A stretch of DNA of 64,000 bases from Bigelowiella natans CCMP2755 (Eukaryota; Protista; Cercozoa): the NCBI GenBank assembly GCA_000320545.1, contig ADNK01001700.1, forward strand, positions 21,683-85,682, read 5' to 3'. The notes under the pieces were generated by a model, which had not been told where the DNA came from, ran no database searches, and saw only the letters and a list, made by a program, of their open reading frames with translations. Both the position numbers and the translations under genes were made by a program. This document shows positions 1 to 64,000 of the stretch, one piece after another; the first letter of the stretch is position 1; each line of letters begins with the position of its first letter.

Positions 1-19
1 GCTTACCGAATCGTTTAAC

Positions 20-3000
20 TTGGAGACTGGGCGGTCGGTCTCCGGATCTACTTGGGAGGAGTTTTGCACATTCTCCATGACGCATCTTGTAGCTCTGAAC
101 TGGATGACTCATATAGGCTTCCCCCTAGAGGACAGCAGCACACTGCACACAATACGATCCGCCCACTTGGGTGTGGTGCTTTCAGATGTCACTAAAAAGA
201 ATAACCTTTCCCAGCTCAAAGATTATGCTGTCGCTGAGGAGTACTACAAAGATCCCGAAGATACAAGATGGAGAATGGAGATTGAAGATAAACAGCTGAT
301 TCCGTTGCAACGACTTGACCAAAAGCCCCAACAGCACCATGGGGGTGGTGGCAAGAGCAGGAAGGGAAATGGGAGCGCGCAGCGAAAATTTGAGCCTGGT
401 AAACCCGAGGAAACCGACGAAAAAGAGACTGCTTCGAGGGTGTCCTCCGTTTCAGTCCCCTGTTCAGAGGTCCTTGACCCTACTACCCCTACAGAGTCCC
501 AACTTCAAAGCTTCGATAAGAGAATGCCTAATCAACAACTTAAGCCCGCATGGGTATATGGTTACAATTTAAGCGCATCCACAAACAATATTCTCTACGA
601 CGGATGCGGCCATTTGGTGTACCCTGCCGCTTGCTTTGCCATTGTTTTCAACCCAGCTACACATTCACAGAGATATCACAACTCAAACGGTGGCCAGATT
701 CTTTCTCTTGCGAGGAATCCGGTTGATCCTCAGGTCATTGCTATAGCGGAGGCCGCGACTGTGACAAACGGAGTGAAAAGTATGCTTCCTCAGGTGTCGG
801 TGTTCCACTCTCTTAGTTTTGTGTCGTTCCGCATCCCGAATGTCATGAAGCATGCCGTCGTATCGGTATCATTTTCATGCGATGGAAAGTTCCTTGCCAC
901 CGCACAAGCAGATTCGGCTACATTGGCTGTATGGGATTGGAGAACAGGGAAAAACATGGCCACGGAAACTGCCCCTCGAGGCAAAATCGTCCAGATCAAA
1001 TGGAGCAACGTTGATGTAGGGTCACTTATTTCTGTTGGTCGTTGCCACGCCTACTTCTGGACATGGGAATCCCAACCAGGAAATTGCTCACTTCGGTGCA
1101 CCGAAGCGTTGACGAAGAAAAATGGGAAAAGGAACACCACATTTTCGTTGCAGACTTTCTGTAGCGTAGCGCATTTCCCGGCTGGCAAGGTAGCTGTTGG
1201 AGCATCTGGTGATGGCCAAGTCCACATCTTCGATGCTTCGAGTAAGGCTTTGGTGGAGAGCAAGATTATCTATCGTACATCATCGCTTTCTTGTATTTGC
1301 GACTGGGACAGCACAATGAAGATAAAAGGCGGTATTATCGCTGCGAGCGATCAAGGCCATATCACAGGAATAAACGAAAATTTTGAAAAAGCCTTCTTTT
1401 TGCAGTTTAAAGGAGAAGCTATTCACGCAATAACAGTGTTCAATAACCGACTTGCAGTGGGCACTCGAGCAGGCAAGATATACGAAGTAAACCATTTCTG
1501 CTCTTCAAAACATGGAGCAGCAGCTGCTACTGCTGCTGCTAAGAAAAGACTCGTTGTGGTTGGACACTCGAAAGGCGAACTCCAAGCGTGTGCAATGGAT
1601 CCTAAAAATCCCAAAAGGGTATTGACGGCTGCAGAAGATGGGAAAATAATTGCATGGAATCTTGAACAGCATTCTCACGTGAGTATACATGATGTTGCGC
1701 CGCCATCCGATAAGAGCCAGGGTGGCCAGGAAGCCCTCAGTCTGGCCATATCAGCAGACGGTGCGTATTTGGTCGTAGGGGTAGTGTCAGGAAGTTTGCA
1801 TATCTATGACGCAGTTACAATGAGTCATTTAACGTCACGGGAAATCGCCTCATATTCCCTTGAGCGTATTGTGAAGCTCGGTGCAAGTGTCGGAATTCGG
1901 GCCCTCAAATACAGCCCGGACAGTCGTGTTTTGGCTGCTGCGGGCGATGGAATGGTCGTGGTACTTCTCGATGCTACGCGAGATCACTTAGTATCCTGTG
2001 TTCTTTCCGCTCACACCGCTCCAATCCAGGCATTGGACTGGTCAGCTGACGGCATACTGCTTCGATCTGTGTGCAAAGAAGGTGTACTTCACTACTGGGA
2101 TGTTGATACCACCTCACGGAAGACCCACCGCTCGAAATTGCATCTTCCTCGTTCCTCCCCCGTGATCCAAGACGCATCCTGGCAAACTTCCAACTGTACG
2201 GCAGGGTGGGAGGTTCGCGGTACGATCCATACGTCAACTGGGCTTAATGCTGTGGACCTCATGAGAAAGAGAGGAGGAGGAGGCGGCGGCATATTGATCA
2301 CTGGCGACGATTTTGGCTTAGTAAGCTTGTTTCGATGGCCATGTGCGAGCTCCCATCACGGCCAAAGGGCATTCCATGCACATTCCCATCCATGCTTGGG
2401 AGTCAAATTTGGACTCGATGGAAATACAGCGATTTCCCTAGGAGGGAGAGATAAAGCTATTGTGCAATGGGACCTCTTCGACGACACTTTGTGCCATCAG
2501 TACGGAAAGAGCACCGGTGATGATGATGATGATGATGATGACACACCGCTTCCTGCTTATATTGATGCGCCTAAACAAAAGAAACAAGAGGGGAGAAAGA
2601 GTAGTGATTTTGACATGATCTTGGATCGTCTTGACAACCTACTGGATTCGAAACAATTTCGTATCATTACGCGAAAGTGTTTTGTTGATTTAGTTATTGC
2701 AGACACGGGAAACCCCCAAGGCCAGCACCTCTCGAGGAGGCAGCTCATTGTTATTACGTGTAGACTATGGGAATGGGTTCAGCGTAAATTGAAAATTCAG
2801 GGCAATCTCGACGAGAGGAGCATAACCACTACTGACAGAAATGCCGTCGTAAAGATGCTGGTTCAGCGATATGTTGCGGGAGGAGGTGACTCTGAGAAAA
2901 GCAGTGATAAAAATGAGAGGAAGCATCGAAAGGGTAATAGCAAAGTCGTAAATATGCGTGGAAAAGAGCTACCCGAAGCTATACTGTCCAATCTTTCAGA

Positions 3001-4208
3001 GAGACAATTTCTTATTGCAAGTCGCCGCTTAATTAGGGATATTTTCAGCGAGATGTTCGAGGAACGAGGCTGTCGCGATGGCCTAGGCCCAGAACGAAGA
3101 ATCAATCCAGTTGTTCTAAAAAACGTGCTACCGGATGCTAAAGCGGTGGAAAAGCTCAGGTTAGAATGTGGGGTGACACTAATGAGACCTCGAGATGTCG
3201 TCAACATCCCAAGGTACACAGCAGGGTTATCGTTGGATCTTCCGATTCCCTTACAGCACCAGCAGCCAATTGGTAGTAGGAGGAAAAACACTATCCGCAA
3301 CCTTTTTCCTAAGGAGGCGGCGACTTTAGAAAGGCCTCAAGAAGGAGGGAAGTCAAAAGAAGCAGCTGCTCGAGAAACGTTCAGCAGTAACAGCAAGTCA
3401 ATCGGCAAGTATATGAAACGAATCTTGGTGCACGGAGAGGCAATTCAGCCGTGGAGACGTGTGGTCCACCTCCTCAAACCGTCGTCCAATCCAAAGCGGA
3501 ACGTTACAAGAATGCCTGAAAAGAAACTCGAAATCGATTGGGTGCACGGATATAACCCTGTTGACTCGCGCTCGAACGTAGTCCTAAATTCTGCTGGGGA
3601 GGTGGTATATCCTTGCGCGTCGCTGATAGTCGTGTACGACCCCAAAGAGCACTCGCAAAGAATCCTTCGAGGTCATACTTCAGACGTTCGGTGTCTTGCC
3701 CAAAATCCTGCAGATTGTGACATAATCGCTTCAGGTCAAGCTGGCTTCATCTCTAGTGATGGGACTGTTGCTCCACCGATGATTTGTTTGTTTAATACAA
3801 GAAACCCAAAACAGAAGTGGGTCATTCGTGAAGCCCATTTTCGTGCGGTGCGAGCGATGGCGTTCAATGCAAATGGCAAGATTCTTGCCTCTGTTGGAGA
3901 AGACCCCGAGGCAACGCTAAAGCTCTGGGCAGTGAAGCAGTCAAAATGGGTTTTTGAGACCACGCATACAAGTAAGGATTGTGGAATTGATCTACAGTTT
4001 TTTGTTCTTTTGTTGTAATTGTTGTCATTCATGCATCGTTTTGATGGAGCTTGACCACAATATACTGGTGGTTGCTGATCCTCCGCTGGTGGGAAAAATC
4101 GTATCCCAACGTCGACACAACGCAATTCCTGCACCCCTCACCAGTAGTAGCAAAAGATGATGTTCCACAAAACTAGACATTGCCTCAAACAATGACCGAT
4201 TGACACTG

Positions 4209-4244
<36 letters not shown>

Positions 4245-4484
4245 CTATATACATACACAAGGCTACTTAGCCAATACATTGAGTGCGTGCAGCCCGTGAG
4301 CCCCATAATGGAAATATAGATGCTACATTTAATCATCACGCCTGTTCCCCCTCCCCTTCTTTTGATAGGCAAAAAGAGTGGTTTGTGCTACGGAGTGGCT
4401 TGGAGTGCTAGCGACAATTCAAGATTTGTTACCATTGGTAACAATGGAATATGCGTCTGGTACCGCAACTATAATTACTACTAT

Positions 4485-4517
<33 letters not shown>

Positions 4518-6906
4518 CACTACTACCACTACTACTACTACTACTACATATTTTTGATTGCCACAATGAAGAAGTAAAAGAGACGGTCAATCGGCAACCG
4601 TGTACGTGAGGACTTCTTCTTTTCCACATCTTCGATGGGAGAAGTCAGATTTAAAAAATGGGAGGGAGGAGAAGCAAATAGAAAGATAAATCCGCATCTT
4701 GAGTGTGACAATCTTCTGCATTCAATAGGCAATATAGAATGGGAGTTCTTTCTGCTTCAAAGATTGAATTATGCGAGCCTCATCGGGATCTAAGGTGATA
4801 CTTTTATTACATATCGTCATCTGTTTGCAGTTTTGGGAGAAAATATTGAATTACCACATGTCGTATGTTAATTCATTTGAAACTTGAAGAATGTTTATAC
4901 AGTAGCACCCTTAATGCTGCAACCGCGGATCCATATTCCATAATATATATGTACACAATTGATATATTGAATATAATAATGGATATACGGTGCAATCCAT
5001 ACTGTTACATTGAATCGCTGCTGCAGACGTAAAATGTTGTTTATGTTTTAGGTTCCAGCAACCAATGAGCGTAGGATTTGACCAGAACAGTGAAAACAGA
5101 TTCATCGTTGGAATGCAAGGGACTGGAAATTTACACATCTTCGAGGTACTACTGACGTGGAACAATCCATCCACGTCATACATTCGATGATCCCGTCACC
5201 TGCTCAATTACTCACACGGGATTGATTGATTTGACCACAAAATACATACTACTCGTCTTGTCATCCTTTTGTATTTCAGGATGAAAAGCTAGTGGAGACC
5301 AAAAAGTGTCACTACGGATCCTGTAACTCGATTTCGACTTCAAAGGTGTGGAGGAGAAGACAAGGAGAGCATTAATCGTCAATGAAAATGGAGGATTTGA
5401 TAGTGATAATTTTGAGATCATCATCTTGCTGCTGCTGCTGCTGCTGCCTTTGATTATTAATCAAATGCTTTGTTAAATTGCTCCTCCTACCCCTACTACT
5501 ACTATGGTTATTAGGACTGGTTTGTGGCTGGATGTAGCGATGGCAAAGTGACTCTCATAAATCCAACCAATCTCGAGATTGAAAAAACGATCCAGGTGCT
5601 ATTTTGAGCACACTGAGCACACTAAACATACACATGTTGTCCTCTCTCTTATCGGTGGTTTGTATGTAATCAAGTGTAATAATCTTTAAACTATACACGG
5701 ACGTACACAAGCTGCTGCTGCTGCGCCAAAATTAAGTTGAATGGTGCTGTATTTATGTTGGGTGATGGTGGTGTCCAATACAATGATCAGTTTCCAAGTG
5801 GGGTTAGAAGCGTAAATTTACTACAAAACGCAATGGTTGCTGGCACTGTGGATGGGAAGGTACCATTAAAAAATCAACGGCTCAAAGTATATATTACTTT
5901 CGTTAGGGATAGGATATCTGCACTTCTTTTCTCGATTAAAGCCGCACTACTTTCTGAAAACATCATTGTTTCAAAACCCCCCCCCTTAAATTTGGGCGTG
6001 TAGAGGGAACTAGGGAGAAGGGAGGATCTGCACAGCAGCAGCCTAGATTTTCCTTTGTTCCTTTTTTCAATATTTTTCTCTCAAATTTATTATTCTGCAC
6101 CACCACCACCCTCCTCCTCGCTGATAGTGCTGCTGCTGCTGCTGCTGTTACTCTTCTTACTGCCATCGTCATCAGATCTACATCGTCGATGACTTGAAGA
6201 GATTCAAGCCACACCATGATCTTCCCGCACCAGTGGTAGAAGTACATTGTGGTGGGGGGCTGCTTAAAGGGATCGACTCGCATCCCTTATCCGTCAGTGG
6301 CCACGAGGAGTACGTCACAGCCGGCGACGATGGCTTGGTGTGTAGATGGTCGGTACGAATGCGCAAACCTTTACGATATGCACGGCTCAAAAGGTGGACA
6401 AGAAGAAGTAGTAGAAGAAGAGATATTCTTCAGCAGAGACAAACAATCAATAAAAACGACGACGACTCGAAGAAAGAGCTGAATTCCACGGTGCAGCGGC
6501 ACAATAGCGATAGCGAAGAAGCGAGGGAGGAGGTAAAAGAAAGTCTGCAGCATCAGCACCAGGCGCATAAATCGTCATCTTACCATCGGCACAATATTGA
6601 ATATCTTCCTTCCTTATCGTCCTCCGCCTCTGCAAGAAGTGTCTGCTACAGCCCTTCTGGCGAGCATTTAGCCGTTGGAACCCGGGATGGGGCACTCCAC
6701 GTATTAAGATGCAAAGACATGCAAACCATTTCCCACCATCAGCTCTCCGATTACTTTGGATCACTATTATCCTCATCATCAGTGATGGGTAACGACAGAA
6801 ATACGAAAGACATAATCTCTGGTGGTGGTGGTGGTGGTGGTGGTGGTGGTGGTGGTGGTTTAGATGATGCTGGCCAGGATGACTACTTCCACCATAGTAG
6901 CAGTAA

Positions 6907-6938
<32 letters not shown>

Positions 6939-7606
6939 CCAATAGTTGTGCATTCGAAGTGTTTGCGGTAAGGTATTCTCCATCAAATAGTCTCTTGGCC
7001 GTATGCATTGCGAAGCATATAATTCTCTGCAGTCCTGCGGAAGACTATGCCCCTAAGGCCGCTGTGGCTACGGGTTTGCAGTGTGATATTGAGGGAGGGT
7101 TAGATTGGTCTGCTGACGGGAACTACATTCAATTCGTTGATTCTTCGGAAATGATCCATTTCTTCGCCATTGATCAAGCGCGACCAGCCCTCTCCCGCAA
7201 AGTCGAGGAAATAGCCACCATGAAAAATATATCGTGGGCCTCTCGCACGTGCACAGCGACATGGTACCTGCAAGGAACCCGCTCGGAAACAGGGGATGGG
7301 AGCGACGTAAAGTCTGTTGATATCACGAAGGATTCGAAGTTGCTGCTAACAGGAGATCACCAGGGCAATGTTCATCTCTGCCGCTACCCGTGCATGGAGA
7401 CGAAGAACTTCCGGCGTACCGAATTTGCACACGGATGTGGGACGGTTAGGGTAAGGTGCTCGCCTCCCCTCATCAGTAAAGAGGCAGCAAAGAAGCTGAA
7501 GATAAATGCCATAGAAGAAGGGGGAGAAAGTAAAATTGACCAAACATTCGTGCTGTCGATTGGAGAAAAGGATAATACGATTATACAATGGAAGATTGTA
7601 AAATAG
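20..7606 (+). CDS. Echinoderm microtubule-associated protein-like (EML5/EML6-type) WD40 protein with two HELP+WD40 modules; multi-exon; 5' end may lie outside the window
   Basis: ORF 20..4018 has two HELP-like motifs (LKPAWVYGYN; KKLEIDWVHGYN...GEVVYPCASLIVVYD) and EML-type WD40 ends (LDWSADG; LITGDDFGLVSLFRWPC; SLGGRDKAIVQW). Intron donor near 3972, small GT-AG exons near 4369-4460, 5052-5144, 5515-5594, 5791-5859, and a last exon ~6176-7606 (LLLTGDHQGNVHLCRYPC; SIGEKDNTIIQWKIVK*). Confidence 0.9.
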
Positions 7607-8685
7607 ATTGGGAAAACTGCGAGCGTAATGCAATGCTTTCTCCTGATATGATACGATGTTGATCACACACACACACACACACACGCACAATGTTCAATAG
7701 ATAAGACCTTATCGAGTAATAAATGCACAACTTGCTCCATAAACATCAGCCATGTTACTTTCTTTTGTGAAACTTATTTGTGCCCATCATAACAATGCAC
7801 ATGTAGACATTCTTCCATCGTGAATGAATAACAAGCAGTGCCATGACACATGCACGTGTGCTATCACGTGTACGCTGAGATTTCTGACGCAAATTCCATG
7901 CCTACCACGCCTAACGTTTTGATTCGCGATCGACCAGAGCTACTACACTGTTAGCTAGTTAGACTCATAACTGTTGCAGGTTTGGCCACGATTTTTGGTT
8001 GCACAACGCGCACAATGTTTCTACACAAAAGGTGTATACGCTAATGCAACGTAACAGAGAATTAACAGTAACATGTACAAGGCACGGCATACGTACACAT
8101 GCGCGACATGTGTTCCATCGCCTTGCCTATCAGCTAGCTAGCCAAAGCGTCATGTATGATCGATGTAGTATGTGCGTGCGTACATGCTCATTTTTTTAGG
8201 CTATTATAATCTTGCCCTCTGCAACTTGAGCAAGATTTTGTTGCAAGTCACATGCATCATTCTAGCATTGTTATTGTGTCGCGCAGCAGCCTGTGTATTA
8301 GGATAAATGATAGCAGCATAATGCATGTTTTGTGCACTGTTGGAATCCTCAAGCTACGGCGCTATCGATTTAATAGGACGACTCATACACACACATGTAA
8401 ATATGCGGCTATGCTATGTTCACATTCATTACATATAGCGCACCTACGGACATAGCCTGACACAACAGCGTGATGGATTTGAGACGAATAACGTGGATCA
8501 GTATGTGATCGAGCTCTAGAACCCCTCTAAGATATATGATCGATAAAAGGTTGCAGTATTATAAGGCATGAAAAGCAGAACAACGAATTATCTTTATTCT
8601 ATTTTAACACACTGTAAGAGAAATACATCAAAGCATGTCAAGTAATCTTTGAAAAAAAAAGATCTGATTAGAAACAGATTGAAAT

Positions 8686-9474
8686 TTACTCCTCACCTAT
8701 CGACGTGAATTTGCCGTCCTCCTCCCTGTTGACCTTGTGAAAGGTTGTCACTTCGGATGGATACAGAGGCCCATAGACATGTGGAAAGAGCAATTTCTCT
8801 GCAAAAGTAACACGAAGTTAGGTGACAAGGGTAAGAATACAGCTGCAACAAGCTGCCATAGGAGGGGCAGACCGACCTTTAGTGTGAGATTCTTTGTCGC
8901 CAACAGCAGCTGGAGATTCCCACCTAAAGTTGTAGAATAATAATAGAGCGGTAAGTATAAGTAAATTGATCGTAAATATTTGATATTTAGAATAGACTGA
9001 TACTTCAGCGGAGATTTGAGCTTCTTCACGTCGATAGCGAGACAAATCCAATCCCTTTTCGATTCCCGATAAAAATGATTCGCTAACAAGGGAAGGAGGA
9101 GGAGGAAAATGGAGCAGACTTTGAAAATTTGCAGACGGGAAGCACTCAATGAAATAGGTACAGACGATCTGTCATATTCTCTGATTTTCCCTTTTAAACA
9201 CTTTTCAAAACACGAACCTATGCTTATGAGTGACTTTGGGTCATGAGTTGCATGTGTGAAACCATCTTGCTTATAAGTGGCTGGAAAATATGGTTCCTTC
9301 TCGCTCGCTTTTGTCCATTCCTCCACTTCGATCAGGTGGTATATCGTAGTCGCGTCTGCATGTTGGTTGCACAGGCAATTCATACTGGGCCTTCTTCAAT
9401 TTCTCATGTGTAGTGCAGAATAAGGCTACTATCAATCAATGATTGAATCAATCATCAGAGGTATATACTACTGT

Positions 9475-9515
<41 letters not shown>

Positions 9516-9535
9516 GCACCTGTGGAATTGGCCAT
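8686..9535 (-). CDS. DUF952 family protein (multi-exon)
   Basis: Spliced reading: MANSTDATTIYHLIEVEEWTKASEKEPYFPATYKQDGFTHATHDP...NHFYRESKRDWICLAIDVKKLKSPLK...WESPAAVGD...LFPHVYGPL...DGKFTSIGEE*. The IYH, DGFxH and FPHxYGP motifs are typical of DUF952. Confidence 0.85.
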
Positions 9536-9825
9536 GATCGTACTACGGAGCTGCTGGGTGGTGTGTGGTAGAATAACAAGAAATTGAGGGCTGCAGCTTT
9601 ATCTCATAGAACGAGGAATAGGCCCGTTTTCGATAAAACGGCATCGATTTTGGATGTCGCAACCTTGAAATATACGCACAATGGCCTAGTTTTACGGGGA
9701 AATCATCATTTACGACAAGGCACTAATGTTATTATCCAAGAAATAGAAGAACAAGCACCCCCAGCTTGCCTTTTCGCCCCCCCCCCCAAAAGAAATGCCC
9801 CCATAGTCTGAACAATAGTGGCAAA

Positions 9826-10338
9826 ATGATGCAACACAGCTGGTCAAGAGGAAATTCTGCATTTGCCCTTGTCTTTATAGCATCATGGACTGCTGCTGTC
9901 GTCTTGTCGGCGTTCTTTTATCACCCCTGGCTGAACATTGATGGTGGAAAGGTGTGCTTAACCTACGGCCACTCGTTTTCTTACCCCTTTTTATTCTCCT
10001 TTATTGCCATCTGATGATTTACTATGTTTTCCAGCTTCAATTTCCTGGATTTAACTGGATTCAAGCGTAAGTGAGTGACCATTTGCGCACGATGGAGGCT
10101 AATTAGGGGCTGGTTTTTTGCTTGCTTGCTGGCTATTACTACTTGATTTACAGGACAAACGCTGGAGGATACTCTCCACCACCGTGGAAATTTGAGGTCT
10201 TTTCGATCCAGCTTGATATAATACAGAAGATTTTAATGGCACGAAGTCTCTGAGAGTCGTCGGTCGGGAATTATTCAATTTTTTTGGCTTTCTGCTTCTA
10301 CTATTTAGTTCTGAGAATACCCTTTATTGAAACAATGG

Positions 10339-10372
<34 letters not shown>

Positions 10373-10877
10373 AATGATGATGATGATGATGATGATGATG
10401 ACAGGGGCGAGCTATCTACCAGCTTCATCCAGTTGATGTGGAAACTGCCAAGAAATACATCCCTTCAAACCTTAACATTGTTCAATTTGCGGGGTAATAG
10501 AGCGAGAAAGAGAGCGAGAGAGAGAGGGGGGGGGGGAAGGGGAAGCCGAAAATCTATGACGTAACCCATTGCGTTTAATTCATCGAAACATAATCAACTC
10601 ATTGCATCCCTCTCTCTTCCTTCTCCCCCCCCTCCCTCCTCCATACCTACATCTCTTGAAAGATATACACTGGGAGGCTTTTACTTAGCTAACTACACAG
10701 ACAGTCCTGCAAGGGGCAAGAAGCAATTTGGTGGGAAGATTTTATTGCCTGAATGAACGAAGAACCATGTTGCTTTGCATTGATCACTGTTGAACGTCAT
10801 CACGTCTTTTGTCTTCCTGACTATTTTGCAATGGTTTCCCATTTTATGTTCTTTAGGCGAGCTTGTTGTTTGTGCGG

Positions 10878-10949
<72 letters not shown>

Positions 10950-11233
10950 TGGGGGATGAGGGTGGAGGGATGGAAGAAATTGGGGAGGGAGATAGAGAGA
11001 GAAAGATGGGGCCAAAAGAGCGCACATTTAGGCTTCTATCCATCATTTCCAATTTATAAGCAAGTAAAACTTCGTATTGGATTATTGTATATCATGTGAT
11101 GGGAAACTAAATCTATACATACACGTACATAAACACAAGCATATTAATCAATCAATCATCACAAGGGATTAGTCTGGAATCCACCAACCTCATGTGCTTG
11201 GGCCTCACATATCTTCGTCGGAAGGTAGAAGTT

Positions 11234-11266
<33 letters not shown>

Positions 11267-11298
11267 TGTTGCTGTCGTAAGGAGTATACTAACAACCA

Positions 11299-11338
<40 letters not shown>

Positions 11339-13070
11339 CCTTAACAGGATCCCGTTTTCTGAAATGTACAAACCGTTCACTACTTGTTCATAATTCTTGT
11401 TTTCGCAGCAAATCAGCCAAAGTCCACGGGGAAAGGGAGGTGATTCTAGTGGTTTGATAGTTTATTGTCAATCGTTGTAAGTCTTCATGAATCAAACATC
11501 AATTATTTTGTCTGCTGTGTTGAGGTTGCTATTTGCATGAGAAATGACTCAAATTTTTGTTGTCATGATTTTATGAGGTGGGACTTCCGGAATACATGGC
11601 TGATTTCAATGTAGTAGCCATAGTATATTCGTTTTATCATCAATTTTGCCCCTCCTCCTACTCTTATCTTTCTCATAATTTTTCTGAGCAAGGGGTTGTT
11701 TGTTTGTTTGTTTGTTGTTATCTTGATTCTTCTTGCATGCATGCATTCATTCATGATGCAGATGGATGATCGGCGACCTGGGCTTAGACGAAGCTGGACA
11801 CAGTTCTGGAAGTCCAAGACAAGTAGTAGACCAGAATTATCAGTGATTTCCGGGTAAGAGAGAGCGGCATGCGATGCCACTCAGCTACGTATATGGTGAT
11901 GAGAATGATTATGATGATGATAATGATGATGATGATAAATAGCTGCTGCTGCTGCTACTTACGAGTAAGGAAGGAGGGGAGAAGTAATATCAGCTCCACG
12001 ACACCATTCTGCCTTCTAATTTCGAGTTTTGTGCACGAATGGATAACGTTAAAGCGCAACCCTCTATGATATGAACGACGAGAGACTTTCAAAAGAAATG
12101 TGTAATTTGACTAGTTTTTGATGTTGCCTGAGCTGCTGATAATGAGGTGTCCAGTCTGCTCTTCGATCATGTCAATATTTGCTACTAAACAATGCCCCAC
12201 ATGGATTCTTTCTTCCTCCTGTTGGAATAATAATGATGACAATAGTGATAACAATAATAATAATAATAGTAATACTAATAATAATTGCATCAGGGGCTCT
12301 GAAATGATGAAGGTAGCAATACCAGAAGAACGCCGTGGATGGAGGGCAGGTTTCCCCATAGCCATGCGCCTCCCATCGTTTTCCGGATATAATAAGTAAG
12401 AAAACAATGTTTGTCGCATCACAAATGATTGTTAGTTGAACTTCATGACAAAAGACAACATATCATCCTCCTTCTCCTCCTCCTGCTGCTGCTGCCACTA
12501 ATCTACAAAAGCTTTCCCAAATGACCGTGATTAGATGAAATAATTTTAACAACAATGCACAACATTGCACTTATTGTTGAGAAGATTGAGCAAAAACTCA
12601 ATCTGTCGTGCGGTTTTCATTCAGATATGAGAAGAATCTTCTGACATATTCTCTGGATTTGAAATCGAGACTCTCACTCATTGTTCCCGGTTGTGAGGTG
12701 CGGATCCATCTTCCTTTCAGTTTGACAAAAGAAGCAGCATTGAGAACAACATAGTAGGCAAATCAACGAGGAGGGGTGTGCTCAAATTTGCCAATACATA
12801 GCATTGGCTGTTTGCTGTGTTTTGTTTAAGCAAAGCATGTTATAAAAGGCATCGTATGCATTGTGACCATCGCCATTTATATTACTTTGACACTTGCTCA
12901 TCATTAGGTTCAGGTACCGAAGAAGTCCCCCCTTCATGAGCTTCTGCGCCGTAGGCCGCTCATATCTCTTTGTTTTGAAAAGCTGAGAATGGATGTTGAG
13001 GCGCCGACAAAGTATGATCCCGCACTTACTTTCAAGAATGTGCCGTTTAAGTTCCTTCAGAAACAGCCTC

Positions 13071-13108
<38 letters not shown>

Positions 13109-13144
13109 CAAGAACAACAGCCTAAGGGGTCATTATCAACCTAG
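9826..13144 (+). CDS. NXD1: Protein NEOXANTHIN-DEFICIENT 1 homolog with N-terminal hydrophobic leader (multi-exon)
   Basis: Exons read GYSPPPWKF, RAIYQLHPVDVETAKKYIP, YTLGGFYLANYTDSPA, GLVWNPPTSCAWASHIFV, VGLP, MRLPSFSG, NLLTYSLDL, RPLISLCFEKLRMDVEAP. These are colinear with plant NXD1 blocks (GYAKPPWIF; YTLGGFFLASYDDSPAG; GIVWNPPTSCAWA; LPSFSG; MQVEAP). Stop TAG at 13142-13144. Confidence 0.88.
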
Positions 13145-13710
13145 CGAATGATCGCGAGTAGTAGCGATGATAGCCAATATGCAATAAATTAGCATGGCAG
13201 CATACGTATGTACTAGCGTATGAGTATCGTACCGAGACTTTATATATACGACGGATGACGGAGAAAATCTATAGCACACATGCACTGTATGTAAGTCAAA
13301 TAATGATTTCATGCAATAAGCTCACGTACGTACGTACCATTGTTACCTCAGGACTATATGCACAGCATAAGGATGATGATGATATCTAGTAGGCACATGA
13401 TAGCAGCGGGGCAATTTTGATGCAGCATGCTAGCATGATGCGGCTACGCTAGTACGTACGAATAATGAGTAGAATTAGAGAAAGAACATGCGGTGTATGC
13501 ATATTAGAATTCATGTGTACGAATTTGCATGCTCTACGTGTACATCTTCATGCGTCCATAATGTCCTTAAGCATGCATATTCTAGCTAGCGCAGAGCTCA
13601 CACATTATACACACAGCGTAGTGCAAGCGCATATCTTGCATATATATGCTCCCGCGCATGACGACGTACTGCCATGCTATCCGCAAAATCAGATTATCAA
13701 GTTTCATCGA

Positions 13711-14202
13711 TTACGGCGACTCTCTTTCCCCAGCAATCTGTTGCATGGCCATTGTGCCATTGGAGAACGGATAGCATGCCATTACTTTCTCCGCAAGAAG
13801 CCTAGCCTCTAAGCTGCGGCCACAGCTCTTGATTATACCCCGGCAAAGCTTGAAAGCACTTTGCTTACTAATGAAATCTTTGAGGTCCTCCTCTTGGTAA
13901 ATGTTGCCCTCGTGAGCTCCTTTTATGGCATCAAACGCAAACTGGAGTCCGTATAATTTGCAGATCTTTTTATCGTAGGAGAGAGTCTCTATGTCGCCGA
14001 TGCTGGTCATTTTGAGCCTGAATCATCGATATTTGATTGAGATTGTGATGGTCATTCGAGGATGCTCGTCGTCGTCGTCACTTACGCGTGTACACACATT
14101 AGTTTCTTAAATGAGTAAGAATACCTAAAGGAACGGTAGCACAACCACCACCACTACTACCACCACCACCACAAGTGCGAAATAATAAATTAAGTACGAA
14201 AT

Positions 14203-14238
<36 letters not shown>

Positions 14239-16105
14239 AAAGTTGTAGTAGTGCGTATAGAAGAGAGCATGACCAGTCGGGAAGGAGCTCTCTAAATGGA
14301 AACGACTGGAGATTGTGCATCCTTTCAAGCTGAAGCATCAAATGAACGGAGAGCGAGCGCGGTCCTTGCTGCATTCGCTCCATGATGCCTCTGATAATGA
14401 CGGCATACTGGCTATCCGAGAACGTGCGTGATGGAAGGATGCGGTGTATGATGGCACCACAAAATTGTCGGGGCAGATACTGATGCAAGGAAGGCTCATA
14501 GCCTATGAAGTTATCCAGCAATATCTTCAAAGATAGAAACGTTGACCGTCGTACGCGAGGAGGTCTTTGTGCAGCTACGGCATCATCATTGTCGCTCAGT
14601 GCTATTACTTGAAAGTTTGACTTGCTTGTAGAGATGGTGGTGGTCATCATACAGTCTCCTTCTTCTCGGTCTTCTTCGTCTTCTTCATCATCGTAATTGC
14701 ACTTAACGTCGTTGTCGTTATCGTCGTCGTCGTATGGCTCATTCTTACTCCTCCTTTTTGTATTCTTCTTCTTTTCCTTTTTCTTAGTAGTAGTCCCTCG
14801 TTTCCTCTTCTTCTTCTTCTTTTGGGTGCTGGTATCTTGATCTTGTCCTTGTCCTTGTTCTTGTTCTTCTTCTTCTTGTTCTTCTTCTTCGTCAAGTGTC
14901 AACCTAGTCACGGCCGTCCTCTTCCTTTTACTTCTTCGCTCAGCCTTAATAATTCCTACTACTAAACCTACATTCTTTTTGTGCTCATCAGACGTAGTTT
15001 TCGTCGTCGTAGTAGTATCCTCCTCATTCCATAATCTTAGTTCTATTGGCTTCGTAGCGCGTATGGGTAGATCATAGTGTGTGCCCAGGACTCCATCAAC
15101 GCTGCAAACGGTGCGTGCTCCTCTAACCTGATCAACACGTATTGGTAGTGTCATCATTATCATCATCACGACGACAGACATAATAACACACCATCCCATT
15201 TTTTTCTATAATCATTTAGTTTGAATTCTTTAGGGTGGATGGAGGAGAAGGAGGAGGAGGAGGAGAAGGAGGACTGTTATCACCTTCTTAACCGTTCCCG
15301 ATCTCCATTCATTCTCAAATCTAGCCCAAATCTGTTGTCCTATGCTATATTCTTCCCTGATTAGAATGGGACGACGCATGGTGATGATGATGATGATGAT
15401 GATGATGATGTGTTTGAAGAGTAAGAACGATTATTTGAGTAGTGTGTGCATTGCTTACTCAGGGATATATGTCCATAGTTTCTTCTGCTGCTGCTGCTGC
15501 TGTGCCCCCTCTCCATCAAACTTCTCCCAGTATGATGTGTCGCACCGGAGAGTAGGCTTTATCTTCAACTCGTATTTACCGATTCTAATGGTGTCGTTTT
15601 TAGATATCCCCACGTTGGTGTGACGGCTGATAAGCTTTCCATTGACAAATGTGTCTCCCGAGCTTTTAAGCCAAATCTGACAGCAGCAGGCATCCAATGT
15701 AACATCCAATGTATATATGTATGCCTCCATCCCTTTAGCAGTAGTAAGTACCACACACACCTACCTACCTTTTGCTGACAGTCAACTCTGACCTCACAAT
15801 GAATATGCAACACAAGGGGATCATCGTGACAGATCACATCACAACTGGCTCCGCTGGGGTATAAGTACAAAGCCATTATCAGTAAGACTCGAGAGAATTT
15901 GTGGTGATACAAGAAAAGGTACTACTACCATCCGATGAGCCAGACGTGCTTGCATATCGTAAAAGTCAGGCCATTTACCAGCAAATCTGCAACACTTGGA
16001 TAGATCTTCATCATTTTAGACGTCATCGTCAATTTTTTTTCCTGAGAAGAACTTCTTCTTTTTTCATCATCATCATCCGTGCAGTTGTCAGATGGTTCTA
16101 GCGAG

Positions 16106-16137
<32 letters not shown>

Positions 16138-17384
16138 GCCTAATGGCGGCCCAGAGGAGGCTACTACTATTGGTAGTGGAGGTATGGAGATAATCATGTT
16201 TGCTGCTACGACTGCTTTGGTGGACTCTAATGATGGTGATGATGATGATAATGATGATGGTGGCTTTAGAATAGGCGAAGTAATAAGACGACTAGAATCG
16301 GAAAAAACATCCAAGGAAGAAATGGACGATGATTTAGGAACTGCACCATCGCTCTTTGAGGGATGATTCAATCTTTGGTACTTAACAGCCTGTGAGGTGT
16401 TTCCCATCGTCGGACTGAGAAAATTAGTCTTTTCAATATCGCGGTTAACAACTACCGCAGTCTCTGAAGTGGTAGTTCCTCGCTCCTTCTTAATTTTGCC
16501 TAAGTTTGTGTTTTGCTCCGTGTTGACACTGAATGGTACTTTGCTGTCTCGGAACTCACAGACGACGTCGTCATGCCTACACTCTTCTGTCTGCTCTTGA
16601 ACGACCGTGATCTTCCCCCTCTGCTCCTCAGTGGTAGTATCATCATTAAGATGGTCTATAATGGGAAGAACCTGCTTTTCAGGATGATTCCTCGAAGATC
16701 GTCGTGCACATGAGAGCATCTCGACAACAACTTTGCTGTCGTTTGTCCTTCTATCACGTATTGGGTCATAATTTTCCTTGTCGTTTGCCCCAATCCTTTG
16801 AGGATGAATTTGAGCAGGGCTCGAGGTTTGAAGGTCGTGTATTTTGTATGGATACTGATCGTAGCTGTGGTAGCTATTTTTGCAATTTTGTTGCATAATC
16901 GCAAATTTCCTCATATTTTGTGAGGTTTCATTGCACGGGGCTTTGGCCATAGCAACATCTTTGGGTTGAGACTGCACCGAAAACCGTGACAAATAGTCGG
17001 GTGTTTTTCTGTCCTCAATATGGGCTGGATGGAAACCATTGTCCACTGACTCGTGACTTCTTCCAAATCTGCGGTTGGAGAATCCACCTTTGAATACTTC
17101 GGGAGTCTTCATTGACAGGGCCCTGCGAGTTAACACGATAGTAAACATTTAGCACTTTACCACACACTGGTGACAATGATAACCGACCTTGCAACACGGT
17201 CCAGACATTCATTATGACTCTCATGTTTCGCAGCCACTGCTTCTATTGGTGTTGAACTTTCAGAGTATTGTTTAATTTTTTTCTTTGGTTGGGACGGCAG
17301 AGTCTCATCATCATCAATGGTAAGGTCGACTACGATACGTTCCTTCTTCGCCGAAGGTGCAATCGAGCCTGAGACGGTCGCCAT
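13711..17384 (-). CDS. FHA-domain nuclear protein with long disordered regions (multi-exon)
   Basis: ORFs 17157..17426, 15925..17148, 14099..15199 and 13711..14010 share the strand. FHA-like pattern across exons ~15550-15990: VWLIG...CDVICHDDPLVLHIHCEVRVD...WLKSSGDTFVNGKLI...ISKNDTIRIGKYELKI. Lys-rich NLS-like tract and SIM-like motifs (IVVDLTIDDDE, VIALSDNDD). Confidence 0.7.
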
Positions 17385-17559
17385 TTTGAATTCAAAATGT
17401 GGGCAGAAGTCATGTGATTTTTGCATGACGACAACTATTTCTCAGGTTAAAACCTTAGAAACAGAGTTAGCATTGTTATTCTTCCGCCAAAGGGTATCGA
17501 GTTTTGCTAGGGAGAGTCTCCGGGAAGTCTCTAGAAAGTATTCTTCATCGTAGTCAACC

Positions 17560-18442
17560 ATGTCGCCTTTAAAAAATCTAAAATTCTTGTACTACTCGTA
17601 TTAAACAATTATTAGCATAAAACTGGTTGTCGTCTGTTGAAAAACCACTTGCTTTTTTTATCCGCCAACCGCCCCATAAATGCTTGCTTACTAATTTCGC
17701 CAACAGACGAGGGAGGAGGAAGAGGAAACAGGGAAACAACAAATTTGAATTACTCCGAGAGCCTCGGCGATTTCCAAACGGGCCAGCATGGTCATGGTAG
17801 CTTCCTATTTCTGGATGCTACTTATCAGACTAGCCCTTGCGTCGTGGCTGGTAAGCCACTTTCAATTGCACAGTGTCGAATGGATCATCCACATTATTTA
17901 CACAAATATATGATGTACATTTCGCGTATGGAAATGCATGTTTGCCGTATTGCTTGCAGTCTCCACCTCCACCACCATCACCAGCACCACCACCACTTGA
18001 CATCATACACGTAATTATTAACTATCACCAGGGCTCTTAGCTGCTTATCAACTGGTTTACCGAGCTACGAACAAAAAAAAGATAAAAGCACTTCAAATAG
18101 TTCTTGCGTCTTCAACAACAGGAGCAGTGTTTTCGTGCATCTTTCCATTCTCTGGGTAGCAAATTCTTAGAAAAATGATGACATTAGGAACGAATTCCAG
18201 CTAGCCACCATTCTAAATCCCACTATTCGTAAGATTGGGGAAATGGATTGTCTTTGTTTCTGCTTCTAATATCCCCCCACCATTCGATGTGTGTGTGTGT
18301 TTTCAACACGTCAGATTGGTGTTTTTGCAATTATTTGAATACTCAAAGTATGTATACAACTGACTGACATAATTTGAATATTCTACCCGCAGCTGGAAAG
18401 CCATAGTGGTCGCCAGCTCAATACACTATGTAAAAAAATCAT

Positions 18443-18513
<71 letters not shown>

Positions 18514-19638
18514 ATTGGGGGGGGGATAAAATGTAAAGAGACGAGCAGAGTAGTTAATTTATTGAGTTGTGTGAGTCGCACGGTCATGCATGTTTGTGTG
18601 CGTGTGCATGCGCGTGTGTGCATGTGTTGACTGTGTAAAACCATGCCGAGATTGTGATACAATAACTGGATATTGACTCTTAGATAGATACATTTGATAT
18701 TAAGAAGAGGACACAATGTAGAATAATCAGTATGCTTTAATATCACAAACCAACTGAGACCCTGCTGCTGCTGCTGCTGCTGTGTCAAAATATTATTATT
18801 CTAAAGGGCTTGCAGGTGCTTTTTATCGGTTACATGAGCTGGGTTATCGCTACTGGTAACAATTTAAGCAGTAGTGCACAATTACAACAACAACAACAAC
18901 AACAACAGCAGCAGACATTTCAATTGGCTTTTCCACGCTGCTACCTACCAGAAGCACAGCAATAATTATTATATTTTTGTGGACAAAAACCATCATCATG
19001 TGCCAGATATTATATCTCCTTAACAATAGCTACTTCTATGTGTGAAGTTGGTTATTCTCAAGCGTGACCAAATACACTCACATAATACGATATTATAAAG
19101 GATTTTACGGCTCATCAAAGCAAGTTCCTCTAATACATACTGCCGTATTTTACGGTACAAATCGATAGATACTGTGTCGTGCATGTAAATCAAAGGGAAA
19201 TGTGTCAAAAGCACCCCATCATAGACAGTATGAAATGAAAATATGATGCATGCATGCACACATCTTCTTGCGCTACTACGGTCCCAACAACTGTTATCCT
19301 TTCATTCTGTTTTTGCATCTTCGTCATGCATTATTCCTATTTCTCTGACATCTTATTATGACTGTAACATAAGCTGGATTTTTTCTTGCAAGCTTGACTT
19401 TTCACAAAATACTGGGAGATACATGATCTTTCTGCGTACTGATTCAGTCTTAGAGTTGGAGATACATGATCTCTATGCGTACTGATTCAGTCTTAGAGTT
19501 GTATAACTTATAATTGCGTTTTATGGTTTATTCCTCTCTGAATTGGGCTGTTGATATCGTAGTGTGCGTCGGGCTGACATTGCTCTGCAACCTGGTACCG
19601 TGTATTCTCGTCGTCTTACCCATGATTCATTAGGATTC

Positions 19639-19678
<40 letters not shown>

Positions 19679-20105
19679 TGGCTATACATAAAGGCATGCA
19701 TCTTGTGAAAAGTGCAGGTAAGAATTTGTACCAAAATACATCATATGGAGAACGAACAACGTATGGTCAACTGTTGATATCTGACAGTGTTTCTGTTGTG
19801 AGGAGATAGAGAATAGGTTGTATGCAAGAATACAAGAAAGGGCTAATGATTACACCTACTCCTTTCACAGACGACCACCATTCTGTTGTTGGTTTCGAAC
19901 AAGCCTCAATACAATGCACTTAGGATAGGAGGAATGGTGAGTGTTTGTACATATTGCATTATACTACTACTACTACTACTACTACAACTACTACTAGATA
20001 TTGCATTATAATTGCTAGTTGTACACCGGGGAAGGAATAACCACACAAGAGGGTTATGTGGCCACCATTTGTTCCACCGGACAATGATCTTATGTATTGC
20101 ATATA

Positions 20106-20145
<40 letters not shown>

Positions 20146-20817
20146 TGTGTGTGTGTTGGTATAATGAAATCTTCTCACCTCCCCATACCTTCTAAAGCAA
20201 ATGTTTCCTTTCTCTTCTCGACCAACAAACTCTTGGCTTGTAGTATCATCATCATCATCATCATCATCATCATTATCATCATTTTGCTGTGCTACAGCTA
20301 TCTTTGCATGTATATGATGCTCTACTATATCAAATTCTTGTAATCATTATTGTGTTTTCTCAAAGTTCTTCTTCCCCATTAAATATAGATCATGTTCATG
20401 TCCGTATTCTTGCTTTACTTGGTCTTTTTCCTTCATCGCCATAGGTTCAGCAAACAATGCCCACTTATAGCCATTGCTTTATTTAAATTTGCAAAATACC
20501 AAAATCAAGTATGAGAATTCGTATTTGAATTAGTTGTTTATTTGTGTACGTCTTGCAGAATAAGATTCATAAACTCGCAAAAGAGCCTCAAAGGATGCCG
20601 GAGAAAGTCTGTTAAAATATCGAAAATAGGGGGAAAGTAGGGGGAGGGGGGACATTAGTCTTTGCTATTTGTTTTGAAAGATAATGATCTCTTACTATCT
20701 CCATAAATGAATTGCACAACTCTTTGAGTCGTTTGATCGGCCCTTTTTTCCAACTTCAATACCGACGTGTTGATCTGCATCATACCGATATACTGTCTTA
20801 GACATGAATACTATAAG

Positions 20818-20857
<40 letters not shown>

Positions 20858-20903
20858 AATATATAATAAATATATATATTTGTGTGTGTGTGTGTGTGTG
20901 TGT

Positions 20904-20947
<44 letters not shown>

Positions 20948-22494
20948 GAGTGTCTGTGTGTGCGCGCTATGTATGTCGTTAATTTATGTTGATTTTGGTC
21001 GTCATGTACGGATAATCCCACTACTAAGCTTCCAATCGCCCTGCCTTCTCCCCCCCTCTCGTCCACCGCAGCAAATTAGTAGTAGAGCCTCCTCCTCTTG
21101 AGCAAGACAAAGAGAAGAAACAGCACACCCTCGGCTGCAGCAGCAGCAGAAGTAGCCCCTGCATCGTTTCACCCTCTTATAATAATAATATCCCAAGAAG
21201 ATCTCTCTTGTCGGGGGCAGCAGGACCAACAACAAAATTAGAACGCAATCTCACAGTCACTGCTACATCGGGGAAGGAGATCCAACAAAGGTCATTTCTC
21301 CATATACATGCATGCAGCAAATGTAGTAGCAGTAGTAGGAGTAGTAGTATCCCTTTCTACCTCTCTTGAGCCCCCCTCTCCCTTCACCCTCGTCGTGTGT
21401 GTTTGTAGCAATCTGTGACGCATATTTGGGTGCATATTCATATACTTGGTTGGTGTGTTTGGTGGTCCTTCCCAATTTCCATCACCAGCCTTTTTCTCTT
21501 CTTCGCATCTTAACCCTTAACTATGCTGTTACTGCTGCAATGCTCAATTCGTCGTCCACAGCACTCAATTGACATTGAAAAGAATGGTTATTCCTCCTCA
21601 CGAGTTTCTTCCAACACTCATATTGTTGTATCTCTCTCTATCTATTTCGCAGCAGCGGCATTTGCAACCCATCATCTGCAAGTTCCACACAACCAAATAA
21701 TTCTTATTCTCCAAGGCAGCAGCATATATCCGCATCATCCCCTCGGATAATCCTGAACAACTACACCTCCTACGTACACGTCTCTAATGGCCCCAATAGG
21801 TTGTTGTTACTGCTGCTGCTGCTGCTGCTGCTGCTATTTTTGCTGGCGTTGACCCACAAGCAGATTCTTGTAGTAGCACCCCTACTTCAGATCTTGTACT
21901 TATTGATCGACGTAAGCAGCAATGATGCCTTATATTCACAATGATGAGAGCAATGGTGCTTTGTGCTAAAGACACTGCTTTTAACGGCATTGCCATCCAG
22001 CTTCTTCCACAAATTCAGCACACGTTGTTGTTGTTATTTTTTTATGGGTGCTAAACTCCAAGAATAACGATCTGGCTCTTGTGTGTGTTTCAATACTTTT
22101 GCGTATTATTGATAATTACTATTCTTATTCTTATTCTTATTCTTATTATGTGTATGCGTGTGCAGCAGCAGAAACATATCCAGTAGATTGAAGACGCTGA
22201 TCTTCCTTTTCTCCCTCTTTGGCACTGTGACTCTAGTCCTTGGTAAGAAGAAGAAGAAGAAGAAGAAAAAGAAGAAGAAGAATACCCATTCCTTCCCTAA
22301 CCCTAACGTCCTCATCCCTTCGATGATTTCGCTTGAATTCCGTTGTTTATTGCTCCGATGTTACATTCTTTTTATTCTTCTTGTTATCAATATTTTGGTA
22401 TATATTGGCTTCTAGGTGTCGGACTTATGATTAGGAATTTTTACATCAGAAATACAAATTATAGGTTAATTAACATACGTGCACATTTACTTGT

Positions 22495-22532
<38 letters not shown>

Positions 22533-22581
22533 CAATATATATATTTAAATCATTGTGAAAGACATTTAAATATATGTTGTG

Positions 22582-22614
<33 letters not shown>

Positions 22615-23350
22615 TTAGATATAAGTCATTTGGAAAGGAAGAAATAGAGAGGAGAAGAATATTGAATTTTCATATATCTACAAAATTAAAATTGAAGTGC
22701 TCCTATTTTCTAATCTTTCGTCCTGTTCGTTAAGATCTGCAGCTACTTACCATTGTAATGATAATATTGATGATGATGATGATGATAATGATGATGATGA
22801 TCTACATATCTTCCTATCAGTGACCACATGGATATCCGTCTCGGGTCTATCACTTTTGTGCTTACGTTTAGCAGCATATTCCTCACGCTCTATTATGGCT
22901 GGACGGTATTATGAACTAGAATATTATATAAATTGTAATATGTTTTATGGCCGGTGACACGCGCCCCGCTTGTTGACCGGGGATTGCCAGAATGGGTTTC
23001 TTTCTTATTCCAACAACATTCATCACGTCATCCCAAGAAGAGTATGTTGTTTATATGTTATTTATTACCCTAAATGATGCTGATATTATGTGTGTCGGTC
23101 GATGATACTAATATGCCAGCTTCCAAGAGGGAAATTGAAGGAGGAGACCAACTCCCAGCTCAATAATAATTGTAGACGTCAGTGTGATGCCAAGAGAGCT
23201 GTGGCCAACTCTTCCCCTCGTGCATGCATCCTGCTACCTTCACAGCAGCAGCATTCCCAAAGAAGATCGTTCCATGTTTCACACGGCACAGACGCTGCTG
23301 ATGTTGATGATGCTGGACAAGAACATCCCTCTTCTCTACGCAGCATATAG
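17560..23350 (+). CDS. Probable multi-pass (7TM-like) membrane protein of unknown family; exon structure only partly resolved, start uncertain
   Basis: Chain of short GT-AG-bounded + strand segments with hydrophobic translations (GLQVLFIGYMSWVIAT ~18808; IMFMSVFLLYLVFFLHRH ~20389; RLKTLIFLFSLFGTVTLVLG|VGLMIRNFY ~22171-22463; ITFVLTFSSIFLTLYYGWT ~22821-22905), then a hydrophilic terminal exon ~23120-23350. Confidence 0.5.
18445..18508. repeat. (GA)n microsatellite, one example of dozens of (TA)n, (CA)n, (GA)n, (TAC)n, (GAT)n, (CAA)n and (CTG)n tracts in introns at 4-32 kb and 52.8-64 kb
   Basis: Directly visible perfect dinucleotide run. Similar runs occur in most introns outside ~33-52.8 kb. 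Confidence 0.95.
19415..19500. repeat. 43-bp tandem duplication (2 copies, 2 mismatches)
   Basis: ggagatacatgatctttctgcgtactgattcagtcttagagtt (19415-19457) followed directly by ggagatacatgatctctatgcgtactgattcagtcttagagtt (19458-19500). Confidence 0.95.
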
Positions 23351-23612
23351 TAATCATACTGTGATTCTTAAGGAGAGAACATTTACTTTTCTGAACTTAA
23401 TTAATGGAAGTTAAGTCCACCAACAAATGAAAATCCAGCCCTACGATATCTGGGTAGCGTGCAACATTCCGCACATGTCAATGGGATGGCGGTCTTAATA
23501 CTGCTGTCTTTCTAGTTTCTCGACGGTGGAATACACAATCAATCATAATTAGTAATAAGAAGTAGTCGCCTACTTGGTGATGGCTGTTTATTATTTTATC
23601 ATGATCAATTTG

Positions 23613-23647
<35 letters not shown>

Positions 23648-24524
23648 GTCACATAGCTACCAGGCAACCAACCTAAAGGCTAGAAGGGCGCGCAAACGTC
23701 CAGCCATTCACCGTGCTAGCATGCTACAGCATGCGACGCAATATTCTAGCATTACTAGCTACGGGTTGTAGATGAAGGCTGATGTGTTAATCTCTCGAAG
23801 TCACATGAAACGTACACTTTATGTACCAGTTTAGCATCTTCACTGACGTGTGCTAATCCTGCATACGCGGCATTGTCATTTTAATAATCAAAGTATGCGC
23901 ATCGTACTACTAGCGTGGCAAAGGCTTATTTCTTAATTATTTGTGCAGCGAGATTTTTGGTTGGCTCCTAATAAGTCAATATATATTGTTATTCATCCAT
24001 GCACACATACAAACACGTTGCGGGCGAGGGCATTCTAGCATGCTATAGCATGCATGGCCCTCATGCATGGACACTAATAACGCTAAAGGAATCATGAAAG
24101 TGGATAAATGCGCTGGAGTATCATCAACGTTTATGGCCAGAATATGTGTAAGTCAACGTGCTAGAAACAAATTTCGTTTTGTTGTTTTCTGCTAGTATTA
24201 TGTGTGCGCACGTACGTACGACATATACGTACTCGTTTTTCGGCCAAATAAATAAAGCAGATCTATCTAGCAATAATCCCTTAATTTTGATATGTTTTAA
24301 GTGCTATTTCAGACGACGATAGACATAATGTGCTGTACGTCGTCGCACATGTACTGCACTACTATAACTACTACTACTACTATTACTACTACTACCTACT
24401 ACTACTACTAGGACTATCATCGTATCATACATGTTCTCCCAGGTGCGTCTATTACCCATAATATATAACTGCCGGATATGCTGCTTTTCTTAGCTTGCAT
24501 TCTGGCACTTCCATGTTATAGTCC

Positions 24525-24559
<35 letters not shown>

Positions 24560-24591
24560 CATAATACCATCGTTATATTACTATCATACTT

Positions 24592-25358
24592 TTAATATCT
24601 ACTATCCTCTTGAAGGAGAGCAACCTGCGTTTATGATAGCAAAAGCAGGCAAGTAGCAGAGGGGACAAGAAGGAATGGGTGAATAAGAAGGAGGAAAACA
24701 TGGACGAAGGTGATAACCAATATCATTTTTCTTTGAATTGACGAGTGATGATAGATAAAGAATGATGATTGATGTCATCAATGTTTGTTCTTACCAATGC
24801 CCCAAACAGCTCAGGAGCTGAAGGAACGTCGTTACGCTGTGTCGGTTGCTCTCGAGAGATTCTTCTAAGCATACCATCCACTGCCACCATAATCCATCCA
24901 ACAGATTGAGCATATCTGTAGTAGTAGTAGTAGTAGTAGTAGTAGTTGTTGTTTGTCAAGAACAAGCACCAGATGATTCTCTCCTTGAATTGTTACGAGA
25001 CAATATTCTCTACTCTCTTAGAGAGTGTAAGTAGCAGCTAGTACCTGGTAGGAGGGCGCATGCTTGGATTTCGATATGTAGTTTCAGCAGTAGTATCCTT
25101 GTCTCCATTGAGAACAACATCAGGAGGAATTACCTTGTTGTTGTTGTTGTTGTTGTTGTTGGAAACAGCAGTAGGAGAGGAGATTCCAGCAGTAGACAAT
25201 GGTGGTGGTGTAATAGTAGCTGCAAGATTTACGTTAGCACTACTTTTAGTGTTATCAATGTTGTTGTTGTTGTTGTTGTTGTTGTTGCGTCGTATGGAAG
25301 ATAGTGAGAGGGGGGCGGAGGGGTCCGAGATGCCGTGCTCCGAACCGTCAAATGTAGA

Positions 25359-25395
<37 letters not shown>

Positions 25396-26769
25396 CTTCT
25401 AGGAGGAAGTTTTCCCAAACTTCTTTTGTCTGGTGGCCACACCTGAAATTGGTGGAGAAAACCAATGCCAGAAGGAGAGTAAGTAACCCATACAATAAGC
25501 CGTACATGCTAGCATGATGGCACAGTACTACTATGATTATTAGTGATGAATACAATAGTAAACATTAACATCAAATAGTAGCAAACCAGTACGTCGTCAT
25601 AAATAAGTCTTTATACATTTATATCATTAGTTGTTCTTCTTACTACTACTATTACTACCGTGCCAACGTGATCAAGCTCACTTTCATACCGTACCACACT
25701 TGAACCTGGGATTTCTGCATCCTCAGGAATCACCAAACCATCGTTGGCTTTGCCATATCTGATGAGCAGATGGCGGAGGGAGGGAAGGGTAGGGAGAGGG
25801 AGATTGGTGAGGAGGGCGGCGCAGCGAGCAGCTTATGTTTAACACACTACTATGTAAGTACAGCATTTGTGTGTTAGTGTGTGTCTCTCTCCCCCCCCCC
25901 CCCCCCCCCCCCTCTCTCTCTTTCTGTGTTTGTGTGTGCGTGTGTGGACAAGTACACTGGATAATGAGTTGTGGCATCATCATCATCACCTTTTTTTAAC
26001 ATATCGTGTCAAGATCTGCTGGATACTAAAACACAAACAAAATAACAATTAAACGAATATTTGGACATGATTGTAATATGTAGGAGCATAGAGAAGGTGT
26101 GCGTTAGAGGGTGACGAAGTTATATGAGACTCATCATATCTCTCCTCATTCCTTTGTTGCTCATATTTGCAATCAATAAGGTGCTTTCCCGTGAAGAGAA
26201 ACAACAAGAAGAAGAAGAATGGGACACAAAGTGATTTATATAAGCGGAAGGTGTTGATTGACTACTAGTAGTACCTTGTTGGAGAGTTGGTGCTGCTGTG
26301 AAAAGATACTGTAGCAATGTTCGGGGGTAACGGATGTCTAATGTTGTTGTTGTTGTTGTTCTTGTTGTTGTTATTTATAGCATAAACAATTAGAAAGAAC
26401 CATGCACTTGGTCATTTGTTAGCTATTTTATCGTGATGCTATTCTTCGGCATGTGTTACGGTAGATAGATCGTCGGCGCTCTTAATACTTATTAATAAGT
26501 GTAGTAGTAGTAGTAGTAGTAGCAGTAGTAGTTGTTGTTGTTGTAGGAAATAATTACTTGCTGAGGAAATCCCGTCTGCTTTGATACATCATATCTAAGA
26601 CAGACTGCCAACTACCTCGTACATACTGATGGGAGAGGAGAGAAGAGGAGAGCAGGAGGACCAACAACAACGAAGACAATAGAATAATTATCAAACACAA
26701 ATCATCTCAAGTACAAGAAGAAAGAGGGGGGGGAGAACTTTAAATCTTCATAAGCACGTGCAGATTCTC

Positions 26770-26809
<40 letters not shown>

Positions 26810-27420
26810 ACACACAGACAACACAAACAACACCTTTCTCATCCAATGTGCAAGCGTATAATGAACAGGGTCTCCTGTTAAATCCGTGGCCAAAGGAGCA
26901 CCTGGTATTGCATGCATGTACGTGTGCAATTATTCAGAAACAAAGTCTTTCCTGAATCTAACCCCGCCCCTCCTTTCTTGCTATCGATCTTCCTCCTCCT
27001 TCTTCCCCTTCTTCTTCTTCTTCTTTTTCTAAACCAAACTTGTCCACCTCCAAATGGACACTGGCAGAATACAATGCCTCGTACTGCCAACAACAACAAC
27101 AACAACACAACAACGACGTACGCAGAAAGAGGAGGAAAAGGGGGGGGGTTAGTAGCAATAAAACAGATATTACTGCTCGTGATTCCTCCCTTAGGGAAAG
27201 AGAAAGAGAAGGAGAAAGAGAGAGGGCACGCAGGATGATGCTTATATATACTGCTGGTGCCTCCCCACAAATGTAAACAGTAGTACTACTGGTACCTATA
27301 TCTTGTAGTTCATCTTGGTAGAGAGATAAGGCTGCTGCAGAGTCTATGCCTCCCTGAATAATAAGGGAATACACACCATCACAACGAATAGTACCAACTA
27401 CAATGTTTCTCAAATACGTA

Positions 27421-27462
<42 letters not shown>

Positions 27463-27753
27463 TCTGCCCCTATCATCTGAACAGAAGTAGACGACTCAGC
27501 AGCCTGCGACGATATTCTATTTTGGAGCAAGGTGGTGCTTTTCCTCTTCTATTCCTTACTATGCAAGTCCTCCCTCCTTCTCTCTCCTCTCCTTATTCAT
27601 TAGGATCATCATCATTATCATCATTATCATCACCATCATCACTTTGTTATAACAACAACCAATTCACCTTGCTGTGTGTGACCAAGACGACTTTCTTTTG
27701 AGTCGCCGAGTAAGCGTCGATGATCTCTCTCCTTTGATGACAAGTACATTATA

Positions 27754-27802
<49 letters not shown>

Positions 27803-28685
27803 GTTATTAATAAATATATCGTTGATAATATGTATATCTTATTCGTTTGATGGTAGTACCGAATTGCGGCCGCATTTTCATAAACACCACTTGCTCCTCC
27901 CACCTAAGAGAGATTCAATCACATACATAAATCATAAATACTGTACTTGTTAAATATAGCTCATCACTATTATTATTCAGTGCTGCAGCAGTAACACTCA
28001 CACATACACACCTACCTATCTACCTACCCTACCCTACCCTACCTGTGAGCAAAGCTTTGCTTGAAGACCTGCCTTTCTAAAAGCATTCACGGTGCTATCG
28101 AAGTACGCCTTTGTACACCACCACCACCACCACCACCAGCAGCAGCAGGAAGGATAAGGAACATGAGGAGGAGGAGGAGGAGGAGAAGGGGGTTAGTGCG
28201 GATGGGGATTTTAGCAAATCATAGTAGGGTTAAACATTTGTAGATTGGGTTGATCATGACGATGACGATGATGACGATGATGATGATGATGATGATGATG
28301 ACGATGATGGAAACAAGGGGCAAGATAATGATGATGGTAATTGCAGAGCAAAGCACGGTGTTTTTAGTGTCGTACGTGCGTTTGTGTATGCGTGGTCTCG
28401 CAATAATACCGGATATATCTGCCAAAGAAATCCCGGCACGAAGACGTAGTATACATCGTTGCGGAGTAATGAATATCCGGAAGGATCATCCTCCTCCCCT
28501 TCCTTCCTCTTCATACCGGCAATATCATCACCTTCCTTTTCCTGTATCATCATTGCAAATGAGAACGTCGATTTGTGGTATAAAAACACGAACGATGATA
28601 AAAAGGACAACTTGCGGCAGGTTTGACCACATATGCAGCACAGGTGAAAAACACTACTCTATCTCCCCCTCCTCCTTGATTGGAC

Positions 28686-28719
<34 letters not shown>

Positions 28720-28739
28720 GCTCTCTTTTATATGTTATA

Positions 28740-28776
<37 letters not shown>

Positions 28777-29549
28777 GTAGTCCGCACATGCTCCTGAGGT
28801 AGTAGTTGCATCCTCGATAGAAGCGTGTGAAATCGGTTAGTTTTGTCCTCGACGGGGGGGAGGGAAGGATCCCGTTTCAGCCATCCGATGTATTCCTCTG
28901 CTAGTTTACGAGACTCTGCTCGAGAAAGCAGCACAGAGAGCAGTGCAAATGGGACTTTCACTTTGTCAATCAAACCTGTTCCTGGCGGACCGTCGCCACC
29001 CCCCCCACGGCTAAATCTGCGTAACAAAAGTATATGATGCAATAACTAATTTATTGAATATGTGTGTGCTTTCAATGTATGTATATATTTTTGGTGGTGA
29101 GGGGGGAGGAGTCGGGGAGGTGAGGGCACCAGCACCTCGCTCAATAAGTGGGTTGTGGAAAAGATTTGGAAAAACAGAAGAAGAATCTATGGGTACTTGT
29201 CCTCTGCGTGATAGTGATAATAATAATAATAATAATGATAATTAAAATGATGATCATAAATGGCTGGTTTTGGTGGTGGTGTATCATGTTGTTACGTACG
29301 TTTTGGCCATTGCGCTAGATTCAGCTTCTGCTATAGCTCTGCTGGCCTCTTCTAGCACTCTATCGAGCAGCGACTGCTCTCTCCTAATCAATCACGTCAT
29401 AAAAGTACACATACTTTACGAAAAGATGCAAAGAATTGTGTGGGAAGGGGGAGGGAGGATGAATGGAGGGACCTTAAACGACGCTGCGAGTACTTTAGAC
29501 TTGATTTAAACCCTCGAAGACGTATAGAAGCCCTTGCCATTTCCGACTA

Positions 29550-29582
<33 letters not shown>

Positions 29583-29812
29583 CAACCACCACCACACAAA
29601 AAACAGCACTTATGAAGAAGTACCAGGCAAAACGTAAAGAGGTGAAGCAAAAGCATCCCCCCACACATATAATACACATCTGCAATCTTCGGTGCTACCA
29701 GGGGTCTTTTCTTCAGGGCTACTAGTTACTGCTTGTTGATAATAATACAGTATCATCATCATCATTATCATCACTATCATCATCATAATCATCGATATTC
29801 ATCGTCATCACA

Positions 29813-29853
<41 letters not shown>

Positions 29854-30187
29854 CTTGTAATACGCAACGGCCTCCTTCGCTCTCCCTGCCTCTTCCATAA
29901 CGTTTATGTTCTCTACAGAGCTGTCTAGGGGGTCGCTCTTCCGTAAATAACGTAGCTGTTTTAGCAATTGCGAAAGTCTTTCTTCTGCCTCCCGTTTTCC
30001 TTCTCTTGCCTCTTCCAATACCTGGTGATGATGATGTGTATTTATAGTACGGGGTAGTTGAGACACTTTAAATCATTTTTTTGTTCTTCATGGAACTACT
30101 GCCTAGATCATAGAGCATCGAACCAAAACAGCACTGCGGGGTATTTTCCTATAGAGCTTCTCTAGTACCGATATATCCCCATCTTAA

Positions 30188-30220
<33 letters not shown>

Positions 30221-31540
30221 GCTAATTTAATACAACACACACACACACACACACACTTGTTTGCTGATGCGTGATTGAAGCATATGGAAAGTATTGTTTG
30301 TTGGTTAGTTTACCGTTGTTGTTGATTTGAGCCTTTCTTCCATGCCAGCCACTTCTCCCTCAGTCTACGTACGTAGTAATACATCCATTGATTAGATGAG
30401 GATATTAAACACGATCAAATTATAAATGCTTTCATTCACGACAATGTATGGCGACGCGGTCATGCTAATATATGCACAAAATCATCAACAGTAGTCGTCG
30501 TAGGGCAGTTACTATGCTCACACCTCTCTAACAAGCGCTCTAAGGTCATCTGAATGAATTGCCCGACGGGGAAAGGTGCCAGCATTGAAAGGAAAACCAT
30601 CAATATCGCCTTGATCATTAGATTTCTCGCTACTGCTCTTTCTATTTCCTAAAAGCCCTGTGTCCACAACGTTTTCTGAAGAGCAATTGCTTGTAGAAGG
30701 GGGGGATGAGGAGGGAGATTTTCGCAGGACTTCCAAGTGCCTGATCGTGCAGAGTTACGGTGGTAAAACGAGGCGTCATCTCTTTTGAAATGTTTATATA
30801 TTTGTGTGTGCATATCGGCATATCATCACTCGAACAATAGCACCTTATCTGCGCTTGGAAAAGAGCATTTGCCTCCTCCTTCTTTGATTCTGTTTGACGT
30901 AGTTATTATTATTAAGTAGTAGCACGTGGGTAGTAGTAGTAGTAATAGTGGTAGTAGTAGGAGTCACTACATAGCGAGGGCCATATATTTATTAGATTGT
31001 ACTTATCATCATCATTTATATTACATAATCACATTCTCCTCTCCCCACCTCTACCTATACTAGACATGACGATATATATGCACGTAATAACCAAGATCTT
31101 GGAGTTCCGATATAACTCTTTTCATCTCATCCTCCCGGGCAGACAGCATAAGCTTTAAGGCCTTGTTGTATTGTAAATGCGAGGAGAGTGTTGATCGTGT
31201 TATTAAGCAGCATGAACATGGTTGCTGTTGGTGGTGGTGGTGTTGTTACTGTCCACATTGCAGTCACTTATTATCCCTCGAGAGATGTTGATGTTGTGGC
31301 AATCAAGGATCTTGGAGCTAGTACTAGCATCACAACCTTTGTCTCAGATAGATCATCAAACGGGTCTTTTCCACGTAGAACTTCAAGATTCTTCTCACTA
31401 TCAGCCATCAATCTAAACCACGATATCATATCCACCCATTGTAGTATTAGCTACAACTTTCCTCCCCCTTACCTTCCTTTCTATCTCCCCCCCCCCCCGT
31501 TCTCTTTTCCCATTGAGTGCGCTGCTGCTAAAAAGTGTGC

Positions 31541-31582
<42 letters not shown>

Positions 31583-32866
31583 AGGGAGGAGGGGGCTTGA
31601 TTATCATGTTATTTGTACTGCTGACAGCAGACACAGATTGATTTGATAGCATGGATTATCATGCTGTAGTATACATGGGCATGCATTCTCTGGGATCGAT
31701 ACATCGAGAAGATATGACAATTTGGTTCGAAAAATTTTACTTGGCCATCCTTCTCCTTTACCTTCTCCTCCTCATCATAATCACCATCATGATCATCATC
31801 ACCATTAAGATCTATGCACTGACTACTACTATTACCTTCTGGCTTCATGCAGCTCCCTGCGAGCGCTCTTGATTAATCTGTTAATATCATTCTTGATTAG
31901 TCATTTAATAAGCGAAACAGATATCATGAGCATATTTTCTAGAACAGCCGGATGGATTGGATACTCATTCGTTCTAATCGTCTTGATCGATTTATCAGCA
32001 ATTATCGTCATTTATTATCATCTCCATCTTCTTCATCATAATCTCCCTTTTCCCTTCATGTATCGTCAAATTGCATGGTAAGTAAAACCATGCAAATAAT
32101 GGGTATACTACCTGTTATACATTCTCACACGAATCTTCCAAAATCGCACTTCCCTCTTGGCCTCTACTATGGCTATTCCAGGGCCTCCCTCTTCCCCTGA
32201 TATTCTATCGACACGACTCTCCGACGAAGAGGCTGGAGGGGGAAGAATCACACGAGGTTGTTGTTGCGGGTAAAATGACAGTCCGGTCACTGCTGCTTTT
32301 CTATAGTGTGGGAAGAGATTATTAAGTCTCTCGGATAGTCTAGGTGATGGGGAGAGTGGTGACAAGGAAGAAGCTTCCTGTGATACGTATGATGAGACTG
32401 CGGAAACCGAATTACCCTGGGACTGTTGATGAAGGTGTGGTAGTTGTGAGAATATGACGCGATGATCATGGTGATGACGTAGGCAGCGTCCTCGTGGACG
32501 CAAGTTGAGCGCAGGAAGGGTTCGTGGCGAAGGAGAAGAAGAAGAAAATAGGCTAGTAGTATGTGATACTGCATGAACGGCTCTTTTCAGGCTTCCCCCT
32601 CCCCCTTTTTGCACGCGTAGCCCCTGAGCTCCGTGTATAATCAAAGCGGAGAAAAACAACACCGAAATAACGCCCCAAATTCGAAGAGAAGAAGCTTTTT
32701 GCGAAAACGGACGAGGGGCATGTGCCTGGCGACGACGACGTGGACATGGAAGGGAGGAATGGTGGCCTGCTTTCCATGTTGATATCCTCTCCAAACGTAA
32801 CCCCGTCCAATCATCTCCATCATCCCAAACATATTTGAAGGGGTGAGGGGTGCTTGGAGACACCAT
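24592..32866 (-). CDS. Alpha/beta-hydrolase (lipase/esterase-like; plant At2g44970-like family) with signal/transit-like leader and coiled-coil extension (multi-exon)
   Basis: Exons read YIGWLKRDPSLPPVEDKTNRFHTLL, VYYVFVPGFLW, SGVYENAAAIR, KVVLVTHSK|GGIDSAAALSLYQDELQD, YGKANDGLVIPEDAEIPGSSVVRYESELDHVG, LFGAL|VALLQEDSRY*. These match the family blocks GWLQ...PPVEDGT, VYLLVPG, GHSKGGVDAAAALSLY, SDGLV..DAEVPGS, LDH. Ser/Asp/His triad candidates are present. Confidence 0.85.
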
Positions 32867-33060
32867 ATGGGCCTCCTTAGAGGACTCTGCTCTACGTTTT
32901 GGCAGAAAGGGGGGGAGGAGCTATGTTCGAGAGATTGTGTGGAGTTTTGCAGGGTGTTTTATTTTTAATTATGTTCATATTTAGCTTGTCGCAGCAATAA
33001 GGAGGACTACATTGTGCATAATCTCTCCTAACAATTCAGGGGGTACTCACACGATCCAAA

Positions 33061-33621
33061 AAGAAAAGTCGGCCTGCGCGCCTGCGCACAGCCAAGCAAT
33101 TTCGAACCATGACCTTTTCAAAATCCCTTTCATCTTGAATTGGCGACATCAAATCTGACAATCATCTCACAAAAATTGCTTCTGTTTTCTCACAAGCTGG
33201 AAGGAACATTGGGATGAAAATGAAAATTTGTCGCTCACACTAAATTCCTTTCTTTTTGTGTTGCAGGGATGCCTCAACAACCCCGCGCCAAGCTGGCAAG
33301 GACTCTCTAGCTCTGTCCTGCTGCCATGACGCCAGCACGCTGTTGCCTTCACGCTGCACCCAAGTGAGCGACGTGCTGCGGACCAGCGGAACCAAGCCAG
33401 ATGCTTCCTCAAAAAATCCATGAAAATTTCACACGAGGATTGTCATTCATGTTGTGTGCCCTTTGCATTCGAATTTTGTTCTGGCACACGTGCGACGCCA
33501 CACACTGCCAGACTGCCAGGTTTTGCAATGTCTCTGCACCTCTGAGTCTCCACTGGTCCAGACCTGCCAACCTCTCTAGCTCTGGAGCCAGGCCCAGCAA
33601 TGTCACGCTGGTTGGTGGTCC
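33061..33621. other. TpA-depleted decayed tract (left part, interrupted by the LTR element)
   Basis: Manual count: 3 TpA in 561 bp, 2 of them in CTAG. TG/CA-rich with CpG still present. Confidence 0.8.
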
Positions 33622-33947
33622 TGTAGCGCGTACCACTACGCGGGCACAAGTCACGTGCGACAACAAAGGGGTTGTCGCGGATATAGAATATAGATAACGT
33701 AGATATTAATACAGCATAGGCACGTGGGTTCCGGCGGGACTCATGGCAGCACACCGGAAGTGTGCTGCCCCACGTGCGGCGGCATTCGCGAAAGCTTCGC
33801 GAATGATTACGCAGTGCACGATTTAATAAAAATATAATCTTTAATAAAAATAAACACAACTCTTCAAAAGGAAGCAAACGTGCCTTTCCCCCCCCCTGCC
33901 TACTTGTGCACGTAGCGCCTCGGCCTGTGAACACCTTACGCGCAACA
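33622..33947 (+). repeat. 5' LTR (326 bp)
   Basis: Identical to 39012-39337. Terminal inverted repeat TGTAGCGCGTA...TACGCGCAACA (10/11). AT-rich AATAAA-containing segment near 33824-33854. Confidence 0.97.
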
Positions 33948-33952
33948 ACCTT

Positions 33953-33970
33953 TGGCTTCCACACACGGGA
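33953..33970 (+). promoter_or_regulatory. Putative tRNA primer-binding site
   Basis: TGGCTTCCACACACGGGA, 5 nt after the 5' LTR. The reverse complement ends ...GGAAG-CCA, like a tRNA 3' end with a G discriminator. Isoacceptor not identified. Confidence 0.7.
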
Positions 33971-33986
33971 AACGATTTGACTAACA

Positions 33987-36900
33987 ATGTCACAGCAGCT
34001 AGAAGAACAGCAGGACTTTGGCTCGCAGGCCGTGCAAGGGCACGAGCAGAAACAGGAAAGGAAGGGCGATACGGACGCTAAGGAAGGAGGAGGAACACCT
34101 CCACAGGCACCGCCGGGACCAGCACCCGGGATTAAGAAAGCAGATGCAGCAGCAGAGGCACTGGAGAACTTCTACGAGGCGGACGACGAGGACGTGGCCG
34201 CCGAAAGCAAGAAGGTCGTAATGGCATTACGAGCCTTGCGACCCAGGGCGAGCAACTACGCCAAACTGAAAGTATCGATAGAATACAAGTATCAGACACA
34301 TGATGTTTGGGCAGCTATCATGCAGGACATCATGGATTACGAAGCAGACTTACCTCCAGAGTGGGCAGCTTTGTTTAGGAACGACGGGGGTCTGGGCGCC
34401 TCGCGGGGGACGACCCAGAGCACCGTCAAGCAGCAGCAGCCGGTACAGCGGAACACCCAGTTCATGTCTGTTAAAACAGCACCGGTTATGATAACGAAAT
34501 ACAACGGGAAAAGAGGTGAGGCAAGGAGGTGGTGGAAGAACGCTAGGAGTATACTCTGCGACTTTACCCCTAACCCCACCGAAAACGACAAGCTCAAATG
34601 GCTAGCTATAATAAAGCAAGCCATGGACCTTTACGAGACAGGCAGGACCCGGATCAGGCAGCTAGAGAAAATACACACTACAGTTAGTGGGCTACGAGAC
34701 GTTGAGGCGATAATGAAGGCTTTTGTAAATGAACAGGATGCTAACTCCCTACCCCAGGCTATTAGAAAATACAGAGCAATGATGCAGCATGAGAGAGAAC
34801 CTGTTAGAGACTTTGCCACGCGCTTCCAGGATATGATCGACGAACTACATGATTTTAATTACAACACAGGTGATGATCAGGCAAGGTTTGAAGAGTTCAA
34901 GTTAAAGATAAAGGAATCCACTTACGTTACGGAGAAAGGCTACACCACGATGGAGGCAGCAGTGCAGGCTATATCCCTACGCGAGCAGGAGCAGGACCGC
35001 AAGTTTACCAGCCCTAAGGTACCTGGCATAGGAAACATTAACGCTATTAAGCCGCAGCGAGACTGGTACAAGGACAGGGAAGGTAACCGACGTTGCGGAT
35101 ACTGCTCACGTAAAGGGAAACACACCGCTAAAGACTGCAGAGACAGGAAAGAAGGACGACCCAGGATGACGATCAGGCAGCTCAACGAACACTACGAGAA
35201 GTTAAAGAGAAAGAAAGGCAGAGGACAAGGATATAACAACAGCAAATGGCAAGGCAGCAACAACGGGAAGAACAATAAATATAAGAACAAAAAGCAGAAC
35301 AGTATCAATGCTATACAGCAGCAGATAAACGGAATATTAGATCACCTTAAGCAGGCGCCGACGAAGACAGCAGTACCAGCAACGCAGGACCAAGACAAGC
35401 CCATGACCCTAGACGACATAAAGAACTTAGGAGTATGCAACATTAATGACGAAGACGCTAACAGGACTATCAAAGTTGCTATGACCAAGGTTAAAGTTAA
35501 AGACAGCTACGGAGACTACAAGAAACTACCTGCCCTTTGGGATAGTGGCAGCATGCCGAAGTCCTTCATAAGCCTAAGCACAGTAAGAAGGTTAGGACTA
35601 TTGGATCAAGTGACTAAGAAAGAACGTAAATATGCTCAAGCAGACGGAAGCTCTTCCATGAAGACCGTCGGTGAGCTAATGCTAAAGCTACAGATACCTG
35701 GCAGCGACGCGGAGACCCAAATCAAGACCCGAGTAGCCATGACTTTATCCATGGAACTACTCCTCGGACAGGATGCCCTAGAAAAATTAGGGGGGATCAT
35801 ATCATTCTACAATCACAAGATATACTTTGCTAAGTTGCCAAAGAAGTCAGGCAGGACCATCAGCCAGAACATGATACGGCTTGACGAGTGGACCTCTGAG
35901 TCAAGCGTTAATGCGTTAGAGTTTATGGACCTAGCGGACAACAAGCTACCTACACCTACCGAGCTACGGAAGAAGAACCCCGGCAAGACCATCCGACAGA
36001 TAACGGAGCTACTGGACAAGACCCCCCCAGCTGATGATTGGGATATCGACAAAGGCAAAAAGTACATTAATAAAATATTAAACGAGAAGTACTCTGACAT
36101 CACCAAGCCGACGACGAAGCCCTCCAGCAAGCTTACCCCAGTAAAGATCGAGCTAAAGAAGGGATACGAAGAGTGCATCATCAATGACCCAGAACATAGG
36201 CGACCGGAAGCGGACTGGGAAAAGATAGAGTGGCAGATCAATGAATGGGCAAAGGAAGGGAAGATAGAGCCAAGCAACTCACCATGGAACGTGAGACATG
36301 TGCTAGCTAAGAAACCTACTTACCCTTTCTTCCGCCTGGCGCACAACTTCATCCGCCACAACCGAGTAATAAAGAGGATCCAGACACCTACACCAAGGAT
36401 AGATGACGTTATTGAACACGTCATAGGATACAAATACTACTCTTCCCTAGATAAAAATGAATCATACATGCAGACACCCATCCACAAAACCTCCCGCCCC
36501 ATTACCGCGTTCTCCAGCAGGCACAGGAAGTGGCACTTCGTCGTATTCCCTTACGGCCTAAGCATATCAGGGGATGCGTTCAGTAGTCAGAACTACAGGG
36601 CATACACACATGATGGGATGGCGTCTGTGTTGTGGGTGTTTGTGTTTGTGTATGTGGATGATGACATAATATGTACCAACACAGTCGTCGCTCAGATCTT
36701 CCTCCTGGAAAATATATTTATTAGGTTTGCACACTTCGGTTTTACTATTAGACTGCAGAAGTGTACATTCCTAGCTACAAGAATCAAGTGGTGTGGATAT
36801 TACCTGGAGCAAGGCCGCATCACCCCAAACCCCGAGAAAGTAGCAGCACTACAGCAAGCCCCTAAACCTAAGAATGCAAAGGAGTTAAAGTCATTCTTGC

Positions 36901-38960
36901 AGACTGCAGCTTGGATACTACGTAGGTTCTCCCCTACCTACGCTAGGACTGCAGCTGCTTTTACTACTGCTTACCGGAAGGAGAACTCTGTAGGCCTCAG
37001 CTTCGCTAAGGTGTGGGCCAAGGCTGGCCTTGATGCCCACTTCGATAACCTAATAAAGTTATGCAGCAACACCCTATTGAATGCTAAGCTAGACACTACT
37101 AGACCAGCTACCCTATGGACAGACTGGTCTAAGCTAGGTATGGCTGCTGTACTTACCCAAGACCAGCAGATCATACGGGTGTGGGGCAGGGCCTGCACAG
37201 CAGCTGAGGCCAAGTACAGCCCTACAAAAGGAGAGTATAAAGCCATGACTGAGGCGCAGAGGAAACTAAGATACTACCTGCTGTCGGTGCCCAGCTTCAC
37301 CTTAATGACTGACCACAAGCCCCTCCTAGGCATCGACCGCAAGCTCGAAGCGCCTAACGATGAGTATGCAGCTATGAGGGCGGACACGGAAGAGTTTAGG
37401 GACAAGAGGACAGTGGTCTACGCACCAGGAGACAAGCAGCTTGCTGACTATTTCAGCAGGCTGTTCGAAAAGAAAGTCCCTACCCAGGTCACCCCTATGG
37501 TTAACGCGATTACCTTCGAGGACGGCGACTTCCTGCCTGAGCCAGAGGAGCTCCAGCACCTTCAAGAACACCTGGATAAATACAAACACAAGCATGAGGT
37601 ACTTAGTGATAGGATATATGTATACACTAATAATGTTAGGCGTACCTACGTGCCACGGCGGACCAGGGGAGCCCTTCTCTTTACCGCCCATGGACCTGCA
37701 CACGTAGGAGAAAACCATATCACTGCTCTACTCTACCATTACTACTGGCCCTACAAGCTAAAAGAGATAAGGACATACCTGCGTGGCTGCAGGTGCTCCA
37801 GCTTGAAGGCGGCAGGCGTCGCCACCAAGGAGTCCAGCAAGAGCCGTGCATCTAAGAAAATCAAAGCAAGGAACTTCTTAGATATCGTGCAAATTGATGT
37901 TTATAAGTACGATGGCTATCACTACCTTACCTTCGTTGATGTGGCCACTGGAAAGTGCTGGGTTAAAAAGATTATCAAGGTCAACGTTGCTAAGAAGAAC
38001 AAAGGCTTATATAAGCAGAGGCATACTAACTGCTACCGTACCTGGGAGTCTGAGCTCCAGGCTATCCCTGATGAAGTTAGCATAAACAAGATACCAAAGA
38101 AGTTACATGTGGATAATGAGACCTCTCTTCTACAGCTACCACACCCTAATATTGATGCCTCACCTGTATACTATGCCCAGTCCAACTCCAAGGTAGAGCG
38201 ACTCCACCGCACCTTGGCCAACCTAAGCAGGATAAATAGCACCACACCAGACAAGATACAAGGGTTAGTAAACGACACCTTCACGTCTGGGGGAGGTATC
38301 AAGGATAAGGAGAGGGAAGAAGGCGACGACAACGACGACGATACCGAGAGCGAAGACGAGAAGGTCCCGTACGATGGCCGAGTTCTAAAGGAAGGACAGT
38401 ATGTTAGGGCCAAGGTAAATCTGAGATCGAGAAATAAACAAGACCCCTTCTGGGGTGGCGTTGCAAAGGTTACCGAGAGGAAGGGGAGGAAGCAGTACTA
38501 CATCTATGATGGGAACAGGGTCACCTTGCGCCACATCAGTCACCTAAAGAATTATGATATCGGTGAGAAGCTCCTAGAGGATGTTAAAGTAAACCCTACT
38601 GTGTGGGAGCGAGCAATGCCTTGTTTAGGACCCCGACCTAAGTTCGATGTGGAATATGGAAACAATAAGGTCAGGGTGAACGACGATTGGCGCATGAAGA
38701 TTGTCTATCTAGGCTACCCTGGATTACGAAATATGGAGAGGGTAGCTATGAAAATAAAGGACGGAAAATATCAGCTACTCTACCTAGCTGTTCCCGACTT
38801 ACCCTTTGAGCACTGGTATAAGGTCCTGGGGGACCTTGATGCAGAGGGCTGGTATGGACACGAACCTAAGGACGAAGGTGAGTTCTGGGTAAGCGACAAA
38901 GGAGATAAGGTTAGAGAGGAATCTATTACCTGGTGGTTGGTGAAGTTCCGAAAGCGATGA
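33987..38960 (+). CDS. Gag-Pol polyprotein (1657 aa): Gag with CCHC knuckle, aspartic protease, RT, RNase H, integrase, C-terminal Dam-like domain
   Basis: CGYCSRKGKHTAKDC knuckle; ALWDSGS protease; RT motifs SPWN, SSLD, FPYGL, YVDD; RNase H WTDWS...KGE...TDHKPL...LADYFSR; integrase HHCC (H..AH...CRC), QIDV, HVDN, SNSKVERLHRTL. Confidence 0.95.
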   Translation: MSQQLEEQQDFGSQAVQGHEQKQERKGDTDAKEGGGTPPQAPPGPAPGIKKADAAAEALENFYEADDEDVAAESKKVVMALRALRPRASNYAKLKVSIEYKYQTHDVWAAIMQDIMDYEADLPPEWAALFRNDGGLGASRGTTQSTVKQQQPVQRNTQFMSVKTAPVMITKYNGKRGEARRWWKNARSILCDFTPNPTENDKLKWLAIIKQAMDLYETGRTRIRQLEKIHTTVSGLRDVEAIMKAFVNEQDANSLPQAIRKYRAMMQHEREPVRDFATRFQDMIDELHDFNYNTGDDQARFEEFKLKIKESTYVTEKGYTTMEAAVQAISLREQEQDRKFTSPKVPGIGNINAIKPQRDWYKDREGNRRCGYCSRKGKHTAKDCRDRKEGRPRMTIRQLNEHYEKLKRKKGRGQGYNNSKWQGSNNGKNNKYKNKKQNSINAIQQQINGILDHLKQAPTKTAVPATQDQDKPMTLDDIKNLGVCNINDEDANRTIKVAMTKVKVKDSYGDYKKLPALWDSGSMPKSFISLSTVRRLGLLDQVTKKERKYAQADGSSSMKTVGELMLKLQIPGSDAETQIKTRVAMTLSMELLLGQDALEKLGGIISFYNHKIYFAKLPKKSGRTISQNMIRLDEWTSESSVNALEFMDLADNKLPTPTELRKKNPGKTIRQITELLDKTPPADDWDIDKGKKYINKILNEKYSDITKPTTKPSSKLTPVKIELKKGYEECIINDPEHRRPEADWEKIEWQINEWAKEGKIEPSNSPWNVRHVLAKKPTYPFFRLAHNFIRHNRVIKRIQTPTPRIDDVIEHVIGYKYYSSLDKNESYMQTPIHKTSRPITAFSSRHRKWHFVVFPYGLSISGDAFSSQNYRAYTHDGMASVLWVFVFVYVDDDIICTNTVVAQIFLLENIFIRFAHFGFTIRLQKCTFLATRIKWCGYYLEQGRITPNPEKVAALQQAPKPKNAKELKSFLQTAAWILRRFSPTYARTAAAFTTAYRKENSVGLSFAKVWAKAGLDAHFDNLIKLCSNTLLNAKLDTTRPATLWTDWSKLGMAAVLTQDQQIIRVWGRACTAAEAKYSPTKGEYKAMTEAQRKLRYYLLSVPSFTLMTDHKPLLGIDRKLEAPNDEYAAMRADTEEFRDKRTVVYAPGDKQLADYFSRLFEKKVPTQVTPMVNAITFEDGDFLPEPEELQHLQEHLDKYKHKHEVLSDRIYVYTNNVRRTYVPRRTRGALLFTAHGPAHVGENHITALLYHYYWPYKLKEIRTYLRGCRCSSLKAAGVATKESSKSRASKKIKARNFLDIVQIDVYKYDGYHYLTFVDVATGKCWVKKIIKVNVAKKNKGLYKQRHTNCYRTWESELQAIPDEVSINKIPKKLHVDNETSLLQLPHPNIDASPVYYAQSNSKVERLHRTLANLSRINSTTPDKIQGLVNDTFTSGGGIKDKEREEGDDNDDDTESEDEKVPYDGRVLKEGQYVRAKVNLRSRNKQDPFWGGVAKVTERKGRKQYYIYDGNRVTLRHISHLKNYDIGEKLLEDVKVNPTVWERAMPCLGPRPKFDVEYGNNKVRVNDDWRMKIVYLGYPGLRNMERVAMKIKDGKYQLLYLAVPDLPFEHWYKVLGDLDAEGWYGHEPKDEGEFWVSDKGDKVREESITWWLVKFRKR

Positions 38961-38966
38961 AGGTCT

Positions 38967-39011
38967 AAGGGAATAAGGAAGGAAGGAAGGAGCAACGTGA
39001 CTTGGGGGAGG
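38967..39011 (+). promoter_or_regulatory. Polypurine tract region
   Basis: AAGGGAATAAGGAAGGAAGGAAGGAG followed by GGGGGAGG abutting the 3' LTR. Confidence 0.75.
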
Positions 39012-39337
39012 TGTAGCGCGTACCACTACGCGGGCACAAGTCACGTGCGACAACAAAGGGGTTGTCGCGGATATAGAATATAGATAACGTAGATATTAAT
39101 ACAGCATAGGCACGTGGGTTCCGGCGGGACTCATGGCAGCACACCGGAAGTGTGCTGCCCCACGTGCGGCGGCATTCGCGAAAGCTTCGCGAATGATTAC
39201 GCAGTGCACGATTTAATAAAAATATAATCTTTAATAAAAATAAACACAACTCTTCAAAAGGAAGCAAACGTGCCTTTCCCCCCCCCTGCCTACTTGTGCA
39301 CGTAGCGCCTCGGCCTGTGAACACCTTACGCGCAACA
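39012..39337 (+). repeat. 3' LTR (326 bp)
   Basis: Base-for-base identical to the 5' LTR by manual comparison; followed by TSD GTCC. Confidence 0.97.
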
Positions 39338-40800
39338 GTCCAAGCTGGCAAGACCACTCTGCTAGCTCTGGCATGCACTCGTGCCAGCGTGGCAATGCCC
39401 AGTTGCCCCACCTGGCCACACAAACTGGCAAAATGGCTGGCTGGCACACTGGGCGTGCACTTCAAAATTGTTTCCATTTCATCACAATGAACACGAAACA
39501 GCGGCACACCCAGCCTCTTCCAGTCTTCACACCTTGGTCTTGCACATCACACACCCTTGCACAGCAGCTCACTCTGTTCACTCCAGTCTGGCAGTGTGTC
39601 AGCTTCAAATTGAACTGCTTGGTTCTTCGTCAGTCACTCCAGAGTTCCAGAGTTGACAACTGCACCACATTGCCAACCAACCAGCTGGAATCCCAAGTGC
39701 GCAGCAACGCTGTGCACTTGTTTGCGCGGCATTGTTTCATCAGTTTCATGCACAGTGCACAGCCGCAAAACGACAATGATGCATGAATGAGAGTGGCTGG
39801 TGCACAACCTTGCCAGCTTGCAGCTCCAGAACTTGTGTGTGGCGATGCCACGTTTGAACGTCTAGACGTGGTCGATGATCGATGCAACAACGTGCGTGTG
39901 CGCCATGATGATGGCAACGCTCTGGCTAGCTAGACACTCATTGCACGTCACATTGCCACCTCCAGACCTGCTGGTTCCAGAGCTGGTCTGCAGTTTGGCA
40001 GCAGCTGGCTGGCTGCCAATGACACAAAAAGTGAAATTGCTTCACTTGGTGTTGCAATGAATGCACGTACGTTTTGTCCAGAATTCAGTCGTTGTCGATG
40101 CCTGCAAATGCCACGCAAAAGGCCAATCCATCGCAATGACGTAGTTTTTCTGCTGCAGTGATGATGGAGCCCGCGTGCACGGTGGGCCAGTCCAGCAGTG
40201 GGTGTCGATCCTCCTTGCCATTCACGTTGTGTTCCAAGTGTTTGGAAAAACCACCATCGTCCACACAGTCTTCAGTTCTCAACTTTTTGATCATCATGCG
40301 GAGATCAATTTTCACGAAGAGAGGATCAGGTGGAAGGTTGCCTGGAGAAGCAGAACCACAGAACCACAGAACCACGTTGTTCTTGCGTGTTGAGACGTTG
40401 GCGTCAAAAAAGACACTGCACGTTCACATGAGCTGCAACAACAAACCTTTCCTGTGCACAACCTTGCTTGCTGGTAGCTGAATGTCTCACGAGTCAATCC
40501 AAGAAGTTTGAACTCCAATCCCGGAAGTGGTCAGGGAGGTTGTTTGGGAGTGAACACTTTTCTTCACTCGCATCCTGGCAATTCGCACGTTTGCACCAAG
40601 TGGGATCATTCTGCCCTGCACGTAATCTGCAATGTCCAATTGTCCGATGAATCATGTTGTGACGTGTGTGGATGCAGGGCATGAGACCTGATCATGGCCC
40701 AACGAACGTGAGGTTGTGAGGCATTGATCAGATCCAGACAAACGTGAAGTCCACGTGCATGCTTCACAATCGGCAGGCATCTCCTTTCATGTCGCACTTC
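39338..40800. pseudogene. TpA-depleted decayed tract (right part); probable hypermutated relic of an older gene or element
   Basis: Manual count: 8 TpA in ~1460 bp, 4 in CTAG. ORF translations are almost Tyr-free and His/Cys-rich (e.g. KLRTEDCVDDGGFSKHLEHNVNGKEDRHPLLDWPTVHAG). The ancestral product was not recognised. Confidence 0.6.
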
Positions 40801-41223
40801 CTAAACACCAGATGTTCAGCAGGAAAGATAGTGCTGCGAAAAAATTCCATTTAAAACTAGTTTATGGTCTGTCGCAAGAAGGCATCGTTTTTCAAAGGAC
40901 GACAGCGGATAGTCCTCACTAATGCAAACAACCGTCCAAACTTGAAAAGCAAAATGAGTCACAAAAAGTGACATATTTTTCCTCCTTGACCCAAGAAATA
41001 TTGATGTCGTAGTAAATAAATAACCTGCATTTGGAGGTATTAACGGATAAAAGATTTAGTGAATTCCTGCCTCACAAACGCGGAGTCGTCGTTTTGTTGG
41101 TTGTGACTGTTTAGGGGGGAGCAAACCCCTCAATGTTGGATAGCTATGAAAATATGCTGAAGCAGGATTATAGCAGAAGTCACACATGATTCTGCTATTT
41201 TTGGTAGATTAAGTTAAAGTACA

Positions 41224-44200
41224 ATGGGTGGATGCGGATCGACTCTAAGAAAGCAATTTCCCGAGGTTTCTTTTGACACTAAATTGATATTCACTGTGTG
41301 TATTCATTGTATGAAACTTTTCATGTTGAGCGTTTCAGTAACTGATACTTCGGAATCAATCTAATGATACGCAATGGATACACCCCTATTTTGCATATTT
41401 CCAGGCATATGATGGCGATTATCTTCCTCAATACGAAGGAAAGAGTCCCTTCTATGTTATGACAGCTGATGCGGTAAGTCATAGAGACGCGCAAGTATAA
41501 AATTAGCTGATAATGATTTTTCCAATCGTTACAGTGCCAAAAAATTCGGTATTCAAAGAAAGGTCCTGGTTCACAGGAAGAGACGCCAGCGACAAGTACA
41601 TACCCTTTGCAGTATCCTTTATGTTCACCTAATCCGTATACACCTTAACAGCTATTCATGAGTTACTAAACAAAGCTGCGGCGGAATCTGGCGACAAAGT
41701 CGCCATGCGTGTGGAACGGATTCCAGATAAAAAGAAGGTCGGCAAGATGGTTATTAATACTACGAATATATTCTCACATATTAGGATAAATTTATGCAAA
41801 TTTAGGGGGGATGGGTAACCCCATCGAAGGACAACCTTTCACTTCCTGATGATAAATGGGTCACATGGTCAGTGAACTTTTTATTCTAGGTGTATTTTGT
41901 TGATGCTATCCAATACTTTGGTTCAGGACCTATAAGCAGTACAAGAAGGACTGTGAGCAGGCAGCACGAGCTTTAATGGCAATGGGGGTTGAGCAGTTCG
42001 GAACGGTAATAGAAAGTGATAAAGAATACTTTAAACATTCCTAACCCATTAAGGCAAAGAATTACCCTAACACCCTTACTCATAGGTTGGAGTGTATGGA
42101 TTCAACGCACCGGAGTGGTTCATGGCAGAGATTTCTACAATGCTCTGCGGGGCAAAAGTTGCAGGAGTCTATCCTTCGGATTCGTAATCGCTATTTCGAA
42201 CTATAAGCGAGTGTCTTTGAAATATTGTGTAATGGCAGTGTGGAAAATGTTGTATTCAAGATGAAGCACTCTAAGTCGACAGTGATCGTGCTTGAGGATG
42301 AAAGTAAGCAAAATGTTTATTTTAATTAGGATGCACAGTGATTTGTTGATCCTTAGGTAAGCTTAAACGCCTCCAACCAGGAAAAGATAACATGGGGGAA
42401 GCTTACAATCCTCTTGTACCACATTCTTTCTCTTAATGACTGCTGAATCAAATGTACTGATAATGATACTAAAAGCTATCACTTCACTAGGATGAGCTTC
42501 CGGATTTGAAGTACATCGTTACATGGGCCGCGGGTGATGACTGCCCGAAAACACTCCAAGGGAAGCATGGAAAGGTCTAAATATACATAAGATTCTACCT
42601 ACAGAGATCCTGAAGTATCATCGTTAATGTTTTGAAAGGTACCTGTTGTATCTTGGAATGAGTTCTTGGAAATGGGTAAAAAGGTAATGAGTAGATGCCA
42701 TTGTAAGAAAATTGAATGACTAATTTGTGTATGTGAAGACTGAGATGAAGGCTCTCGAAGAGCGACAGGCGAAGATCAAACCGGGACACTGCTGCGCGCT
42801 TATCTACACCTCAGGTGTAGAAGCTGATATACCTTACAGCAACTAGAAAATGCCCTGAATCTCGATCATTTTCATTAGTAAAGTTATGCGAGAAATTTAA
42901 GATGCTGATAAATCTGACGAATTTAGGCACAACAGGGCGACCTAAAGCTGTGATGATCAGTCATGACAACATTTACTTCTGTGTAAGTGTTTATTTAGTT
43001 ACTGCAAGTTTCAGAGTTTCTAAAGACCCCTCCTCTTTTCTTGAGTTTTCAATTCAAAACGAACCTCGTTACCCTGATTTCCCCTGGTAATCTTAGGCTG
43101 GGATTACTATGCGTGGCGTCAATGGTTCGGGAATAGGTGCAGGGGGGCAAGAGCGTCTCATTTCGGTAACTCAATATAAATGACCGATTGTAGTTAAGTA
43201 GATATGATTATCGTTTATTATCTCACTTACCCTTTTAGTACCTCCCGTTAAGCCATGTTGCCGGTATGATGGTGGACATCATTGCACCAATATTTATAAC
43301 TGGTCCGTATCTCTAAATTTCACTAAACAATTTATGCTAATGAGTTAATTTGAAATAAAACATTGTACACACGGTTAATGCGCTTTTTATTGGTCGGCCG
43401 GGGTTTGGATCGATTACTTTTTATCTGCAATTTTGATGCATAGCGAATACAAACGGATGGACTACAGTCTCATTCGCCCGTCCCTACGACCTTAAGGTAG
43501 CAAAAAGGTTGATATGTGTCACATTTTGTATTTAGACTTCATTTACATCTAGGCTGGAACTATGGGGCATCGCCTTCGGGCTGTGAAGCCAACCCTTTTC
43601 CTTGGGGTAAAATGTCAATAATGCTACATTTCATTCCACTCAATCTGCTTTAATTGTTTAGGTACCTCGTGTGTGGGAGAAAGTTGCTGACAAAGTCAAA
43701 GCAGCTGGAAAGGCCAATACGGGTAGATTTACAGTACCGAACCAATTTTCTATAAAACCAATTTCTGAGAATTAATGTAGTTGCTTCCCTAATTAGGATT
43801 CAAAAAGTGGGCTGGGGAGTATATGAAGCCCAGACTTCTCGCACACTCTAAGGGAAAGAGCCTTTACAGCGAGCCGAACAATCCGTCAGGTCTCTCCATT
43901 GCAAAGTATTTCGCGAAGAAGGTACAGACGCAGCTTGGCCTTTCAGAGCTCAAGTATGCCGCTACTGCGGCTGCACCTATTCAAACTGAAACGTTGGAAT
44001 ATTACGGGTCTTTGGGTATCCTTGTGAAGGAGGTGTATGGCATGTCCGAGTGTGCGGGTGCAACTACAATCTCACGCGATGATGCTCACGTCTGGGGTTC
44101 TGTTGGGTTTCCCACTCCCGGTATTGAGTTCAAGGTGCTAAAAGAGGGAAAAGACGGAAAGTTTGAGGAAGTTCCACGCGCGAAAAATATTTTCGAAGCC

Positions 44201-45067
44201 AGCGAGGAAGAACAGGGTGAATTATGCTATCGCGGCCGCCACATCATGATGGGATATCTAGCTAATCCCGATTTCAAGGAAGATGGAGGCTCGGAGTGGG
44301 CTAAAAAAAAGAATGAGAGCGCGATCGACGAAAATGGTTGGCTTCATTCTGGCGACAAAGGCTGTATGGACAAGCACGGAATGATCAAAATCACGGGCCG
44401 CTACAAGGAGCTCATCATCGGTGCTGGTGGAGAGAACGTTGCTCCTGTTCCTATTGAGGATCATGTTAAGAAACTAGCTCCTGCCATCTCGAACTGTATG
44501 ATGGTCGGAGATAAGAGGAAGTACAACATTGCCCTAGTCACACTCAAGGTGGAGGGCGCAACAGGGGAAGAGGCTGGGGGTAACGAGTTGACAGCACTGT
44601 CGAAACTTGTCAAAGGCGTCGAAACAGTCCAGGATGCAATGAATAACAAGGAATATATCAACAAGATCATGGCGGCATTCGTTGCGACGAACAAGAACCC
44701 TAAAGTATGCCCGAAGTCAGCCTCTAAAATCGGAAGATTCACCATCCTTCCTGTGGACTTTTCCACGAACGGAGGAGAGCTCACTGCAACATTGAAGCTT
44801 AAGCGTTCTGTCGTCGCAAAGATGTACGAAGAAGTTATTGAAAAGGTGTACGCAGCAAAATTGGAAAAGGGTGAGGCTTATGTTAACATTTTTGGGGGTT
44901 CCGAGATGAAAATGGGAGAAAAGACCGGAGGGGAAGAGGGGAAGAAGATGGAAGAGGAAAAGGGCAAGGCAATTGATAAGCAAGAAGCGGAAGATCCTAA
45001 AGCAGAAGAAGCACCCAAACCAGCTGTAAAACCGGAGGGAGTAAAGCCCATGCTGGCGGCAAAATAA
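41224..45067 (+). CDS. ACSBG: Long-chain fatty acyl-CoA synthetase, bubblegum (ACSBG) type; many short introns
   Basis: AMP-binding motif LIYTSG|TTGRPKAVMISHDN; YLPLSHVAG; FLGVPRVWEK; EVYGMSE; GELCYRGRHIMMGY; GWLHSGD; ITGRYKELIIGAGGENVAPVPIE; GELTATLKLKR. N-terminus MGGCGS. Confidence 0.92.
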
Positions 45068-46010
45068 CTAGAATAATAAATCCTGATAATGTAGCCTCAA
45101 GTGAGCTAGTAATATGCCGATACTACATCTAAATGCACTATCGCATCTGGTGAGCTACAGAGGTGTACGGCACGATAATGCCTCGTGAGTACTAGAGCAT
45201 CTAGCTGCTGCGCTCATTTTCTTTTCAGTGTGCATGTAATTGCGGCTGCGACTGACTAGCTCTAGACTAGTAGAGCTAGCTAGCTGAGCCAACGTAACCG
45301 TACCATCATTATGATCTCTAGACCTAGTGGCAATGATGTGAATTGAACAACGTGCATCGCAATTCTATCTAGCAGCATACATGAAACTTCACTTGCCTAG
45401 CCGCACCGACTCGCCCCCCTGCTAGCCTGCCTGCTGCCTAGCTAGCTAGAGCTAGCTCCGCTAGTCTAGTAGTCCATCTGACTCTTCTAGTTTAGTAGTG
45501 TTCTAGTGTTGGTCGCTTGCTAGCTTACGCACGGCTAGACGGCGTTACACACTTTCATTTGTCTGCTCTGGTGCTCACATTGAGACACTGCAGACTTGAT
45601 GCACGTTCTAGACGTTGCTAGCTCTAGCTCAGACCAGCTAGCCAGCTAGCCAGGCGGCTAGCAGGCATCATTCTAGCATTGTGTTAGCTGTGCACATCAA
45701 GACAATCTAGCAATGCTAGAATGTGCGATCGTGGCTAGATGACTAGCTAGTGTGCTGCAACCTAGCAACCAAGCTAGACAGCCTGTGGCAACACCTAGAC
45801 ATCTACAGTCGCTAGGTCACTTCGGTCATAGCAGTTGCCAGTCACGAGCAATGCACATGCTAGCATGATCTAGGTGATTTGCACTAGCCTAACAGTGCAC
45901 AGCATGTGTGCAATGCACGTGCACTGCTAGACTGTTAGACTGATGGCTATCAGTCTAGAAGCATGCATTCTTGCTGTGTGATTGCACCTGTGTACGCGTC
46001 AAGGTCTAGA
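45066..46010. other. CTAG-saturated intergenic tract between convergent genes
   Basis: Manual count: ~46 CTAG in ~950 bp (about 4 expected at uniform composition). Not a periodic tandem repeat. Confidence 0.85.
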
Positions 46011-46316
46011 GATTTTCCATGATGTTGCTTGTGATTTAGTCACCTAACTTTAACATGCTTATGTTTCAGCGGATGGTCCGCATTTCACAATTCCTTGTCA
46101 CGAAAATTAGCCTCCTGGTACACTGAACATGCTACACTTTCTCGCTCAAAATTAAATGAAACGAGCGTGGACTATTTTACATACATACAAGATCTATTGT
46201 ATACTCCAGGAAATCAAGCTATCCCTAATGCCAGGTGAGACACATATTGGCCATAATCACAAGCCCAGCTCATACACATCCTTGCCATTTGTGTCACATT
46301 CCAGTTGGTACCCCAC

Positions 46317-49124
46317 TTACTCATCATCAAGCTCATCGCACAAAAGCTCCTCCGAAGCTGCGACATACTTCTGAGCCACGAGGCACTCCGCTACCCACAT
46401 GAAGCTGATGACTAGTCCGCTGAAACCGTTGTAGTACACCTCTCTCTGCCCAGATATGACGGCCTCCACCCTTCTCGGCACTTTCTTTTTGCTTATGCGA
46501 TCGATGATCACAAGCTCCGCCCCCGCAGCGCGCAAGACGGCCTGTTGATCTTGTTTCAAGTTGAAGGACGCGAAAGTATAGCCGTAGAACAGCCGTGATT
46601 CCTTGCCCAATGGTTGCAAGCCCTTCCGCTTGATGAGATCAGGATCTCTTTTGGGCCGTCGGGGCATGGCCTCGCTCATCTTTGTGCGTGGGAAGTTGCA
46701 CGCATACTTAAGCGGATCAGCCAGTCCGCGTGTGCGCTTGCATTCATTGAGGAAATCCGGATGGAAGGGGAGTAGACCCCTTGCCAAAGCATACAAGAAC
46801 TTTCTTGTCATCAGAGGTCTTGGTGCAACCACCATAGCCACAGAACCCCCCTCCTCCTCCTCCCCCTCAAACAGCAAGTCTTCCTCGGATATCGCTTCGG
46901 ATACTGTCCCAACAACCTTCCCCCCCATCTTCTTTATCAGCTTACTCAATCGTGCAGTTGTGGCCTCATTGAGGCGGGTAAAGAGGAAAGAAAATCCCTT
47001 CAACACCTTGTTAAGTGCAACCCGGTGATGTGTTTCCTCCTCGCTCATGACGTCTTTGTCTTTCTCTTGATCATCAGGGATTGGAATGCCTCTCTTCGTT
47101 CTGCGACTGCCCGCTGTTCTACCCTTCCTTGTTGATTTTTTTGCCTTCCTCGTCCGTCCCTTCCTCCGCTTTTTTTCCTCCCCCTCCTCCTCCTCTTCGA
47201 GTTGGTGTGGCCGTCCCCCTCGGTTAGCTCTGCCTATATCATTTGGGAGAACAGGCATAGTCGTATCGCCTTCCTTGAGGTAAATCCCAAGAGGCCTTAC
47301 CCCAATCTTCTGTACGTGGGGAACCCAGTAGTAGTTCTGCTTACCAAACTTTTCCTCGGCAAAGCTTTGGTCTGCAATGTCTCGCACCTCCTTCCTGACT
47401 CGACGTCCCGTATAAAGATGAACCATCTTCTGCTCGCTGGAGAGGTCTAGCAGCGCAATGCGTGGCCAGCCCCTTGTCGCTGCTTTCAGCGCCGCATCTC
47501 TCGGATAGCGGTTACGGAAAATTACACCGTCAGAGTGGAGGAGGCGATAGATGCGCTTCTTCTTCGCTGTCTTTTTCGGCTGCTGGGCTTGTTGAATAGA
47601 GCGCCACTTGTCTTTGAGATTCGTCGGTGTTCTTGACTCGTGGAACTCTCCCCCCCCGGCCTCCAGTATCTGTTTCCATCGCCCCGGCTCAAACTCATGC
47701 ACGAGGTCCAGCAACAGTTCTGTCTCCTCCACGCCCCACCTCACGGGCTTTTTCCTTCCGGCTGGACGATGCTTAGCGATACGCTGTGCCCTCTCATGCT
47801 CTCGCTGCTGCTTGATGAGAAGATTTCGATATTTCATCCTGAGATCTGAGGGTGTACGGTTGATGAGTATGTCCTGGTAAGCCCCGAGAATCTCTGCCCA
47901 TTGCCCTTCGCCAAGCTCTTCAACGCCCTCTAGAAGCGCTCTGACCTCCACCTGAGTCCATCGTCGATCATATTCTTCTTCCCGAGGCACGGGAATCCGT
48001 TTGGATCGCTTTTGCGGTGGTGAAGATACCTCGCTGCTACTGCTCTTATCGCCTTTTTCTTCCTCCTCTCTTTTTGCGTCCTCTTTACTGTCCGCAGCGA
48101 TCCTTCGACTTCTTCTTTTTCTCCCAGCTGCACCCGTTGCATTTCTCCGACCCTTTTTCTTACCGTTGTTGTCGGCAGCAGCGGCCTTAACGCCCTTGCT
48201 CTTCCGTTTTTTCCCCGGTGTCTTCAGGTTGAAAAGATCGATATTGAGTGGTTTGCTCCGAGAATTTCGAGTGCTCCTTGTCCTCAGAGATGATGAATTA
48301 GCGGATGATGCTTTCTTTTTCTGCTGTTTTGTCTTCTTTTGTGCGGCACCACTCACTTGCTTCCTTGCCGCTGCTTTTCGGCTTGCCTGTCGAGCTGCTG
48401 TCCTATTTCTACGAGAACCTGTTGTCGTCGTCGTTGCCGAAGCAGAGCGTGTTTGCGGTCGGCGGTCAGCCACCAATACCCGAGTAGTCTGTTTTCGAGG
48501 GGCAGCTGAACTAGGACGTGTTCTTCGGCTTCTTCTCGTGGTCACAGCATTGATCTATTTTAAGGTTGAGAGCAGAGTAAATTAATCAATAATTAAGCTA
48601 AGCTATACTCCTTTCTTACGTTCTATTTAGTAAGATGATGGATCCACCTTTTTTCTGGGGGCTGCAGATGTCGTCGATCTGGACCGAGTCCCTCTTCTGC
48701 TCCCCGCCCGAGTCGCCATCCTTCGTGTAGAGGAGGGCCCATCAGATTTCGGTGGTTGGGTGCTTGCTGTCTTCCTTGTCCTCCTGCGCACAACCTTCTT
48801 CCTCGGAGCGCTGCTGGCTGTCCGTCTACTGGAGGCTTTCTTTCTAGGAGCTGCAACGCTCCTTGATCGGGCCCCTGTTTCTTTTGCTGGGCGGGAAGGC
48901 TCACCCCTCGCTGAGCGGGATCTTGTCTGTGAAACTTTCTTCCGAGCGCGTACTTGCCGCTGCTGCTCACTTTTTCTCTCGGTGGAGGAACGGGGTCGGG
49001 AACGTTTGGCTCTTTGTGAAGATTGTCTGGCAGTGATCGAAGCATTGCCCCCACTATTTCGATTGCGAACTGATTTGCGTGCCGTGATTCTTGAAGACCG
49101 GCGAGGTTGAGATGATCCTTCCAT
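46317..49124 (-). CDS. Basic N-terminus + two telobox-type Myb domains + MC1-like chromatin domain + tandem BRCT protein (2 exons, ~904 aa)
   Basis: Exon 1 49124-48648 (donor AAG|GTGGAT) and exon 2 48554-46317 (acceptor AATAG|ATC) join in phase 0. Myb1 RRWTQVEVRALLEGVEELGEGQWAEIL...RTPSDLRMKYRNL; Myb2 VRWGVEETELL...GRWKQIL...RTPTNLKDKWRSI; MC1-like YPRDAALKAATRG; BRCTs LKGFSFLFT...IKKMGGKV...TRKFLYALARG and LFYGYTF...LRAAGA...WVAECL. Confidence 0.88.
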
Positions 49125-49781
49125 CGTCAACGGCAAAGCTAGCCAATTGGCACTGCAAGTACAAAATCAAAATGTTAAAAGGCATAGTATATTGATCTTT
49201 CCGTGGTAATTTATTTCATCGTCATGGAATATGCATAATAGAGTATTCCCATAGGAATAAACACTATCAGAAGCTCGATTTTTCTAAGGGGCAAAGATAA
49301 AATATGACATTCCAAAACGAAGTAAAACTAATCTAACAAATCACATAACATATATAATTATATTTCCGGCCCATTTTGTTCCCTTCGCCAGTGCCCCTCC
49401 CCCAGCGTCCTTATTCCATCACATCACATGTTGTGTTCCACCTCAACGGTTGCTTTGTAAACTCTATTCAGACTCAAGTATATATTCTGTCATCCATATA
49501 TTTAACGTTTTGTAATACGTTGTCATGGGACGACTTGCATAATGATCTGAAAATACTAGAATATACATAAGAAAATGATATTTTCTGTCACGAGAGTCAA
49601 TAAAAATACGAATAAACATTTACTCAAAAACCAAATTCATCCCAAAATCCAACGGACATACTTGCATCGGGAAGAAATGGATGTCAATTAATTTGAACGT
49701 CAAAGAAATAACTGGATTAATTTCAATAATTGGGTGCAATTGCCCTAGGAAAAAAATAACATCATAATTCTGAAATGGACG

Positions 49782-51466
49782 TAGATCTAGGTCTAGCAGT
49801 CCTGTTCGCACCGCGCATCTGTTGGCAAGGAAGAAATGATATGGAAATTTTTCTTCCTAGAAATATCTATACATAATGTATAAAAATTTGAAGATTTTGA
49901 GGACGTTCCAGATAATTTTTCATACCAATAATTACCAACGCCATTTCACTTTCCAAAAGGGGGGAGGCGGGAATCCGCCGAATGGAGTTTGCCGGGCTTC
50001 TGCCCCGGGTTTGGGTCACAGCGGTAGCTGTTCTGATGGTGATCCCCACAGGGGGGCAGGCTGAGGAAGGAAATGACAATCCACGGAGGACGGAAGATTG
50101 GGGTTAGCTCCATACTTAAACGCGCTCTTAGTTATGCGTCTGATGGTCGTGGATTTGATACGATATTAGTTATCTGGCACTACCAAAATCACAAAGGCCA
50201 GCACCTTTCGCAGAACCTAACCACAAACATGTTTAGGTGATAAATTGTTTTGTTCAGCTCTTTCCTGTATAATTTACCTCTTCATATGGGTGTTTTGTGA
50301 CATGGGGGAGGAAGAGGAGGCGGGGGTTTGCATAGTATTATTGTAGGGTTTATCAATCTTCGCACTTCCTTGCGTACAAATCTTTATGTATACTCTAGGA
50401 GCAAGGAGCTTTATCTTGCTAACCTCCCGATGGACATAAAGGTATTTTTTAAACTGATGTGTAATCGGGTGAATCGCTTATTTTCGTTCCTTCCCCCCTC
50501 TATCCTGCCATGTTGCAACCTCAAATCCGCCAGCACCATGAGCTTGAAGATCGCTTCTCTAAGCATGGCAAAGTGGCCGATATTCGGATTGCAAGAGTAC
50601 AGCACGAATACTTGAAAATATTAATTCAAAAGATTTCACCTATTCGTGATACGTACCCTGTACGGTATCATTTCAATGAGTCCTCAAACTATAGTTCGTT
50701 TGGTGGAAAATATTGGCTTTACATCATATGCTAATATCTAGTTATAATGGTACGTGATTTCGTAACCCATATCCGCTGAATTAAGACAAGATTCGACATG
50801 TGGGAAACGCCTCTATCCCTTTTTAATGTAGGACTTAAAATCTGGGAGGCCGCTTGGATTTGGCTTCGTTACATTTGCTACACCTCACGACGCCATGGGG
50901 GCATACGTTGCACTCAAGGTGCAGCAACAAAATCCGTGAATTATCTTCAACGTTGTTTATTATCATTCCGTTCAATCATAGTCGAAGTGGATTTGCGGGC
51001 GTGCTCTGACGATACAAATAGCGAAAAGCAGGCAGGATTTAGCTCTCAAATTTACATCTATGCCATGATAGAGTCAATCAACAACGAGATATCAGAAAAC
51101 AACAACACTTATTTTACGGCATTTCATGAGCTAGACTGCCGAGGCGCGACAAGCACTAAACAATATCCTTACTCGTACACGCTATTAAGAACCATACGTG
51201 AATGAGGTTTGGGATTTGAAATGAAGATGACTTTGCCCCACCCCTGCTTTCTCCCCCTTAGGAGCAATCGCTTGAATACAGGTCGACAGCAACGGCACAT
51301 CAGAGGCAGACATGATATGGGTGATCGGCGATCGATAGGCTGGAGAAGGAGGCCTGACATTGGTCACAATATGAGGAGATTTGCAATGGACTCAAACTCA
51401 CTGCCCCCCCAACAGCAGGCATCAGCCTCGCCAATGACACGACATTCATCTCTTCCATACGGTTAG
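49782..51466 (+). CDS. RRM-domain RNA-binding protein (SR-like); start uncertain
   Basis: Spliced RRM ~50398-51027: SKELYLANLPMDIK|HHELEDRFSKHGKVADIRIAR|DLKSGRPLGFGFVTFATPHDAMGAYVALK|SKWICGRALTIQIAK (RNP2 LYLANL, RNP1 LGFGFVTF). An RRSRSSSP segment lies near 49790. Confidence 0.75.
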
Positions 51467-52807
51467 TGCTATTGAACGTAGACTGTGAACGTGAACAAAA
51501 AGAGTACTGGGTCGCAATTCAGCAGACTCTAATAGGTCCTGATGCATGCACGCTAATCGAAAAGTCAATATAAAACCCACAAAGTAGCCTAGCCAATATC
51601 TGCTTTCAGGAAACCCTGCAGCATGCCAGCATGGCGCTAAAGCAAGAATGAGCTCAATTTGTCACACATCGAAACGACGTACCTTATTGGCCAATTCTGT
51701 GCAAATGTATTCCAGGCACTCGGTCTACTACTAGCCTGTAGCGTTGCATGGCGTCATCTGCTAGCGCCTGCACAACATAGTACAGCGTAAAAAACTTACG
51801 ACACAGAGTAGCATTGCCGAGCACAAGCATACATGCATGATGATACGCCATACGATACACAACATATGCTTTCCTAGCGTGCGCACTGTAGATCTAGAGA
51901 CTATCTAGCTATGCTGTGTGACTAGATGAGAATATGCGCGCATATGCACAGACCTGTGTACGTCAGGAATCATTCTAGCGGAGATTTGAGGGTGTAAGCA
52001 TTAGAGACTCAGGGTGTATAAGAGCAAACAAAATCAAAGCGAATAAATGCAGAAAATTGCTGCGCGCGAGGGTATAAGGGTGCATGAAAGACAGGGACAC
52101 AACAAGACTATTGTCAAGTATTTTACACGCATGCATTTGTGCACATGTCCCTTATCCCTATCCGTGTGTGTCTGTACATCGATCCCTTCACATGTACTTC
52201 CATCTCATGTGTAGCACGAAGCAGTGTGCATGTGAACACATGCATGCATCCATGTACGCAAATCTAAAAATGCAATCACATGCATTACATTCCTGACAAA
52301 TAAGTGCACATGTCGGACTTGCACATGCGAACATTGTTGCAATCCATGATGACGCTTGTTGCATAATTGCGTGCGCATTGCAGACAGCCTACAGCGACAC
52401 ACAACATCTGTTAGAACAAGTGACACGTGCCTTTCTATCTTTGCTTATTTGGTGCATGTGTGGAGATATGAAAAGCACACATGTACACATATGTCTACTT
52501 TGTCTAGTTGTGCAGAACAACTGACATGTGCACATGCTTACAATGCTTCTACGCGTGCACACGCGGATAGGGACACAATACATGTTCTACTCATACATGT
52601 ATGTCCTGTCCCTATCGCAAACATCAGCGCTTCGATCAGGGTGCAATAAAGCTTACACCCATTTACATATACCCTTGGAATGATCCTTGTGTATGACACT
52701 TGGAGGATGCTTGCACAACACACACGACACACATGTACGTCATTATCATTAGCACGATAAGTACATATAATTATAAGTGCAGCACATTGTACAGCTGTGT
52801 ACACACG

Positions 52808-52842
<35 letters not shown>

Positions 52843-53226
52843 ACACGTGTGTGTGTATACATATATAACTATGTATATATACATATACAGACCAACAGAT
52901 TCAACAATAGCGCTGTAGCTGCTGCATTGCACAGCTATATAGGGATGACTATTGAACAAATTTTATTGATTAATTACATCCATCTTACATATATAGAGTC
53001 TACATCCATATTGCCATACATAAATATTTCTTGCGCGCATCTGTAGTGGCGCGATATATCAGTATATCGAGTGTATAAACTAAAACTAAGCACATATCAT
53101 ATCTAAATAAATGCTCACGAGTTGCTAAAGCTTTCAGTATGGAAAAACCGCCTTGTAGCGGGTACTGCGTGTATCCGGGCACGATACGATACTGGAATAT
53201 CAAATCACCGCCCACGCTTTCCGAAA

Positions 53227-53577
53227 TCAATTCTTCGAGCGGCAGTACGGTGTGGCGTTGGCTAGGCGAGAATCCTCAACATCGTTGTAGAGTGAATTGA
53301 GCAAGTTCATCTCATTCAGCACGGTTTTCGATTCCACCGTCCCGTTGCCCTGCATGACGTTCCCTCGTGTGCCACGAGTCTTGAGGTAGTACTCTTCTGA
53401 CAGTACACGATAGTGGTTGTTAACGAATTTGAAGTCGCCGTTTGTGAGGGTGCTCTCGTTCAGCTGGATCTTTATGGCTTCTGTCACAATGCGCGTGCCA
53501 TTTGACCAAAAGCGCCGAGGAGGGTCTGAGGCGCTCGTATAAGCGTGGTGCACGTGCCGCGCAGCAGCCTATGAGTG

Positions 53578-53613
<36 letters not shown>

Positions 53614-54931
53614 TATGTATTATGTGTGTGTGTTTAGGGGTGGGTGGGCGCTTGGGATTGTGTGAATAAAACTACTCGCATGTGTACATATATTTTGAAA
53701 AATGGGGGGGGGGATGAGATTTTTCTGGGACATACATGCATTATTACTAGTTGTAGTAGTAGTAGTAGAAGAAGAAGAAGAAGAAGAAGAAGAAGAGGAG
53801 ATACCGCATCTGTCCGTATCCAATACTTGGTGAGAGCAGGGTTGATGACACGGTGAAATGGCCACCGGGTATAATTAGCCCGCCTCGTGAAAGAACATAT
53901 CACGCTCTTGGGCTGCTTCTTGTGCCCATTTCCTCCGAAGAACAGTCCAGGTATTTGGATGTAATCCGCTCGTTGTTCAAAATCGCGCAACAAAATCTGC
54001 CGTGCTGGCTCGCCGGTATTGGTGACAACGTACCTAGATTAACAGCATAAATTATGAAAAATACGAAAGAATAATTGCGAAGGGAATGCTGATATGTACA
54101 CATACAGTGGGAGAGAGCGATAGACAGAGCGAGAAGGACACCAAACACACTAATGCACACACACGTCCAGACTCATGCTCATTAACATCATCACTTACTC
54201 GTCAACGTCGGCATTGATCGCCCATTCCGCAAGCTCCTTGACTTTTGGGAAATACGTGTTGTAAGCTCGCAACTGAGCGCCCCGGCTCCGGTCAGGGAAC
54301 ACCCACCTAGTTATAAGGTCACTGCCGAATTTTTCGAGAATCTTCGCGGAGTCATCCGTGCTCGGCCCGTGGTCGATGAGGAAGAAATGTTCCACGCCTT
54401 GATGCAGGTAGTGAGTCACCTGCATTTTTAGTACTGTCAACAACAACGATTTAACGTATTTCTCTCTCAAAACCGCGTAGATACGCACGCGCACACGTAT
54501 GTGCTTCAAATAACATGTTATATCACAACCTTCTCTCTCTCTTTCTCTCTCTCTCATGCATACGATAAATACATAGCGAACAATCACTTCCTTCAAGTGA
54601 TAATGAAAACAACGATGGTTCTTGTCCTGCGACAAGAAAGTCATCAGTGTTTCCAGAACCGTTAGACTTTCCTCTTTGAGATGGTACATACAGGCCTATG
54701 TAAAAAGCAGTACCCATTCCTCGATCTGCACCCCTTCGTTCCGGAACATGGCAAAGTTAACTAAATAATATTTCTTTGTTGTTGGGCTTGGTGTAATTGA
54801 TTTCGCCAATTCGCTCAGAGAGGAGAATGGAGACCATGAGAAATAATTTTGATTGTCGTCCTTGGTCTTATCGTAGACAACTGCACCTGTGTTTGCACAT
54901 CATCATACGGATAAGATTCTTAAGGATGCTG

Positions 54932-54970
<39 letters not shown>

Positions 54971-55193
54971 GGACAGAGAGCAGGGAGAGAGGCCTAGCAG
55001 ACCTAGATTGTATAAATCTTCAAGATTTCTATTAATAATTCACAACAATAATGCAGTTACAGCTAGTTTAAAGGGTTCATCATCATTTGTTTTCAGCAGT
55101 GAGTACCTCCTTCAATGTTTTGTAGATCCCTTGTTTTGTGAACGACATGCTTCTGGTAGTTGTCGAAAGAAATCGGCCCATTGATGACCTCAT
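53227..55193 (-). CDS. GT-A fold glycosyltransferase (Glyco_tranf_2_4 / GT92-like), probable type II membrane protein; start uncertain
   Basis: Exons: FAMFRNEGVQIEEW|VTHYLHQGVEHFFLIDHGPSTDDS...WAINADVDE (DxDE)...LFFGGNGHKKQPKSVICSFTRR...HVHH...VNNHYRVLSEEYYLKTRGTRG...DVEDSRL. Confidence 0.85.
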
Positions 55194-55275
55194 TCTCGTT
55201 TGGATCTTAAAACGGGATGGATTATTGAAGGGTATTATGCGGAATTTGAACACTCAACGTATTATTGTGTGACAG

Positions 55276-56640
55276 ATGGCAAGAAATATTCCCTATAATA
55301 CGACCCTACCTTTTCTCACGGGATGGTTGGACCCTTTTCTCATCATCCATGTGATGACTGCAAACCATGCTAGAAAGAAACATAGAATAGGCTTCCAGGG
55401 AATGACTCGGCCCCGCACCTTTTGTTCCTTTTCCTACCAATATAACAATGTTCAGCTTCTGTGTGATGATAAAAAGGCAGTATAGCCACCGCTAAGTAAA
55501 GAACACCGAAATATCGTTTGCGTTACTGGTGGTAGGCAATGTTAATGTTCTTTCAAGGTAGCCTCACCTCTGATGAACGAGATTGGGACGCCGCGGATGG
55601 AGTGCCAACGGGTCTCGGCATAACCGCAGCAGGGCTCGATGACGCGGCCCGTATTCTATTCAATATGTTGGCAACACCCGCGACTTGAGTTTTTGCTTGT
55701 CGCTGTGAAGAATTATTATTGGTTTTTATTTCTCAGGCTGCATTTTACGTAGAACATTTGCCGTACAAACAACAAACAATGAGAAGAATGAGAACAACAA
55801 GAACAACAACTCACAACAAGAACAAGCAAACGGTATTCCTGCAAGCTGATTTTGGAAGCACACATAGTCCATTGAAATCTACGGAAATCCGTGGCATTAA
55901 ATGACCTGCGACTTGGCATTTAAGAAGTAAAGGACCCAAGAATAACTACTTCGGGCTTCTTCGTAATGACAGGGTACGTGCCACAATCTTGGCTTGTCCA
56001 CCTGTGCGATGCTGCCTCATCTATGCTCACTGCAGCCATGTACACCATTTGATTTTGCATCGTGCTGGTTTTCACACCAGCTAGCCAGACTGACAGAGAG
56101 TCCTCGTCATTTTCAGTGCGAGCCACTGCGTTTCGCACTTTGCAAGTGCCACGCAACACCTTGGAAGTGCACCGCTATTTTTGGGTTGACCAGAGCTAGA
56201 GAGCGATGAGCTGTTCAAAGAGCTCAAGAAATTGGACCTGATGACTGCACTGCACCAGACTGAGCGAGCATTTGTGATTACACATGATGAACACGAGACA
56301 CCAAACAACAAAGCGTGCTTCAGCTGGTTGGGGCGATGACAAAAAGTTTGCTGATCGACCACATTTCCAAAGTGCACGTTTGCACGTCGCACGACTCAAA
56401 GTGGAAACAAACGACAACACAATCACTGGGAAAAACCTAGTGACACCAGGACATTGGCGTAGCGCAGAGTTCAAACGCTGGATTGCGCGCGTGAGCTCAG
56501 CATTTCGGGTCTAGAGGTCGACAAGCGTGACCAAAAAACGACGTGTTCACCGCTTTGTCCCGAGCTTGAAACCCTGATGAAACAAGTTGCAGCGAGTGTG
56601 CTGGTGTGCAACGCTAGATCTCTGCAGCATGCAGTGCCAG
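55276..56640 (+). pseudogene. Probable decayed gene fragment grading into TpA-depleted sequence
   Basis: Exon-like pieces with splice signals but early stops (e.g. NIVCVTGG|SLTSDERDWDAADGVPTGLGITAAGLDDAARILFNMLATPAT*). Manual count for 55981-56640: 10 TpA, 5 in CTAG. Confidence 0.35.
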
Positions 56641-57224
56641 AGTGTTTTGCGTGCGAAGCAATGTTAATGTCACTTTCCACGGAATCATGCACGCTATGAT
56701 CTAGATGACAACAAAGTAGCTACCAAAAAATCCAGTAAGACCTCATGCATGGTGAGCAGAGGCCTTGCGCAAGCTAGCACATTGTGCACATGCACATTTA
56801 AGGCATGCATAGCATGGCATGTAGCCATGCCATCTTTCATCGAATGGCATCCTAGGGATAACAACCAATTGTGCGAGGCAAGCACAATAACCACACGTGT
56901 TACTAAGTTATTACTTGAATATATCCTTCATACATAGCACGCCGATGATCAGCTACTACTCGCTTCATAGAATGATAAATAGGCATGCAAAAGGCAAGCC
57001 ATTAACATATATTCATCCAGCAGCAAGGTATGCTGATCTTCGGTCATCAATGAAACTCAATTGCTAGTTTTTGTTATTATACACGCCCAGTTGCGGGCAG
57101 GCATGACCTCGAGGAGCATGCTCTCTCAAGTGCCATCGCTGCTACTTACTTACTACTTCGTAAATGAGGTGAAAGGCACACGCCATTTAGCAGTTGCTTC
57201 CCCTATTAGTAAAGGCGTAACATT

Positions 57225-57257
<33 letters not shown>

Positions 57258-57408
57258 GTGATGATGATAGTGATATAACAAACGAACAATAACACAAATG
57301 CATAACATTTCTACATAGGGAATACCGATGAGGATGCTATATGGTGGGATGATAAGAAAAGGAGCCCCCCCCCTTCACATCGACATCGTTCAATTTTATC
57401 CAAAATAG

Positions 57409-57761
57409 TCAATGTTGTTTTTTGCCGTTCAACATCTCTCTCTTCTTCTTTATCGAATCAAAAATATTGACACTTCTTTCTACTACTACTACTACTACTG
57501 CTACTACTACTAATACTAATACTACTAGCAGTAGTACTACTACTATTACTATTACGATGCTCTGACCTTTTCTCGGTAACAAAGATATAGAGCCGTCTTT
57601 GTTATTCAATCTGGTGTAGTAGTTGTAGAAATATCATTTGTTTAGAATTCATAAGGATTAGAGAGCTGATACTACTCGATCATCAACACGGCATCCTCCC
57701 CTGACTCTCTAGCATTTGCATAAGTCACTCATGACCACACCAAGCTTCCTACTACTACTAC

Positions 57762-57794
<33 letters not shown>

Positions 57795-57976
57795 TAACAG
57801 CAACAACCAATTAGTCACAATACCGATAAATCTCCCCAATGAGAAGCGTAGCGATAGCAATCCAGCCCACCGTTGGAGACAGCAATGCCCCTGATATGGA
57901 ACAATAAGTTTGTCACACGCTTTGCCAATATGACGATGGTGATAGCGAGTTGGTGGGATGATGATGATGATGATAC

Positions 57977-58017
<41 letters not shown>

Positions 58018-58374
58018 AGAAGAGGTTTATTCTTTCAAATGATAAACAACAACTCATACAAACGGTGATGGTGTATCAAGATAAGCAAATCATCGTCATC
58101 GTCATCGTCATGGTCATGATCACCTGCCAAAGGATGGGTGAGGTAGTAGGTATACGCAACAGCCGCTGCTGATCCCAAGACCTGAAGGATTAATTGATGA
58201 TTGATTGGTGGAATGACAATAATAAGAAGAACAGCAGCGAACGACACGTGCTACCAGAGCACAACTCAACATGACAATTTGCTTGTGGTTTATCCGCCAA
58301 TAACATTGTTTTCACAGCTTTCACCCTATTTCTCTCCTCGTAGATCCCCTTAATACAGTTGTTGCAATTAATCG

Positions 58375-58410
<36 letters not shown>

Positions 58411-59825
58411 TCACGAAATAGAAAACTTCAAAAACATTCTCGCTTTGAGCCGTATCGGTTTGTTTCCGTCGGATTCCTCATGGGAACAGGTTTTCAACTT
58501 CTTTCCCCTCCCAATGATGACATCGGTAATCTACACGGCAGATCACCATCATATCAATTTCTTCTTACCGCGAGGACTCCTAATAGCGCAGTGCCCATTC
58601 GTTTCTCCACATTATTGATGGTGTTCCAGGTGTCCCCAATACTGAAAGGGGGAGGGGGGTGAAGGGGGAGAGTTTTCCCAAATATGGATATATGAATGTT
58701 AAAATGATATATGCACAAAAACGTATTATAAGTAATACAATTCTATGTGTAGGTGTATGCATGTGTTTTATTATCCCTTGGCATCACGTGTGTGCATCAT
58801 CTGCATAGGTACAAACTACAGAACACTTTTGACTAATGTGCTCCGATGTTGTCTTCGTAATGCTCTCAGTCAGTTAGTCAGTCAGTCATGCTTGTTGTCC
58901 TAATACTACTACTTCTACTACTACTACCTCAAATGAGCGACCATGGCGAGAAGCGGGACGGAGAAGAATTTCTAAAGTTTTCCATAACAAACTATTAACA
59001 ATATGCTTCAAGCACACACACACGCACACACACACAATTTTCCATTTCGGGCGTGCATATGTTTAGCCTCGCAGCATCAATCTATCAGCATCGGAACATA
59101 ACTACTACTACTATTACACCGCCCCAGTAACGACTGCTTTTGGTTGGCTTGCATAGTTGGTTGACTAGTACCAACCTCTCCTGAAGCAACATAGGCTATG
59201 GTTGTCGATAGAGCTCTCAAGACCTACCGATGAGGATGATAATCAACTTTCATCGTATACACAAATAAATATTACTACAAAGTAGATCTACTCTCTGTCC
59301 CCCCACCCCCGTTGTCGCTCACTTACCGCAACACCAGACCACACAATTGGGAAGGTAAGAGGAGGAGGGGTCCACCATGGCTTCTTTCTCTGCTCACAAC
59401 AAAGGGGGGGGGGGGGGGACTAAATAAAGAGCGGTAACACGAGCACGGCATGATGGTGAGCAGTTAAATAAGATTAAGAATTGCTTCTTAAAACTGAAAC
59501 GTCGTAGGCAGGTCACAGCATCGATATAGCAGCTCCAATTTATGATTATAGCCGGCTCTCTCTTTCTGTTGTTGAATTACCAAAACAGTGCAGTACAAAC
59601 TACTACTACTACTATTACTACTACCTGGAAAACGGGGTCATGCTTGTTGGGCTTTGGCCTTGAGTTGTCCATTATCGAGAACATGCGGCTACGAAGGGAG
59701 AGGAACCCGAACAGCACTGAATAATAATACAACAACAACAACAACAACAACAACAATCATGACGATGTCAATAATGGTAATTATCATAATAACAATAATA
59801 ATAATTATAAAGTAATAATGATCAC

Positions 59826-59857
<32 letters not shown>

Positions 59858-60396
59858 GGAAAATTGAAAACGTCTCTGTATGCACACCATCATCAACGAG
59901 TGAATCTAGTTTAACGACGCCCTGCTACACAATATATCTCCCAATAACTGACATGCGACGAATCGTGTAGAAATGTCCGCCTGATAGTAGGCAACGACGT
60001 AGTCCAAGCCGTATAGAAAGCTATCCGTAATGCAGTTTAAAAAGGGGAGGGCGAGGGGGAGGGTTCATGACATGGTTTAGAATAAAAGTATTTCTGGATC
60101 AATGACATATATACATGCCCTTCTTTCACCCCTCCCCCCCCTATACCCCCCTATATCGACTACTGAAGATTCACTGGGGGGTTAGGCCGCAATTTGGGGA
60201 TGCAGAGTCAATTTATTTGATGTTAAAGGACGTGCGCGTTGTCGTTCTTATCACCTCGCCAACAGTCCAAACTGCACGCTTGTGGCACTTACGTAGCGAA
60301 CAAGCGCTCCCTAACAACAATAAGACAACAATAACAACAACAATGATAATGATGATGATGATGAAATCGAAGATGTACGCAGCCATTCAAAAAGCA

Positions 60397-60433
<37 letters not shown>

Positions 60434-60577
60434 GGAGGAGAAGAAGGAGAGAGAGAGCTTGATCATAACAATACGTAACGACATAGTCGATGAAGACACC
60501 AGCAATATGAGAGAGAGAGAGATACTCACCCAATCAATGCCTGGCTTCTGTCCTGGAACTGTCGCTGGTGCTCGAGC
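57409..60577 (-). CDS. Algal-type TspO/MBR family membrane domain (multi-exon); probably the 3' half of a TPI-TspO fusion
   Basis: Phase-consistent exon chain: PGIDW|GALVRYVSATSVQFGLLAS|FLYGLD...|LLFGFLSLRSRMFSIMDNSRP...|RKKPWWTPPPLTFPIVWSGVA|VLRALST...|FSVPLLAMVAHLS|IGDTWNTINNVEKRMGTALLGVLA|VLGSAAAVAYTYYLTHPLAG|ALLSPTVGWIAIATLLIGEIYR|LN. Contains the TspO KPxWxPP...F..VW and terminal IxRLN motifs. Confidence 0.85.
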
Positions 60578-60855
60578 CTTATCACCACCACCATCATCAT
60601 CATAATCACCATTATTGTCATCATCATTGTCATCATCAACATTGCCGTGCATGGACAAGAACAACAAGAACAAGAACAAGAACAAGAACAACAACAACAA
60701 CAACAACAACAACAGTATGAAGCAACTAATAAATGCTGCTAAATATTGAGACTTAACGTTTTTTTAATGGAAAATCACTCGTCTCTCCTAATTGTCCCCC
60801 TTCCTCCCCCCTCCCCTTTCATCACAGATACAAAGTCACACACACACACACACAC

Positions 60856-60900
<45 letters not shown>

Positions 60901-60913
60901 CATGAAACACTAC

Positions 60914-63803
<2,890 letters not shown>

Positions 63804-64000
63804 CTGTGTTGGATGTTATCAGCACGCAACAATTATTAAGCATGTTGATAGAAAATATAGGATTTTATGCACAATTCAAACGCAAAAAAGATGTGTCTAT
63901 CATATATCTTGGTGGAATAGTTAATGATGATTTTGCGGTGATTACAATGTAATATGGTTATTTATTAAATAGGGGGATAAACGGGGGGGGGGGAGGGGGG

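What the first reader, a model, noticed from the sequence alone, without database searches (positions are those of the whole stretch)
47290..47565. Archaeal/giant-virus MC1 chromatin domain embedded in a eukaryotic telobox-Myb / tandem-BRCT protein
Seen: between Myb2 and the BRCTs the ORF reads KKRIYRLLHSDGVIFRNRYPRDAALKAATRGWPRIALLDLSSEQKMVHLYTGRR...WVPHVQKIG. Known: the non-histone DNA-bending protein MC1 of Methanosarcina and haloarchaea reads RNFVLRDEDG...VFTGKQPRQAALKAANRG...IRLRERGTKKVHVF...KPFVKK, and MC1-like proteins also occur in giant viruses. The blocks match colinearly over the whole domain. Known: plant TRB/SMH proteins fuse a telobox Myb to a histone H1 globular domain, and Rap1 combines BRCT with Myb. 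Inference: MC1 may fill the linker-histone role in a telomere/DNA-damage chromatin protein. I do not recognise this architecture as described.
Basis: partly seen in the sequence, partly recalled or inferred. Interest (0 to 1): 0.88.

Follow-up and report, generated by a model that had tools for sequence, protein, structure and literature searches.

The report
Archaeal MC1 domain in algal Myb-BRCT protein
A nuclear gene of the alga Bigelowiella natans encodes a chromatin-type protein in which a genuine copy of the archaeal DNA-bending protein MC1 sits between telomere-type Myb domains and a BRCT domain, and the same Myb-MC1 pairing turns up in a few other distant protists, which no paper I could find describes.

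Summary
One uninterrupted ORF (window 46317..48545, minus strand; JGI model Bigna1/76227, Bigelowiella natans) carries a basic tail, two Myb domains, a roughly 90-residue segment (47286..47567) and a BRCT. Pfam's MC1 model scores that segment below threshold (18.5 vs 23 bits). Better tests settle homology: a profile of four orthologue-like proteins against 30 bona fide MC1 proteins gives hhalign probability 97.5%, E 7e-12. An HMM of those 30 scores the segment 46.6 bits (2000 shuffles: at most 10.2). The AlphaFold model (pLDDT 88) has MC1's strand/helix order, and its best viral structural matches are giant-virus MC1-domain proteins. The Arg25 and Trp74 equivalents are kept. The Myb domains best match telomeric TRF/TBP Mybs. 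Only the first BRCT is confirmed; "tandem" is not. Myb+MC1 also occurs in Bonamia ostreae and Gefionella okellyi, and these domains form one clade (77% bootstrap) nearest to DPANN archaea and prokaryote-type viral contigs, not giant viruses. The proposed function is inferred: Myb reads a repeat, MC1 bends the DNA, BRCT recruits phosphoproteins. I rate it a new variant of a known kind, of moderate to high interest.

The parts
46317..48545 (-). Uninterrupted ORF (742 codons plus stop) holding every domain of the protein. It is the last and main exon of JGI model Bigna1/76227 (exon 46320..48554).
48648..49045 (-). Two short 5' exons of the JGI model (49045..48794 and 48719..48648). They are doubtful: the first gap changes frame and lacks clean GT..AG ends in my mapping. 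An alternative K/R/S-rich ORF at 48627..49136 overlaps them.
47976..48545 (-). N-terminal basic low-complexity region (ORF residues 1-190; pI 12.0, K+R 31%, S+T 23%).
47817..47963 (-). Myb/SANT domain 1 (ORF residues 195-243).
   Evidence: PF00249, 62.8 bits for the two stretches together
47592..47738 (-). Myb domain 2, telobox type (ORF residues 270-318). The third-helix LKDKWR motif is at 47601..47621. It lies directly upstream of MC1, as in all eight Myb-linked relatives.
47286..47567 (-). MC1 domain (ORF residues 327-420; core 329-415 = 47301..47561). Predicted order is strand, strand, helix, strand, strand, an arm carrying an extra helix, then strand. The Arg25 equivalent lies in the PR motif at 47490..47507 and the Trp74 equivalent at 47319..47333.
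47208..47225 (-). Conserved GGRP-type (AT-hook-like) motif in the charged linker after MC1 (linker = ORF residues 421-505, window 47031..47285). It is kept in P0002 and P0004 and variant in P0003.
   Evidence: no Pfam AT-hook hit, so this is inference only
46704..47009 (-). BRCT domain 1 (ORF residues 513-614), of the Rtt107 BRCT5 / Brc1 BRCT5 type. The conserved APRP..TRKF stretch aligns with the corresponding stretch of Brc1.
46320..46628 (-). C-terminal conserved region (ORF residues 640-742), the possible second BRCT. It is conserved with P0002 but matches no BRCT model significantly.
   Evidence: (BRCT_3 E 0.13)

Best explanation
This is a cellular, nucleus-encoded chromatin protein of the chlorarachniophyte alga Bigelowiella natans. 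A genuine MC1 domain, homologous to the monomeric DNA-bending chromosomal protein of Methanosarcinales and DPANN archaea, has been built into a eukaryotic multidomain protein. The order is basic tail, Myb, telobox-type Myb, MC1, charged linker with a GRP motif, BRCT, and possibly a second BRCT. Shown: domain identities, their order, their presence in one ORF, conservation in relatives, and the retained Arg25 and Trp74 DNA-contact positions. Inferred mechanism: the telobox Myb reads a double-stranded telomere-type repeat (B. natans is reported to have canonical repeats). The MC1 domain, tethered by a basic linker of some 10-20 residues that is present in all Myb-MC1 proteins, binds and sharply bends or compacts the adjacent DNA. 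This resembles the role of the H1/H5 globular domain in plant telobox TRB/SMH proteins. The BRCT module, of the Brc1/Rtt107/53BP1 class, docks a phosphorylated partner and so couples this architectural DNA binding to damage or replication signalling. I put the domain identity at about 0.97. The confidence given below is for the whole statement, including the inferred function.
For: Organism and gene: 100% match to JGI Bigna1/76227. MC1 homology: hhalign of the four orthologue-like proteins against 30 bona fide MC1 proteins gives probability 97.5%, E 7e-12. The custom MC1 HMM gives 46.6 bits against at most 10.2 for 2000 shuffles. Profile A2 hits only MC1 (1t23) in the PDB, E 1e-13. Relatives found by phmmer pass Pfam's MC1 cut-off: P0012 62.6, P0011 51.1, P0009 40.8, P0005 32.6 and P0007 31.5 bits. 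216 prokaryotic MC1 loci, overwhelmingly archaeal, were confirmed by tblastn. Fold: the AF2 model (pLDDT 88.3) has strands at 16-20, 27-30, 47-52, 59-71 and 90-103 and a helix at 33-42. That matches the order described for MC1 in PMC6776556. BFVD top hits are giant-virus MC1-domain proteins with probability 0.99-1.0. The invariant P-R pair aligns with Pro24-Arg25 and the Trp aligns with Trp74. Myb type: the best PDB matches are TRF1, TRF2 and plant TBP1/RTBP1 (E 2e-7 to 1e-12), against c-Myb at E 0.36. BRCT: PF00533 26.5 bits (cut-off 21.3) and RTT107_BRCT_5 27.0 bits (cut-off 27). The best PDB hits are all tandem-BRCT phosphopeptide readers: Brc1, 53BP1, Crb2, TopBP1 and MDC1. Not an artefact: a single ORF here and in relative L001, cellular neighbours, and no other MC1 ORF in the window. 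Canonical telomere repeats in B. natans are reported in PMC13746701.
Against: Pfam's own MC1 model scores below its cut-off (18.5 vs 23 bits). A profile of the four orthologue-like proteins alone does not reach MC1 in the PDB. Foldseek against the PDB returned no MC1 entry. A bona fide MC1 control also failed there, so that negative says nothing either way. Gln26 is replaced by Asp and Pro72 by Tyr. The arm is longer and carries a predicted helix, so DNA bending may differ. In the two malawimonad-type proteins the Trp is replaced by Lys. The second BRCT is undetected. No expression, localisation or binding data exist here. The N-terminus of the gene model is uncertain. Telomere specificity is inferred only from Myb similarity.
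Confidence: 0.6

Rival explanations
1. The protein has the same domains but is not telomeric. It would be a general DNA-damage or replication scaffold, or a transcription and chromatin factor in the manner of Brc1/Rtt107/PTIP. The Myb domains and MC1 would give non-specific or structure-specific binding to bent, distorted or damaged DNA, and the BRCT would read a phosphorylated histone or partner.
For: The BRCT's closest matches are the gamma-H2A-reading pair of Brc1 and RTT107_BRCT_5. MC1 binds DNA largely without sequence specificity and prefers bendable or distorted DNA (PMC6776556). Telobox-type Mybs also act at interstitial sites in other lineages (established knowledge of plant TRB proteins). 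Myb1 carries only a partial telobox motif.
Against: The Myb profile matches telomeric Myb structures far better than c-Myb or SANT structures. The Myb-MC1 module exists without any BRCT in Bonamia and Gefionella, so the conserved core is the Myb plus MC1 DNA-binding pair rather than the damage-signalling part.
Confidence: 0.28
2. The protein is imported into the periplastidial compartment and packages the reduced nucleomorph genome of the chlorarachniophyte endosymbiont. MC1 would compensate for the nucleomorph's reduced set of chromatin proteins.
For: B. natans has a nucleomorph whose chromatin proteins are partly nucleus-encoded (established knowledge). The four full-architecture proteins look like orthologues from one group. 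The N-terminus of the gene model is unresolved, so a targeting peptide cannot be excluded.
Against: Myb-MC1 relatives occur in Bonamia ostreae and Gefionella okellyi, which have no nucleomorph. Neither candidate N-terminus reads like a hydrophobic signal peptide; both are K/R/S-rich. This was judged by eye and not tested with a predictor.
Confidence: 0.05
3. The MC1-like segment is not a real feature of a cellular gene. It would be a chance similarity, an assembly chimera with archaeal contaminant DNA, or part of an endogenous giant-virus insertion of the kind reported for B. natans.
For: The Pfam score is below threshold. B. natans is known to carry virus-derived insertions (established knowledge, not checked here). 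GC content is slightly higher at 46-48 kb (0.51) than in the flanks.
Against: Statistics far exceed chance. The same domain order occurs in one ORF in an independent assembly at 41% identity and in two further proteins. The neighbours are ordinary eukaryotic genes: an EML-like WD40 protein and an acyl-CoA synthetase. Giant-virus MC1 proteins are less similar (16-26% identity) than archaeal ones. A scan of IMG/VR with the domain profile confirmed no relative.
Confidence: 0.02

Closest known systems
Archaeal chromosomal protein MC1 (Methanosarcina thermophila; PDB 1T23, 2KHL, 2NBJ; Pfam PF05854)
   Same: Homologous over the whole roughly 90-residue domain. The predicted order of secondary-structure elements is the same. 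The Pro24-Arg25 pair, the alanine-rich helix, His56 and Trp74 equivalents are conserved.
   Different: MC1 is a free-standing monomeric protein of about 90-100 residues in archaea and some bacteria. Here it is an internal domain of a eukaryotic protein of 742 or more residues. Gln26 is replaced by Asp and Pro72 by Tyr. The arm is about 10 residues longer, with a predicted helix. Identity is only 32-38%, and Pfam's model scores below its cut-off.
Giant-virus MC1-like proteins (Mimivirus gp275/R252; chlorovirus, klosneuvirus and marseillevirus MC1-domain proteins)
   Same: Both are MC1 folds outside archaea in the eukaryotic sphere. They are the best BFVD structural matches (probability 0.99-1.0, TM about 0.5). 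gp275 is reported to bind, bend and condense DNA (bioRxiv 10.1101/2024.02.22.580433).
   Different: The viral proteins are packaging proteins with disordered tails and are not fused to Myb or BRCT. Sequence identity to the window's domain is only 16-26%. The preprint reports no algal MC1 hits by BLASTp, whereas this gene is in an alga.
Plant TRB/SMH proteins (telobox Myb plus histone H1/H5 globular domain)
   Same: Same design principle: a telomere-type Myb joined to a small non-specific architectural DNA-binding domain (established knowledge). The Myb profile matches plant telomere-binding Mybs.
   Different: The architectural domain is a winged-helix H1/H5 fold in plants and an MC1 fold here. 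Plant TRBs have a single N-terminal Myb and a C-terminal coiled coil, and no BRCT. This is an analogy, not membership.
TRF1/TRF2/Taz1/Tbf1 and plant TBP1/RTBP1 telomeric Myb proteins
   Same: The Myb domains give the best PDB matches to these proteins. The LKDKWR-type third helix is present.
   Different: No TRFH dimerisation domain was detected. There are two Mybs in tandem. The Myb is internal rather than C-terminal and is followed by MC1 and BRCT.
Brc1 / Rtt107 / PTIP C-terminal BRCT5-BRCT6 pair, and the 53BP1/MDC1/Crb2 tandem BRCTs
   Same: The first BRCT matches RTT107_BRCT_5 at its cut-off and Brc1 BRCT5 is the best PDB hit. The conserved ..TRKF stretch aligns with the Brc1 stretch.
   Different: The second BRCT is not demonstrable. 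None of those proteins carries Myb or MC1 domains. Phosphopeptide binding is untested.
Rap1 (BRCT + Myb + RCT)
   Same: It combines BRCT and Myb-type domains in a telomere protein (established knowledge).
   Different: In Rap1 the BRCT is N-terminal and single and an RCT domain ends the protein. Here the BRCT is C-terminal and no RCT was found in the Pfam scan.

Membership tests
MC1 (PF05854, non-histone chromosomal protein MC1) | Significant match to the curated family model | tested here: not met
   Pfam MC1 gives 18.5 bits, E 0.0025, below the gathering score of 23. The relative P0004 also scores 18.0 bits.
MC1 (PF05854, non-histone chromosomal protein MC1) | Homology to bona fide members by profile methods over the full domain length | tested here: met
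   hhalign gives probability 97.5%, E 7.3e-12, 85 columns. An HMM of 30 members scores 46.6 bits against at most 10.2 in 2000 shuffles. Profile A2 hits 1t23 at E 9.6e-14. 216 prokaryotic loci, mostly archaeal, were confirmed by tblastn.
MC1 (PF05854, non-histone chromosomal protein MC1) | MC1 fold: strand 1, strand 2, helix, strand 3, strand 4, long arm, strand 5 | tested here: met
   The AF2 model (pLDDT 88.3) shows this order, with an extra helix in the arm and a C-terminal helix. The published element list is in PMC6776556. BFVD Foldseek hits are MC1-domain proteins. This rests on a prediction only. PDB Foldseek was uninformative: no MC1 hit for the query or for a bona fide control.
MC1 (PF05854, non-histone chromosomal protein MC1) | DNA-contact residues Arg25 and Trp74 (plus Gln23, Gln26, Pro72) | tested here: inconclusive
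   The Arg25 and Trp74 equivalents are present, and Arg is invariant in all 12 aligned sequences. Gln26 is replaced by Asp, Gln23 by Tyr and Pro72 by Tyr.
MC1 (PF05854, non-histone chromosomal protein MC1) | Free-standing small basic monomer that bends DNA | tested here: not met
   Here it is an internal domain of a multidomain protein. The domain is still basic (pI 10.5). Bending itself cannot be tested with these tools.
Telobox (telomeric) Myb proteins | Myb/SANT domain above the curated cut-off | tested here: met
   PF00249 gives 62.8 bits (cut-off 24.4) over two stretches, residues 195-243 and 270-318.
Telobox (telomeric) Myb proteins | Closest to telomeric rather than c-Myb or SANT Mybs, with a telobox third helix | tested here: met
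   The top PDB hits are TBP1, RTBP1, TRF1, AtTRP1 and TRF2 (E 2e-7 to 4e-4 with the orthologue-only profile), against c-Myb at E 0.36. With profile A1, TRF1 scores E 1.3e-12. The LKDKWR motif is at ORF residues 309-315.
Telobox (telomeric) Myb proteins | Binding to double-stranded telomeric repeats | not testable with these tools
   No binding or occupancy data. The window contains no telomeric repeat arrays.
Tandem BRCT phosphopeptide readers (Brc1/Rtt107/53BP1/MDC1 class) | First BRCT repeat | tested here: met
   PF00533 gives 26.5 bits (cut-off 21.3) and PF16770 RTT107_BRCT_5 gives 27.0 bits (cut-off 27) on the C-terminal 243 residues.
Tandem BRCT phosphopeptide readers (Brc1/Rtt107/53BP1/MDC1 class) | Second BRCT repeat packed against the first | tested here: inconclusive
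   The only signal is BRCT_3 at E 0.13 on the last roughly 20 residues. The relative shows nothing and there is no internal repeat signal. The region is conserved with P0002.
Tandem BRCT phosphopeptide readers (Brc1/Rtt107/53BP1/MDC1 class) | Phosphate-binding Ser/Thr and Lys in BRCT1 | tested here: inconclusive
   A conserved Thr/Ser after the first strand and a conserved TRK stretch are present in all three aligned proteins. The TRKF stretch aligns with the Brc1 stretch. Residue-level equivalence to the phosphate-binding positions was not verified against a structure.
Plant TRB/SMH (Myb + H1/H5) | Histone H1/H5 globular (winged-helix) domain after the Myb | tested here: not met
   There is no linker-histone Pfam hit, and the position is occupied by MC1. 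The resemblance is functional analogy only.

The most novel reading that the evidence does not exclude
The telobox-Myb plus MC1 module may be an old eukaryotic chromatin invention. In this reading an archaeal nucleoid protein domain was acquired once, either vertically from the archaeal ancestor or by a very early transfer from DPANN-like archaea or their viruses. It was then welded to a telomere-type Myb and now survives only in scattered protist lineages: Rhizaria (chlorarachniophytes and Ascetosporea) and malawimonads. There it would shape chromosome ends much as H1-type domains do in plant TRB proteins. It would also supply the 'missing' eukaryotic or algal MC1 that the giant-virus MC1 literature has looked for.
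Probability: 0.12. Interest if true: 0.85.

Novelty: new variant of a known kind. Interest (0 to 1): 0.62.

Why it matters
MC1 is treated in the literature as an archaeal nucleoid protein, with some bacterial and, recently, giant-virus members. The Mimivirus gp275 preprint states explicitly that no algal MC1 was found. This gene is a bona fide MC1 domain in a cellular eukaryotic gene of an alga. It is not alone: it is fused to a telomere-type Myb in at least three distant protist groups, and in the chlorarachniophyte-type proteins it is extended by a DNA-damage-type BRCT. That gives a second, independent solution to the design seen in plant TRB/SMH proteins, where a sequence-reading Myb is joined to a small architectural domain. 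It also adds a data point on how archaeal chromatin parts entered eukaryotic chromatin, and a candidate cellular link in the archaea-alga-giant-virus route proposed for viral MC1. Current Pfam thresholds miss the domain in this protein, so similar cases are probably under-annotated.

Tried and rejected
1. Single-sequence tests are weak. Pfam MC1 is sub-threshold, PDB phmmer gives E 0.8, and NCBIfam gives nothing.

2. A word-index search with the isolated domain found nothing in the 58-185 residue range.

3. A profile of only the four orthologue-like proteins does not reach MC1 in the PDB. hhalign against an MC1 family profile was needed.

4. Foldseek against the PDB returned no MC1 entry. A control with a bona fide MC1 (P0012, Pfam 62.6 bits) failed in the same way, so I set this negative aside as uninformative.

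5. An IMG/VR scan with the domain profile confirmed no relative. A scan with a bona fide MC1 profile gave 7 contigs. The one whose context I examined looks like a prokaryote-type virus, not a giant virus.

6. The JGI metagenome scan returned only the contig already known from P0002.

Cluster look-ups gave names only for Bonamia and Gefionella. A literature search for the accession prefix of L001 was useless.

8. Second BRCT: Pfam on the isolated C-terminus, a three-sequence profile against the PDB and an internal repeat test were all negative or sub-significant.

9. 5' gene model: the upstream ORF shows no significant similarity to the N-terminus of P0002, so this stays unresolved.

11. I rejected chance similarity, contamination or chimera, and endogenous giant-virus origin as explanations (see rivals).
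Full report
WHAT IS THERE. The finding lies in a 742-codon ORF on the minus strand (window 46317..48545). The protein is 100% identical to JGI model Bigna1/76227 of Bigelowiella natans, a chlorarachniophyte alga of the Rhizaria (P0001, 853 aa). The contig is not human.

The neighbouring long ORFs are ordinary eukaryotic genes. They include an EML-like WD40 protein at 20..7606 and an acyl-CoA synthetase exon at 43823..45067. There is also one retroelement-like ORF at 33987..38960.

The JGI model adds two short 5' exons (49045..48794 and 48719..48648). I mapped them but did not join exons myself, so the joined step was left out. The pieces were searched apart. The 5' part is doubtful, but every domain discussed here lies in the single long ORF.

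DOMAINS. Pfam finds two Myb domains at ORF residues 195-243 and 270-318 (62.8 bits). It also finds a BRCT at 513-551 that continues as RTT107_BRCT_5 to residue 614. The N-terminal 190 residues are a very basic low-complexity tail (pI 12).

The HMM-aligned span is 47286..47567. The stated coordinates are therefore right to within a few bases, although literally one base out of frame.

IS IT MC1? Single-sequence evidence is suggestive but weak:
- MC1 is the top Pfam family for the isolated segment, but below threshold (18.5 bits against 23).
- MC1 (1t23) is the only PDB sequence hit, at E 0.8.

An exhaustive phmmer search of 1.8 billion representatives gave 12 hits. Three are orthologue-like proteins with 52-58% identity in the domain (P0002-P0004). 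Eight are more distant. Five of those eight pass Pfam's MC1 cut-off on their own: P0012 62.6, P0011 51.1, P0009 40.8, P0005 32.6 and P0007 31.5 bits.

Three cleaner tests followed:
- A profile of only the window segment plus P0002-P0004 was compared with a profile of 30 bona fide MC1 proteins, including ones named MC1 from Euryarchaeota and Myxococcota. This gave hhalign probability 97.5%, E 7.3e-12, with 85 columns spanning positions 3-90 of a 90-residue archaeal MC1.
- An HMM of those 30 proteins scores the window segment 46.6 bits. The best of 2000 shuffles scored 10.2 bits.
- tblastn of the segment confirmed 216 MC1 loci in prokaryotic genomes. The best 80 are in DPANN archaea and Methanotrichaceae/Methanosarcinales, apart from one bacterial MAG, mostly at 32-38% identity.

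The homology is therefore real. Pfam's model is simply too narrow for this branch.

STRUCTURE. AlphaFold2 with a 12-sequence alignment gives a confident model (pLDDT 88.3, pTM 0.75). It has strands at 16-20, 27-30, 47-52, 59-71 and 90-103 and a helix at 33-42. That is the order published for MC1: strand 1, strand 2, helix, strand 3, strand 4, arm, strand 5 (PMC6776556). The model also has an extra helix inside a longer arm and a C-terminal helix.

Foldseek against BFVD returns giant-virus proteins as top hits, with probability 0.99-1.0 and TM about 0.5. Many are named 'Chromosomal protein MC1 domain-containing protein', from a Mimivirus MAG, Edafosvirus, Catovirus, Faunusvirus and Yasminevirus. 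Foldseek against the PDB returned no MC1 entry. A model of the bona fide MC1 protein P0012 failed in the same way, so that negative says nothing.

Alignment to the 1t23 chain shows which DNA-contact positions are kept:
- The invariant Pro-Arg pair corresponds to Pro24-Arg25. Arg25 is described as essential for neutralising the compressed major groove.
- The Trp before the last strand corresponds to the intercalating Trp74.
- His56 is kept.
- Gln23, Gln26 and Pro72 are replaced by Tyr, Asp and Tyr.

THE OTHER DOMAINS. Profiles containing the Myb region hit telomeric Myb structures first. These are human TRF1 and TRF2, zebrafish Terfa and plant TBP1/RTBP1/AtTRP1, at E 1e-12 to 1e-6. c-Myb trails at E 0.36 with the orthologue-only profile. 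Myb2 carries the LKDKWR-type third helix at residues 309-315.

The first BRCT passes PF00533 and sits at the cut-off of RTT107_BRCT_5. Its best PDB matches are sub-significant (E 0.009-2), but all are tandem-BRCT phosphopeptide readers: Brc1, 53BP1, Crb2, TopBP1 and MDC1.

The C-terminal ~100 residues are conserved with P0002 but match no BRCT model.

RELATIVES AND ORIGIN. The full architecture (Myb, Myb, MC1, BRCT region) recurs in P0002. That gene is one uninterrupted ORF on an independent contig (L001 2186..4519). The architecture also recurs in the truncated P0003. P0004 is a fragment.

Myb+MC1 without BRCT occurs in several proteins:
- Bonamia ostreae (P0007, MES1922730.1; two Mybs);
- Gefionella okellyi (P0010, a malawimonad);
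- P0008 and P0009, whose organisms are unnamed.

In all eight Myb-linked proteins the telobox Myb directly precedes MC1 through a short basic linker.

In neighbour-joining trees of the domain, the eight Myb-linked sequences plus the short P0005 and P0006 form one clade. Bootstrap support is 117/200 with unlabelled MC1 proteins and 154/200 with labelled archaeal and viral loci.

The clade's nearest neighbours are P0012, five IMG/VR contigs and DPANN archaea. The context of one of those contigs (L090) shows compact prokaryote-type genes with weak UvsX-like and tail-fibre PHROG hits, so it is not a giant virus. The domain is short, the method is simple, and no giant-virus sequences could be put into the tree. 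The origin statement is therefore tentative.

The identities point the same way: 32-38% to archaeal MC1 against 16-26% to giant-virus MC1. This is an archaeal-type domain rather than a recent giant-virus capture.

HOW IT PROBABLY WORKS (inference). The Myb pair reads a double-stranded telomere-type repeat. B. natans is reported to have canonical repeats (PMC13746701). MC1, tethered a few residues away, binds and sharply bends or compacts the adjacent DNA, using the retained Arg and Trp. The basic tail and a conserved GGRP-type motif at 47208..47225 would add non-specific contacts. The BRCT would recruit a phosphorylated partner.

The closest functional analogy is the plant TRB/SMH family, which joins a telobox Myb to an H1/H5 globular domain. 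That is an analogy and not membership.

The rivals are a non-telomeric damage or replication scaffold (0.28), a nucleomorph chromatin protein (0.05) and an artefact or viral insertion (0.02).

NOVELTY. Full-text searches found no paper linking MC1 with Myb, telomeres or Bigelowiella. The Mimivirus gp275 preprint states that no algal MC1 hits were found. The precomputed Pfam listing for the B. natans protein lacks MC1. The listing for the Bonamia protein shows Myb+MC1, so the pairing is visible in automatic annotation but, as far as I could find, undiscussed. I rate it a new variant of a known kind.

Short search keys typed into scripts were copied from the window's own translation. The retroelement-like ORF was only scanned against Pfam and nothing was built from it.

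Noticed in passing
window 33987..38960 (+): A 1657-aa uninterrupted ORF with reverse transcriptase (RVT_1) and RT-associated RNase H Pfam hits. It is retroelement-like and lies in a stretch with strong A-over-T skew (34-40 kb).
   Followed up: no
window 48627..49136 (-): The 5' exons of the JGI model look doubtful. The first gap (74 nt) changes frame without clean GT..AG ends in my mapping. An alternative uninterrupted K/R/S-rich ORF with repeated APRKK-like motifs overlaps them and resembles the protein's basic tail in composition. It shows no significant similarity to the relative's N-terminus.
   Followed up: partly
window 47208..47225 (-): A GGRP-type, AT-hook-like motif directly after the MC1 domain. 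It is conserved in P0002 and P0004 and variant in P0003. No Pfam AT-hook hit.
   Followed up: no
L083-L087 and L089-L093 (IMG/VR contigs of 44-76 kb); MC1 gene at L090 10001..10279: Uncultivated viral contigs carry a standalone MC1 gene (Pfam 69.7 bits). The one examined, L090, has compact prokaryote-type ORFs and weak UvsX-like and tail-fibre PHROG hits. Five of these contigs (L083-L087), together with P0012, are the neighbour-joining sister of the eukaryotic Myb-MC1 clade.
   Followed up: partly
Foldseek PDB library: The NMR entries of MC1 (1t23, 2khl, 2nbj) are not retrieved even with a model of a bona fide MC1 protein. Structure searches for this fold in that library give false negatives.
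   Followed up: yes
BFVD hit A0A2U7UBS8: The best viral structural match is an uncharacterised 392-aa Pandoravirus neocaledonia protein (E 4e-4, 26% identity, rmsd 3.3 over 104 columns). This suggests an unannotated MC1-like domain in pandoraviruses.
   Followed up: no
window 20..7606 (+) and 43823..45067 (+): The neighbouring genes are an EML-like (HELP motif plus double beta-propeller) WD40 protein split over at least two long ORFs, and the C-terminal exon of an AMP-binding acyl-CoA synthetase. This is ordinary cellular context.
   Followed up: no
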